From assembly GCA_965645245.1 (NCBI GenBank), contig OZ287077.1:62001-126000 (forward strand): a stretch of DNA of 64,000 bases, read 5' to 3'. The DNA is from Massalongia carnosa (taxonomy: Eukaryota). Each line of letters begins with the position of its first letter. The first letter of the stretch is position 1. The translations under genes were made by a program, and so were the position numbers. The notes under the pieces were generated by a model. The model searched no databases and was not told the origin of the DNA. It saw nothing but the letters and a program-made list of their open reading frames with translations. Shown piece by piece: positions 1 to 64,000 of this stretch.

Positions 1-3000
1 GAGCACCAGCTTATCGGTCCCCCGTTCAGCATAAAGATGAAACCGGATGTTGACTTCCGGCTGTCCTTGTCACCTGCCCAATCCGAGTCCGAATAGCCTT
101 CGATTTTCAGTTCTTCATCCCCCCCATAGGTTATGCCTCGATGTTTCGAGCCCTTGAGGTATTTGAGGATGGTTTTGACTGCTTCGGTGTGCTGATGGCT
201 CGGGTTCTTGGCAAAGCGACTTACGAGGGACGTGGCGAAGGCAATATCTGGTCTGGTCTCTACCATGGAGAACATTATGGACCCCGTCATTCCTTGGTAT
301 CTCTCCTTCTCTGGTGGTGAGGCTTCTCCTTCCTCGCGTTGGGAGAGTGGCACAGATTCTTTCATCGGGGTGTTGACGGGGTTGGCTTTGTCGAGATGGA
401 ATCTCTCCAACACTTTTTCGATGTAGGCCGGTTGAGACAGTTTGATGGTTCGTTGCTTTCGATCCCGATCTATTCTCAGTCCTAGGTAAAAGCTGATGGG
501 ACCCATATCTGACATAGAGAATGCAGCTGTGAGTTCTGCTTTGACTCGCTTGATTATCCCACTGTCCTTTGGCGCCATAATCTTGATGTCATCTACGAAG
601 ACGCTGAGTACGGGACCTTTCAGCCCTGCACCCGATACGAATATACTGTGGTCTGCGTGGATGCGTTTCAAGCCTACTTTCTCGAGGAGGAAGGCTGAAA
701 AGCGTTCGTACCAGAGGCGAGGAGATTGTTTGAGGCCGTAGATAGCTTTCAACAGTTTGCAAACCATATTCTTTGTGGCTTCTGTCTCAGTTCCCTTTGG
801 AATCTCCATATATATCAGTTGATCAATGAGGCCATAGAGAAAAGCCGTTTTTACGTCCATCTGATCGATGTCCAGGTCGAAGAAGGCGGCAAGGGCGAAC
901 AGGGTTCTGAAGGCCATTGGCTTCACCACGGATGCGTAGGTTTGATCGAAATCAACACCAAACTGTTGTAGGTACCCTTTGATAACCCATCTGGCTTTGA
1001 ATCTAGATACCTTGCCTTCGACATCACGCTTGACCTTGTACACCCACTTCCCCCCCAGAGGTCGATGACCTGACTCCATCTCGTTCTTTGGTATGAGAAC
1101 CCAGGTCTTGTTTTCGTGTAGAGAGTCTATTTCTTCTTTCATTGCCTGTGCCCACTGCGAGGCGTGGGGGCATTGCATTGCCCTGTTGTATGACTCAGGT
1201 TCTTCGACATCTAATTGGGTGGCAAGGACGTAGTCTCCTTTACTTTGGGCGTTGGCCTGAATGAGCCTCGAAGTCAAGATTGTGTATGGGTCGTCGTCTG
1301 CGTCATGGCCGTCCTCCTCGCATTCGATGTTTGTCAGGAACGCGTTTGCTTTTTCCTCCGAGCTGTGTTCCCAGTCAAGGTCTAGCAGCTTGCTGAGATG
1401 TACTATCAGATCTTGATCTTGAGCCTTTTGTGTAGGCCTTATCGTTCGGCCAGACCGAGACTTCCTTGTCTCCGTAGTTTCATTTGACGCTCCAGTAGTT
1501 TCATCTCTAGTAGTGACCTTTCGGCCCTTCCTAGGGGTTACTGTACTGGGAGTTGACTCGCTGGCACCTGTTGCATTGTTGGACTTTCGGCCTACATCCA
1601 ACATCTGTGTGTCGCTCGTCGCCTCGTCATCGTCATCGGAGAGTAAGAAACCTGAGAAGGTGGGAGTGTTTTTGTATTCAGGAAGCTCGGTGGACGTCTT
1701 GGCCTCGTAGTCTTCAAAGATTCTGAGATCTTTGATGCGAATGACTTTGTTCTGTTCTCGGATGTGGACTCTGTAGATTGTATGACCATCGTATCCAACA
1801 AGAATACCGCGTAAGGCTCGTGGGTTCCACTTCTCAGACTTTAAGGCTCGTTCCTCTTCGTGTAGGAGAACGTACACTGTCGAGCCTAACACTCGGAGGT
1901 GTTGGATATCTGGGTGGATTTTCTGCTGTGCATGGTAGGGGTTGTCTCCACCTAAAGCCTTCGTGGGACGAACATTTTTGACGTACGTCATCGCAAGAAC
2001 AATTTCAGGCCACAGCTCGTCATCAAGGCTTCCCTCTAGGATTGTCGCTCTTGTCATATCCATGATGGTTCTTCCCATTCGTTCTGACACGCCGTTTTGT
2101 TCCTGAGAGTACGGTGCTGAGGGTTCAAAAGTGATGCCCTTCTTCGCAAACCATTCCTCTACCCTTTTGCTCTGCAGTTCTGATCCATAATCTGAACGTA
2201 GGCGTTCGACTGGTCTCTCCTTGTGTGACCTGGTTTTGCAGAGGTTGTAGAAGGTCTTAAGACATTTGAACCAATCGCTTTTCCGGGCACCAGTGTGCAC
2301 TTCGGTATATCGCGTGAAGTCATCCGTAAATGTGAAGAAGTATCTCTCCCCTCCAAAACCAACAGGGTTGATGGGACCTACTAGGTCTGTGTGTATAAAC
2401 TGGTACGACTCGCTTGCTCGTTTCTGAGGCTCGTGGCGGTTGTAGATTTTTGTGGCTTTCGCACGTTGGCAGCTGTCACACACGTACTTTTCTGAGTCGT
2501 CCAAGTAGTCGATCTCCAGTTTGTGGAGATGTTGCTTCAGTGAGGGGAAGTTGAGGTGGCCGAGTCGTTTGTGCCAGGTGGTGAGAGGTAGTTTTGATGA
2601 GGTGGTGGTCCTGTAGGCGTGTGGTGGCCACTCGTACGTGTTGGCGTCGATCTGCTTTAGATGAGTTGCAGAGACAGAGAGGTTGAGAGGGTGAAGAAGG
2701 AAGCTGGTCCTCCACCTTTCGGCGTAAGCCAGGGTTTCCTTTGTTCTTCTATCATAGAGTGTCTCGTTCTCATTATCATAGAAAATTCCATGAATGTTAA
2801 GAAGGCCGAGGCTGACAAGATTAGAAGGACTGTGGGGAAGGAAAAACACGTTGTTCAGGTTCAGGATCACTCCTTCGCGACCGTCTTTCAGGCTGAGGCG
2901 AAGGCGCACCTTTCCACGGCCTGGTGAAACCCCATCTGCAGTTGAGCCTCCGATCCGGGTAGGCTTTTCGTGGTACTCAGTCATCAAGCTTCGATCATTG

Positions 3001-3077
3001 CACACGTGCACGTCCGCCGCGCTGTCAACCAGCCAGGAAGCGTCTCTCGGCCCTTTGACCGCTAGCACCTTTGGTTG
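1..3077 (-). CDS. pol: Copia pol (protease-integrase-RT-RNaseH), open frame continuing off the window
   Basis: WLVDSAADVHVC protease, WHKRLGH and C..C zinc site, EQNGVSER integrase, GYSDSDWAGD..RKSTSG RNaseH. Same frame as gag; the ORF track lists no stop-terminated ORF in this frame. Confidence 0.9.
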
Positions 3078-4034
3078 TCAACTTTCGCGGGACGGGGTCT
3101 CGGAAGGGCTCTCTGTCTGGCTTTGGAGGTTTTGCCTAGAGCCTTTTGTTCTCATCTGATGCAGCGAGTGTTTTGGCCGAAGTTCGGGGTATCTCAGGAA
3201 ACAACGGTCTGTGTAGTGCTGTGTATTTCCCTTCTTGATGCAATCTGAGTTTGTGCAGGTCCCCGGGGGTGCTCGATTACTAGGCTTTGGTGGTTTGGAG
3301 GTGAAGAGTGCCGATTGTTTGGGTGTGCCGGATTGTCCTGGAGTTTGGTCGTTCTCTTTCCTGATTTCTGCAAACCGGATAAGCTTTTTAGTGCTCTCGG
3401 CGATGTTTGTGTTCCCCATTTTCCACTCTGTCTCCATCATAGAGACGATCCCCGAGTATTCGTTTCCCATCCCAGTGAGCAGTCCTGCCTGCAGGAGTAC
3501 CTCGGCTCCTTTTGCGGGGATCTCGGAATCTGTGGGAATGAGGCCGCACACAGTGTCGTAGGCCTCTTGGTATTTGCTGCAATATTCGTGAATGTCTGTG
3601 CAGTCCGATAGTCGTAATTTGGTGGTCTCCAGGATGAGTCGCGAGATGCTCATTGGAGAGATGTGCTGAAATTTCGTTTGTAGGGTTTCCCACATTTCCT
3701 TGGCTTCTTTGCCCTCGATAGCTGCTTGGTGTTTGGAGGCTACGGAGTTTTTGATGATGCCCTCCGCTTTGCTCAGGGAGGCTCGGTGCTCTTTAATTTC
3801 GGTGGAGAGGGCAGTCCAGAGTGCTTGGGCCGTCATTTCGGTGGGTTTGAAGCCCATGGCTATGATGTCCGATCTGACGGACTCCTTCGTTGGCTCTGGC
3901 TTTCCGGTGACTGCCCAGGCGCAGTTCTTCTGCTTGAGCTCTCCCAGAATGTAGGATCGCCATAATGTATAGTTCTCGGAGCCTTGGAGAATGATGCGGG
4001 GAGCCTTCTCCTGCTCTTCTCGTCGGTCTGACAT
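3078..4034 (-). CDS. gag: Copia gag
   Basis: MSDRREEQEK... with LQGSENYTLWR and KEMWETLQTKF gag motifs and a C-x4-C...H-x4-C knuckle; ends in TGA at 3078-3080. Confidence 0.88.
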   Translation of the reverse strand: MSDRREEQEKAPRIILQGSENYTLWRSYILGELKQKNCAWAVTGKPEPTKESVRSDIIAMGFKPTEMTAQALWTALSTEIKEHRASLSKAEGIIKNSVASKHQAAIEGKEAKEMWETLQTKFQHISPMSISRLILETTKLRLSDCTDIHEYCSKYQEAYDTVCGLIPTDSEIPAKGAEVLLQAGLLTGMGNEYSGIVSMMETEWKMGNTNIAESTKKLIRFAEIRKENDQTPGQSGTPKQSALFTSKPPKPSNRAPPGTCTNSDCIKKGNTQHYTDRCFLRYPELRPKHSLHQMRTKGSRQNLQSQTESPSETPSRES

Positions 4035-4114
4035 TTTGTGGTTTTTTGGGCGAAGAGTTCTCAACGCCTTTGGGTTGTAGGAAGGTGGGTTGCCTTGTAG
4101 CTGTTGTGGTATGC

Positions 4115-4385
4115 GAGCGTCTTCGCTTCGTAACCTTTGGTATATGAGCAAGTTCTCCGCCTCGTAGCCTTCGGTATGTGAGCGTTCTGCTTCGTATGAG
4201 CGTCTTCGCCTCGTAGCCGTCTGGTATGTGAGCGTCTTCGCTTCGTAACCTTTGGTATATGAGCAAGTTCTCCGCCTCGTAGCCTTCGGTATGTGAGCGT
4301 TCTGCTTCGTATGAGCGTCTTCGCCTCGTAGCCGTCTGGTATGTGAGCGTTTGCCTCGTAGCCTTTGGTATATGAGCGTTCTACT
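4115..4385. repeat. ~115-bp tandem repeat (about 2.3 copies, built from shorter subunits) in the Copia A leader
   Basis: gagcgtcttcgcttcgtaacctttggtatatgagcaag... recurs at 4115 and 4230. Confidence 0.85.
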
Positions 4386-4648
4386 TCGTATCCTTTCAGT
4401 ACGTGGGCGTAGCACTCTTCCTATCTATTGTGGTAGGTGGTCAGGCGCATTGGCTTGATTCCACACCGCCATTTCAGAATTGGCTCCTTTTGGTAGCCAA
4501 GTGGTCTTAACCCTCCCGCCTCACACCATTCCTCCTTTTCGGGTAGGAAGTTCTTCGTTCTAGGTGCTTTGCTCTGGGGGGTGTGGGGTATTTGTGGCCT
4601 GTCGCTAGCGAAGATTAATGAGCTTATGCGCTGGCCGGGCTCATAACC

Positions 4649-4811
4649 TGTAGAAGTATGAGGTTATTCATTGTTGTTATATTAATGATTCTATGACTCT
4701 ACTTCTAAGGTCTGAAATCCTCCTAGTCCAGGATGCGTGCCGCATACCGGAATAGGTCTACTGTTACACGTGACCATAATAATGTCTAGCGCCATAGGTT
4801 GGTATCCAACA
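4649..4811 (-). repeat. 5' LTR of Copia A (163 bp)
   Basis: Abuts the PBS; TG/CA ends; Gypsy integrase homology resumes at 4812. Confidence 0.85.
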
Positions 4812-5620
4812 CTTATTGGCGAATTCGTCAGCACTAAGTACCTGTGCATTAGGCGACTCGCGCTGAATGGGTTCAAAACCGAGACGAGGATGAAATCCAT
4901 AATTGGCAAGGAACGGACTAACTGATGTAGTCTCGGAGTCTGCATTATTGCTTGCGAATTCGGCCATAGGCAGCCAGTCGGTCCAGTCGTCCTGTTGATA
5001 TGACACATAACTCCTCAGATATTGTTCCATAACTGAGTTGTACCGTTCTGTTTGTCCGTCCGTTTCAGGATGAAAGGATGTAGATAGACGACTATCGATC
5101 TTTAGTCGTTCGCATAATGCTTTCCAGAAATCGGCTACGAATTGTCCTCCTCGGTCCGACACAATGGAGTCAGGTAGGCCATGAGGTTTCCAAACGTTTT
5201 CGACATATAACTTTGCCAAAGTCCTTGCATCAGTGGTTTCTTTACAAGATATAAAGTGTTTCATCTTGGTGAGTCGGCAAACAACACTTAGCACAGTGTC
5301 TTTGTTGTCGCTTTCGGGTAAACCAGAAATGAAGTCCATGGATATATCTTTCCAACGTTGTTCCGGTATCGATAGTGGCTTGAGGACTCCATACTTGGCA
5401 TGATGGGAGGGCTTGCTTCGGGAACATACATGACAGTATTGAACATAGCGAGCGACGAACTGATGATATCTTGACAAGTAATAGTCTCGCGCTAACAGAC
5501 TGAAGGTTTTAGATCTACCTGGATGACCTGCAACTGGACTGTCGTGGTAATTCTTGCATAATTTCATCTTCAATTCATGCCAGTCGGGAACGTACAGTCG
5601 CTCTTTGTAGTATAGTCTTC
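4812..5620 (-). pseudogene. Ty3/Gypsy integrase fragment
   Basis: [14 protein letters not shown] zinc finger, [22 protein letters not shown] catalytic motifs; cut by Copia A and Copia B. Confidence 0.95.
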
Positions 5621-8600
5621 TGTCAGCCAGTTTAGTGGTCAAGCAGTAAGCGATATGTAGCTCGGATACGGTAATCTATTAACCGAATCCCAACATGAGA
5701 GAATGGGTGCAAAATCCTTTCAAGGCAAGCAATCATCACCACAATTCCAAGTGTCAATTTCAAGTGTCTATCTAAAACGTAAATCATTCTCCAATCACCA
5801 AGAGCTTAGATCAATAAATCAAGCTCAATAGTTATGAGCCCGGAAGCACATCCATCGTTTTAGAAGAAAGTACCAACCTGCATTTTGCAACTTGCATCTT
5901 ACCTTGTAAGTTTACATCATCTTGCATCAAATAACCATCAAGTCATCAAATCAAAAATCAACATGAGTACCACGCGAAAGATAGTCCTAGGCAAGCCAGC
6001 CGATTGGGACACCTGGTTTTCCTTCGTCCGATCACGGGCCACAAACAGCGGAATTTGGGACCTAGTGAATCCAGAAATCATTACCAAGCCAATAAGCATC
6101 CAATCGCCAACGGAACCGGTGTTCATCTTATCAACAGACGCCGCAACTTTTGACCCAAGAGCCTACGAAGTATACAAGGCACAAACCCACATCTACAAAA
6201 TTCAGCTGGCCAAGTACGAAAAGCAGCAAAAGGCATTTGCCGACCTTATTACCTTCATTCAAGATACCATCACAGTCCAAAATGCCACCTACATTCAGAA
6301 AGAAGAGCCTCACCCATGGAACCAGCTTCGAGCACTGAAAACCCGCTTAGCACCGAGCGACTCAGCACGCTGCATAGAGATCGAGAACAAATATCACAGG
6401 TTATGCAAGGGATCAGGCAAGCAGGATATAGAAACGTGGTTAGAAGAATGGCAAACAGTCTACACCGATGGCAAGGCATATGGAGTTGGTGAAATGATGG
6501 GAACACGGCCTATTCGTGATTTTATAATGGCCGTTCTTCCCACCGAACCTTCATTTGCCAACGCTCATCTGATTACTTTGGACAGCAAGGAAGAGAAAGA
6601 TTTCCACCCGCTAATTGAGAGCTTTCGTAAATATGTTCGCCTGCATCAAACGCAAAAAAATAAGAATAACAACACGCATTCAGCTTTTGCAACCGAGCAA
6701 AAGAAGGAAGGACAGGGAGCGACATTTAATGGGCAAAAAACGCCTCCCAAATGTCTTTGTGGGTCCGTTCATTGGTACAATGACTGCTACTATCTAGTAC
6801 CAGAGAAGCGGCCCTCAAATTGGACTTCCAGACCCCAAATTCAAACACAGATTGATGAAGCAATGAAAGACCAGCAGTTGAAAGCTAAGGTGGAAAAATC
6901 CCTTCAGCGATCAAAGGAAATACAACAATCAAAAGCCACTAAAACCACAACACCAACACCAACAATACTGAGAAGGAGTTAGGCGCTTTTACATTTACTA
7001 AAACATCGTCATCATTCTCGGCAGATAGCTACACAATCAAGAGCTCATGGATATTGGATAACGGGTCTAATATCCATGTGTGCAACAACACCATGAAATC
7101 GCGCTACACACAGGAAAGGAAATCAATGGGAGAGTATCTAACTGCGGGCACCCAACGCCTAGCAATAGAAAGCTATGGTACGGTCAAAATCACCGTATCA
7201 ACTCCTACCGGACTTTAAAGCATCACACTTCTAAATGTAGCCTATGTATCCAACTTCATGACCAACCTAGTTTCTCAGGACTTGCTCTATGTGAAAGGCC
7301 TTTACTTTGATAATTGGAAGAATCACCTCCATCGGAAAGGGAAAACGGTTGCTTATGTAAAGCGTTATAACGGCCACTATTTGCTAGAGGACAACACATC
7401 ATCAGATCAAGCATCAGTTTTCCTAGTGCAACAGAAACCAAAGATAGCTACCAATAAAACCGCAACAGCATACGAATGGCATCAGATGCTAGCCCATGCC
7501 TCGGATGAATCTATTCAACATCTCGAGTCGTCTGCTGGGGGAGTCAAAATATCAGAAGAATCAGAAGGAAAAGTCCCCAAAACCAACGAGTGCGAACCTT
7601 GCGCTTTATCCAAAGCACATCGCATTGTTTCTCGTTCATCAGAAAATGCAGAAACATCAAATGAGCCCTTTTATCGCATCACTTATGATTTAATGCAGCT
7701 CAACACCGCGATGAATAAAGATGAATAGGTTTCACACTTTGCATGCCATGCGACCGATTTCAATATGGTATTTACCCACCCACGCAAAGGGGATGCATCG
7801 AAAATATGCAAGGAGGCAATCAATCTTATTGAGACTCGCTTCAAGGCTAAGGTAGTGTTTATTCGGTCAGATGGAGAACGGTCATTGGGCAATAATTTCA
7901 ACGACTTGCTTGTTGAAAAGGGCATCACCTATGAATCATCAACACCCGACACACCGGAGCAAAACGGCCACTCTGAGAGAAAAGGGGGAATTTTAGCCAT
8001 GAAAGCAAGGGCAATGAGAATTGACGCGGGACTACCAATTTTCCTATGGCCGGAGATCGTGCGCACCGCAGGATATATAGCTAATCGCACACCAATGAAG
8101 AAGCACCAATGGAAAACACCTTATGAGCTAGTCATAGGAAACCCGCCCGATCTCAGCCATCTCCACCACTATGGATGCAAAGCGTACACACTAAACAAGC
8201 AGATACCAAAGAAGCAAAAACTTCAAGAACGAGCACATATCGGTCATCTAGTAGGGTATGAAGCCAGAAATATCTTTCGAGTATGGATACCAAGTCAAAG
8301 AAAAGTAATTCGTACGAGGGATGTGATGTTTAATGAGAACACCTACTATGATGCACACGATATTGACCTACTACAAGCTGTCAACGAACCTATGCTTGAA
8401 ATTACCTATGAGCTTCATGATCTGGATCCCATCACCCTTATCACCGAAATAGGATCGGATGATGAAGAGGAGGAAAGTGGAATCGGCATGAGGGAAAACA
8501 TACAAGGCATGGAAGAAAATATGGAGGAAATAATTCTGGACAAAAATTCTGGATACGGAAATGCTGCCGAAATTTCATCAGACGACACTTACCTATTAAC

Positions 8601-10788
8601 ACCGAGCCCCTCCATTACCAGCTCATCAAGCCCAAACCCATCAATTCATGGTTCAAATCCATCAGAATCAATCACCGCAAAGAGTAACAAGTCTAGAAAA
8701 GCATCAAGGGATATCAATTCAAGTCTCGATACGGATAATATCTTACCTGAGGGGATGGGAAGAAGTCGCAATCGCAATAGACGCTATGAAGCCTATTCAA
8801 CCGCCTTAGCACAAGCCAAGAATGGCGAGTTGAATTCATATCACGCTGCATTCTCGGCCAATATCATGGCAGGTTTCTACTACATTTCCAATCAAGAGCC
8901 TAAAAAGGACTATACCCCGACTCAAAGCACTCGCTTTCATAGAGATAGCTTACCTATTGAACCTGAGAACTATCGTCAAATGCTAAAGCATCCGCATGCA
9001 GAGGGCTTCAAATTAGCCATGCAGATGGAAATTCAGGCGCTTGTTGCAAAGAACACCTGGACCGAGGTCAACATCAATGCAGCAACAATAGCAGGGAAAA
9101 CACCTATTCCAACCAGTGTTCAAGTACAAACTCGATGAAAAGGGGTATTTAGTCAAATACAAATCAAGACTATGTGCTAGGGGTGATCTTCAACGTACCG
9201 AGCAAGATACCTTTGCAGCTACATTGGCCGCACGGATTTTTAGAGCGCTAATGGCTATACTAGCCGCATTTGACCTTGAAACACGCCAATACGACGCAGT
9301 CAATGCATTTGCAAATAGTCCTATTGATGAACCTACCTATTGTAAATTGCCCGAAGGGTGGCCTGGATCAGAAAAAGTCAATATTCTACTACTCCTATTG
9401 CGAGCACTATACGGTCTCAAGCAATCACCGGCCCTATGGTATCAAAATCTATCAAAAGTCCTAATCGAGATGAATCTTGAACCCGTCCCGGGGGTGGACT
9501 GCCTTTTCATTAGTCAAGATACCCATATCTTGCTATTCTTCTTCGTGGATGATATCGTCATATTATATGATCGCCGCAACACCAATCAAGTGGATCAGTT
9601 TCAAGCTCTACTATTTCAGAAGTACGAAATGCGATACTTAGGTCAATTGGAATGGTTTCTAGGAATTCACATCATCAGGGATAGGAATATTCGTCAGCTA
9701 TGGCTTTGCCAAGATTCATTCATTGACAAGCTAATAGCCAAGTTCAACATCAACTTGGACCTAACCAAGCGTTCAACACAATCACCACTACCACTAGAAG
9801 AATTAACCAAAAATAATTCTATGGCAACAGCTCAAGAAATTCACTCCTATCAACAGCGGGTAGGATCATTGAATTTTGCCGCAGTCATCACTAGGCCCGA
9901 TGTGGCCCAAGCAGCTTCCAAATTATCGGAATTTCTTACCAACCCATCCAAACACCATATGGAATGCGTCAAACGTACCCTCAAATATCTAGCCCATACT
10001 AAGCATCTAGCAATTGTGTTCAACACACAGGCTACTTATTCACGAGAGATATTCTTGGCCAGTAGCGATGCATCCTTCGCAGATGATTCAAGCACTAGAT
10101 ATAGCTCTCAAGGCTATGCATTCAAACTATTCAATGGAATGATCGATTGGAAGGCCTCTAAGCAGCGCACAGTCACAACTAGCTCAACCGAGGCCGAATT
10201 TCTAGCCATATCAGCCGCAGGGAAAGAATTGATATGGTGGACTCGCTTTTTTCAATCAATAAATTTCCACCTCGATCATCCAACTAGTATTCAATGCGAT
10301 AACCGTCAAACCATTCGAGCCCTAACCACTAACCGCCTTATTACCAAGCTTAGGCATGTGGATATTCACAAGCATTGGCTCCGCCAGGAAATATCTAGGG
10401 GGAAAATCGGTATAGAATGGGTTTCAACAAATAACATTCTAGCTGATGGACTAACAAAGTCATTACCCCCCCAACGTCAAAAGCAATTCATCAGGCTATT
10501 AGGCCTCGGGTATGAGAAAGGAAATGATGAAGCTTCCACTGAAGGAGAAAATCTTCATCAAGGGGATGTGTCAGCCAGTTTAGTGGTCAAGCAGTAAGCG
10601 ATATGTAGCTCGGATACGGTAATCTATTAACCGAATCCCAACATTCTAGTAACTGAGAGAATGGGTGCAAAATCCTTTCAAGGCAAGCAATCATCACCTC
10701 AATTCCAAGTGTCACTTTCAAGTGTCTATCTAAAACGTAAATCATTCTCCAATCACCAAGAGCTTAGATCAATAAATCAAGCTCAATA
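5621..10788 (+). mobile_element. Full-length Ty1/Copia element B (degenerate), TG...TA LTRs, TSD TCTTC
   Basis: LTRs 5621-5830 and 10569-10788 (10-bp indel plus SNPs), TCTTC at 5616-5620 and 10789-10793, PBS 5831-5841. Removing it restores Gypsy [15 protein letters not shown]. Confidence 0.96.
5963..10597 (+). pseudogene. Copia B gag-pol with frameshifts (~6970, ~9115) and a stop (7726)
   Basis: CLCG..HWYNDC knuckle, WILDNGS protease, WHQMLAH, IRSDGE/EQNGHSER integrase, FFVDD RT, SDASFAD RNaseH. Confidence 0.92.
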
Positions 10789-12259
10789 TCTTCCATTTCT
10801 ATCTTCGCATTCGGCGAGGGTAATGTCTCTGCTGTGTCGAATTCCGTTTCTAAGAAGAGTCAGGACTTTGTTGGGTAAAGGATCATGTTCATATCCGAAG
10901 GTGATGAGTTCTTCTAGAGATTTTTCGTCATCAGGATCAGTTTCGGCAGTCACCTCAGGCTCGGGATGGGAAGTCTCGGTCACACGGGGCACATTGTTAG
11001 CATGTAGTTCAAAATTATGTGGTTTTAGTACCACCTGATTCTGATGTTCTAGTCTCATGTCCCCTTCCTTAGGAAGATCTCCTGATCTTCTAGTTAGTGC
11101 GTCCGGTTTAGCGCCCAACTTTCCTGGCCGATACATGATTTTGAAGTCGAAACGTGAGAGAAACTCTGACCATCGTGCCTGTCGTCTGCTCAATAGCTTG
11201 GTCGTGCTGAAATACTCTAAGTTTTTATGATCCGTGATTACCTTAATAGGATAGGCCGATCCTTGTAGTTCTGGCCTCCATTCCTCAAATGCCCGAATTA
11301 TTGCTAGGAGTTCTTTGTCATATATCTCATAATTGCACTCTGCTGGAGAAAGTCGTCGAGAGAAGAAAGCCACCGGTCGAAGGACTCCACTATCATCGAA
11401 TTGAGACAGAACTCCAGCACTGACATAGTCGGAAGAATCACACTCTACCACACTTTCTTTGTCAGGGTCGAAGTGTAGTAGCACTACATCACTAGTGAAC
11501 ATTGTCTTGAGTTTCTTGAAGGCCTCGTCACAGTCGACCGTCCAGGCAAATGGTATCTTTTTCTTCGATAGTGCTGTCAATGGTCCGGCTATTCGAGAGA
11601 ATCCTTTGACGAAGCGGCGATAAAAATTGGCGAATCCTATAAAGGCCTGTACATCCTTTAGATTTTCTGGCGTGTTCCAATTTTGAATAGTCTCAATCTT
11701 CTTCGGGTCCATTTTAATACCGTCATTCGATATTATCATACCTAGATAAATGGTTTCCGTGACGTGAAACTCACACTTTGATATGTCCAATAGCAGTCCC
11801 GCCTTTCTTAAGGCTTGCAGAACTTTCTTCACGTGATTCCTATGTTCGTTCAAAGAATTGCTGTAAATCAATATATCATCGATGTACTCGGTACAAAAAA
11901 TGTCAAGATATTCACGAAGTACATCATTAATGTACTCCTGAAAGGAGGATGGCGCTCCACAGAGCCCAAAAGGCATAACAAGATATTCATATAGTCCGTA
12001 GCGTGTTCGAAAGGCAGTTTTCCATTCCTCTCCGTAGGCCATACGAAGACGGTTGAAAGCCGCAACAATATCCAACTTAGTAAAGACGACTGCTTTACTC
12101 AAGCGATCCAAGGTTTCTCTGATCAGAGGTAGTGGGTATCTGTTCTTGATCGTTATAGCATTTAATGCTCTGTAATCAACACAAAAACGCAGACCTCCGC
12201 CTGGTTTTTTAACGAACAACACCGGGGACGCAGCAGGCGAAGAACTGGAACGAATAAAT
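10789..12259 (-). pseudogene. Ty3/Gypsy RT-RNaseH fragment (5' part missing)
   Basis: [44 protein letters not shown]; contiguous with 4812-5620 once Copia B is removed. Confidence 0.95.
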
Positions 12260-12360
12260 GAGATGGTTCTATGTCACGTGAGGCCCCTGAGTCAAAGTAA
12301 ATTAAGAATCACCCTCTGAAAATTCTTTCCTCATTCACTTCTTCTCACTCGGCCTCATCC

Positions 12361-12483
12361 ATCTCACTGACTCGTCGTCGACCCCACGTTGTCTCGGTGC
12401 CCCTACCTCGCTGTCAGTGCTTGCTGCTTTTCCAATCTCACTGACTCGTCGTCGACCTCACGTTGTCTCGGTGCCCCTACCTC
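12361..12483 (+). repeat. 49-bp direct repeat pair upstream of the YR-retroelement gag
   Basis: atctcactgactcgtcgtcgacc(c/t)cacgttgtctcggtgcccctacctc at 12361-12409 and 12435-12483. Confidence 0.9.
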
Positions 12484-12486
12484 CCA

Positions 12487-13500
12487 ATGACGAACACCCG
12501 TTCCCAAAGCACCTTGATGGACGACATAGTCCCCGACCCCCAGGAGATTGTCGGATTGACGCAGGCCCAATCCAATCAAATCTTCGCCCTACAAAAGAAG
12601 AAAGCCGAGGCGGAAGCGAAGGCGGCCGAGGCTGAGGCTAGAATTGCCGAGTCCAAGGCATTGGTCGCCGAGAAGGAGGTGGAAAAAATGCAGCTAGAAA
12701 TCGACTGCATGCGCCGAGAATCTGACGCCCGAATAGCGGCCGTCATTCCTGCTGGCAAGCCGAGTCGTGTCGTCGGCGATGACGACGAGGACCTAGGTGA
12801 GATCCCTCTCGAAGTAAGAAGCATAGCACCCCGTTTCGCGGGCCTACCACAGGACGAGATCATCAAGATCTTTTCAAATAAATTCAAAGCCATCAACCTC
12901 TCCCGCCTCCGACACATGCACGGCATGCAATACGAGTCATACAAGGATCAAGACCGCATCGGCATCGAAGACGGCGCCTTGAGGTTGAGAAAGGCATCCG
13001 GGACCTACAAAGATTTCGGAAAGACAGTTCATGACGTCTGGACCGAGAGCTCCATCAACTACACCTCGATCATGGTCAGTCTTTTCGGGAAATCGAGTCA
13101 ACAGCTTCACGCCACCATGTCGGCATTCCACGGAAAAATCCTCACGCTGGCCAAGGTGTACGAGTGGCAGGAAACAGTCCTCCCCCTCGCCATCGAAACC
13201 CACACCCACATCATCGCGTCTCAGCCATCCGACGCATCCCAATGGAAAATGCCCGACGAATTCCAAGCTCGATTCTGCACCCCCCTCACAGTCCTACGCC
13301 GTCGCCGCTCACGATCCCCGCCGTCCCGACGACCGACCCCGAGAGGAGACAGGGCCGAGAGGGCCGAGAAGGCAGCGGGGGAAATCTGCGACAAGTACAA
13401 CAACGGCACCTGCACCTGGCCGTCGTGCTACCGACAGCACAAATGCAAATCGTGCGGCGCGGCTGGGCATGGCCAGAAGACATGCCCAACGAAGAAATAG
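12487..13500 (+). CDS. Gag-like ORF of the YR retrotransposon
   Basis: Coiled-coil N-terminus; C-terminal C..YNNG.C...C...H.C..C...H....C zinc fingers typical of DIRS/Ngaro ORF1. Confidence 0.8.
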   Translation: MTNTRSQSTLMDDIVPDPQEIVGLTQAQSNQIFALQKKKAEAEAKAAEAEARIAESKALVAEKEVEKMQLEIDCMRRESDARIAAVIPAGKPSRVVGDDDEDLGEIPLEVRSIAPRFAGLPQDEIIKIFSNKFKAINLSRLRHMHGMQYESYKDQDRIGIEDGALRLRKASGTYKDFGKTVHDVWTESSINYTSIMVSLFGKSSQQLHATMSAFHGKILTLAKVYEWQETVLPLAIETHTHIIASQPSDASQWKMPDEFQARFCTPLTVLRRRRSRSPPSRRPTPRGDRAERAEKAAGEICDKYNNGTCTWPSCYRQHKCKSCGAAGHGQKTCPTKK

Positions 13501-13545
13501 GGGGTTGGTGCAGGAGGCAGTAGAATAGCTTCAATAGCTGAATTC

Positions 13546-16500
13546 ATGACGTCCCATCCCTGCTTACCTGCACCAATCAGACCAAATACAATCCCTTCGT
13601 TTCAACTCGTAGACGCATCTCGTCAGCGTTTGAAAGACAGCCCATCTCCCCTCGTACCGTCCGCATGGGCAACCCTACTTCAAGAGTATCCGGGCCCCCT
13701 CCGAGTCCATCTGCCCATGATCCTTCGTTTCGGAGTACAAATCGGATACGAAGGCCCCACAGACATCCTTCGGATCGAAAAAAATCTGACATCAGCGAAT
13801 GAGGACCCGGAAACGATCGAGAATAAGCTTCAAAAGGACCTCAGGAAGGGCCGAGTCAGACGAATAGCCGCCCCGAGTCAGCCATTTGTGGCCTCCCCCC
13901 TCGGCTTGGTCCCGAAACATGACGGAGGATGGCGACGCATTCATCATCTGTCTCATCCCAATCAAACATCAGTCAACGACAACATTCCAGAAGAGGCATC
14001 CAAATTACAATACGCCAGACTCGACGACATTATTCAATTGATTCTGTCAGAGGGCAAAGGTGCTGTCATAGTGAAAAGAGACGTCAAAGACGCCTTTCGA
14101 AACGTTCCCGTCGCACCTCATCATCAATGGCTTCTGGGTTTCGGATGGAATGACGAATTCTACACCGAGACATGCCTTTCGTTCGGACTGTCGACGGCCC
14201 CGTTCATCTTCAATCTTTTTGCGGAAGCCTTTCATTGGATTTTGGAATCCTTTCTACAATGGAGATTACATCACTATCTAGACGACTTCGTTGCAATCTT
14301 CCCATCCGAGACATCGTCAGAACGATTGCACCAAGAAACAAAAGCCTACAACATTCTCACCGACATTCTCGGTGTTGAGGATAGCCGAGATGTCTGCTTA
14401 TAGAAAATGGCACTAACCCCAATGCGCACTAGCTATTGGAAGTATTTGGATTGGCCACCTTGGGATTTATCATCAACATCCCGCGTCTGATATTCTAGGA
14501 GACATTCGAACATTCTACAGTGGATTGATAATGAGGCAAATATGTCAGCTTTGGAACTCCGACAAAGACGAGCTTACATATCAGCATTTGACTGACCGAT
14601 CACATAGAAAGTGGGAGAATCGTGCTCAAGGCAGGCAGCGGTATATAATGGGCTATATGCCCCCATAGATAGCCTCAGTCATTTTCAATCAATCATTAGT
14701 AGCCTGCCATTGGATCAGCTTGATCATCGCACGTACTTTTTGCTGTTGTTTCCTACTTCCACCCCTATAATCCGTAGCCTCCGCAACAGGTTATGAGCCC
14801 GGTCAGCCAATAGGAAAAACAGTCTGAAAATCGACTCGAAATGTCTTCATCCACCCCTCAACAAACGCCCGGCCCCGAAATCGTGGTCAAGGATAGATCA
14901 GATGGGGCCGACGGTCGGATCACGTCCGGAGCAGGGGTAAGGGATGTTAAAGTTCCCAAACTAACCGAGGAAAATTATCGTACATGGAGTAAGATAATGA
15001 AGAATAACCTGATAGGTAAAAAGCTCTGGAGCATCGTCATTGGACGAATAGTATGCCCGGACGAGACTCGGCCCAGTGATCTGGAAGCATGGGAATTTAA
15101 CAATGCTACGGCCATGACATACATCATGACGGCCGTAGATGATAGACAGCTTCAACACATCATCCGATTGGACACAGCCAACGATCAGTGGGTGACACTA
15201 AATCGTATTCATAGGGATATCGGACTGACACGCCTTATACCTCTTTCTAGACGGCTTTGTGGTTACAAAGCCGGCCCATCAGACTCCGTTGAGCAAATAG
15301 CTTCGGAGCTACGAACCATTGCTGCTGTAATGGCCGAAATTCGACCCGGGGAGGAACCGTCGGAGTTTCTTCTAGCTCGAATATTGATGGATTCAATTGA
15401 CGGGACCCCGTACGCCATGGCTAGGGCCCTGTTGGAAGACAAAGGAGAAATAACCATGACCATGGTTATAGAAAAGTATAAGGAGGTGGAATCAAGAAAT
15501 AAAGATGAGATAAGCACCCCGGAAATTGCTAATAAGGCCTCATCTAGCCGAAAATTCACTGGAAAATGTTTCTATTGTGATAAGGCTGGCCACATAAAAA
15601 CGGACTGTTTTCAATGGTTGAAAACGGATGAGGGCCGAGAGCACAAGCGGAAAAATGAAAATGCTTATCAAACCAATGATAGTAAGAGGCGGGGGAAATC
15701 ATCAGGGAGTCGGGGCCGAAAAACGAAGAAATCGGACGAAGCACGACTGACCCAGGAGAATGATGCCCGATCTGAAGAAAGCGACTCGGAATACGCCCGT
15801 GCGGCTACCGAAGTCGAAGATTTTGGCCTGATGGCTCAAAATAAGGACGCGGTCCCTGCTCAGGAAGAATTTGCCCTGGTGACTCGAAACGATGACGCGG
15901 TCCCACTCGAAAAACTCAAGGAATGGGTTATTGACTCCGGAGCGAGTCGACATATGACCCCTGATAGGGGAATATTCGTCAACATGATGTTGATTAGAAC
16001 GACAGTGCGTGTGGCCGACGGAACGGTCATCTCGTCAATTGGTCGAGGAGATATTCTCATTCGGATGAGAAACGGGGAGAAAATACGATTAACCGAGGTG
16101 TTATACGTCCCCGAGCTCGACACCAATCTTCTGTCCATACGAGCTCTTCAGACAAAGGGAATTTCTGCCCGCTTTGGTCTGAATGGAGTCGAAATAACCC
16201 GAGGGGATGCCTTACTGGCCACGGGAGTCCTGATTGGATCGTCGTACTTATTGAGGCCTGCCAGAGAAGATGTGGCCCTAGTCACCGACATGATAACGAC
16301 GAAGAAAAAGCATATTCCGAATCCGAATCGGGACGGATATCTTTTGTGGCATGCCCGAATGGGTCATGTCGGACCAGGGAGGCTTGAAAAGCTCCCATTT
16401 CTGACCACCGGAGTCGGAAATTCAATAAAGCATCAGCATGATGGCGAAAAATGCGTCACCTGCAAATACACCAAAATGACGAAAATAATCAGTCGAATGC

Positions 16501-18677
16501 CCCCATTAAAAGCCACACGCCGGGGGGAACGTACATACTCGGACTATTGGGGCCCGTACAAAGTAATGAATTTACAGGGGTCCCAGTATTTTTTATCATT
16601 CATTGACGACTACACGCGTCGGTCAGAGGTGTATTTCGGGCCCAGATCAAGCCTGAGGGAGAATTTCTATCGATACAAAGCGAAATTCGAAGCCGAGACA
16701 GGGGAAAAACTGGCCCTGATTAGGAGCGACAATGCCAAGGAATATCATGCTCTGAAAAAAGACCTTTTGAATGAAGGCATTCTGATGGAATTTACTGATC
16801 CGTACACTCCCGAGCAAAACGGGGTCGCTGAGCGGATGAATCGGACACTAATGCAAATGGTTAGGGCCATGCAATTATGGGCCGGATTACCCAGAGAATT
16901 TTGGGGGGAGGCCCTGATGGTAGCCAATTATTTAAGAAATCGGCTACCAACGAATACTCACGGGGGAAAAATGACCCCGTATGAGGCCTGGTATGGCCGA
17001 AAACCGGACCTGAATCACATACGAACCTACGGATGCTTGGTGCATGCCCGTATCCCCAGTGAAAAAAGGGATAAAATGGATGTCGTGTCATTTCAGGGAA
17101 TTTTTGTTGGTTATCATTCGTCGAAACAGTCTCGAGTCTATAACCCCGTTACGAAGAAAATCGGCTGGCATGCGGCCCCCGAATTCTTCGAGGACTGGCC
17201 CGGAGGGCCGTTATTGAATGCTCCGAGCCGGGCTGGGACTAGAGATTATTGGTTAGAAATGAGGGGGGAACATACATCGGTCATTTGGCCCATGGTCCTG
17301 GGGACGGGCCCCGGAGACGACACGGATAGTCGAGGATATGCGAGGGTATGAAGTTATTCAGACATTCTCGGAGTGGGAGTGTTGAGGATAGCCGAGATGT
17401 CTGCTTATAGAAAATGGCACTAACCCCAATGCGCACTAGCTATTGGAAGTATTTGGATTGGCCACCTTGGGATTTATCATCAACATCCCGCGTCTGATAT
17501 TCTAGGAGACATTCGAACATTCTACAGTGGATTGATAATGAGGCAAATATGTCAGCTTTGGAACTCCGACAAAGACGAGCTTACATATCAGCATTTGACT
17601 GACCGATCACATAGAAAGTGGGAGAATCGTGCTCAAGGCAGGCAGCGGTATATAATGGGCTATATGCCCCCATAGATAGCCTCAGTCATTTTCAATCAAT
17701 CATTAGTAGCCTGCCATTGGATCAGCTTGATCATCGCACGTACTTTTTGCTGTTGTTTCCTACTTCCACCCCTATAATCCGTAGCCTCCGCAACACTCGG
17801 CATCCCGAGAAACGACTCAAAAGACGCCGAGGGAACGACAGCGACAGTCTTCGGACTCGAGGTCGACACCATCAACAGTCTTATTCGTCTGCCAGCGGAC
17901 AAGCTGGAAAAAGCGAGAATCATCACTACAAAGGCACTAAACGAGACGACAATCAGCCTCGGCGACATGCAGTCAATAGCGGGCTTCCTAAGCTTCTGCG
18001 CACAGGCAGTCAAATTGGGCCGAGTCTTCTTACGATTATTCTGGAATTTTATAGCCTCATTTCCCTCGGGCAGTCATCGTCGGGTCAAAAGAAGAATTCC
18101 CACATGGGTCAGACAGGATCTCATCTGGTGGAACAAACTTTTAGTGGACTTCAACGGTATTGTCTTCTTCGAGACGTCAACACGAGACACGATCAAGGTG
18201 CATACGGATGCATGCCTCACGGGTCTCGGAGGCTATTTTCAACAAGACAACAAGCTCGTGAATCAAAAAAATGCATGTAGGGCCCGAGTCCTAGTCCTCA
18301 ATCAGGAAGAATCACCGAGCATAAACGTCCGAGAAGTCGAGGCTATCCTTCTAATCCTTCAGAAATGGGCGCCGACATGGCGACATCGACAGATCCTTGT
18401 CTTTACCGACAGCAACACAGCATACACAGGATTCACCAATCTAACCCTCAAGGGACCGGCCAACGCGCCTCTACGAGAAATACTGTCTATAGCTGCAAAG
18501 TGGGACATCGTACTACGTTGTCAATGGATCAGTGGCACTTCCAATGGACTAGCAGATGCCCTGTCACGTTTTGATGATGAAAGATTGGCTAACTTTTGCC
18601 CTCATTGGCAGAACCCATACAATTCGATGAACCTCCCTCCACCTACCTATCCTCCACACCAGGGTCAGCCCTGGTAA
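13546..18677 (+). CDS. RT-RNaseH of the YR retrotransposon (13546-14372 + 17801-18677), split by Copia C1
   Basis: SPLGLVPK..WRRIHHLS, FGLSTAPFIF, HYLDDF, HTDAC, FTDS, NGLADALSR. The frame joins exactly after removing the insertion and one TSD copy. Confidence 0.92.
14373..17795 (+). mobile_element. Copia element C, copy 1 (3423 bp; gag-PR-IN only, no RT/RNaseH), TSD CTCGG
   Basis: 416-bp LTRs 14373-14788 and 17380-17795, PBS 14789-14800, PPT 17370-17379, CTCGG at 14368-14372 and 17796-17800. Confidence 0.96.
14841..17351 (+). CDS. Gag-protease-integrase polyprotein (836 aa)
   Basis: CFYCDKAGHIKTDC knuckle, WVIDSGASRHM protease, WHARMGH, YSDYWGP/IRSDNA/NGVAER DDE integrase; stops just before the PPT. 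Confidence 0.93.
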   Translation: MSSSTPQQTPGPEIVVKDRSDGADGRITSGAGVRDVKVPKLTEENYRTWSKIMKNNLIGKKLWSIVIGRIVCPDETRPSDLEAWEFNNATAMTYIMTAVDDRQLQHIIRLDTANDQWVTLNRIHRDIGLTRLIPLSRRLCGYKAGPSDSVEQIASELRTIAAVMAEIRPGEEPSEFLLARILMDSIDGTPYAMARALLEDKGEITMTMVIEKYKEVESRNKDEISTPEIANKASSSRKFTGKCFYCDKAGHIKTDCFQWLKTDEGREHKRKNENAYQTNDSKRRGKSSGSRGRKTKKSDEARLTQENDARSEESDSEYARAATEVEDFGLMAQNKDAVPAQEEFALVTRNDDAVPLEKLKEWVIDSGASRHMTPDRGIFVNMMLIRTTVRVADGTVISSIGRGDILIRMRNGEKIRLTEVLYVPELDTNLLSIRALQTKGISARFGLNGVEITRGDALLATGVLIGSSYLLRPAREDVALVTDMITTKKKHIPNPNRDGYLLWHARMGHVGPGRLEKLPFLTTGVGNSIKHQHDGEKCVTCKYTKMTKIISRMPPLKATRRGERTYSDYWGPYKVMNLQGSQYFLSFIDDYTRRSEVYFGPRSSLRENFYRYKAKFEAETGEKLALIRSDNAKEYHALKKDLLNEGILMEFTDPYTPEQNGVAERMNRTLMQMVRAMQLWAGLPREFWGEALMVANYLRNRLPTNTHGGKMTPYEAWYGRKPDLNHIRTYGCLVHARIPSEKRDKMDVVSFQGIFVGYHSSKQSRVYNPVTKKIGWHAAPEFFEDWPGGPLLNAPSRAGTRDYWLEMRGEHTSVIWPMVLGTGPGDDTDSRGYARV

Positions 18678-19807
18678 AACGCCTCGTCTGGCACGGACAC
18701 TCGGCGGACACGAGAAAAGGGTACGGGACGGCGATCGACTCATACGAGGCATTCTGCGCGACGACGGGACGCACGTCGTGGCCTGCAACAACCGAGTCCC
18801 TCGAGGAATGGCTAGCCGGTCGACTATACGGGGGCGGCACACCCAAGCAGGGAAAGATAAAACCAGAGACGGCAGCGAGCTACCTCGCCGGCCTCAGATC
18901 ATACCATGTAGACCGAGGATACGGCCTCACCCCATTCGAGGGGCCGAGACTTCAATTGATGCTGAAAGGGGGAAAAAGGATCTTTTCTCAGACAAAAAGA
19001 ACACGCCTACCCATTTCAAAAGAATTACTGACAGAAATCACCAGTTTTCCCGCTCATTCGGCCGAAGACCTCAACATCGACGCGACATTCAAAGTTGCAT
19101 GGGCAGGGTTCCTCAGACTCGGGGAAATCACCTACACTGTCGCCGATCGTAAGAAGACATCTTTTCAGAGATTGAAACCTACACGAGGTGACATCTCATT
19201 CGCCGAGAACGATCAATACGCGACATTACGTCTCAAAAGAAGCAAAACAGACACAAATCACTCAGGAGTTCAGATAGTGCTGGCAGCGACCAATGAGAGC
19301 ACTTGCCCCGTGACAGCACTACGGCGTCTTTTCAGAAATGATCCTCAGCCATCTACATCCCCGCTTTTTCGTCCCGGCACCGCATTCACCAGAGCCTCCG
19401 TCATAGCATCCCTGAAAAAGAGACTGATAGCCGCCGGCATCAACGACTCGGCATACTCGGGACACAGCTTCAGAAAAGGAGCAGCACAACACGCCGCCGA
19501 CCACGGGATGCTTGATGAGAGTATTCAGAGACTCGGAAGATGGTCATCAAACGCGTTTCAGCTATACTTTCAGACGTCCCAGGCCTCACTATTCAATTTG
19601 AACCTCAGTTTTCAAAAAGGCATCCCTCTGGCAGTCCCACGTGCTGTCGTCGCCGAGACGAATCCTACAAACTCCTACCCCTACTCAATTGGGAATTCCA
19701 TTGGGCGTACAGGTCAACCAGGGCATCGATCTGGAGCGCCGCCGGCACCTCCATCTAGATCATCGCCGTCGGGCACTGCCGTCGGGCATCATCTATCGGA
19801 TCTTTGA
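18596..19807 (+). CDS. Tyrosine recombinase of the DIRS/Ngaro-like element
   Basis: GFLRLGE (R), KRSKTD (K), SGHSFRKG (HxxR), LGRWSS...FQLY (W, Y); overlaps the end of the RT-RH ORF. Confidence 0.93.
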   Translation: MPSLAEPIQFDEPPSTYLSSTPGSALVKRLVWHGHSADTRKGYGTAIDSYEAFCATTGRTSWPATTESLEEWLAGRLYGGGTPKQGKIKPETAASYLAGLRSYHVDRGYGLTPFEGPRLQLMLKGGKRIFSQTKRTRLPISKELLTEITSFPAHSAEDLNIDATFKVAWAGFLRLGEITYTVADRKKTSFQRLKPTRGDISFAENDQYATLRLKRSKTDTNHSGVQIVLAATNESTCPVTALRRLFRNDPQPSTSPLFRPGTAFTRASVIASLKKRLIAAGINDSAYSGHSFRKGAAQHAADHGMLDESIQRLGRWSSNAFQLYFQTSQASLFNLNLSFQKGIPLAVPRAVVAETNPTNSYPYSIGNSIGRTGQPGHRSGAPPAPPSRSSPSGTAVGHHLSDL

Positions 19808-19917
19808 GCGTCAGCAGACGCCTCGGACCTAGAAGATGAGGTTCTCACCTCAGCACCGACCCCGAGTCACGTGCCTAGGCCTGCCCGGGCTGACCTGTGT
19901 CGTTCCCATGCCCAATC

Positions 19918-20808
19918 TGTTAAATAAACAGTTGACGGCATAATGTTGAAATTACTACGGAGGTGACTGCTTATAGCAGTCATGGCAGCCTGCAGGGCTG
20001 AGCTAGATCTAATGGGGCTAAGCGAGTATTCCAACACTCCCCTTCGAGCGTGGCTCCCCTTTCGCCTCCAAAATTGAAACTATCCAGCTTTTATCATTCC
20101 CCTTGCGAAGTGATTCATCCAGCTGTGTCCGATTCGCTCCCCTTGCGGAACGAATCTAGCTCCCTCTGACTCCATTTTCCCTAAGCACGTAGTTCTTTCT
20201 TATGTCTTTTGTTGTCCTGCTTTGTAGCCTCATTAAACCCATAACCATCTCTTGAAACGTAGCTTTTGTGAGTGTATGGGTGGATGGGAAGAGTACTATG
20301 GACGTGTTTTGTTGATGGCCTGAGCAGGGCTTTTCTCGATGTCTCTGTTAGACATTTTCCCGCAGACCATTGACGTTGGTGGCCTGATCGCAGGGCTTTT
20401 ATCTCCCCTTGCTGATCTGACCAGTAATGCAAGATCTGAAGTCTTCGAGGCACCGCCCATTGTAGATGTCCTCCTCAGCACGTTTCGTACGTACACCACT
20501 TTCGATGACGTTTCCGCTTCGTTTCCGCTTCGTTTCTCATCCCTTTCGATGTCGTTTCCGCTTCGTTTTCGCGCTTTCCACGTCTGAACTTTCACCTCAT
20601 CATCTTCTTGATACGACATGATAGTACGTAGTCTATGCATGAAGGATGCCGTCGGAGGGGCGCAAAGCACAAACCCGGGACTCATAACCTGTTAAATAAA
20701 CAGTTGACGGCATAATGTTGAAATTACTACGGAGGTGACTGCTTATAGCAGTCATGGCAGCCTGCAGGGCTGAGCTAGATCTAATGGGGCTAAGCGAGTA
20801 TTCCAACA
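19918..20808 (-). mobile_element. TRIM-like non-autonomous LTR element (891 bp), TSD CAATC
   Basis: 119-bp LTRs 19918-20036 and 20690-20808, PBS variant GGTTATGAGTCCC next to 20690, PPT aaggggag next to 20036, CAATC at 19913-19917 and 20809-20813; no pol motifs inside. Confidence 0.93.
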
Positions 20809-21518
20809 CAATCAAATTCAAGCATTCAAATCAATTCATCCAATTAAAAGCCCCCCCCAGCGCAAGCGAAGGTAACGGCACCGATAAGGGTCATAGAAGT
20901 TTTGCACATGCAAAAGCCTAACGTAATTCACCACTATTTGGAACACCCGCTTATTCGGAACTAACAAATTTGATACCAACCTTCGTAATTTATTATCACC
21001 GCCGCATCCACAAAACTTCCAGCACATGTACTCGGGAATTGATGAACAGGTTCTAGAGAATATATGTAGCTAGCATAAGCTTGTAGAGCTACAATTTACG
21101 AGTGTTACGAATGACACGACCGCGCGAGCTAACCCGAACCTCTAAAACTTCCTCCTTCTCCCCCTTTCCTACAATTTCCACATCACCCTGTGCCAACTCA
21201 GTGGTATTTTTCATTCTTGATATACATTTTCCTTTATTCAGAGCAGTTTTTTTAAACCCTAGGTCACCCTCAACTGTCTCCTCAAAAATATGAGGTGTAA
21301 TCTGAAGAAGGTCGTGAAAAGCGTTTTGAAGGATAGAATCGTCTCGTTTCTTATTTTTAGGTTAAGATCGAGATTTTACGGAATCAGGCCCGTATATCAG
21401 GTCGAGTCCAAGTCGCATAAGGTTTTTAGATACCTAAGAAAATAGTCGATCGTTCTTTTTTTCTTTCCTTACCTGTGATCTAGCCTCTTTCTCCTTTTTC
21501 TTATTTTCAGCTAGTTAT

Positions 21519-22547
21519 TGTAATGGGCTACAAGACCATTAAGCTAATCACGAGCGACACTGATCTCGAAAGGGGAAATGCTCAGCGTGAGAGGTGGAAG
21601 ATAGCTACTACGTGCTGGTCTCCGAGAGTATACGTGATCCAAAGAACTAATGGATGTGGAAGTGATTAGACCAAGAGATCTCGTCCGAGACCCAAACGTA
21701 GGTTGTTCATAGAATAAAGACTAATTGCTAACGAATACTACAGGATTCGTTCTGGTATTTATCCTACTCACCCCAAGCCTATAGCCTTGGGAGCCTTGGA
21801 ACCTTAGGAGCCTTGCAACCCATATCTGACCTTATCGCCTTACATCTAACCATCCCTCAGGATCCATCTACGAACTCGGCGTTCGCTGGATCATCTAATC
21901 AGCCTCGAGCAGCCTTCTAGACCTTCCCTTGCAAGGTAGAACACTTCTACCTCCGGCTAGATCCCTCACTACATTGCTAGCCTGCCTCTAAACATAAAGT
22001 CTAGACGCCGAGGCTATGTAGCTTCATTTCGCCGTCACCACTACCAACGTAGCGATGGAAGGTTACCTCCGACTGAATCTCTATCTACACTGCGGACCTG
22101 CCTCTAGACACAAGGTCTAGACCACAAGGTCATGTAGGTTCATTCAGCCGACATCACTACCAACGTAGCAATAAAGGTTGAAGCTGAAGTTTACACCGGG
22201 GAGGCCGAGCTCAAGCTGCGTCCAGCTAGCCGTGCCTCCTGCTACAACTCTTGATCCATCAAGAGATCGAGTAGCTCCGAGTAGGCCAGTAGATTCCATA
22301 TAGAGTTCACGGCTAGTCTCCACAGGAGTTCGCCTTACTCTATGGCAATCTACCACCACGGCCTCGGCAGGTGTTTGATCTGTAAGCAGTCTAGAACGTA
22401 GTAACAACTAATTCGGAGTTGTGTGGCAAGGTGGCGTCGTGTCAGCCTCGACGGCTATGCGACTAAGTACTACGGCCTGGCTCATGCTAGTTAATCCCGC
22501 AACCGCCGTAGGCGATCACGTATCCCTCTAGCGCCATCCATATTACA
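21519..22547. repeat. ~1.03-kb solo LTR, family D copy 1
   Basis: TGTAAT...ATTACA ends; flanks GTTAT/GTTGT (near-TSD); removal restores transposase RRQLAENKK. Confidence 0.85.
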
Positions 22548-23316
22548 GTTGTCTTCTTTTCTCTACATCTTCTAAACTCAATAAGCGAGCCCCTTGACCA
22601 TCGTATTGAGTGCCCGTACGTTGAGCTCGTTTTTTTTTTCGTGTATTGGCTGCTAAAAGCTCCGTATTAGTACGATTCAAGACAATACGATCAGCCATAG
22701 CAAGTCTAGCTGCTTTAAGGGTTTTTGGTAGAAGAGTAAGCTTAGGGGAATCGAGAGTCTGATGGCGAAATAGTGATATAAGCTCCCCAAATTCTGAGAC
22801 TTGTTCTATGTTTCCTGGTGTTGGTGGTATTTGGCCTGAAAGATAACGCGTTTGAATAGGAGTACTAGCGTCAGGTAGAGTGTCATCGTTCGTATGAGGC
22901 TTAGCTGATATTTTGTCAAAGACAGCGGAAGGATTGTATGGAATAAGTCCAGTAGCTCGCCATGCTGATTGTATATTTCGAGCAGTGATACCCTGTTGCC
23001 TAGCTTTTTGTATTAAAGAAATGAAATCAGCCTTGTCGATATTGTAGGTTGTAAACCGTGTTTTCTCAGCTAGCAACGTTTTATAGTTTTGTTTTAAAGG
23101 GTCAAATACCCCAACATCAAGAGGCTGTAATAAGTGTGTTGAGTGTGCTGATAGACACAGACAAATTATTTTATGTTCCCGGGTAAATCGGATAAATTCA
23201 GTCGACACATGAGATGCATGCCCGTCAACAATTAACATTCGATATTCACCACGGAGGTAAGCTCTTGTTGTTGGCTCAAAACAGTCACGCATCCACTTCA
23301 TACAGAGCTTGTTATC

Positions 23317-24346
23317 TGTAATACGGATGGCGCTAGAGGGATACGTGATCGCCTATGGCGGTTGCGGGATTAACTAGCGTGGACCATGCCGTAGTACGAA
23401 GTCGCATAAGCCGTCGAGGCTGACACACTGCCATCTTACCCCGAAACTTCGGAGTTATTGTTATCACGTTCTTGACTACTTACAGATCAAACACCTGTCG
23501 AGGCCGTGGTGGTAGATTGCCATGGAGTGTAAGGCGGACTCTTGTGGAGACGCCAAGGAACTCTATATGGGATCTACTGGCCTACTCGGAGCTACTGGAT
23601 CTCTTGATGGTTCAAGAGAGGTAGCAGGAGGCACGGCTCGCTGGACGCAGCTTGAGCTAGGCTCCCCGGTGTAAACTTCAGCTTCAACCTTTATTACTAC
23701 GTTGGTAGTGATGTCGGCTGAATGAACCTACATGACCTCGTTGTCTAGACCTTGTGTCTAGAGGCAGGTCCGCAGTGTAGCGAGGTATTCAGTCGGAGGT
23801 AACCTTCCATCACTAGGTAGTGGTGACGGCGAAATGAAGCTACATAGCCTAAGGCATGTAGTGAGGGATCTAGCCGGGGGTAGAATTGTTCTACCTTGCA
23901 AGGGAAGATCTAGAAGGCTGCTCGAGGCTGACTAGATGATCCAGCGAACGCCGAGTTCGTGGATGGATCCTGAGGGATGGTTGGATGTAATGCGATAAAG
24001 TCGGATGTGGATTGCAAGGCTGTAATGCTCGCAAGACTCCCAAGGCTTGCAAGGCTCCTAAGGTTCCAAGGCTCCCAAGGCTATAGGCTTGGGGTGAGTA
24101 GGATAAATATCAGAACGAATCTTGTAGTATTCGTTAGCAATTAGTCTTTATTCTATGAACAACCTACGTTTGGGTCTCGGACGAGATCTCTTGGTCTAAG
24201 CACTTCCACATCCATTAGTTCTTTGGATCACGTATACTCTCGGAGACTAGCACGTAGTAGCTATCTTCCTCCTCTCACGCTGAGCATTTCCCCTTTCGAG
24301 ATCAGTGTCGCTCGTGATAAACTTACTGGTCTCGTAGCCCATTACA
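23317..24346. repeat. ~1.03-kb solo LTR, family D copy 2, opposite orientation
   Basis: Reverse complement of 21519-22547; TSD TTATC at 23312-23316 and 24347-24351; removal restores GWTDNKL. Confidence 0.9.
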
Positions 24347-26210
24347 TTATCAGTCCAGCCGTTTTCACTTAGTGAAACACGAGCACCCGGTTCCATATTA
24401 CTAGGATACCAATCTTCTTTCCATCTCTTACCCTTTAAAATAACAAATAACGGTAATCGACGACTAGTGGTACCAATAGCTTCAATGAGGTACGCCCATT
24501 CCCGATTACCAGCTTGATTTATGAATGCCTGTTTCCGTTATTTTGAAAATACCAGCTTTGAACTCCCCGCAATACCCATCATATAACCGTTTTCATCCAT
24601 GTTGTATGTATCCTCGTCCAATATACCATGTTGGGCCTTAATAGACAGATACAGATCGAACCACTGCTGTATTGAATCCCGATTTTGAGCTAAATACCGT
24701 TCTTGATCAAGCGTACGGCTATATTTTGACTGTAGTATAGGATGACGGTTGAGGAAGTTTTCTGACCAGTTATTGCCCAGTTCTTTAAAATCCTGTTTGG
24801 CTCGTAATAATTCTTCTGCCATTTCGCGTAACTGCGCTATTCTAGGCGGAAATCCCCAAGACTGAAGTTGTAGCACCCAACTCTGAAGAGATCCTTCCTC
24901 GGGCGTTAACCTCTGCTTTGAGGTAACGTACGATACCTGGTCCTGGCGACCGTTTGTCAAATTATAGGATAACTAATCCTAAACATTAGTGGTAACTCAG
25001 GATGATATATCCGAAGGGTTATTCCGGCCCGATTAGACACGTGGCCTCCCCCCTTAGATAGATTCCCACTTTTACACATCCTCCACAATACAATCAACAT
25101 CTACCCAATTCCCTGATTATGCCTTTTGACCCTTATATATTTGACAACTCATCCCTCACTGGGCTCCGGAAATAACTACATGACTAATCACTTAAATTCC
25201 GAGTCCTGTAAAAAGACGTCGACATTGAAAGGAATGAAGCAACTTTCCTTAAAGGTTGGATATCGTGCCGAAGTATGACTACCACAATGACTACCACATT
25301 ACGTGCTTTGCTAATCAATATTAGTTTGAAGCAAAAAGACAAGAGGCTTAACTCTCAACGGGCGTAGACTAAAAAAGGATGATTTCACGCCTCAATTGCT
25401 TCGTATGATTATTGCTCTTGGCTACCGTTACGAAGTGTCGCCAATGTCGAATTGCAAAGAGCGTTCAACTGTCTGCTCGATAATGTACAGTTTCCTTCAC
25501 CATCGACAATCAAGAATCGCTTGATGACCGGAAGTCAAGAGATTATTCCGCTTTTGCTCGAGAGGCTACCTAGGGGCAGTTTAAAGGTCTCTCTGGCTTT
25601 GGATTGTTGGTCGTCATTTAATCGTCAAGGTTATCTGGCCATCAATGCTTACTTCATTGACGATAAATGGAATTATCACGAAGTGCTTCTTGCCTTCGAA
25701 CACGTTGAAGGCTCACACACGGTAATAAAACTTGCTGAAGTATTGAACAGCGTTTTAATTAGACATTCTATTGAAGATCGTGTTTTTGCATTAACCACGG
25801 ACAGTGCATCTAATAACACAACGATGGTAGATAAGTTGCGACGAATGATACGAAGCAATCGAGCCTTGGCACTTCTACACACTGATGCTAATGAGATACA
25901 GCGAGTGTCTTGTTTATCGCATGTAATTCAACTTGCCGTGAAACAGCTACTTGGGTGTATTCACATTAATCCCAAAAATGCCGATTTCAAAACTAGCTGG
26001 GATGATAAGCAAGATAGACGGGATTTCGAAAACACGACACCTTGAGTTCCCCTTACGCTAGCTAAGGCAAGATTTATTTTGTGGTAGTCTTTGTGGTAGT
26101 CATTCTAAATTTTGATTAGGTTCGAGCATTAGCTGTTTACATTAACAATAGCAATTTACGTAAGGAGAACTTCTACGCTGTTCAACGAGCATTGAATGAC
26201 GAAGAGAGAC

Positions 26211-29200
26211 TGTCAGGCGATTAGGGGTCACATGACCCGCCATGGGTCACATGACCCACGAACCCCTATGAGATATCCCTCAGTTAGCTAGCCTAGACCT
26301 CCCATAGATCAATACACACCACTCCTTTTCACTCATATTCCACATTAGCCCATACAGCCTGATAGTTATGAGCCCGGAGAGCATAGAAGCTTCAATTCCT
26401 ACTCATTGATCTAGTTGAATAAAACCCTCTACCCAAAACGATCCAACAAAACGATCAAAATGGAGGAGACCAACAAAGCAACGATGATCGCCCTAACTCC
26501 CAAGAATTATCATCTATGGATTAGGGAATTACAAGGAATATCCAAGAAAGCGAAGGTATGGCAATATGTGGACCCCAATGGTTCAAAACCGGAGCCCGAA
26601 GAGGGAGAATATCCGGAAGTTTCACAATATCAAGTCCCTATTCAAGCACAGCCAGCAGGTGGAATTGCTTACCCCATTATAGAAGGTGGAGTTGTAATAA
26701 CCACGAAATCGGCTGAGAAATACGGCGATTTATCGGCTGAGCAAAGGGAGGACTATAAAATGGAGATATCAGCCTATAAGATGAAGGAAAAACAGGTGGA
26801 GAAGGTCGCCCAAGGACTCAGAATAGTGGACAATGCACTAAAGAGCTCCGCACGGGCATACATCCCCCCCAATAAGATGGCTTCATCGGTTAGGGAAATA
26901 GTGAAAATTCTGGCTGCAAGATATAAGCGGTCAGATGACCAAGTCATAGAGCAATTGCATGAGCAATTTCTAGCCCTAAAAACCCCGCCCATTAAAGGTA
27001 AAATAGAGGCATGGGTAGCTGATTGGGAGAATATTAAGGGACAAATTGTTGAGCTCAATGTAACGGGCCTATATGGCTCCGAGACCATATTCATCAATGA
27101 ATTTCTCCAATCAGGGAAGAAATGGGCGCCCAATTTCTGTGAAAACTGGGTAATGCAGCATAGGGCTGCTAAGATGACGGTTGAATTTTACGAGAAAACC
27201 AGGGAATATCGTTTAGCCGTGGAACCATTCCTGAATGAGGCAAAATCAACGTCTAGAAATCAAGCTAATGCAGCCTCGCTGCAGGGGCAAATGCAAGACG
27301 AAAATAAAGGTCCGGGGCCTAGCCAATCAAGTCAATGGAATGGCCAATCAAAAGAGGCCAGATTCAAGGATATATAGTGCGTATGTGGGAAAATACACCT
27401 GTTCAGGCTATGCCCATATATTGTCAAATGAGCTCGGCCCCCTGCATGGAAGGAAGATAAAACCGTACGCAATGAAATACGTCAGAAAATTCAGTCAAAA
27501 ATTCAGTTTTTCATGGCTATTAAGAAGGTCACCGACACCAACATACTAGATGGAATAACTGAGGAGTCAGTCAAAAAGAGCTCCCAAAAAGCAGAGAATG
27601 ATCAACATAATCAGGGCAATCACATTGAATTGCCTAGTCAATCCTTCTCGTTTGCGAACGTTACATCTAGGGCAAATAACCCCTTGCATAAAAGCGTCAT
27701 CTTTGACTCTGGATGCGATAACCCTCTGACCTATGATAAATCACGGTTTATAGGAGAGATAACCCCAACTTCGTCAGACATGTGGGTAGACACCCCCGAC
27801 GGGGAGATGAAAATCCATGGTCATGGCACAATGAAGGTAAATGGCCTATTGAATGGCCAGAAAAGGAAGCTATTATTCGAAGAAACAGCTTATATTCCTG
27901 ATTCATCAGTGACGTTGGTTTCGGCCAATAAGTTGAAAAAACGAGGCTTTTTCTGGGATATGTTCACTGATACCCTTATAGTTAAGGAGACAGGGCAACA
28001 AATATGTGAAATAAAGGAGCACTATGGGCTCTCAATCATAGAATATAACCCTGAATCCATAGATATAGGGTTTGCTAACTCAGTGCAGCCACGCGATACG
28101 TCAAAAGCAACTCCATGGAAATGGCATCTTCGCCTCGGTCATTGCCGGCCAGAGGTGATTGACCAGCTAAAGAAGATCGATGAGGTGACAGTTTCAAAAG
28201 ACGTAGGGGGTGAAAACGCACCTAGGACCATTCAATGCGAAACGTGTGCAGTCTCCAAAATGCATAGAGTCATCAATAAAGCTCCGTCAGGGCGTGCCAT
28301 CAAGCCATATCAGGTGCTTCATTTTGACCTAACTATCAATGATAAGGGGTTCGATGGAACGAGCTGTATAGCTCATTTTACGGATGAATTTACCTCATAT
28401 GTATGGGTTTATCCATTGAATGATCATAAGGAAAAGTCCCTATTGCCCATCTTCAAAAGCTTGATCAATCAATGCGATAGAGCTGGCATTTCCATTAATT
28501 CAATGGTAACCACGATTCGCACGGGGCAAGAAACATCAATAGGAAAAGCCCTAGAAGCATGGATCAGTCAGCAAGGCATAGAATGGTCATGGTCAGCAAA
28601 GAATACCCCTGAGCAAAATGGCGTTTCGGAGCGTTTCGGAGCCCTATTAACTGAAAAAGCTCGATGCATCAGGGAATATGCAAAAATGCCAGAAGACCTG
28701 TATCCGGAGTGCTATTTAGCTGCAGCCCATCTGATAAATCGAACCCCTAATAAAGCTCTGGAATGGGACTCCCCATTGGTCAAATTGCAGAAACTGACCA
28801 ATCCGGGTCAATCAGTCAGATACGAGCTGGCTCATCTAAAAGTGTTTGGTTGCAAGGCGTATCCATTGCTAAAAGGGGCCGATGCTCCTCCCAAAAGCAA
28901 CAAGTTGAAACCTAGGGCATTTGTTGGCTATTTGGTTGGCTATGATTCAACCAATATCTTCAGGATATGGAATCCAGAAAAGGGAGATGTCAGCGGTTAT
29001 AGAGACGTCATATTCAACGAAGATGAGCTTTATAGCGCCTATACGTCGAATGAGGAGCTATTGCTAAAGGAGACTGAAAAAGCGAGCTTTATAGAGTTTC
29101 ATGTAGTTGAACCACGCCCCGCATTTCAGGAGATAGATAGTGAGGAAGAAGAATGGCTAGACTTATCAGTCAATAAGCGTATAGAGCAATTGACCATAGA

Positions 29201-31497
29201 AGATAACTCACCTAGTCAGGACGAAATACAGGAGAAAATAACTCCCTCATCAACGCCCATGCAACTGGAAACGCCAATAGAAACACCTGAACCAGATATC
29301 AGCCCTAATGTCTCCATAGATAAAAGAAGGGCCAAAAAGGTGAGGGCATCAACAATTGACCCTCTACAACTCCCGCAAACGGGCCGAACGCCCCTCAATG
29401 TGACGGAAATAGAGCAATCATCAGGAAAAAGGAGCGATAGGATAAATGAGGCAAACGTTATAGAGGGAAAACGTACTAGGAAACCAAACCCTAGATACGC
29501 TGCAAATGGAGCTTGGTCAGCAGAAGAAATGTCGAAATTCCCTCAATTTCATACAGCGTTTATGGCGGGGACGGCGAGAATGACTAATCAGCTCCGAACT
29601 GATGATTTGCCCGACCCCCCATCTCATTGGCGAGCTCTGCTAAGGCATCCCTATGCAGATGAGTTCATGAAAGCAGCTAATGTTGAATGGGAGGCACTTT
29701 TCCACAAAGAAACATGGGAAATAGTTGATCAAGATGAGGCTATACAGCCAATATTGCCCCTCAAATGGGTTTTCACCTATAAGACTGATTCGGACGGCTA
29801 TTTGGCGAAGTTCAAAGCACGTCTAGTGGTTAGAGGTGACCTACAGCAAGATAATGCTCAAGATATTTATGCAGCTACATTAGCCTTCAAGGTGTTTAGG
29901 GCATTAATGGCATTAGTTGCTGCATTCGGGCTGAAAACGAGGCAGATGGACGCTATTAACGCCTTTCTAAACGCTCACAATGACGAGCCTATTTACTGCT
30001 TTTTGCCTGATGGTTTTAAGCTTAGAAAGAAGGTGCTAAAAGTGAAAAAAGCGCTATATGGTCAAAGAAAATCACCCCTTCTATGGCTACGAATGCTAAT
30101 AGGCAAATGCATAGAACTAGGTTTAAAACAGGTGCCAGGCGAACCATGCCTATTCTATACGGAGGGAATCATACTATTCTTCTATGTGGACGACATAGTA
30201 ATGGCGTATCGGCCCGAAAAAGAAGCCGAAGTCGAGGAATATGTGCAACGTTTCATAAAGATGATCGAAATACGGGATATGGGTCCATTAACCTATTTTC
30301 TAGGCGTACGGGTCATTCATAACATAGAAGAAAAGACGATCCACTTGATTCAGGACTCCTATATGAACATATTAGCCAAGGAGTATGACATTGATGAAAA
30401 GTCGGAGGCTAAAACACCTCTAACGCCCATATTCAATGAAGAACTGGCGCCATATGAGGGGGAGGTGGATCCGGCCAGAATGCATCTATATAGGAAGAAA
30501 GTTGGATCAATATGCTACCCAGCTATTATGACTCGGCCAGATATAGCAAAATCAGCTTCAAAATTAGCTGAATATCTGACCAACCCGGGACCTAGTCATA
30601 TGAGGGCTGCAGACCATTGCCTACGTTATCTATATGGGACGAAATATCTGGGAATCCAGTACTCGGCCAAAGGGGGCGGTGAAATCACTACTATGGCAAA
30701 TCATAGACCGGTTCCGGCTAATAAGCAGGTTTTTGAGGCAACGGCTGATGCATCCTATGTAAATAACCCAGATAGGAAAAGCTCCGAGGGCTATACATTC
30801 AAGCTATTTCGTGGGATGATTGACTGGGCCGCTAGGAAGCAACTGACCGTGACCACGTCAACTACTGAGGCCGAGTTATTGTCTATGCTTCATGCGGGTA
30901 AAGAGCTCATATGGTGGATACATCTATTTGAAAAGCTACAATTTAACCCGGATCAAGATATAGTTATCTATAACGATAACCTACAGACAATTCGCATTTT
31001 AACCTCCGAAATGGGAAAAACCGACACTAAATTGAGGCATATAGACGTCGCCCAATGTTGGCTTAGGCAATCTGTGCAAAGGGGGGAATTATGTGTTGAC
31101 TATGTGCCGACCAATCAGATGGTCGCAGATGGTTTAACCAAGATCCTACCTCCTCAAAAGCATCAACATTTCGTCAAGCTATTAGGGCTAGTCAATGCCA
31201 TGGACCTGGTCAACAATCAGAAGAAATTGGCCAATCAGAAGAAGGGAAATACGGCCACAAATTGAATCGGCCAAAATCACTAGAAATCAAGGTAAAAAAT
31301 GGAAATTTTCACTTAATATAGGTTTTTCGGTCATGGCAGCTTTGGTCAAAGCTGGGGGGGTGTGTCAGGCGATTAGGGGTCACATGACCCACGAACCCCT
31401 ATGAGATATCCCTCAGTTAGCTAGCTTAGACCTCCCATAGATCAATACATACCACTCCTTTTCACTCATATTCCACATTAGCCTATACAGCTTGATA
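26211..31497 (+). mobile_element. Full-length Ty1/Copia element E, TG...TA LTRs, TSD GAGAC
   Basis: LTRs 26211-26364 and 31363-31497 (19-bp duplication in the 5' LTR), PBS 26365-26375, poly-G PPT, GAGAC at 26206-26210 and 31498-31502. Confidence 0.96.
26460..31265 (+). pseudogene. Copia E single-frame gag-pol with two in-frame stops near 27375-27431
   Basis: VIFDSGC protease, WHLRLGH, EQNGVSER, FYVDD RT, ADASY RNaseH; gag and the 1250-aa ORF share a frame. Confidence 0.92.
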
Positions 31498-31796
31498 GAG
31501 ACGCACTGGAAACTCGGTCAGCGGTACAGTACTTAAGCTTTTTCAAGATGTAAATACTCGATGGGACTCCACATGTCACATGTTAATTCGAGCGCTCAAG
31601 TTGCGACAAGCGCTGAATAGATATCATGATAAACATGAAGCCGAGTATTTGAGATTGCATTACGTGGAATGGTCACAGATAGAATATCTTATCGATTCAA
31701 CGAAGCTATTCTGCGTCTTCACAAAGATGATTGGTCAATCAAAGCAACCGACCATTTATCAGGTGTTCGAGATCTACAATAAGCTATTCGATCATC

Positions 31797-34381
31797 TGGA
31801 CACACCCCTTCCGGCTATCTAGACACCCTACACAAAATTCTAGGGGTAGGGCTGGACCCCTCCCTAAACCTCATTAGGAAGCCATCTTCCTCGATCAGGA
31901 TAAGTGACGTAAATTCTTCATTTTCTCATCTCAATTTTCAGTTTCCTGATCCTACATTCTGGATCAATCATGCCTCTATTACCTCCCGCCGACAGGCAGT
32001 CTTTCGAAACTCTAGAAGACTGTCTATTCTGCCTGAAACGAAATGCCGGCCCTGAGGGATACGCCGTTGTCCTGCATCGTACCAAGAAATCAAAGCTGGG
32101 AATTCGTCGAAAAGCGTGGATCATCTGCGATCGAGGTCGCAAGGCCAGACCGCAAGGCGAAGAACGATGTCACAGTAGCCGTAGACGAATTGAGTGTCCC
32201 TTATCCTGCATCGCTACCTTCGTGAACGACGTCGCCTGGCATTTGGAAGTAGTCAAACCGGAACATAATCATGAAGCTAGCTTGAGTGGAGCACATCCCG
32301 CGCATCGAAGAATCGCCTTGATTGAGCATAAGGAGGAGATTTCTCGTCAATTGACTGTACAAACCAAACCGGCCAACGTGCTGTCGAGTCTTCGTATTGG
32401 AGATCCGACTCCGAATTCGGTCAGATGGGATGAGAATGGCAATCCTTAAGTCGTCAATCCGATGTTTATCAGTCGAGACATCTACAACTTTCGAGCTCAA
32501 TTGCGACGAAATGCTTTGGGCTCATTGACTCCGATACAGAGTCTGGTTCAGGAGTTTGACAAGGGCGACTGGGTATAGGAGTTGCAGACAAATGATGAGA
32601 ATCAGGTGAGTTTGACAAGGACAGGACAACTGAAATTGCAGACTAATGACGAGAACCAATCAGATCATCAAATTTTTTTTCAGTAAATGCAGTACTCAGA
32701 CTCTTTTGAAGGCAAATCCGGAAGTTTTAGTGATGGATTGCACCTACAAAACCAACAGATTCAAAATGCCTTTGTTGATCATCGGCGGACAGACCGCATT
32801 GCATACTACGTTCTATGTTGCCTTCTGCTTTATGCATGAGGAGACAAATGAGTCTTACATCTGGGCCATGACTCGTTTGAAAGTCTTGTACTCGCAGCTA
32901 GAACTTCCTTCTCCAACGACGACAGTCACCGACATGGATAGAGGTTTGATGTCGGCAATTGAGCTGGTTTTTCCATCTACCAGTCATTTATTGTGTATCT
33001 GGCACATCAATAAGAATGTCCTAGCTCATTGCAAGAAATCATTCAGTACTGAGGCATGGGAAGTCTTTTACGGACGATAGAAATCACTTATTAAGGCTGA
33101 TTCCGAGCAGAATTTTGAAGAGCTGTGGGGACAGTTTCGAATCACATACAACCGTACACATGCTAATTTGGTGAAGTATCTTAATGCCACCTACATTTCT
33201 TTTCGTCAGAGATTTGTAAAGTGCTGGACTGACCGAGTGAGGCATTTCGAGACAACGACTACTTCGCGAGGTGAGGGCGGACATGCTGTATTGAAAAGGC
33301 AGCTGGGAACCTCAAATAGTGACTTAAAAGCAGTCGTAGATGGCCTCGCCTTGCTACTAACCAATGAGCTTCATAATCACCTCATCGCCATAAATTCGGC
33401 TAAGGATCGCTATCCTACCGACTTGCGCAAACCGATTTTCCAACGTTTGGCGAATCGGGTCACCACGTTTGCACTTCGAAAAATTCTTGGTCAGTACAAT
33501 TTGTTGGTTGATCAACCAACGGCGATCAGGGCCTGCACCGAGGTCTTTACTACTGTCACCGGCCTGCCCTGTAGTCACAGAATTCAGGAACGACTGTACG
33601 ATGACGGTGTTTTGTTGTTGGAGGATTTCCATCCTCATTGGAGGTTGGTTTTGATCAAACATTGTTGAATTCAACTAATTCTAAATCTAGATTTGAAAGA
33701 GACCTTCCAGCTGATGATAATGATCCCTTGCTGGCGGTGCAGGATCCCGCTGTCGTGCGACCTCGCGGACGCCCTCGAGGTTCCGAAAACAGAAGATAAC
33801 AAGTCTTTGAAGCTTCCACCCTGCGAGAACCTTCCTTATTCGAACGGATTGAGGCGGAAATAGCTGATCTACAAAGCGGGGAGGTGGCTCCGGACGTGGA
33901 AGCTGTCGTACATCGAGCTGATCCAGCTCCAGGGCGGGGACGCGGGCGGGGGGTACGAGCACGAGGACAGGGACAGCGACAGCGACAGGAATCGGGACAG
34001 GGACAGGAACAGGGACGGGGAAGAGGGCGGAGACGAGGTAGGGCATCTCGGGCAAGGGGCGCTGCTACAAATCAAGAAGGGGCGATACCGAATGAGGTTT
34101 AGTGGCATGAAATCAGAGTCTGATTCATGAAGATGATGCCAATCGACTCCATTTCATCAAGGCAATTGCTGTCCATGAGAGATGTGCACATACTTTTCAA
34201 TTCAAATTTTGAACGTGGGCGAATATTTTCAGTCGCTTATCTTAATGAGGTTTAGGGAGGGGTCCAGCCCTACCCCTAGAATTTTTTTGTGTGGGGTGTC
34301 TAGATAGCCGGAAGGGGTGTGTCTAGGTAGCCGGAGAGGGTGTGTCTAGGTAGCGGATGGGGTGTCCATATATCAGTACCC
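31797..34381 (+). mobile_element. Mutator-like element 1 (degenerate; outer part of left TIR missing)
   Basis: Inverted repeats ~31797-31880 and ~34240-34381 with internal tagacacacc subrepeats; right end resembles the MULE-2 terminus. Confidence 0.88.
31970..34102 (+). pseudogene. MULE transposase with nonsense codons; introns 32606-32663 and ~33644-33689
   Basis: FAR1-like N-terminus, VMDCTYKTN, TDMDRGL, LCIWH, TTSRGEGGH, GLPCSH; colinear with the MULE-2 protein. Confidence 0.9.
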
Positions 34382-34388
34382 TTTTCTG

Positions 34389-34469
34389 TTGGGTAACCCA
34401 ACGATAACCCAACCCAACCCAAAACCCATTGGGTTGGGTTCTCATTTTAATAACCCAACCCAACCCATT
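34389..34469. repeat. AACCC/GGGTT pentamer cluster in both orientations, probably a DNA-transposon subterminal region
   Basis: aacccaacccaaccc ... gggttgggtt ... aacccaacccaaccc. Confidence 0.55.
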
Positions 34470-36469
34470 CCGCGGCGTAGATCAGTATGATAGAGTAGAT
34501 AAAGCAAGCCGTCCTATGGTGAGTATGCTTGATAGTTCTTGTTTCAAAGTGCTCTTTTTAAACGAGCTCTTAGACCTCGTCCACGTTTTTAGAGAATTTT
34601 TGTAACAATCTTGCCGACATAGGAATAGATCCAGCTCCTTATGGTACTCATTCATTTCGAAGAGGAGGTGTACAACCTCTTTCGAGTGAAAAACGATGGA
34701 TCATACGCAAATTATGTGATTGGGGTGGATAGTCTCAAAGTTATGATACTTTTATTGGAATTTGCCGAGATACCTGAATAATATTTGCGACCGAGGTTCT
34801 TTTGCCTCCTGCTTACTAATTTCCAGATTAGGCAATCATATGCTATATGCAAAAAGCTTCAGATATCGGCACGACTTCGGCAACTACGAGGAGGCAAATG
34901 TATGCAGCAAGAATGCTACATTTCGGAGGCAATTCAGCTGTTCATGATCACTGAGTGTCTCGGTGTCTCAGGTCAGCAGTGAGGTGTATTTTGCCCAGCT
35001 GAAAAGGTTCAAAGGAAGCAGGTTCATGCATTTGATATAGGCCGAGATGGAGGCCCTCAAGCAGTATAAAGAGACGGTGATTCCCCATGTAATTTAGCTA
35101 TTCAGTCGTTCAGAATTCAGTGCAGCAGATAGCTAAATTTGGAGTATCTTCACTGGAAATACGGAGTACCTGCATCACGTTTGCCAAGCACTTCTCTTTG
35201 CTTATCCTTGATAGCCCTAGACCCTTTTCTCCTGCATCCCGCTGCCGTATGCCTGGTTGATTTTTTGTTCAACAACTTTGACAATCGTTCGTTATTTAAT
35301 GAATTAGAATGACGATCTTACAAGACGACGAGATGATTTCATGAATCCGGGAAGCACAGATCGGAGTTAAATGTTCTTATTGTGGTCGAGCTTGCGATTG
35401 TGCATAAAGAACTTATTAAATACTATTCTAGTTCATGAGCTGGAATAATGAAAACCAGGAGGATTATTTCAATCTGTTCTATAATGATAAAAAGTTAAGA
35501 GCTCATTTAAATAAACTAATTTCACCCGAAATCCTACTCCTCATTATTATCCTCCCCTCCCCCCTCCTCTTCACCCTCCTCTTCACTCCTCTCCTCATCA
35601 TTATCCTCCCCCCCCTCCTCTTCACCCTCCTCCTCACTCCTCTCCTCCTCCTCACCTTCCTCCTCTCTCATCTCCTCATCCTCACTGAAAGGATCGGATG
35701 ACACTTCCTCAAAAAGTGGATCATCACTTTCGCCTAGTTTAGTCAAAAGATCGACAGCATCATCCGCCCTTTCGCCTCTACTAGCTATCTAAATTCGATT
35801 AAAACGAGTTCGTTTATAGTGAGCATGTTCGGTTGATTTACTTTTCTATAAGACCATTCACCCAGTATGGCCTCAAAAAGACGAACACAATGCTCTCGTC
35901 GACCTCCAAGAGTCAACTCCTCTTGCGCCACTTTCTATAAACATTAAATATTAGGTCGAGCTCATATAAAACGAGTATAGATTAACGATTTTACTTTGGT
36001 TTTGGCATTTGAAATGATTTGCTTCTCGAACATCTATTGTTCGACCATAGACGCACCATAAGCACATCCGCAAGGCAAGAGATCAACCTTGTCTAAACCC
36101 AACGGAATATTCTCGCCCTTAGGCATCTCCTGCATTCGTTTTAAACGAGCTCATCAGTAACAGATAGGCCCCGTTTGTGTACAGCGTAGATAGCCGGCTT
36201 CCTCCGGTAATTTTCGACGTTACACCATACACTTTTGGTGGTGTTTTGTCCGCCATGCCGGCATTTTGGGACCAATTGTACGATTCTACTCTTGAGGCCG
36301 TTTTTTTGGGCCATTGGCTCCTACGCGGAGGATTATAACGATATACAGTTCAATTGAAGGAATCGGCGCAATGCGTCAAGTCTCTACGGCGAGTAATGGA
36401 TGGAGCAACTGCTCGATCAGCGCCATACGAATCGATCTACGAAAACCTTCGCATGGATCGCGAGACGAC

Positions 36470-36920
36470 ATCTTCGCTGTCTCTACGTTCGACCTACAGT
36501 TCAGCTACGTTCTTGCTGGATGGGAAGGCTCTGCGCATGATGCGCTAGTCCTTAAGGAGGCCGTCTCCTATCATGGATTGAGGCTTCCTCCAGGGAAGTA
36601 CCTCCTTGCGGACGCTGGATACTCTAATACGGAGCACACCTTGGTGCCGTTTCGGGGCACGAGGTATCATCTCAAGGAGCAGAGGCCGGCTTGAGAAAGG
36701 TAAGATCTATAGTCTATATGGTGCTAATGGTCTATAGGTCCCAATCGTCCAAGGAGCTGTTCAATCTCCGCCACTCCTTTCTCCACAACGTCGTCGAACG
36801 GATCTTTAGGATCTTTAAGAGGAGGTTGAAGATTCTACGGAGCGCTCCTGAGTACCCAATATGGTCTCAGGTTCACCTAATCTACGCTCTGACCGCAATA
36901 AATGACTATATACGGAGGAA
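36470..36920 (+). pseudogene. PIF/Harbinger transposase C-terminal fragment
   Basis: YVLAGWEGSAHD, KYLLADAGY, RYHLKE, ELFNLRH...VVERIF..KRR. Confidence 0.88.
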
Positions 36921-38009
36921 GCTGGGCAGGAGGCGCTGGAGACTGGGCTGGGCGCGGAGGAGCTTGACCTTGGCGCACACGAGGGTCAAGAGGCTACAAG
37001 AGAAGGATCTACGTCAACAAGGATGGGCAGACTACGGGATGAAATGGCAGAGAGGATGGGGGACTACGTGGATGTGGTGTTTGCGGGGGAGGATTAGGAT
37101 ATTTTATAGCTCTATAGAAGTTATTGAAGTCATCATAGCCTTTATAATGACCTTTTTGTCTTCCGCGCTCTTGAGACTTTTAAAAACAGTTGCGTTATTG
37201 AGTACACTGGTGAAACGGGGAGACCTTCTCCCAGCAGGCATTCACTACTGGAAGACGGGATCCACAGAGGCTACACAACGTGATGGTCACAATAGAGGTA
37301 CAAATAGTAGGGTCGGGTCAAAGGGTAGACTACATGCTACCCTTTTGAAGTGCTTGATCATTGATCTATATAGAATAGGACAATCCACAACCTAAGCTCT
37401 TCTTCCGTACCTTGCCCATACTACCTGGTATTTTCGGTCTCCGAAATACTTCGGTCACCGAAAGACACGGGTAGATGAGACTAGGCAGGCGAGCTAGGGG
37501 AGGTGAGGCGAGGACGAGGTGCTTAGGGACAGTCCCCCCTCGACCATCCCCCCCCCCCCCCCCTCCCTGTGTAAATCTTTGCTAGTAAACAGCCATTTCA
37601 CTGCTTATCCAGGGTGTGTACAAGCTAGTAATGCAACTGCCAACAGCACATTAAACTCTTTTCGGTTTAAATCGTATGACCTGTTATTGCTACTAATAAT
37701 TACCTCACTCGGTCTGATAAAGCATACCCTCACCCCCACCCTCACCCTCACCCTCACTTACCATTTGCCCTTGCCTATAAGACAATCGGTGCAGAAAATA
37801 TGTGATGAGGTGCGGAAAAAACAATTAGATCGGAAGATTTTGTGCAATCAACAGCGAATACGCAATGACTCTATTGAACAAGGGAGGATGCTCAGATATA
37901 ATAGATTGCGTGCTGGGGGCGACGATGAGGTTGAGGATGAAACAGAAGGTAAAATTCACGATGTTGCAAAGTTATTGCGCTCGGGTCGGCTAATATTGGG
38001 TACAATAGG

Positions 38010-38344
38010 TTTACACGTACGTCTTCACTCCCGCCTCCTTGGCTGCTTTGGCGTTTTCTATGCACAAGCCATGGTCGATTTTCCACTGATTCTGGATTCC
38101 GCTAGCTGCCGCCTTGAGGTGCTGACTGCGTTAAGACTACTGATGGCTTGGGAGACAGTAAGAAGATCATGCCGCCCCATTTTGAGATCTCGCCTTCCTC
38201 GAGGGCTTGAAGCTTGAGAGACTGAGCATTAGGGAGTCTTCTTGAGATGGTCTTGACGGATGAGAATGCGTCTGTGACTAGAAGAGTAACGAGGATCTGA
38301 GAGCCCACTACTCCTATACAGCCAAACACCGCTGCCGTCGTCAT
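38010..38344 (-). pseudogene. Fragment of an NAD(P)-binding Rossmann protein, Fmp52/TIP30-like
   Basis: MTTAAVFGCIGVVGSQIL Rossmann start, TISRR; after a frameshift, GIQNQWKIDHGLCIENAKAAKEAGVKTYV*. Confidence 0.6.
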
Positions 38345-38732
38345 GGTATGAGATCTCTATTCGTAGACTATTTCTGTCTCAAACGGGACGCTTATCAGCA
38401 AGAAACACAAGTGAGATAGGATAGATTTGAAAAACGGTCGGGGGGGGACTGTCCCTAAGCATCTCGCAACACGAATATCGCTCGTATCGAATCTTCGATG
38501 CAGTTTCCTTCGCTAATTCTTGCATCGTCGAAACGTCACCCGAAACGCATTGCGTTAACGAATGACTCGTCACTCGCATGTCATTCGTTGTCTCGATCGA
38601 CTCACATGCCGGGCATCGATGCTGCCAGTATTACAAATGTCGCGTGAATCTTTCAATTTCCGTGCTTTCTTGACTGTTCTGCATTGTTTGACGCTCTCGT
38701 AATCCTCGACGTGCTCGTTGTTGCTCCTCGAA

Positions 38733-41700
38733 TTACCACGACGGTGGTGAATCCTTCGGGGGACTGCTTGCCACATTTGCATGACCTTCGTCCGCTTCTT
38801 CTTCTCGTCTTCGGTTCTGCATGTCATGACATCGTTGACATGACTCTTCATTCGTTTCACATCCCTCGCGGTCTTGACGTCCATCCATATATTCATCCAA
38901 TATGACTCGTTGACATTCGTTTTGTTCCGTCGCCATGATAAACCGTTTCATGGTCTGCCTGGATTCGATGTCTGGAAATATCTCGCTCGATGGCTGCGCC
39001 TCCGATCGAATCATGATGAAAACTTCGCTGATGTCGCCGTCTCGTCCCGCCCGTCCGCTTTCTTGCGCATATTCTTCCATACTGCGCGGGACATCCATGT
39101 GCACCACCACCCGAATGTCCGATAAATCAATCCCCAACCCAAACGCGCTGGTGGCCTCCACCACCCGACGGGTCCCCTGCATCGACCCCTGAAATTTCTC
39201 GTCCTTGTCCGTCGCATGATGATGATATGCGCCGCAATCCAATGCCTGCGCCAATCGCTGCACTTTCGACACCGTGTTGGCGTACACAGTCATCTTTCCG
39301 CTCGCCCGGCTCCGCAACATCTCCGTCAAAAAGTGCATTTGTTGCCTGCCGCTGTTCATCCCCCGCACGATGCGATAACGGATATTGGCGCGACTCGTGC
39401 CGCTGCGAAACATTCGCACCTCGTCGCGTACGAATCCCATTCGACGACACAATTCCATCTCCTGCCAGGGCGGCAACGTTGCCGTCAACAATATCATCTG
39501 CGTTTCTTCCCCGATTAATCGCCCGAATTGCTGCAACTGCGGTCGAAAATCCCATTGTTCGGTCAATGTGACATGGCATTCGTCAATGACAATGCGTTCT
39601 AACTGCTGCATGGCTCGTAATCAGTTGATGAATGTCTGAAAATCTCCCGTCACCGCCGACTCCGGCGTGACCAACAACAACGACGCCGCCTCGGGTGGTC
39701 GACGACTGCTCCACTCCTCGCACGTGATGCCCATGGTCTCGCACCGTCGCCGCATGTCTTGCCACAATGCGATCAACAACAACACCACCACGCTCACCCC
39801 TCCGTGCCCGCACGACGCCGGCAACATGAATGTCATGCTTTTTCCGCCCCCGGTGGGCATCACCGCGATCACGGGGATTTCGCCCGCCATGATCGCCTCA
39901 ATTGTGACCCGTTGCACCCCGCGGAACTGACTGCCGGCCCCCATCAATCGCTCCAACTGTTGTTGAATGTCCACTCCCCGCAACCGATTCCATCGATGCA
40001 TCCGAATCTCTTGATTCTCTCCTTCCCATATCTTCCGGCGTTTTTTTTCATGTTCCGACGACTCGTGCGTCGCCATGGTCGATGCAAATACTAAAAATCG
40101 ATGCCATTCCTGACTGCTTTGACGAAACCGCTGACGCTAGCTGGCCACCTCCCCATTGGCCTCCATAATGCCTCGTGCATATATCATGCCCACCACGTGC
40201 CATCCATGCCCCGCCTGCACTTCCGCAATATCGTTCAACCCATCATCGGCCGTCTCCTCGTTTTCCGTGTCGGCATGAAATGACAAACCCTCTCGCATGT
40301 AATTTCGACTGATGCCAATGACAATCTCCCGATATGCCTGAATGCCCAATGACACGCCCATGCCAATTCGACTCTCGCGTTGCAACACCGTCCGCAGTCG
40401 CTGCGACGTCCATCGTTTGCCATCCGGATCGGACGGCCACATGAACGCTGACACCTGATCTTTCTCCCAAATCGTGACTTCCAATTGTTGCTGAAACGGC
40501 AATACCGACCATATATAATACAGCAACAACTCCCCGATCTCGCGGGGAAAATATCGATGAATCACCTTGACATCTCCTTTCCTCACATATCCTTTATGAT
40601 ATCGGGTCACGTACACCATCAATCCCTGCTCCACGAATATATTGCGTTGCTCTCCTCGCGCCGTGTTGCTGTGTCGACAACTCAATATTTCGGGGCCTCG
40701 TCCGGGCTGTCCGCCGCTCATGTGCATTTACACCAATAATTTCTCGCGAAATTCCATCACCTGCGCCATGTACGTCTCGATTCCCTTGTGATTCCACTGC
40801 ATTTCGGATTTGGGCTGAACGAATCGTCGTTTCACCTCCTCATGATTCGATTTTCGATTGAACAACCACCATTCCCCATCCACCGCGAACTCGTGCCGCT
40901 CGTCATGCTTAAAACTCCATCCTGGCGTGTTTTCGCTGGGGTTATCGTGTAATGCAGTCCACTCGATGCTGGGCACCGCTCTTAATTGGGGAACAAATAA
41001 CAAATCCTCCATCATCAAGCGCCGAGTTTCTGTGATCAGTCCATGAATTATGCTGCGAAACTGTCGCATGCTGAATTGAATATTTTTATACACAATCTGA
41101 TCTCCAATCCAATCAATATGACCGGCACTAGTGGTGTTGTAATGAATATTCAACCCGTACGTGCGTAAATCCAACGTCCATTGCATGGGACTGTGACTGC
41201 CCCGAATCATAAATCGATTCATCATGTCTCGAACTCGTCCCAAACATCCCGTGCCTTCTGTCGCGAACCTCTCCTGTTCCGACTCATTCTCCTCGTCATG
41301 GTCACTGTCATCGCTCAACAACTCCCTCATCTGTGACGCTGAACCCGACGTATCCGCTCGTTCGTCCTCGTCGCTGTTTTCCCATGCATGCTGCACCACC
41401 ATCATGCGTGCCAATTTAGTCATGCGTGACAATATGGGTAGATATCGATCGGGTCCTAACCACCGATCCTCGTCCACTCCCAACACCGCCAATGCGTTCA
41501 CCAATGAACTGTCGTATTCGGTGCGTGTGATCCCTTGATCCAATAACACAATGCAAAAATCCAAACACGATTTATCAACCTGATTCAATCCGGCCTCTTC
41601 ATGAACGGGACGGTCTGTCTTTTCAACATCTGGGATTTCCACCGCTGATGATGTAGATTCGACTTCCTCCCCGGATTCATTGTCTTCCATGATCCTTTCA

Positions 41701-41810
41701 ATGACGGCGCAAAATCGTCTCCAAGCTCGTTTCTGGGCTGGGGTGAATCGATATCGCGGGCTATTCTGGCTACCTTGTGGCCGCGCACGGGCAAAAAAGG
41801 ATATCAGCAT
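38733..41810 (-). pseudogene. Telomere-linked-helicase-like ORF: tyrosine-recombinase-like domain fused to a RecQ helicase, three in-frame stops
   Basis: Track ORFs 40728-41990, 40137-40727, 39621-40076 and 38733-39611 share one frame. Helicase motifs MPTGGGKS, VIDECH, LTATLP, TSAFGLGID, YAQESGRAGRDG and an RQC Cys cluster. Confidence 0.88.
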
Positions 41811-42311
41811 GCAAATTAGGTGGCTGATCAGCTGCTGACAGGTGGGAGTGCTGTCAGCCGTGCGGGAATCAATACCACCAATCGAAGCGTGGCCCACCCA
41901 AATTAGTATGGGGCGGTGGCTCAAGTAAAGTTTTTCCGTCCCCGAACTTTGTCGATTTCTCAACCACTCACGTTCAAAATCCACCTCCAACCACCTCCAC
42001 TACCTCCAACCACCTCCAACCACCTCCTCCAACCACCCCCATACCCGAGAAAGCGGCTGTGACAAGCACGAAAACATGACAATGAAGGCCTAGATGCAGG
42101 CTATTTACGCGTGTGCCTCTCAATTGCTCTCGATGCGAAACGTCATCGCTTCGAGGTTGAAAAAGGTCGACGTGACTGCTTTTGCGACAAATCATTTACA
42201 CTGAACTCGGTAAATTAATTACTTAAAAGAATTCAAGATTATTTATCATGATGATAGCACGTAAATGACTGCACTGTCTTTAGAATGCAGTATGAATGTG
42301 GAATAAATAAA

Positions 42312-44972
42312 GAGTACGGATACATGGACACCCCTTTAGTTACCTAGACACTCCCCTGGGTTACCTAGACACCCCCCGATGATACTCAGACACCCCCCTC
42401 CTAGAATAGGTAAAGATTAAGGGTCATGCCCTACCGCTTACCTGCATCGGGGTAGTGAGGGGGCAATTTCTTTGGCACCTGAAAATTTTTCTTTTTTCGA
42501 ATGTTGGCACACGAAATTCTTCTGCCACTTGAACTTCATCTATCCGATGTCGACCTCTCTACCACCTGGTGGACTCGCTCCTCCTGAAGATGGACAAAGC
42601 TTCGAAAGTTTGGAAGACCTCATTCTTCGCGTCAACGAGCATGCCGGCCGTCAAGGATATGCCGTTGTTTTGGGCCGGACCAAGAAGTCGAAACTCAAGA
42701 TGACGAGAAAGGCTTGGCTGGTCTGCGACCGAGGCAGGAAATCCAATGGACCGACTGGTCAGGATCGGCGACATACAAGCAGCAGACGGATTGAGTGCCC
42801 TTTTTCCTGCGTTGCGAAGCGCGAAAATGAGAATGGAATTTGGTTCTTGGAGGTCATCACACCGGGACATAATCATTCTGCCACACTTGCCGGCGCCCAT
42901 CCTGCATTGAGGAAGCTGGCGATGACATCAGAGGTTAAGAGCGAGATCTCTCGAGCGCTGACAGTGCAGACGGCACCTTCTAGAATTCTTTCAAGTCTCA
43001 GAATTCCTGACCCGATGACTGGAGTCAATCACGAAGATCCCGAAGATCCCGTCATCGTCAATCCAATGTTCAAACCTCGAGACATTTACAATGTCAAGGC
43101 GCAGCTACGTCGCGAAGCCCTCGGTCCATTGACTCCCGTTCAGGCATTGATTCGCGAGTTGGATCAAGGAGATTGGGTATACAATGTGCAGAAGAATCAT
43201 CTCAATCAGATCAGTCATTTATTCTTCATAAAGGGCAGTTCTCAAAGAATTCTGAAGACCAATTACGAGGTGTTGGTGATGGACTGCACATACAAAACGA
43301 ATCGCTACAAAATGCCACTTTTGATTATCAGTGGTCAGACGGCATTACATTCCAACTTCTATGTGGCGTTTTGTTTCATGGCCAAAGAAACGACTTCTGA
43401 TTATACATGGGTTCTGCAGCAATTGCAAGCTTTGTATGTGAATTTGGAGCTTCCTACTCCGACGGTTATCGTCACCGACATGGAAAGAGGTCTGATGTCT
43501 GCAATTGAGACTGTTTTGCCTACAACCAATCATCTGCTTTGTCTTTGGCACATTAACAACAATGTCCTAGTCAATTGTAAGAAGCATTTCGATTCCAAAG
43601 AATCTTGGGATCGATTCTTCGCAGATTGGAAGTCAGTGATATACGCATCTTCGGAAACGGAATTTCGGGAGACATGGGAGCGGTTTAGTCTGCAATATCA
43701 GGGAAATTGCATTGAGTATCTGGACTCCACCTATGTCTCTTCTTTTCGGCATCGCTTTGTCAAGTGCTATACCAATACGATCTTGCATTTCGAGACGACA
43801 ACCACCTCTCGCGGAGAAGGCGGGCATGCGGTTCTGAAACGACAGTTGGGATCCTCATCTGGAGATCTCAAGACAGTGGTGGACGGAATCAATTTGCTGC
43901 TGATCAATGAGCTACATAACTATCTGATCAATCTTGATGAGGCTAAAGTACGACTTCCTTTGAGTCTTCGTAAACCAATCTTTCAAGAAGTGGCACCATA
44001 TATCACCCCATACGCCTTGAGAAAGATACTCCCTCAGTATCTTCGACTCATTGAGAGACCAACAGCCCTGCCGGCCTGCACTCAAACCTTCACGCTGACT
44101 ACCGGTCTTCCATGCAGTCACAAGATTCAGCAACGGCTGTATGAGGGTGGCAGATTGTTGATCGAAGATGTGCATTCACATTGGAGGTAGTACTCAACTT
44201 TCTAACTTTCTAGATTGATGAAGCTGACTTGAAATGTAGATTTGATAGAACTCAAGTTCTGCCTCGCGTCGAGATCGATAATCCCCATCTTCTGATTCAA
44301 GAACCAGAAGTTGCAAGAACTCGAGGGCGTCCACAAGGTGCGGGAAATAGAAGACAGCAAGCATTCGACGCATCCACAAATCGAGAACCATCGCTTTTCG
44401 AACGGGCGGAACCGGAGACGCATTTGGCAGTGCATCGAGCGGACTCGGCACCGGGTCGCGGCCGAGGTGGCAGACGAGGTGGCAGACGAGGAAGACGAGG
44501 GGGGGAAGATGAAGTTACACCAAGGACAACGAGGGTAACGAGGACAGCTACGTCCGGGGGGGCAAAGGCAACGACGAAAGGACGGGCACCGGCAGGGCGG
44601 ACAGGTCGGACAGGTCGGCCAAAGAAGAGGACAGCAACGTCAGAACGGGCAACAAGCGAAGAAGATGACTTGATCATTGTAGATAGTCCAAATGAGGTTT
44701 AGCTCGTATCAAATCACTGTCTGGTTTGCAAAGACAGTGCCAATCGACTCCGTTTCAATCATTCTCGATCGGCTGCTAACATTCGAAAAAAGGAAAAAAT
44801 TTCAGGTGCCAAAGAAATTGCCCCCTCACTACCCCGATGCAGGTAAGCGGTAGGGCATGACCCTTAATCTTTACCTATTCTAGGAGGGGGGTGTCTGAGT
44901 ATCATCGGGGGGTGTCTAGGTAACCCAGGGGAGTGTCTAGGTAACTAAAGGGGTGTCCATGTATCCGTACTC
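42312..44972 (+). mobile_element. Intact Mutator-like element 2 (2661 bp), ~190-bp TIRs, 8-bp TSD TAAATAAA
   Basis: GAGTACGGATACATGGACACCC...GGGTGTCCATGTATCCGTACTC; TIRs ~42312-42504 and ~44778-44972; TSD at 42304-42311 and 44973-44980. Confidence 0.96.
42547..44702 (+). CDS. MULE transposase, one intron 44187-44239
   Basis: Uninterrupted FAR1-MULE DDE ORF; the GTAGTA...GCTGAC...TAG intron joins HWR-FD in frame. Confidence 0.92.
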
Positions 44973-45174
44973 TAAATAAATTAACCTAACAATTCAACTC
45001 CAAACATGTCCAAAATTCAACCTTCGTGCTCCATTTCCTATCGAAAAAGACGGTGTAAACACTGGAATCACTGCTGTAAAAACACCCATCACCTCCAAAA
45101 AGTGCGGGAAAATACGAAAAGCAAATGGTTCAACGAAAACCTCAAACAAACTCCAAAAATGCACAAAAAATCAT

Positions 45175-47621
45175 TTATCCACCCTTTCCTTCATTATTCC
45201 GATTCTCGTCACCCTCGCTTGCCCTTCTTGATCTCGTTGGCCAGCCCGTTCTACTGTAGTACTCCTCGCTCGCTATCCAGCTGCTTTGCCATCTCTTCAC
45301 GTGAACCTGCCCCAGCCCGGCGAGTGAGGTACTCGATGATGGTAAGTCTTTGTGAGTAATACTGTCGCTCTTTAGCAGGCCATCCTCGTCTCCAGCCGGA
45401 ACCATAGCTGGAGTTTAACTTTCCCACAGCTGGCCCGGTGCCCAAACCAACAGTCCACTTCCCTCCACAAATCCACCACTGAACAGACCTATCGATTCAA
45501 AAAATAAGAAGACGAGGCCGGAAGTTCGACAGAGACGTCAGCGTCGAAGAAAGCAAGCGCATGCTCGGATGGCGAGGGCGAGCGGGTGAGACTATGAGGC
45601 CGAGAGCGACGAGAGCGGGGGCGATGAGAGCGAGGAGTAGGAAGATCGTGGGCGGAGGGGCTCGAGGAGAATGAGGTGGTGACCGCAGGGGGGTGAAGCA
45701 ATAAATCGAGCGTATTTAGTGGAATCGGTGACGTAGCTCGAGGCAATTGACAAATCTTGGAGGGGTCAAGGTGAATGTGACCTTGCCTGTTAGAAAATCA
45801 TCCAATTTGCCCTCCATCAGACTGAACAGCTCCCTTTGTTTCAAGAATTCAGCGTTCATCAAACTTGTGAGGCCCACATGCAAATCAACTCCGGCAGAGA
45901 AAACAAGCGATGATTCCACAAAGGATGTTGAGGAAATTTCTGTCGAAGAAGCACGGAGTCCTGCAGATAAACCACACGAAGATAGTCTAATAGCCTTACG
46001 AACTGAATAGTGGCTATATCAACGAAAGAATGCTTCAACCACTTGTCTAGAGAAGGCCAGAAAGAAGACAAAAGCTCTGAAGATAGCGTGACTGCTGCTC
46101 GAGCGATATGATAGGTTCCAGGATGCTTTGGATCGAATCCAGCCATGCCTCGCATGAATTCTCTAGGCAGGGACGTAAGATAGCCCTTGTGCATGGAGTC
46201 GGTAGTCCAATGAGCTGCACGACGTATCTGATCCTCCTGAATGCCTTTCAGCTCGGCATACTTTGTTCCAGAACCTCGCCCAGCATGAGTGACCTTGCTA
46301 TAGGTGAGGCCGAGGGGACTGTACACGCTGTGAATCCATTTGCGCTGGGTGGAATCAGAGATTTCTTTGCAGACGTCTTTAGGAGAGGCTATTAAACAAG
46401 AATCGTCAGTCACATCATATCACTGAATTATTTCGCCGAACTGATAAAAACAATACAATAAAATGAAGGCAGTTTCAGAGAAAAAACGATATTTCATTCA
46501 AAAAAGGGGGGGAAAGCGGAAAACTTCGAAAGCAGACAGACGAACCGAGAGCAATTTAGTGAAATGGATTGAACAAAATGAAAAACTGTGAGAAATGTCG
46601 TCAAAACAGTGATACAATGAAAGAAAATCTCCAAAACTCACCGATGAGGACTCGTGTATTATACCAGTCCTTATTGCTTCCAAAATTCGGAAAAGGTTCA
46701 CCCGATTGCTCCCAACGCCAGAAAAAATACACCGATAACGCACTCATACCACAAAGCGAAAGGTCCTTGTGCCTCAGCATCCCATTGTACTCGATGCGCC
46801 CATTCTGATTGGTTTTACCATTGCCCATGAGGTAAAGCAATGCCGGGCAGGACGAGGGACCCTCGTTGTCAAACGTGAGTAGCTGTAAATCAGGAAGCTC
46901 AGCAAAGCGACGAGACTCACCCCGAGCAAGAAGAAGGTGTCGCATAAGATAATCTAGACGTCCTCGTAGGTTACCTCCGAGAATGGAGGCCTTGAAGGAG
47001 TGAGACTGCTTCCAAAACTCCTCTAATATTGCCCGAAGGGCCTTTTCATCATAGCCATCTGCTACCGTTCCTCGACCTCGATCCTCGAAGGCCAGCTTCT
47101 TCTTGATATGCTGATTTCGCGAAGAATCCTTCATAAGAGACTTCAGCGCATTGCCATTGGGATAAGGACGATTGTGCTGGCCTCGGGAAACTTGATAGAA
47201 CTACAGATCTATCAGCGCAGTCTTGTAGCCCCTTATTGAATTGTATTTGAGAGTTTGAGAGTCCTGATCCGAGTCCGAGTCCGAGTCGAGGGCTTGAGCT
47301 TTGCGATTTTTCTTTGCCCGGTTCATGACCCTGTCCTGAAAAAATCGCACCACTTTGGCTTCATGCACAATTTCTCCATCATCATAGTGATGCTCTTCGC
47401 AGAAAATCTGTGCCTCAATTAGTCAGTTAAAAAAATCCAAATAGCCTAATGAGAGTAAATTTTAAAAGGAGGGTTACCTTCCATTCCTTGACCACCCGAG
47501 TATAGGCGCGATTGGTGTTTTTGGGCCTGCTAATTTGCGTCAAGGCCAGGGCAGAGTGCTGTGCACGAAAATTGGCGGTGTCATTGTCCAGATTACGCTG
47601 AACTTGTTCGACGGTAGCCAT
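45175..47621 (-). pseudogene. CryptonF tyrosine recombinase (Ndc10-II-like domain plus GCR1_C), with introns and disablements
   Basis: RPKNT..AY, DRGRGT..DGY, LARGESRR, GKTNQNGR, RHKD..LC, KVTHAGRGSG, GYLTSLP..FMRGMAGF, SVVDLWRE...ERQYYS. Confidence 0.88.
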
Positions 47622-48246
47622 TGGTAAGTCCTGGAGGTGTTCTGCGCGTGCGACCGATAGGGCTGAGATTGAACGCGGGCGCAAGTGTGGTAGGGCTGAA
47701 AAGTGAAGAATTTGAGCTGAATTGAAATTTGATGCTTAGTAAGCAAATGGCTATTTTTTAACCAGTAATTAGATGGCAGCAGGTGCTTATTTATATGGTA
47801 GCAGGCTATAAGTTCACCGTGAGATATCAGAGATATCACTGGGGATTTTGGTGGGGCGGGGTGCGGATATCACTGATGTCCCCAGCTGATTTTTTGTCAG
47901 CCGTGTCAGTTTACGTCGACAATGTACGGAGTACGGTATGCTAGTATTAGACTAGCGATACGTCTAGCCATTAGCGTGCGCCATACTCGTGCGGTAGAAG
48001 GTGAGTGCGCTGAAATGAAGTAGCCTGATTTGTACATTCTAACACTATCAAAACTCCGCGGGAACCTAGCTTTCATAACTGCCACTTATTTTGTCACCCC
48101 GCCCTGCCACATAGATAGCTAGCCTAGACCACAACAAATACACACCTTTTTGCACCCATTCTTCACATAGCCCACTACGTGATACGACCTCTGCACATTC
48201 TTAACAGGCTAGCTGTATAAATTTAAGAAGTTCAGGACCTTCTGTC

Positions 48247-51200
48247 ATGCCAGATAAAGACTTGTGCCTATTATCTCTCGATGGAGGTGGAGTGCGAGGG
48301 CTATCGTCACTCGCAATCCTCAAGCGACTGATGGAGATCATCAATCCGGATGCGCCGCCGAAGCCATGCGAGTATTTCAACATGATCGGAGGGACAAGTA
48401 CCGGTGGATTGATTGCTATCATGCTAGGTCGCCTTGAGATGAACATTGATGAATGTATCGATGCTTATGTCGCTTTGTTCGATCAAGTGTTTCAAAAAAA
48501 GTGGCATCGTGTCACAATAAACGGACACGTACAAGGGAGATTCGACACAGAAGAGCTGGAACGGTCGATTCGAGAAATCGTAAAGCGGAAGGACAAGGCA
48601 GGCGAAAATGCTCTCCTCAAAGGATCGGAGAATCAGCATTGCAAAGTGTCAGTGCTTTGGAAGTTGCATTTACAGGTACTATTCTAGTGATATTAACGAA
48701 GGCTAGATTTGTATGCGCCCTGAGCAAAGAGACTGCCGACACAGTCCTTTTCACATCGTATCCTTCTCGAGGATCCTCAGATATGTACCATAAGACACGA
48801 ATTTGGGAGGCAGCTCGAGCCACATCTGCCGCATCATCCTTCTTTGCTCCAATCAGAATTGGCCAGTTTGAAGAAGAATTTGTCGACGGGGCTGTGGGGG
48901 CTAACAATCCTGTCGCACAGCTTTGGAACGAGGCCAAAAGTGTGTGGTCAGATGAAGCGCTTGAGGGAAACATTAAATGCCTGATATCTATCGGTACCGG
49001 TGTTCCATCCTTGGATTCTTATGGCTCAAGCCCCTTCGAGATTGCAAAAATATTGAAAGACATTGCGACAGAGACAGAAAAAACAGCGGAGTCTTTTCAT
49101 CGAGCACATTCAAATCTCGACGATGGGAATCGCTATTTTCGTTTCAATGTTTCTCATGGGCTTGAGAGTATTGGACTCGAAGATGGAGCACAGAAGAACA
49201 AGATTATGGCCGCCACAACCCGCTATGTGGCTTCAGAAAGCGTGATGAAACAAATGAAGCTCTGCGGAAATAACCTTTCCACACGAGAATGTACGTTAAT
49301 GTTTCCTTGATAATCTTTGATTTACTTAATCTTTGAATAGATTCTGGTCCATACAAAGTGCCATTCAGTTTGAAAGGCCAACCCCTTGTACCCAAATTCG
49401 TAGCTCGTGATCAGGAAATGAATGACCTTAAGGAAAACCTTTTCCCCAAGCCAACTCGTGAGACTCGCCGGAAGGTGTTCGTTTTGCACGGACTTGGCGG
49501 CTCCGGCAAGACTCAGCTAGCAATCGAGTTCGCTCAAATATCACAGAAGATTTTCAGTTCAATTTTTTGGCTAAACGGCGATAGTAAGGAAAGTGTACGT
49601 CAAAGTATTGCTCAGATTGGTCGAAAATTGCCCAAAGATAAAGTTCCGGATTTTTGTAGAAGATTCTCCAAAACATCCCCTGAAGAGCTAACTGAAATCA
49701 TCAATAATATTCTATTTTGGTTCAATCAACCGGAGAACAACCGATGGCTTCTCATTTTCGATAACGTCGATCGTGATAATTCGCTTGAGGCAGATGATCC
49801 TCAATCATATGATGTAAAAGAATTTTTCCCAGAAGCCAATCACGGCTCTATTTTAATCACAAGCCGATTACGACAGCTGCGACAATATGGGCATGACCGG
49901 CAACTTGGGAGAATGAGCGATCTACAAGGAGCAGAAGTATTACGATACAGGATAGGACGATCAATCGAAGGTAATGAAAAGCAAGCAACAGTCTTAGTCC
50001 AATTCACTAAGCAAGCATTATATAGGCCTTGACAGAATCGTCGAGAAAGTGGGTGGTCTTCCACTTGCACTTGCTCATGCAGGCTCCTATATTCACGGAA
50101 CGGCTACAAGTGTGAACGACTATATTCGATACTATGAAGAGACTTGGGAGAAGCTTCACGACAACAAAGTCACGCGATTAAAAGATTATCCCCGTAACAT
50201 TTTGTCTACGTACACCATTTCTTACGAATATGTGCGAAGCACTGACGCGAGCGCTGCAAAGTTGCTTGATCTGTTTGCATATCTCGATCACTCAGATTTA
50301 TGGTATTCTTTATTCACGCCTGTACTCCGCGAAAGCATGGTCCCAAAAGAGACATTACCCACCTGGTTTTTATGTAGCATGAAAACGGAGTTTGACTTTA
50401 CACAGAAGATTCGAATACTGCTGGACTACTCTTTGATAGAAACACGATATGAGATCTCATCGTATGCGATTCATCCAATTATACATGACTGGTGTTTTCA
50501 CTTGAGTCGGACCTCTAAGGACGATATAGCTTCTTTAGCAGTTTCTGTAATCGGTTCGGCATGTCATTCCACTGACAGTTCAGCAAACTGGCTGTATCGA
50601 AAACGACTGCTTGATCATTGTAGCCATGTTCACTTCTGCATTGGGAAAAGAACTCAAAACCTTGAAAGCGATGAGAGATGGAAACTATATTTTTCATATC
50701 ATGCTATTGGTAATTTTTCAAGCGAACAAGGCAAGATGAAAGAAGCCGAAGACATGTACTTGCGAGCATTGACAGGATACGAAAAGGCCTGGGGTCCTGA
50801 GCACACATCGACACTCAACACAGTCAACAATCTGGGACTTCTGTACTCGGATCAAGGCAAGATGAAAGAAGCCGAAGACATGTACTTGCGAGCATTGACA
50901 GGATACGAAAAGGCCTGGGGTCCTGAGCACACATCGACACTCGATACAGTCCACAATCTGGGAAACCTGTACAAGAATCAAGGCAAGATGAAAGAAGCCG
51001 AAGACATGTACTTGCGAGCATTGACAGGATACGAAAAGGCCTGGGGTCCTGAGCACACATCGACACTCGATACAGTCCACAATCTGGGAAACCTGTACAA
51101 GAATCAAGGCAAGATGAAAGAAGCCGAAGACATGTACTTGCGAGCATTGACAGGATACGAAAAGGCCTGGGGTCCTGAGCACACATCGACACTCGATACA

Positions 51201-52271
51201 GTCAACAATCTGGGAAACCTGTACAAGAATCAAGGCAAGATGAAAGAAGCCGAAGACATGTACTTGCGAGCATTGACAGGATACGAAAAGGCCTGGGGTC
51301 CTGAGCACACATCGACACTCAACACAGTCAACAATCTGGGAGTTCTGTACAAGCATCAAGGCAAGATGAAAGAAGCCGAAGACATGTACTTGCGAGCATT
51401 GACAGGAAAGGAAAAGGCCTGGGGTCCTGAGCACACATCGACACTCGATACAGTCAACAATCTGGGAGCTCTGTACTCGGATCAAGGCAAGATGAAAGAA
51501 GCCGAAGACATGTACTTGCGAGCATTGACAGGATACGAAAAGGCCTGGGGTCCTGAGCACACATCGACACTCGATACAGTCAACAATCTGGGACTTCTGT
51601 ACAAGCATCAAGGCAAGATGAAAGAAGCCGAAGACATGTACTTGCGAGCATTGACAGGAAAGGAAAAGGCCTGGGGTCCTGAGCACACATCGACACTCAA
51701 CACAGTCAACAATATTGGACTTCTGTACAAGCATCAAGGCAAGATGAAAGAAGCCGAAGACATGTACTTGCGAGCATTGACAGGATACGAAAAGGCCTGG
51801 GGTCCTGAGCACACATCGACACTCGATACAGTCAACAATCTGGGAAACCTGTACTCGGATCAAGGCAAGATGAAAGAAGCCGAAGACATGTACTTGCGAG
51901 CATTGACAGGATACGAAAAGGCCTGGGGTCCTGAGCACACATCGACACTCAACACAGTCTACAATCTGGGACTTCTGTACAAGCATCAAGGCAAGATGAA
52001 AGAAGCCGGAGACATGTACTTGCGAGCATTGACAGGAAAGGAAAAGGCCTGGGGTCCTGAGCACACATCGACACTCGATACAGTCAACAATCTGGGAAAC
52101 CTGTACTCGGTCCAAGGCAAGATGAAAGAAGCCGAAGACATGTACTTGCGAGCATTGACAGGATACGAAAAGGCCTGGGGTCCTGAGCACACATCGACAC
52201 TCAACACAGTCAACAATCTGGGAGCTCTGTACTCGGACCAAGGCAAGATGAAAGAAGCCGAAGACATGTAA
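48247..52271 (+). CDS. Fungal NLR: patatin-like phospholipase / NB-ARC / TPR repeats; introns 48648-48706, 49291-49340, 49971-50025
   Basis: LSLDGGGVRG, GTSTG, FVDGA patatin motifs; GLGGSGKT P-loop, WLLIFDNVD, ILITSR, GGLPLAL; all three introns restore the frame. Confidence 0.93.
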
Positions 52272-52403
52272 TTGCGAGCATTGACAGGATACGAAAAGGC
52301 CTGGGGTCCTGAGCACACATCGACACTCAACACAGTCAACAATCTGGGGCTTCTGTACAAGCATCAAGGCAAGATGAAAGAAGCCGAAGACATGTACTTG
52401 CGA
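50727..52403 (+). repeat. 13 full plus one partial 126-bp (42-aa) TPR repeats
   Basis: caaggcaagatgaaagaagcc recurs every 126 bp from 50727 to 52365; TAC>TAA stop in unit 13. Confidence 0.97.
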
Positions 52404-53559
52404 TGCTTCTTGAAGAGTTAGAGATCAAGGTATGTTCCTCTTCTCCGAATCAAAGAATTTCTATCACTAAACTCCTCTCATAATAGATTGTAGAAGCACC
52501 GTAATGAAGAGTAACGTACTTTGTTTGTGCCCAGTGCGAGTTAACCAAAAAACGAAAGTGTCTTTTCATCTACCGTCACTCAGGTAACACCCCCGATTTC
52601 GGAATCAGTGACAATTCTTCGCCTTGCACAAACTCAGGAGGAGTTCCAAGAAATGCTTGATAGTGTTAAATCTATTGGTCCGATCTCCTCAGAAGTCCCT
52701 GCCCCTTCAGGCCTTACGAATCCAGACTTACTCTTATCCGACCCACCTTCTCAAGCCGAACTTCTGACAACCGCAACCTCCTCTCCTTCAACAAGCACTT
52801 CCCAAGAATATTACCTCAAGAGACACCTCACTGCCAGACATATTCATCTAAAACCCACAATATCTTCTCACATACCTCCCAATCCTTCTCCCATAGTAAC
52901 ACCAAAGTCATACTGTGACTTAACATAAGGAGAACCCATCTGGCAATCAATCTGTCAACCAAGTAATTTCGGGTAAATGGTTTTACCGAGGGACTCGGCG
53001 GGTAGACTCGATAGAATTTTCTCATCTTTTCCTGAGAACAATAATCCATTCATGTATCAATTAATTTATCAACACTTATTCAACCCGATCTGGGGCGTAA
53101 ACTCCATTCATTACTAGATGACAGTAGATCTAGATCCTAACACAATCTTATACTCAGACATATTTATGAACACCGGCACTACCCATCTGCATCTACACGA
53201 CATCCGAATCTCTATGATGTAGAATCTGGAGCTATCGCACGATTCAGAATAGGCTAGGCTTTGGATCTTAATGATGCGTCTTTGATCCTCAAAATCTCAC
53301 AGTATGTTATAATATTTCCAGATGTTACTGTTCAAGCATTCTGGAAGCTGGAACAAGCCACAGCGACCAGCTATGAGACGAGAGCAATAGTCTCCTATGT
53401 GAACATTAGGATGGTGAAAGGGATGCTTGTTACGCTACAATACATAGAATACTAGGCAGACCAACCTAGCCACTCTTATGTGTATAAAGATAAATTCAAA
53501 GAAAAAGTCTCTCGAGGTCATCAATATAATTAGGAAGATTCGCCTTGTCTCCCTCTATG

Positions 53560-53745
53560 GTATCCTTCTTCTTTTTTTCATAGTAATGAGCATTGCGAGC
53601 GACCCTGAACTTCCGGAATAATTCAGGAGCATCAATATCGTATTCTTCCAACTTGTACCAGGAACTTGGCACGTTGTTTCCCTTTCTTTCCTTTTTTCTT
53701 CTTTTCGCCCAAGATTTCCTCAATTTCCCACTCTTCCTGACCTAA
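53560..53745 (-). pseudogene. Chromodomain-like fragment
   Basis: GQEEWEIEEILGE...KFLV..; after a frameshift, EEYDIDAPELFRKF. Confidence 0.5.
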
Positions 53746-54192
53746 AGCTATGACAAATTTGGTTTGTGATTGCCTGCTCCGCTCGTACATCGCATCTTTG
53801 TCAGCTGCTGGCAAGTAAATGGAAGTAATCGAGGTCGAACGACTATCAGGAGAGGTTATTGATATTGAGTCTCGGCGGTGGTATTCGATCGAGTTGTAGT
53901 TGCTTGCGCGAGATATTACGCTACCATCAGTGTCTTCGCTGAAAGTGCAATAGGAAATGACGGCGATGCTGACGCTTCCGAGCTGGATTCTGCTGGGAAT
54001 GCAGTTTGCGTTTCCTCGTGATATGTGGCTTCTTAATCGTATTTCTATCACTTTCTATATTATCTTCTTGATCATCGCTCCTATCTCTTTTGCCGTCATA
54101 TGACGTCTTACTATTTTTGTTCCTTTGCTCTAAGCCATTACTGATGAGCATCGAAGGGAGAGGTCGCAAAGGTTTATTGCACGATTCGTCCG

Positions 54193-54739
54193 TGTAATAG
54201 CGCGGCAATACAGGAGTACGCTAGCTCCTGGGATGACTCACCCAAGAAGACCGGGTGACTGATAATCCGGATGCTTAGTCATGATAAGGCGGATAGCAAT
54301 ACTAAGCCATCAGCAATCAGCCTTACCAGTTTGTTAGGCAGCAACTGAAGCTATTCAGATAAGCCTCGATCTCATGGGAGGCCTGGGACGCCTAGGAGAC
54401 CTCAGCTGAAGGCAACAAGGCTATCTGCTAGACCTCAGCTGAAGGCAACAAGGTTATCTGCTAGACCTCAGCTGAAGGCAGCAAGGCTATCTACTAGACC
54501 TCAACTGAAGGCAACAAGGCAGACAGGTAACCAGACAAGTAGTTAGTAAATAGGACCCCAAGGGGTATATAGAAAGCTCGATTCCCATCTTCAGGGAATC
54601 AGCTTTTAGCTTTAGCACCTACCAATCTATTAGCAGTCACACTGAGCATTATAACCCATAAGGACTAGTGTCTACTGTCCCTCTTATAGTCCGTCAGTTC
54701 TATTTCTTCATCCGAGGATGCTGATATAAGGCAATGACA
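54193..54739. repeat. Probable solo LTR (~547 bp) with four 33-bp tandem units
   Basis: TG...CA ends, flanks cgtccg/cttccg, TATA-like ggggtatataga, agacctcagctgaaggcaacaagg x4 at ~54397-54520. Confidence 0.55.
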
Positions 54740-55706
54740 CTTCCGAGAGTTATTGCTGATATTATCGAGAGCCTCGGCGCCCTGAGAAGTCTTTCCAGTT
54801 ATTATCTTCGAAGCGGTCAAGTCCTCAGGTCTGTTGTTCGGGGGACGAGAGTTGCCGTAAAATGATGATAGGGGTAGTTGAGCTTTTTTTGAACTGCTGA
54901 AAGTCGTTTGTTAAAAAGAACAGATTTTAAAAGACATTGTGAATAATGTCGAGTTCTATTTATAAAATCAATTTCTGATAAAAAAAATTTATATAGGCTG
55001 TCTGCGTTTGAGTTTGATACGATGAATGACGATTATTTGTTCAACTTCTACCAGCATTGCCTAGCCGATAGATTAGATAAGATCTAATCTAATCTAATCG
55101 CATAGAGGCTCGGATAAACTATTATCATCTCGCTTAGCAGAGGCGACCAACATAAAAGGAACAGATTGCTCTGCACTCCGTAGCAACTCTGCATCCTTAA
55201 CATCATGGTCATACAGGCCCCTATCTTTACATAGTCATATAGCCATAGTCATAGACCTATTCAACAGGTTATGAGCCCGGAAGGGCGCTATCGATCATAC
55301 AGGAATCGAAGCAATTCTTATCCGCAGCATCACGATGCGAAATCATTAGCTGAGCATCATTATCCTTTCTCGAAAAGAACTAGACGGACAATGCAAAGAC
55401 TAAATCTCTACTTGTTTACAGACCTGAATCAGGCGGGATTCGCACCTGCAAGTCTAGCTAGTTGAACAGCTTCGTGAAAGTACATCATGACAACCTCTCA
55501 ATCAGATAGAGACGTTTAACAACAACGCCACCTGATCCAGCGTTCCCTACCTACAAAGGATTATCAGAAAGAGCATGGAAATCATCTACATTATAAGCAG
55601 AGAGGCTCTTTGCCAGACTACAAGCATCAGAAGACATTCTCTTCATATCAGACCATCAGAATGCTCTCATGCCCGAATATCTGAGAGGCACTCCGGAGGA
55701 TGACGT

Positions 55707-56360
55707 TGACCCAGAGGCAGACTCCAGTGGACCAATTCCATTGTTTGGCCTCTGCTGCATCACCATCCATTTGACTTTTGACCCAGAGGCAGACTCCAGT
55801 GGACTAGCTCCAAGGTTTGACCTCTGCTGCATCATCACTCATTTGACATTGACCCAGAGACAGACTCCAGTGGACCAGTTCCAATGAGTGATCTCTGCTG
55901 CATCATCATTCATTTGACTTTGACCCAGAGACAGAACTCCAGTGGACCAGTTCCAATGAGTGACCTCTGCTGCATCATCATTCATTTGACTTTGACCCAG
56001 AGACAGAACTCCAGTGGACCAGTTCCAACGATTGACCTCTGCTGCATCATCATTCATTTGACTTTGACCCAGGAACAGACCTTTTCACTGAGTTTTGTTC
56101 AAAAAGCGCGCAGCGCAGCCCTGACCACTCATGAAACTCTGATTTCTGCTGAATCATCAATTGACTGACGTTGACCCAAGGGCAGACTTCATTCTGACTT
56201 TTGCTGCATCACCACTCAACTTACTTTGACCGACCCAGAGACCGACCATCTAAACTATCTTTCAGGGTCCGATTTCTGCTGAATCATCAAATGACTGACG
56301 TTGACCCAAGGGCAGACTTCATTCTGACTTTTGCTGCATCACCACTCAACATACTTTGAT
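55707..56360. repeat. Tandem array in the Copia F leader: five ~72-bp units plus two longer variant units
   Basis: tgacccagag..cagactccagtggacc...ctctgctgcatca at 55707, 55779, 55850, 55921, 55993. Confidence 0.9.
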
Positions 56361-57197
56361 CCTATTGTATTTGAAGCTCTGCTGGCATAGTAAAAAGCTC
56401 ACTTTTGAAACGATTGATCTTTCTATCTACCTATCTAAGGACCGTGTTTATATAGATAGAAAAACATGCCGAAAACCGTTCTCCCTATGACTCACCTTCC
56501 TGCTTCCTAGAAATCTAAGCTTGGTGATTGACTCATATCCAATTTATGACTCGATGGGAATGTTCATAGAAGTTTTGCGGTGCTTCTCGAGGTCGTTATG
56601 TGTTGCCTAATGTTCTTACCAACGCACTAATCCCAATGCGGTACCATGTGACTCTGAACACTTTACTAGGCATCAGCCGGGTGACTTTGCACATTACAAC
56701 AGATCCAGAGACAGACTTCGGAAATTCAATTCCAAGGTTTGGTCCTTGCTGCATCATTCATTAACAGACTTTCTGACTAGTCTACGCGTATACAGATAGA
56801 GTAATCAGACTTCAATTAAGCAGAACGCCTCAATCGGGAAATTCGGAATCCGGAAAAACCCTTATTCCATTTAACAGGCCCGGCCTGTTAAATGGAACGG
56901 TCGGACCGTGGTTCCGGCAGCCCCTATCTCCACACCACCAAGTGAAAGTTCCACCATCTGAAGAGAGTTCTTTCATGAGGGTACAAGCGTTGTGGCAAAG
57001 AAAGGAACATCACAGTTTGATGACAAAGGAAGGGAAATATTTTGTCTATAACTAGATCACATATTCCTATCTCCATTCATTCCAGTGCACATCCTACTCC
57101 TACACCAATCTCAGAAACTTAGATACCTTTCAATCTACAGAAGTTTACTAGAGACCTCTTCTTCATCTTCATCTGACTCTCTTCATCTGACTTCATC

Positions 57198-58133
57198 ATG
57201 TCTCTTCCTGACATAAATAGTTCCACAGAGAAGCCTCACTTTCTAGAGAACTCGGAACACTACTCAGCATGGGCTAGTTACACCAGAGGTATTCTGTTGA
57301 AGAATAACTGTGACACAGCTATTCTGGAAACCCAACCAGAGATCTCATTGGACTCCATCAGAGAGAGCCTCATCGTATCAGGGTTTACTCTGGCCAGTCT
57401 TACTACCAGCATCCTCGTCAAAGAACTTCGACATGATAAGAACAGATAGAAAACCGAGATGACCAAGGCTATTGGAATCATCCATGGACTGGTTGCACCA
57501 TGTCACTACAACCTCATCGATAACAAGACCGCTGCCGAGATGTGGGCCATTCTGAAGAATAGATTCCAGGACGTAGCACCAATGAGCATCACGGATGTCA
57601 TCTTGAGGGTTAGTACGAAAAAGATGAGAGACTTCGACACAGTCAGTCAATACTGTTCAGAGTATGACGGTGCCTTCAATCTGATCAAGGGCATGTTGAT
57701 CGAAGAGGTCAAGGTGAACGTCGACTCCATAGAGTTTGTACTGCAGGGAATGCTGCTTGGTAACTGCACAGACAAGTATGACCCGCTCATTGCACAACTC
57801 CGCAGGGACTGGACGCACGACACCACAAACCTTTCGGAAACAACAAAAATCCTCATAGCCTATGCACGAAACCTAACTGTCAAGGCTTTTCACACTGGCG
57901 CTTCCAACAGAGGTAGAGCACCTATCGGAAGTTGCACCGTTCCAGAGTGTGTAAATAGGAACAGAACACGACATTGGCCAGATGAGTGTTTCCAGAAATT
58001 CCCCCATCCAAAACGGGCGAGAGGAGACACGGCTGAATCAGGGAGGGTCAAGAGACAAAAGAACTCCAAGCCAGAAGTCACCACGTCAACTCCAGACAGC
58101 ACAGTCACTACAATTCCCACAGTGAGCGGTTGA
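57198..58133 (+). pseudogene. Copia F gag (in-frame TAG at 57447; ends in TGA 58131-58133)
   Basis: Similar to Copia A gag (SEHYSAW, EMWAILKNRF, CTVPEC..HWPDECF). Confidence 0.85.
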
Positions 58134-60040
58134 CTCACAGTGGTCATGACTACCACTCTACAGAAGGTCATGACCATCAACCATCTCAACAGAGACACCT
58201 GGCTACTAGACAGCGCAGCGGACATGCACGTATGCATCACAGGCCGTCGTTCATCAACTACATAACACGCTCCACAGGTCTGGCAGGATCTACATCAGAT
58301 GGCAGGTCTCCAGGGAGGGGAATGATCCGGAAAACGTTGGCACTACAGGACGACTCACCCTCGTCAGTGTTAATACTGAACAACGTTCTTTTCATTCCAC
58401 AGTGTCCAGTGAACCTCGTCAGTCTGGCACTACTCAACCAAAACAACATCTACTATGACAATGTTAAATGGACCCTATTCAACGGGATTAGTCAGAACAT
58501 CATAGGCTATGTGCCAAGAGTCAATACAAACTTTGTACTAAAGACCTTGGAAGCCCCAGACGTGGCTACACATCTTATGCAGACAGATGAGAGCACCTTT
58601 CAGTGGCCGAACGCATCAGTCTACCACACGTCAGCCATAACAGACCTGTCAACATGGCATGCGCGTCTTGGTCATTTAAACCTGATCACCTGCCGAACTT
58701 TTCTGAAAGGACTCGATGTGTCGTACTCAGACAACGTGAACAAAGATTGGTACTGTTCATCCTGTGAACTCGGAAAGGCCACTAAGATATACAACCGGAC
58801 ACCTCAGGAGAGAGCAACAGGCATCTTTCAAAAGGTTCATTCCGATCTAGTAGGACCCATCAAACCAGCAGGACTTCTTGAAGAACAGTACTTCTTTACC
58901 TTCACCTGCGATGCCAGCAGATACACTCATGTGTATACAGGCATCAAGAAGAGCGAATGGTTTGATCATCTGTTGACATACTACAGTCTAGCTCAGAACA
59001 AGACAGGAAAGAGCAAGCCAATAAACATCTTTCGAACTGATTTCGGCACAGAACTTCGAAGTCTGAAATCGGATGATTGGTTCCTGAAAGAAGGGATAAC
59101 GTTTGAACCCTCCGCACCGTATTCACAGGAACAAAACGGTGTGTCTGAACGAACAGGCAGAACTATCATGGACATGACTAGATGTACCATCATTGCAGGA
59201 GGCATTCCGGACTACTTATGGACAGAGATGGTTTTAGCTATGGTTCACACAAAAAACGTCAGACCTACAAATGCTTTATCCGGAAAGACCCCATTTGAGA
59301 TTTACGAGTCAAAGTCACCTCCTCTGAATCATCTGCGAGTGTTGGGATCAACCGTATATGTCCTCATTCATGAGGAAGAACGCAAAGGCGCCAACAGCAA
59401 ATCGGCCAAATTTCTACCTCGGGCCCAACGCGGAGTCTTGTGTGGGTACGATGGATGCACGATCTATCGAGTCTTTCTGGAAAAGGACTACAGGGTCATC
59501 AGGGTCAAAGATCTGCGCATTCACGAAGACGCCATCTCCAAAGACCAGACCAACGTTCCTACATACGAGGCCATCATGACTCCCGATACAGTCACTCCAT
59601 CAAAATCAACTGTCATTTCATCCCCCACAACGATTCCAAAACGTGGACGTGGCAGACCCAGAAAGCATGCTCAGATAGAACACGCATTGTCTCTTCTATC
59701 AGACCCAGCTTTAGATGAACCCAATCATACTCCTACATACGATGACATAGACATAGAGGATCCACTCGTTCTTCTTGCTAGAACCTTGGAAAAGGAAGGA
59801 TCATCAGGATTGGAAGACTATGACGCACTGTCTCAACTCGACATAGCTGAACCTCAGACATACCATCAAGCTATGAAAGGTCCACATTCAGAAAGCTGGA
59901 GTCGTTCCATGGACAATGAACACAACAGTCTTCTCGAGAACGAAACATGGACTCTTGTCATAACCGAGGATATGGAGCCCAATCATACTGCTCTCAGTGG
60001 AAAATGGGTATAAAAACTGAAACGAGACGTCAATGGAAAT

Positions 60041-63000
60041 TGTTGCGGAGGCTACGGATTATAGGGGTGGAAGTAGGAAACAACAGCAAAAAGTACGTGC
60101 GATGATCAAGCTGATCCAATGGCAGGCTACTAATGATTGATTGAAAATGACTGAGGCTATCTATGGGGGCATATAGCCCATTATATACCGCTGCCTGCCT
60201 TGAGCACGATTCTCCCACTTTCTATGTGATCGGTCAGTCAAATGCTGATATGTAAGCTCGTCTTTGTCGGAGTTCCAAAGCTGACATATTTGCCTCATTA
60301 TCAATCCACTGTAGAATGTTCGAATGTCTCCTAGAATATCAGACGCGGGATGTTGATGATAAATCCCAAGGTGGCCAATCCAAATACTTCCAATAGCTAG
60401 TGCGCATTGGGGTTAGTGCCATTTTCTATAAGCAGACATCTCGGCTATCCTCAACACTCCCACTCCGAGAATGTCTGAATAACTTCATGCCCTCGCATAT
60501 CCTCGACTATCCGTGTCGTCTCCGGGGCCCGTCCCCAGGACCATGGGCCAAATGACCGATGTATGTTCCCCCCTCATTTCTAACCAATAATCTCTAGTCC
60601 CAGCCCGGCTCGGAGCATTCAATAACGGCCCTCCGGGCCAGTCCTCGAAGAATTCGGGGGCCGCATGCCAGCCGATTTTCTTCGTAACGGGGTTATAGAC
60701 TCGAGACTGTTTCGACGAATGATAACCAACAAAAATTCCCTGAAATGACACGACATCCATTTTATCCCTTTTTTCACTGGGGATACGGGCATGCACCAAG
60801 CATCCGTAGGTTCGTATGTGATTCAGGTCCGGTTTTCGGCCATACCAGGCCTCATACGGGGTCATTTTTCCCCCGTGAGTATTCGTTGGTAGCCGATTTC
60901 TTAAATAATTGGCTACCATCAGGGCCTCCCCCCAAAATTCTCTGGGTAATCCGGCCCATAATTGCATGGCCCTAACCATTTGCATTAGTGTCCGATTCAT
61001 CCGCTCAGCGACCCCGTTTTGCTCGGGAGTGTACGGATCAGTAAATTCCATCAGAATGCCTTCATTCAAAAGGTCTTTTTTCAGAGCATGATATTCCTTG
61101 GCATTGTCGCTCCTAATCAGGGCCAGTTTTTCCCCTGTCTCGGCTTCGAATTTCGCTTTGTATCGATAGAAATTCTCCCTCAGGCTTGATCTGGGCCCGA
61201 AATACACCTCTGACCGACGCGTGTAGTCGTCAATGAATGATAAAAAATACTGGGACCCCTGTAAATTCATTACTTTGTACGGGCCCCAATAGTCCGAGTA
61301 TGTACGTTCCCCCCGGCGTGTGGCTTTTAATGGGGGCATTCGACTGATTATTTTCGTCATTTTGGTGTATTTGCAGGTGACGCATTTTTCGCCATCATGC
61401 TGATGCTTTATTGAATTTCCGACTCCGGTGGTCAGAAATGGGAGCTTTTCAAGCCTCCCTGGTCCGACATGACCCATTCGGGCATGCCACAAAAGATATC
61501 CGTCCCGATTCGGATTCGGAATATGCTTTTTCTTCGTCGTTATCATGTCGGTGACTAGGGCCACATCTTCTCTGGCAGGCCTCAATAAGTACGACGATCC
61601 AATCAGGACTCCCGTGGCCAGTAAGGCATCCCCTCGGGTTATTTCGACTCCATTCAGACCAAAGCGGGCAGAAATTCCCTTTGTCTGAAGAGCTCGTATG
61701 GACAGAAGATTGGTGTCGAGCTCGGGGACGTATAACACCTCGGTTAATCGTATTTTCTCCCCGTTTCTCATCCGAATGAGAATATCTCCTCGACCAATTG
61801 ACGAGATGACCGTTCCGTCGGCCACACGCACTGTCGTTCTAATCAACATCATGTTGACGAATATTCCCCTATCAGGGGTCATATGTCGACGCGCTCCGGA
61901 GTCAATAACCCATTCCTTGAGTTTTTCGAGTGGGACCGCGTCATCGTTTCGAGTCACCAGGGCAAATTCTTCCTGAGCAGGGACCGCGTCCTTATTTTGA
62001 GCCATCAGGCCAAAATCTTCGACTTCGGTAGCCGCACGGGCGTATTCCGAGTCGCTTTCTTCAGATCGGGCATCATTCTCCTGGGTCAGTCGTGCTTCGT
62101 CCGATTTCTTCGTTTTTCGGCCCCGACTCCCTGATGATTTCCCCCGCCTCTTACTATCATTGGTTTGATAAGCATTTTCATTTTTCCGCTTGTGCTCTCG
62201 GCCCTCATCCGTTTTCAACCATTGAAAACAGTCCGTTTTTATGTGGCCAGCCTTATCACAATAGAAACATTTTCCAGTGAATTTTCGGCTAGATGAGGCC
62301 TTATTAGCAATTTCCGGGGTGCTTATTTCATCTTTATTTCTTGATTCCACCTCCTTATACTTTTCTATAACCATGGTCATGGTTATTTCTCCTTTGTCTT
62401 CCAACAGGGCCCTAGCCATGGCGTACGGGGTCCCGTCAATTGAATCCATCAATATTCGAGCTAGAAGAAACTCCGACGGTTCCTCCCCGGGTCGAATTTC
62501 GGCCATTACAGCAGCAATGGTTCGTAGCTCCGAAGCTATTTGCTCAACGGAGTCTGATGGGCCGGCTTTGTAACCACAAAGCCGTCTAGAAAGAGGTATA
62601 AGGCGTGTCAGTCCGATATCCCTATGAATACGATTTAGTGTCTCCCACTGATCGTTGGCTGTGTCCAATCGGATGATGTGTTGAAGCTGTCTGTCATCTA
62701 CGGCCGTCATGATTTATGTCATGGCCGTAGCATTGTTAAATTCCCATGCTTCCAGATCACTAGGCCGAGTCTCGTCCGGGCATACTATTCGTCCAATGAC
62801 GATGCTCCAGAGCTTTTTACCTATCAGGTTATTCTTCATTATCTTACTCCATGTACGATAATTTTCCTCGGTTAGTTTGGGAACTTTAACATCCCTTACC
62901 CCTGCTCCGGACGTGATCCGACCGTCGGCCCCATCTGATCTATCCTTGACCACGATTTCGGGGCCGGGCGTTTGTTGAGGGGTGGATGAAGACATTTCGA

Positions 63001-63463
63001 GTCGATTTTCAGACTGTTTTTCCTATTGGCTGACCGGGCTCATAACCTGTTGCGGAGGCTACGGATTATAGGGGTGGAAGTAGGAAACAACAGCAAAAAG
63101 TACGTGCGATGATCAAGCTGATCCAATGGCAGGCTACTAATGATTGATTGAAAATGACTGAGGCTATCTATGGGGGCATATAGCCCATTATATACCGCTG
63201 CCTGCCTTGAGCACGATTCTCCCACTTTCTATGTGATCGGTCAGTCAAATGCTGATATGTAAGCTCGTCTTTGTCGGAGTTCCAAAGCTGACATATTTGC
63301 CTCATTATCAATCCACTGTAGAATGTTCGAATGTCTCCTAGAATATCAGACGCGGGATGTTGATGATAAATCCCAAGGTGGCCAATCCAAATACTTCCAA
63401 TAGCTAGTGCGCATTGGGGTTAGTGCCATTTTCTATAAGCAGACATCTCGGCTATCCTCAACA
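60041..63463 (-). mobile_element. Copia element C, copy 2 (3423 bp, RT-less), TSD GAAAT
   Basis: LTRs 60041-60456 and 63048-63463, PBS 63036-63047, GAAAT at 60036-60040 and 63464-63468. Confidence 0.96.
60485..62995 (-). pseudogene. Gag-PR-IN of Copia C2 with one nonsense mutation (TAC>TAA at 62714-62716)
   Basis: Nearly identical to 14841-17351. Confidence 0.93.
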
Positions 63464-63870
63464 GAAATATCACACGGTACAAATCGAGATGGGTGATGAA
63501 AGTCTATCTCCAGCAGTACGGAGTAGATTTCGAACAGACCTATGCCTCCGTAGTGAAACTAATGGCCTTCCGATTATTGTTTGCCATAGCAGCTCATCAT
63601 GACTTGGACATCGAACAGCTTGATGTCGTCACAGCATTCTTGTATGGGGTAATAGATCAATTGATTTACGTCCAAATGCCCAAAGGATATGTAAAAGCGG
63701 GCATGATCTGCAAACTGAACAAGACTCTCTATGAACTGAAACAATCTCCACGCCTAGGGTATGAAAGGCTATCCGAATTTCTACTTACCAAGCTGGGTCT
63801 GTCCAAACTTCACGCAGATCATAGTATCTTCTCCTCTTCGGCAGGAATAAGAAGTCCAATTGTTACCTCC

Positions 63871-63989
63871 TGTTAAATAAACAGTTGACGGCATAATTTT
63901 GAAATTACTACGGAGGTGACTGCTTATAGCAGTCATGGCAGCCTGCAGGGCTGAGCTAGAACTAATGGGGCTAAGCGAGTATTCCAACA
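63871..63989. repeat. Solo LTR of the TRIM family, TSD CCTCC
   Basis: Matches 19918-20036 with two substitutions; CCTCC at 63866-63870 and 63990-63994; interrupts RT at PIVTS|FV. Confidence 0.95.
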
Positions 63990-64000
63990 CCTCCTTCGTT

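Follow-up and report, generated by a model that had tools for sequence, protein, structure and literature searches.

The transposase gene of MULE-1, a Mutator-like element, carries a 58-base segment (32606-32663) that repeats, head to tail and in diverged form, the 54 coding bases directly before it (32552-32605). This segment is probably a U2-type spliceosomal intron born by tandem duplication, and we put the probability of this reading at roughly 0.62. The segment is called an intron because of its sequence signals and the open frame that results when it is taken out, and we infer from these that the host spliceosome would remove 32606-32663. The main form of the MULE-1 family has the segment, and its nearest relatives lack it. 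All positions are those of the window, which is the whole 64-kb stretch of DNA that was analysed.

Mutator-like elements in the window

The 64-kb window is eukaryotic and rich in transposons. Its host is probably a lichen-forming fungus. The features used in this analysis are as follows.

31796..34381, plus strand: MULE-1, a Mutator-like element, dead copy, recognised by its inverted-repeat arms and right terminal motif
31970..32605, plus strand: MULE-1 exon 1, 212 codons with the ATG at 31970, from the frame reading
32552..32605, plus strand: source copy, 54 coding bases or 18 codons (EFDKGDWV.ELQTNDENQ), from the repeat search; homologous to MULE-2 coding sequence
32606..32663, plus strand: putative intron 1, 58 bases, phase 0, with GTGAGT, CTAAT and CAG; diverged tandem copy of 32552-32605
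32664..33643, plus strand: MULE-1 exon 2, which carries the MULE DDE domain (PF10551)
33644..33690, plus strand: intron 2, 47 bases, phase 2, GTTGGT donor, CTAAT branch site and TAG acceptor; MULE-2 has an intron at the same site
33691..34102, plus strand: MULE-1 exon 3, including the stop codon; homologous to the C-terminal part of MULE-2
42312..44972, plus strand: MULE-2 element, with a 196-nt inverted repeat at 97% and an 8-bp target duplication
42547..44702, plus strand: MULE-2 transposase gene (exon 42547-44186, intron 44187-44239, exon 44240-44702), from the ORF and alignment

MULE-1 has inverted-repeat arms at 31796-31879 and 34240-34326, with arm matches of 46 nt (98%) and 42 nt (95%). 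The right end extends to 34381 and has a terminal motif that resembles the terminus of MULE-2. On the left side of the window copy the outermost ~57 bases are absent, which leaves a truncated terminus. MULE target-site duplications are ~8-11 bp long, and that of MULE-1 is unreadable because the left end of the window copy is missing. The upstream transposase frame covers 31913-32605 and the downstream frame covers 32664-33665, with an offset of one base between them. The PF10551 domain was matched at 32634-33077 (E=9.5e-29, 100.2 bits, cut-off 27.6), and exon 1 gave a weak FAR1/AFT DNA-binding match of 21.7 bits, below the Pfam cut-off of 28.1. Four premature stops are present: TAA at 32447-32449, TAG at 32576-32578, TAG at 33078-33080, and TAA at 33797-33799. 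Because of these stops and the truncated left end, the window copy of MULE-1 is a decayed, immobile pseudogene of its family.

MULE-2 was used as the comparison copy. It is flanked on both sides by the 8-bp target duplication TAAATAAA (42304-42311 and 44973-44980). The MULE-2 ORF (42421-44190) is uninterrupted for 589 codons, and with its intron removed the gene reads through 700 codons without a premature stop. Pfam detected the MULE domain (E=4.8e-27) and a FAR1 match of 27.3 bits, which is under the 28.1 cut-off. The proteins of MULE-2 and MULE-1 are 57-69% identical, depending on the piece compared. At the site homologous to 32605/32664, MULE-2 is continuous; the alignment is gap-free and no intron is present there.

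A diverged tandem copy of coding sequence

The sequence-only reading had taken the segment for a diverged copy of the preceding 54 coding bases, and the repeat search agreed. Two repeat blocks link the copies. In the first, 32552-32564 equals 32608-32620 at 13/13 bases with a spacing of 56, and in the second, 32582-32604 matches 32636-32658 at 20/23 bases with a spacing of 54. The local alignment score between source and segment was 37, compared to a mean of 12.7 (sd 2.25) and a maximum of 30 for shuffles, and 0/20,000 shuffles attained the observed score. Aligned globally, the 54-base copy and the 58-base segment of the window gave 43 matches in 62 columns, including 12 gap columns. When the family main form was used in the same alignment, there were matches in 45/62 columns, which corresponds to 45 of the 50 aligned columns. 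Both strands of the 64-kb window were scanned with the segment; the best non-self-overlapping match was the adjacent upstream copy (34), and the next best match scored 29. No further look-alike of the segment was found in the 64-kb window, where the best score elsewhere was 29 compared to 34-37 for the adjacent copy. Tandem Repeats Finder returned 0 rows for the repeat because two short, diverged copies with indels score too low.

The copies differ by ~5 substitutions and ~6 indel events, and the middle part is scrambled. The differences in the 3' half sit at third codon positions (2 to 4, depending on the alignment), which are too few for significance. Changes found in the second copy only include an extra GT at the copy boundary, so that CAG/GAGTTT becomes CAG/GTGAGT (the slash marks the boundary). 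An A-to-T difference in the second copy changes ACAAAT to ACTAAT and fits the branch-site consensus CTRAY, and four extra bases lie between the branch site and the acceptor. The acceptor of the segment is the duplicated AATCAG; the first copy follows a CAG and has AATCAG at its end.

The divergence between the copies was considered as a measure of how long purifying selection has acted since the duplication. This use was rejected because the ratio of ~6 indel events to ~5 substitutions points to differences made at birth. The ratio suggests that part of the inter-copy difference dates from an imperfect, error-prone duplication event.

Splice signals and reading frame

Fungal U2-type introns have the donor consensus GTRNGT and, shortly upstream of the acceptor, the branch site CTRAY. 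In the segment, the donor GTGAGT occupies 32606-32611, CTAAT occupies 32643-32647 and places the branch A 17 bases from the end, and CAG occupies 32661-32663; the earlier description of these signals was right in every particular. Out of the 127,884 stretches of 58 bases on both strands of the 64 kb, one has all three signals together, and that one is 32606-32663. The product of the separate signal frequencies is 3.3e-6. A deletion of 58 bases can be placed in seven equivalent ways at this site, and one of the seven has GT..AG ends. GTGAGT is the only candidate donor there that matches the usual fungal pattern, and the other frame-restoring GT..AG pairs have poor donors. The signals are identical in the run contigs that span them.

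Removing 32606-32663 fuses both transposase frames, and the joint is gap-free against MULE-2 and against the relative P0003. This agrees with the claim that splicing would restore the frame and give a gap-free alignment to the intron-less MULE-2, whose ORF is continuous here. In the main form, the peptide across the joint is ..DENQ/IVNLFF.., with the slash at the joint. The unspliced reading stops after 238 residues (codon 239).

Regardless of intron 1, the transposase gene is predicted to depend on splicing through intron 2. At the intron 2 site, HW(R), the reading frame shifts over a short GT..AG stretch in MULE-1 (33644-33690) and likewise in MULE-2 (44187-44239). The branch sites of intron 2 are CTAAT or CTAAC, and MULE-1 uses CTAAT, as in intron 1. 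Past intron 2, the MULE-1 and MULE-2 proteins stay homologous. The ORFs of five relatives (P0004 and P0006-P0009) end exactly at HWR, as would be expected if they read into intron 2.

Another explanation for the segment is that it is an unspliced, frameshifting duplication. Having originated in a single element, it would have spread with a family that is non-autonomous and moved in trans by MULE-2 or by an intron-less MULE-1 relative, and the splice signals would be due to chance. We consider this unlikely, while giving it real weight. With the 3' CAG taken as inherited, a consensus donor at the only boundary that could be used and a well-placed CTRAY would coincide by chance with a probability of ~0.0014 x 0.085. 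Moreover, two of the few inter-copy differences are precisely those that make the donor and the branch site. On the other side, the indel-rich difference between the copies could stem entirely from the duplication, and the intact flanking frames could reflect a burst that followed it closely. MULE-1 and MULE-2 also resemble each other in their terminal motifs, with 18 positions alike in the outermost 23 bases, and for this reason the intact MULE-2 transposase could perhaps mobilise MULE-1 in trans.

The main form of the family in public runs

Of nine public runs listed for the element, five, from three studies, contain it, and none of these five is recorded as RNA. Contigs from four runs were aligned to 31900-34230 at 80% likeness; these cover three studies, with two organisms and one lichen metagenome. 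The kind of these contigs (DNA or RNA) is not on record, and their depth is not taken as copy number.

In 4/4 runs, none of the four stops of the window copy is present in the dominant form. The repairs are 32447 T>G (giving GAA), 32578 G>C (TAC), 33079 A>G (TGG) and 33797 T>C (CAA), and three of the four give the residue found in MULE-2 at the same place. The main form was assembled from 27 of 40 listed differences that were in the majority in at least 3/4 runs, with 79 further ones outside the listing, and is approximate. With introns 1 and 2 removed, this approximate main form is open for 675 codons, compared to the window copy with its four premature stops. It is open only when both the 58-base segment and intron 2 are removed. 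Going from the window copy to the main form, 26 exon codons change, 23 of them non-synonymous (the four stops included) and 3 synonymous. In exons 1-2, 13/21 amino-acid changes are toward the MULE-2 residue and 2 are away from it. This pattern matches what neutral decay of the window copy would predict.

The worry attached to the sequence-only reading, that the segment is private to a dead copy, is answered by the main form, which looks intact and keeps the segment in 4/4 runs. X3 record 11 is ungapped over 32408-32806, and none of its 8 differences touches the donor, branch site, or acceptor. The stretch 32547-32649 is likewise gap-free in X5 record 28, and X1 record 1 spans 31900-32634, which includes the start of the segment. 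None of the five joints listed for the four runs skips the 58-base segment. The duplication could in principle be an assembly or sequencing artefact. We give this almost no credence, since the segment is seen in contigs of four runs from three studies and is translated in P0011, a protein from a separate genome assembly.

The runs also bear on the idea of an unspliced, frameshifting duplication. Against it, the 675-codon frame of the main form (approximate) has no other lesion, and no contig without the segment was found at at least 80% likeness in the four runs, where rare forms can drop from contigs. In its favour is a variant that lacks one base immediately downstream of the segment and makes up ~11-12% of the depth in X1 and X5. 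P0011 carries the same 1-base deletion, and its segment appears translated. With this base lost, the unspliced reading is continuous and a spliced one would be out of frame, and the variant can thus be seen as a read-through form with a compensating deletion. Also in its favour, defective copies occur in several member sequences: copies that share the TAA stop of the window form cluster P0010, with 7 member sequences, and P0020 has 11. Since the TAA-bearing P0010 cluster has 7 members, defective copies may propagate.

Relatives without the segment

Protein searches were conducted with the two halves of the window gene, with stops read as X, and 94 proteins were retrieved. A tree of 20 rows was made from the two window genes and 18 proteins chosen from the 94. 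In this tree, the closest neighbours of the window MULE-1 are P0003 and P0019 (100/99), and P0058 joins next (96/94). Each of these nearest relatives, P0003 (..INDENQIVNLFF..), P0019, and P0058, is a single ORF across the intron 1 site; this intron-less state is read from ORFs, and Logan contigs can derive from RNA.

P0003 and the spliced window reading are identical at 380/538 positions, leaving 158 differences, and the P0003 frame nevertheless stays open over 544 residues. C>T or G>A changes alone account for 81 of the differences, the reverse changes for 19, and neither for 58. P0003 was considered as a RIP-mutated copy of MULE-1, and this was rejected as a whole explanation, since 58 differences are unaccounted for and the 544-residue frame is open. 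The protein ends in HWRFDHC and a stop, compared to HWRLVLIKHC and a stop for the unspliced reading, and it seems to read into intron 2. Because its end looks like such a read, P0003 is taken as genomic, and it is probably a functional sister element that never had intron 1.

More distant relatives were obtained with a metagenome scan. It found 217 relatives, the best of them 53% identical and none a copy of the MULE-1 family, and 80 were kept as outgroups at 30-57% identity. For 65/80 of these loci, a single alignment extends across the site and includes 15 or more residues on either side. Among the other 15 loci, three are cut by a contig end and six are aligned across the site but have under 15 residues on one flank. 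L035, L036, and L080 are continuous at the site and have an intron ~17-18 codons upstream, and three of the 80 loci were unassigned in the site count.

Because the nearest relatives, MULE-2, and most distant loci read through the site, the presence of the segment is taken as the derived state; the putative intron-bearing lineage is nested among intron-less ones. The sequence-only reading had spoken of a recent intron gain whose source is still recognisable. The gain stands, given that the segment is lacking in MULE-2, P0003, P0019, P0058, and 65/80 distant loci, and the alignment bears out the source. The word "recent" had to be dropped, as the mix of indel events and substitutions between the copies is undatable.

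The opposite order of events is that the intron is ancestral to this MULE group and was lost in MULE-2 and the other relatives, with the exon likeness a coincidence. Intron loss does exist in the group, since P0005, P0080, and P0057 read through the intron 2 site, and the nearby upstream intron of L035, L036, and L080 could be counted on the same side. However, the exon likeness is far above chance, as the shuffles demonstrate, and an ancestral intron would need several exact losses to be absent from the three nearest relatives and 65 distant loci. P0003 is without intron 1 yet seemingly keeps the more 3' intron 2. This is the opposite of cDNA-mediated intron loss, which usually removes the more 3' introns. 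We therefore regard an ancestral intron as very improbable.

How the intron could have arisen

A gain by tandem duplication could have proceeded as follows. On the branch leading to the MULE-1 family, 54 coding bases (18 codons) would have been duplicated head to tail. A plain 54-base duplicate would have been in frame and without a donor. The extra GT at the boundary would make the donor, the A-to-T difference would make CTAAT, and the four added bases would lengthen the distance from branch site to acceptor. Splicing would then take out exactly the extra copy and give back the ancestral protein. Without splicing, the product would be a 238-residue protein with the putative N-terminal DNA-binding part only.

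Comparison with known intron gains

Tandem duplication is an established model of intron gain for which few cases are on record. They include ATP2A1, two fission-yeast genes, and the potato RdRp gene, as covered in PMC4974935, and tandem-duplication cases in Drosophila (PMC2891723). In the Rogers model, a duplicated AGGT supplies both splice sites (PMC4974935). MULE-1 shares with this model, and with ATP2A1/ATP2A2, an exonic tandem duplicate of which one copy would be removed as an intron, leaving the peptide unchanged (PMC4974935). It differs from the model in that the boundary is CAG/GAG, the GT is extra and in the second copy only, and the acceptor AG is duplicated. The MULE-1 branch site is also one base different from the source copy, unlike in the Rogers model. 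Splicing of ATP2A1/ATP2A2 is experimental (PMC4974935), whereas that of MULE-1 is predicted from sequence.

Among fungi, known genes share with MULE-1 an intron spanning tandem copies of a short exonic segment. Those are host genes with several 24-bp AGGT-containing units and EST support, whereas MULE-1 has one pair of 54/58 bases, lies in a transposon, and is read from DNA. In Neurospora tetrasperma, the gained intron NCU09740T0-2 is also similar to the 5' exon beside it, and its origin is put down to tandem duplication (PMC4317165). That intron is 614 bp long with 100% identity, very recent, and in a host gene, whereas the MULE-1 segment has 58 bases, is diverged, and sits in a mobile element (PMC4317165 for the former). 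The potato RdRp intron is, like the one proposed here, a source-identified gain by tandem duplication with phylogenetic support (PMC4974935). In potato, the duplicated stretch ran across an intron-exon boundary that was already there and took over its signals, in contrast to the purely exonic source in MULE-1 (PMC4974935 for potato).

Two further systems touch on transposons or on recent gains in fungi. CACTA transposases also have an intron in one clade of a DNA-transposon transposase that is read as a putative gain (PMC4158355). The CACTA case is from plants and, in the account given there, the source sequence is not identified (PMC4158355), whereas the source in MULE-1 would be its own exon. 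In the open-access papers searched, no source-identified intron gain inside a transposase gene was found; the only case was that of CACTA, which is source-less. The introner-like elements of Dothideomycetes are another route to recent fungal intron gain (PMC4457414). They are near-identical introns in many unrelated genes (PMC4457414), in contrast to the MULE-1 segment, which is without a look-alike in the 64-kb window.

Intron gains with a still recognisable source are rare. If splicing is true, MULE-1 would provide a fungal example whose ancestral state survives in sister elements, and its donor and branch site would be traceable to single small changes in the second copy and not to a duplicated AGGT. 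This origin of the signals and the location in a multi-copy mobile element would be the distinct features of the case. A new-born intron inside a transposon would be copied around the genome with each transposition. The independently decaying copies of such a multi-copy element, including the read-through variant, would then show the fate of a young intron.

A possible splicing switch

The intron could also act as a splicing-controlled switch that was made in one step by the duplication, which we consider a doubtful extension of the intron reading. Spliced transcripts would give the 675-residue transposase. Retention would give the 238-residue protein with the putative DNA-binding part only, which could compete for the element ends and damp transposition. 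Intron retention in the Drosophila P element resembles such a switch.

Variant copies of MULE-1

A sub-population of copies of MULE-1, the dead Mutator-like element of the window, carries a 1-base deletion directly after the 58-base putative intron (window 32664-32680; also seen in protein P0011 from a genome assembly). This variant accounts for about 11-12% of the depth in the public runs X1 and X5. In these copies the segment, if left unspliced, adds 19 residues without breaking the frame. The deletion also changes the conserved I(T/V)xLFF motif. Copies also differ in the length of one coding repeat:

33965-34020, arginine/glycine-rich C-terminal repeat of MULE-1

In the public run X3, joints marked "goes back 43" occur at this repeat, as do loose ends made up of GGGACAG-type repeats.

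Introns among relatives

The 5' boundary of the duplicated segment lies between ..LVQ and EFDK.. of the transposase. Three distant relatives (metagenome loci L035, L036 and L080) have an intron about one codon or less from the homologue of this boundary. The L035 intron resembles that of L036, and two are located as follows:

L036:935-1025, GT..AG intron with CTAAC branch site
L080:2575-2650, GT..AG intron with CTAAC branch site

This near-match in position may be a coincidence, or the linker may be tolerant of introns.

Three MULE-2-like proteins, P0005, P0080 and P0057, cross the site of the conserved second intron (window 44187-44239 in the related MULE-2) without a break (..HWRFDR..). HWR is the exact end of the ORF in five other relatives (P0004 and P0006-P0009), and the MULE-2 ORF of the window likewise ends there. 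The unbroken reading suggests that one sub-lineage has lost intron 2, or else that the P0005, P0080 and P0057 contigs are of RNA origin.

Termini and neighboring transposons

Although the MULE-1 and MULE-2 proteins are only about 50-65% identical, cross-mobilization between the two families may be possible, judging from their ends, because the outermost terminal motifs are alike at 18 of 23 bases (window 34331-34381 and 42312-42334) and both elements have CTAGACAC-type subterminal repeats.

The window seems to be a transposon nest, with these elements around MULE-1:

27432-31265, +, uninterrupted Ty1/copia-type polyprotein ORF of 1277 codons (RVT_2, E=2.6e-33)
31499-31795, +, hAT-like fragment (likeness judged by eye)
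36296-36694, +, PIF/Harbinger-type DDE_Tnp_4 fragment (E=2.9e-07), downstream of MULE-1

A Pfam search of the hAT-like fragment, which lies directly against the truncated left end of MULE-1, gave no match. The Ty1/copia-type ORF, which adjoins MULE-1 on the upstream side, also contains integrase and gag-pre-integrase parts and may belong to a recently active retrotransposon.

Follow-up and report, generated by a model that had tools for sequence, protein, structure and literature searches.

Descriptions of genes for telomere-linked RecQ helicases (TLH) go back to 1998 or earlier and cover fission yeast, rice blast, smut fungi, Fusarium, Botrytis and a choanoflagellate. The published passages on their architecture list two C2H2 motifs, a TLH domain of ∼250 aa and a RecQ helicase (10.1101/2024.02.27.582403; 10.1101/2022.03.07.483234), and those on their role call TLH function unknown and treat the domain preceding the helicase as a family-specific motif (10.1101/2024.02.27.582403; PMC1635262). 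Our literature search found no paper tying TLH genes to tyrosine recombinases.

The locus described here lies in a 64-kb window (the whole stretch of DNA that was analysed) and is a broken copy of a fungal telomere-linked RecQ helicase gene, truncated at both ends and carrying four nonsense codons. It belongs to the known TLH family, and the ‘TLH domain’ of that family is its recombinase-like part. The family and its architecture were already known; what is new is the assignment of a recombinase fold to the TLH domain. The best explanation of the data as a whole, to which we give a probability of roughly 0.8, is that the locus is a decayed member of a family that combines a catalytic domain of recombinase fold with a RecQ helicase and that would, in intact copies, recombine subtelomeric repeats.

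The locus is a TLH gene truncated at both ends

The fragment, its in-frame stops and the elements beside it are as follows.

38467..41939, minus strand: TLH-homologous fragment (tblastn), equivalent to residues ∼300-1447 of ∼1550-aa relatives
40728-40730, minus strand: stop 1, TAA, in frame (homologues have L in 26/32)
40137-40139, minus strand: stop 2, TAG, in frame (K or R in 29/32)
39621-39623, minus strand: stop 3, TGA, in frame (R in 30/32)
38733-38735, minus strand: stop 4, TAA, in frame (tblastn homology runs past it to 38467)
38820..39932, minus strand: RecQ-type SF2 helicase core with TGGGKS, DECH, TAT and QESGRAGR motifs, cut by the TGA at 39621-39623 (Pfam, PDB matches, conservation)
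37515..38466, no strand assigned: 952-bp element with 31-nt inverted repeats (repeat search and run contigs)
42302..44982, plus strand: Mutator-like element with 196-nt TIRs and a 589-aa MULE/FAR1 ORF (Pfam, repeat search)

All four minus-strand ORFs of the region (41999-40728, 40727-40137, 40136-39621 and 39620-38733) lie in a single frame. The first-pass annotation of this DNA had described one minus-strand frame cut by three nonsense codons, which the analysis bears out, adding a fourth in-frame stop at 38733-38735. Because homology in the same frame continues to 38467 and contigs from all four sequencing runs read a sense codon at the site, this TAA is a nonsense codon specific to the present copy. 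The TAG at 40137-40139 is a sense codon in other copies from three of the four runs, with no difference in run X5. RIP is not suggested by the dinucleotide indices (TpA/ApT 0.29, (CpA+TpG)/(ApC+GpT) 1.39, GC 0.52), read against the customary thresholds.

The locus had also been drawn as an internally deleted copy spanning 38427-42169. Real homology in tblastn covers only ∼38467-41939, and alignment to relatives shows no large internal gap but truncation at both ends instead; residues 314-1447 of the relative P0074 match 41807-38466 and residues 288-1334 of P0007 match 41939-38799. The first ∼300 codons, which specify the OrsD/C2H2 zinc finger, and the last ∼100 are absent, and a sensitive search across the whole window, including the sequence past the Mutator-like element, did not find the N-terminal 300 aa of relatives. 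This fragment is the sole TLH copy in a window rich in transposons; it is a decayed copy with no function of its own.

The 952-bp element, a high-copy repeat in the sequencing runs, adjoins the exact point at which TLH homology ends on the 3′ side; a search of 36500-38600 against Rfam returned no match. The Mutator-like element, ∼360 bp away from the point of 5′ truncation, is a neighbour that lies outside the TLH gene; contigs that skip it are present in 4/4 runs. The sole candidate for an empty site of the TLH fragment itself, a joint 38467->41997 in the lichen-metagenome run X6, was rejected as unreliable, its 20-nt side lying in low-complexity sequence. In one contig of low depth, 41920 is joined back to 37526. 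No telomere repeat occurs in the 64-kb window, only a (TGAGGG)-like tract of five units at 37726-37757.

The annotation had identified the C-terminal half as a RecQ helicase, and this is confirmed by Pfam (DEAD, 1.5e-07 and 2.1e-06; Helicase_C, 2.2e-15) and by the closest solved structures, which are RECQ1 (E 8.9e-33), bacterial RecQ (2e-32 and 3.6e-32) and then RECQ5, BLM and WRN (down to 1e-21), whereas DEAD-box RNA helicases in the PDB reach only 1e-12.

Relatives at E<=0.001 number 430, and the full-length forms among them carry PF12013, DEAD and Helicase_C. Intact members encode one protein of ∼1500-1700 aa made up of a zinc finger, a helical region, the recombinase-fold domain and the RecQ helicase; of this architecture the window copy retains only the TLH domain and the helicase. 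A family profile gave 7517 representative matches at E<=0.001 and 1212 at E<=1e-30, of which only the latter figure is a fair guide to family size, since the profile also covers the widespread OrsD finger. The domain of tlh3 from Beauveria brongniartii matches Alternaria P0074 at E 2.3e-41 and Fusarium oxysporum P0330 at 2.1e-48, and the P0031 cluster includes entries named ‘Telomere-associated helicase’. Names among relatives (RecQ, ‘Bloom syndrome protein-like’, tlh3, ‘Telomere-associated helicase’) agree with the earlier remark that such proteins are usually annotated only as telomere-linked or RecQ helicases.

The TLH domain has a predicted tyrosine-recombinase fold

The domain and the residues discussed below, numbered in the window copy and, in brackets, in the domain, map as follows; counts refer to an alignment of 110 homologues that share only 30-50% identity.

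40086..41093, minus strand: predicted catalytic domain of tyrosine-recombinase/topoisomerase-IB fold (‘TLH domain’), limits taken from P0245 residues 15-369, which align to the catalytic domains of Xer, Cre and integrases
40698..40700, minus strand: Arg434 codon, box I GGQPGRGPEIL (R141; aligns with XerD R148; R in 109/110)
40593..40595, minus strand: Lys469 codon, YHKG, in a beta-hairpin turn (K176; 110/110; model strands 167-174 and 185-189)
40566-40568, minus strand: Lys478 codon, second conserved Lys (K185; 105/110)
40329..40331, minus strand: Arg557 codon, box II AYREI (R274; aligns with XerD R247; R in 109/110)
40206..40208, minus strand: His598 codon, QAGH (H329; aligns with XerD H270; H in 106/110)
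40179..40181, minus strand: Tyr607 codon, GMIYARG, His +9, candidate nucleophile (Y338; aligns with XerD Y279; Y in 106/110)

The first-pass annotation had proposed that a predicted model be compared with known recombinases. An AlphaFold2 model of P0245 built with 79 sequences (pLDDT 83.4, pTM 0.82) was compared by VIA-align with 48,161 PDB chains, and the best 30 matches all belong to the tyrosine-recombinase/topoisomerase-IB superfamily: Xer, Cre, phage, integron and transposon integrases, topoisomerase IB, Flp, SroF/MrpR, Ndc10 and protelomerases. The top match is the archaeal Xer 4a8e (Z 11.2, rmsd 3.5, 174 residues aligned) and the first unrelated chain appears at rank 31 (Z 4.9). With Foldseek, 26 of the 27 matches listed down to rank 35 fall in the superfamily and XerH is matched at probability 1.00 (E 0.03), no E-value reaching 0.001. 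A model from the ESM Atlas gave TM 0.53-0.58 to integrases, XerC and XerD. A shallower AlphaFold2 model, built from 16 sequences, was of poor quality (pLDDT 49.8) and gave no significant Foldseek match and middling VIA Z values (XerH 6.5). In the P0245 model the tyrosine sits in a stretch of low confidence, residues 330-347.

A profile-profile comparison points the same way. In hhalign the 110-sequence domain alignment matched an integrase profile of 81 sequences with a score of 30.9 (P 0.0012); the match spans 163 columns (XerD 113-285), pairing R141/R148, R274/R247, H329/H270 and Y338/Y279 (domain/XerD) and placing a conserved lysine within two residues of XerD K172. All 83 controls lie ∼10 bits or more lower: reversing the profile gave 14.4, the highest of 80 shuffles reached 21.2, and two further regions of these proteins scored 13.4-13.5. 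Against a four-sequence profile of XerD, XerC, Cre and lambda Int the comparison was not significant (probability 0.2); relatives of lambda Int from viral contigs, collected for a second integrase profile, were of no use, all being 99-100% identical.

The annotation had rested its case on GGQPGRGPEIL, YHK, QAYREI and QAGH with a tyrosine nine residues on, all of which are present in the window copy; retention of these residues in 106-110 of the 110 homologues indicates that the motifs are not chance features of one sequence. The R-K-R-H-Y set that it expected to be invariant in homologues is kept at 105-110/110, and E144 at 110/110. In a separate set of 39 sequences, which includes the tlh3 protein, members from Fusarium, Colletotrichum and Trichoderma, and the window copy, K176, K185, R274, H329 and Y338 show no variation, and R141 is found in at least 90%. 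The HxxR box of the TLH domain departs from the usual pattern in having no conserved first His, a trait shared with topoisomerase IB; in addition, an acidic insertion before the conserved His of QAGH stretches the R-to-H spacing.

Direct family searches were silent. The two N-terminal ORFs of the window locus had no Pfam match, Phage_integrase (PF00589) was not among the 25 Pfam families listed for 52 members, no integrase was among the 25 families listed for PHROGs, and phmmer and hmmsearch against the PDB gave no recombinase match for the domain. Fold, profile-profile alignment and residue conservation nevertheless support the assignment of the pre-helicase domain to the tyrosine-recombinase/topoisomerase-IB fold, and with it a tyrosine-recombinase-type catalytic domain fused to a RecQ helicase. 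The segment 40137-40740 first proposed as the recombinase lies within such a domain, whose limits were drawn too narrowly; at ∼40086-41093 the domain crosses the first stop (TAA 40728-40730).

Discussion

Under the reading that we prefer, of a decayed copy from a recombining family, the domain in intact copies would cut and rejoin DNA through a 3′-phosphotyrosyl link at the tyrosine aligned to XerD Y279, and the fused helicase might contribute unwinding or branch migration. Domain and helicase together would recombine subtelomeric or telomere-like repeats, with the result that TLH units spread and homogenise among chromosome ends. The setting of the relatives can be judged from 77 metagenome loci. 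Seven end in telomere repeats, which lie downstream on the gene's strand and in one case are added inside the ORF. Telomere-like repeats in the opposite orientation stand upstream of the gene in 5 of 16 loci examined, and resemble those set out in the account of M. oryzae HAR-C (PMC1635262). Related loci are flanked by further TLH copies, transposons or host genes, with no conserved second gene among these.

Taken further, TLH genes may be the recombinase genes of a new class of eukaryotic selfish elements, in which single-ORF recombinase-RecQ units home to chromosome ends via telomere-like repeats and spread as tandem arrays, possibly through circular or telomere-capped linear intermediates. 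We hold this tentatively and at rather less than even odds. It would make the inverted telomere-like repeats flanking relatives the sites that are cut and rejoined, and it would also explain why TLH genes are induced when telomeres fail.

Another proposal, which carries the reading of the first-pass annotation to the level of the family, is that TLH units are autonomous DNA transposons of Crypton type, with a tyrosine recombinase and a helicase, that excise as circles and reintegrate, the window locus being a defective copy. A recombinase-fold domain that keeps its catalytic set would suit such an element, as would the number of copies: identical P0418 occurs on 35 contigs and identical P0446 on 45, and one Colletotrichum genome has seven family proteins on seven Mb-size contigs. 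Copies lie in tandem on the same strand at L006, L025, L033, L049/L057, L055 and L069, as expected of circle integration, although ordinary subtelomeric recombination also yields tandem arrays and spread among ends. Between L049 and L073, L074 or L075 homology breaks off abruptly, no more than 7 nt from the stop codon, and the low-depth contig that closes 41920 onto 37526 could be read as a circle. Yet neither shared terminal sequences nor target duplications were found, nor a reliable empty site (the skipping joint in X6 being the only candidate), intact copies cluster at telomeres instead of dispersing, and the window copy has lost both ends and not an internal segment. We consider this proposal unlikely.

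The position of intact copies could also be that of a host or domesticated, non-mobile gene for telomere maintenance, whose recombinase-like domain resolves or processes telomeric ends or junctions when telomerase fails. The fixed orientation toward the telomere in 7/7 telomere-bearing loci and the upstream repeats of HAR-C type would then follow from function, the fold matches include protelomerases and topoisomerase IB (VIA-align; lead 0.83 in ESM Atlas), and TLH induction is reported for telomerase-negative S. pombe and U. maydis. On the other side, the M. oryzae account describes chromosome ends that are stably maintained with no TLH gene (PMC1635262), that on B. cinerea describes strains that vary in TLH presence or absence (10.1101/2022.03.07.483234), and many copies are pseudogenes, like the window locus itself; an ORF of at least 1400 aa is found in only 30/77 loci. 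Stable TLH-free ends, pseudogenes and variation between strains are together better fitted by a dispensable or selfish gene, and a maintenance role is in our view doubtful.

The fold could also have been kept as a DNA-binding module that does not cleave strands, like Ndc10, which itself appears among the fold matches (VIA-align Z 6.0-6.4; NDC10_II at 0.84-0.86 in ESM Atlas). The unconserved first His and the low confidence of the modelled Tyr segment would allow this; retention of the Arg-Lys-Arg-His-Tyr set in 106-110 of 110 sequences at 30-50% identity is unexpected of a purely structural role, and catalytic Xer, Cre and integrases outscore Ndc10 in VIA-align, so that we regard a binding-only domain as improbable. 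Chance resemblance of an unrelated fold might account for the want of a Pfam, PDB-hmmsearch or PHROG recombinase match (for PHROG and the 52-member Pfam search, among the 25 families listed) and for the first, shallow model (pLDDT 50), but it is scarcely credible when the best 30 of 48,161 chains come from one superfamily, hhalign exceeds 83 controls by 10 bits, and AlphaFold2 and ESM Atlas, which are independent predictors, agree.

Judged from sequence and models, the fold and its Arg-Lys-Arg-His-Tyr set would give the long-unexplained TLH domain a concrete chemical activity and a single residue to mutate. Subtelomeric helicase families would be recast as possible recombinase-driven elements and, if activity is confirmed, a helicase-fused type would be added to the few known eukaryotic tyrosine-recombinase systems.

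Comparison with known systems

Closest to the locus among known systems are the described TLH genes (M. oryzae TLH1, S. pombe tlh1/tlh2, U. maydis UTASa, F. oxysporum TLH and B. cinerea BcTLH), which have the same N-terminal C2H2/OrsD region, ∼250-aa pre-helicase domain and RecQ helicase; the likeness to TLH1 and Tlh1/2 is drawn from their descriptions. Relatives of the window copy likewise adjoin telomeres and are read toward them, with tandem repeats on both sides and some members truncated. The window copy differs in being both truncated and nonsense-mutated, with no telomere repeat within 64 kb, and the middle domain, a motif of unknown function in the published passages, is assigned here to the tyrosine-recombinase/topoisomerase-IB fold.

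With XerA/C/D/H, Cre, the lambda, HP1, P2 and Brujita integrases, IntI and Tn1549 Int, the TLH domain shares the predicted catalytic fold (Z 5.8-11.2 over 134-196 residues), the alignment of R, R, H and Y to XerD, the beta-hairpin Lys and a His-to-Tyr spacing of nine. It differs from these enzymes in falling below Pfam/HMMER detection, in its unconserved first HxxR His and acidic insertion before the His, and in being eukaryotic, subtelomeric and fused to RecQ and a zinc finger. Topoisomerase IB (Z 6.3-9.2) and the protelomerases TelK (5.3), TelA (4.7-4.9) and ResT have the same superfamily fold, and their R-K-R-H-Y set lacks the first His. The protelomerases work at DNA ends. The TLH domain is less similar to this group than to Xer and Cre. 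Ndc10, the CBF3 kinetochore subunit, is a eukaryotic protein of recombinase-like fold but is known as non-catalytic, whereas the TLH domain keeps the catalytic set.

Crypton, DIRS/Ngaro and Starship captains are likewise eukaryotic multi-copy units with a tyrosine-recombinase-type enzyme. A helicase fusion is described for none of them (neither the Crypton paper PMC3212892 nor PMC13465315 contains the word ‘helicase’ or ‘RecQ’), TLH units differ in having no defined termini, and DUF3435/Crypton Pfam families are matched neither in the window ORFs nor among the 25 families listed for 52 members. A helicase inside a repeated element is also described for Helitron, KolobokH and AcademH (PMC10799480). 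The helicase of the window copy and its relatives is RecQ-type, Pfam giving no match to Helitron_like_N or PIF1 in either; and where the helicase of those elements is accompanied by a Rep/HUH or DDE nuclease, the TLH family appears to pair RecQ with a tyrosine-recombinase-type domain.

A decayed TLH gene in the window

The telomere-linked helicase (TLH) gene of the window lies in four open reading frames that share a single frame and are separated solely by TAA, TAG and TGA codons; a further in-frame TAA follows them.

41999-40728, minus strand, stop-to-stop ORF
40727-40137, minus strand, stop-to-stop ORF
40136-39621, minus strand, stop-to-stop ORF
39620-38733, minus strand, stop-to-stop ORF
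38733-38735, minus strand, fourth nonsense codon, TAA

Pfam found DEAD and Helicase_C domains in the last two ORFs and gave no match in the first two. When the helicase part was searched against the PDB with X at the stop positions, the closest solved structures were RECQ1 (E 8.9e-33) and bacterial RecQ (2e-32 and 3.6e-32), followed by RECQ5, BLM and WRN, with DEAD-box RNA helicases reaching only ∼1e-12. The first-pass annotation, which had described one minus-strand frame broken by three nonsense codons and encoding a RecQ helicase, was therefore correct in its observation. Homology goes on beyond the TAA at 38733-38735, which is thus a nonsense codon as well. At the four stops, homologues carry L (26/32), K or R (29/32), R (30/32) and E (15/32). 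On contigs of the public runs, other copies have sense codons at two of these positions, 38733-38735 (four of four runs) and 40137-40139 (three of four). Dinucleotide indices gave no sign of RIP in the window copy.

Complete relatives have ∼1400–1700 residues, with an N-terminal PF12013 domain (OrsD, C2H2-like zinc finger), a long region without Pfam match and then the helicase. By tblastn, the window copy corresponds to residues 314-1447 of the related protein P0074 (1550 aa), 306-1431 of P0003 and 288-1334 of P0007, in a single unbroken stretch of homology from 41939 to 38466; a sensitive search of the 64 kb did not recover any of the ∼300 N-terminal residues that are lacking. The copy is therefore truncated at both ends and not, as had been proposed, internally deleted. 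It is an unremarkable, decayed representative of a known family.

The pre-helicase region has 430 relatives at E≤0.001; those with names come mostly from Pleosporales and lichen fungi and carry the annotation RecQ helicase or hypothetical protein. When 1.84 billion representatives were searched with a profile, 1212 matched at E≤1e-30 and 7517 at E≤0.001, the latter count being inflated by the OrsD finger that the profile includes. The family includes a Beauveria brongniartii protein named tlh3, whose recombinase-like region, searched alone, matched the relative from Alternaria (2.3e-41) and a protein of Fusarium oxysporum (2.1e-48); the cluster of the related protein P0031 includes entries named ‘Telomere-associated helicase’ (Pyrenophora tritici-repentis). 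These names bear out the earlier remark that such proteins are usually annotated only as telomere-linked or RecQ helicases.

The domain before the helicase resembles tyrosine recombinases

The same annotation had placed a tyrosine recombinase ahead of the RecQ helicase, and suggested invariance of R-K-R-H-Y across homologues as a check. In an alignment of 110 sequences, 28–52% identical to the reference protein P0245, each of these residues is kept in 106–110 sequences: R141 in 109, K176 in 110, R274 in 109, and H329 and Y338 in 106 each. E144 and R189 are present in 110/110 and K185 in 105/110. In a second set of 39 sequences, comprising the tlh3 protein, the window copy and members from Fusarium, Colletotrichum, Trichoderma, Hortaea and Aspergillus among others, there is no variation at K176, K185, R274, H329 or Y338, and at least 90% have R141. 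The window copy retains R434, K469, K478, R557, H598 and Y607.

Sequence-to-profile searches of Pfam, PDB and PHROGs gave no recombinase for the domain among the matches listed. An hhalign comparison with a profile of only four reference recombinases was negative, its best local match already pairing QAGHS...Y with LLGHS...Y of XerD. When 77 XerD-like integrases found on viral contigs were added to these four references (XerD, XerC, Cre and lambda Int), giving a richer template of 81 sequences, the score was 30.9 (P = E = 0.0012 for a single comparison) over 163 columns, covering XerD 113-285. Controls scored far lower: 14.4 for the reversed profile, at most 20.2 and 21.2 for 40 column and 40 block shuffles, and 13.5 and 13.4 for the helicase part and the upstream conserved part of the same proteins. 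The register (domain/XerD) pairs R141/R148, E144/E, HKG/GKG, R274/R247, H329/H270 and Y338/Y279, and XerD R148, R247 and Y279 are invariant across the four references. K185 lies two residues off XerD K172, the R274–H329 interval holds a variable acidic insertion, and the first His of the HxxR box is not conserved in the domain, as is likewise the case in topoisomerase IB.

An AlphaFold2 model of the domain built from 79 sequences (pLDDT 83.4, pTM 0.82) was aligned exhaustively to 48,161 PDB representatives, and the first 30 rows were DNA breaking-rejoining enzymes only. An archaeal Xer ranked first (Z 11.2, rmsd 3.5, 174 aligned), followed by XerH and XerA (both 9.8), Cre (9.7), Brujita integrase and bacterial topoisomerase IB (both 9.2), XerD (8.3–8.9), IntI (8.8) and Tn1549 Int (8.0). 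Poxvirus and human topoisomerase I, SSV1 Int, Flp, Ndc10, the lambda, HP1 and P2 integrases and the protelomerases TelK and TelA ranked below these; the first unrelated chain stood at rank 31 with Z 4.9. Foldseek gave no E-value ≤0.001, and 26 of the 27 rows printed to rank 35 belonged to the same superfamily, led by XerH (prob 1.00). For the same protein, the model provided by the ESM Atlas matched integrases, XerD and XerC (TM 0.53–0.58), and a feature search with a second member pointed to integrase, NDC10_II and protelomerase clusters at 0.83–0.86, which serve as leads only.

In the AlphaFold2 model, R141 comes ahead of a short helix, the turn that joins strands 167-174 and 185-189 holds K176, R274 lies within helix 270-285, H329 follows helix 315-326, and Y338 falls in a low-confidence stretch ahead of helix 348-366. 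This is the residue layout of Cre and XerD. With fold match, residue register and an hhalign score above its controls in agreement, the structural insight into the domain is well supported.

The recombinase assignment of the TLH domain appears to be new. Full-text literature searches yielded no paper that connects tyrosine recombinases with TLH genes or with RecQ fusions, although subscription papers, bioRxiv supplements or protein-domain databases could hold a prior mention, and none on RecQ with DNA breaking-rejoining in fungi. Telomere-linked helicase papers that use the term ‘TLH domain’ do not mention a recombinase, and ‘helicase’ occurs zero times in the Crypton paper PMC3212892 and in PMC13465315.

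Elements around the TLH fragment

The window also holds the following elements.

14373-17795 and 60041-63463, two copia-type LTR elements of 3.4 kb, LTRs of ∼417 nt, opposite orientation
21516-24349 and 31796-34326, two further TIR-bounded DNA transposons
36296-36694, Harbinger-type DDE_Tnp_4 transposase fragment (E 2.9e-07)
37515-38466, 952-bp element with 31-nt inverted repeats
42302-44982, Mutator-like element, TIRs of 196 nt (97% complementary), open MULE/FAR1/SWIM-type frame of 589 aa
48453-52538, patatin-like phospholipase, then a TPR_10 array of ∼14 repeats of 126 nt, mutually 92–97% identical

TLH homology ends, on its 3′ side, exactly at an arm of the 952-bp element. Each 31-nt repeat contains one TTAGGG unit, and the element includes a poly-C run. 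Its read depth in public runs, 40–90 times that of the flanks, indicates a high-copy MITE-like repeat; Rfam detected no RNA family in it. Inside it, ∼710 nt downstream of the TLH fragment, lie five ACCCTC units (37726-37757), TGAGGG-like on the TLH strand and in the orientation of a telomere; none of 100 shuffles gave a match. The 64 kb contain no telomere repeat.

The Mutator-like element lies ∼360 bp beyond the 5′ end of the fragment. In all four public runs there are contigs in which 42303 is followed directly by 44973 (8-nt overlap); this insertion is therefore absent from other copies or strains.

Elsewhere the window consists of debris from copia, gypsy, pogo and Harbinger elements and one patatin/TPR gene, which resembles an NLR-like gene with highly homogenised repeats. 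The copia-type pair is 100% identical over 3423 nt, which indicates very recent activity or duplication. In one of the two TIR-bounded transposons, positions 22543-23352 form a DDE_1 (pogo/Tc1-type) frame; the terminal inverted repeats of the other measure 42–46 nt.

Relatives at chromosome ends

We took in 77 related loci on metagenome contigs. Seven have telomere repeats at the contig end, downstream of the gene and on its strand, 0.5–4.5 kb after the stop codon (TTAGGG in six, TGTAGGG/TTTAGGG in one). In one of the seven, L055 (10676-10766), telomere repeats are joined directly inside a TLH ORF and interrupt the recombinase-like domain in its His...Tyr motif; this terminal copy, behind a complete upstream copy, was truncated and healed by telomere addition. 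Tandem copies on one strand occur at L006, L025, L033, L049/L057, L055 and L069.

Immediately upstream of the start codon, five of 16 loci inspected carry C-strand telomere-like 7- to 29-mers (CCATAAC, CCCGTAACCCACGA):

L062:5041-5266, C-strand telomere-like repeats
L075:1301-1534, C-strand telomere-like repeats
L073:2278-2493, C-strand telomere-like repeats
L074:651-746, C-strand telomere-like repeats
L049:1570-1634, C-strand telomere-like repeats

These repeats are inverted relative to the terminal TTAGGG tracts downstream, so the TLH gene is bracketed by inverted telomere-like arrays.

Identical proteins recur across contigs (P0418 on 35, P0446 on 45), one Colletotrichum genome has seven family proteins on seven Mb-size contigs, and the public runs contain multiple diverged copies, as many as 10 contigs covering one position.

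Discussion

Intact proteins would cleave and rejoin DNA through the conserved tyrosine, with the fused helicase providing unwinding or branch migration; the likely substrates would be the telomere-like repeats flanking the gene.

Such activity may serve selfish spread among chromosome ends; the first-pass annotation had proposed a mobile DNA element, perhaps excising as a circle. Pseudogene copies are many, with an ORF of at least 1400 aa at only 30 of the 77 loci; excerpts of PMC1635262 describe stable M. oryzae ends that have no TLH, and those of 10.1101/2022.03.07.483234 describe B. cinerea strains that differ in TLH presence. The domain may instead serve a host role upon telomere failure, against which these same three observations count. 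On their strength we lean toward TLH being a dispensable or selfish element.

We found neither defined termini nor an empty site that could be relied on. In one subfamily, homology between diverged copies stops within a few bases of the stop codon. One metagenome contig of public run X6 joins 38467 to 41997, skipping 38468-41996, a weak joint with a 20-nt side in low-complexity sequence. In run X5, a single contig of low depth leads from 41920 back to 37526 through 10 other letters; the arrangement could be tandem or circular, or the inverted-repeat element could have a second copy on the far side of the fragment. None of the three is decisive for mobility.

The relatives of the window copy have the same architecture as published TLH proteins, which, in sections of the Fusarium and Botrytis preprints (10.1101/2024.02.27.582403; 10.1101/2022.03.07.483234), comprise a pair of C2H2 motifs at the N terminus, a ‘TLH domain’ of ∼250 residues that directly precedes the helicase, and RecQ motifs; those of the Fusarium preprint (10.1101/2024.02.27.582403) give TLH function as undetermined. 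The layout of the related loci, too, matches that of M. oryzae TLH, in which, according to excerpts of PMC1635262, the gene reads toward the telomere with helicase-associated repeats on both sides, the upstream repeat block includes the reverse complement of the telomere motif, and truncated copies exist.
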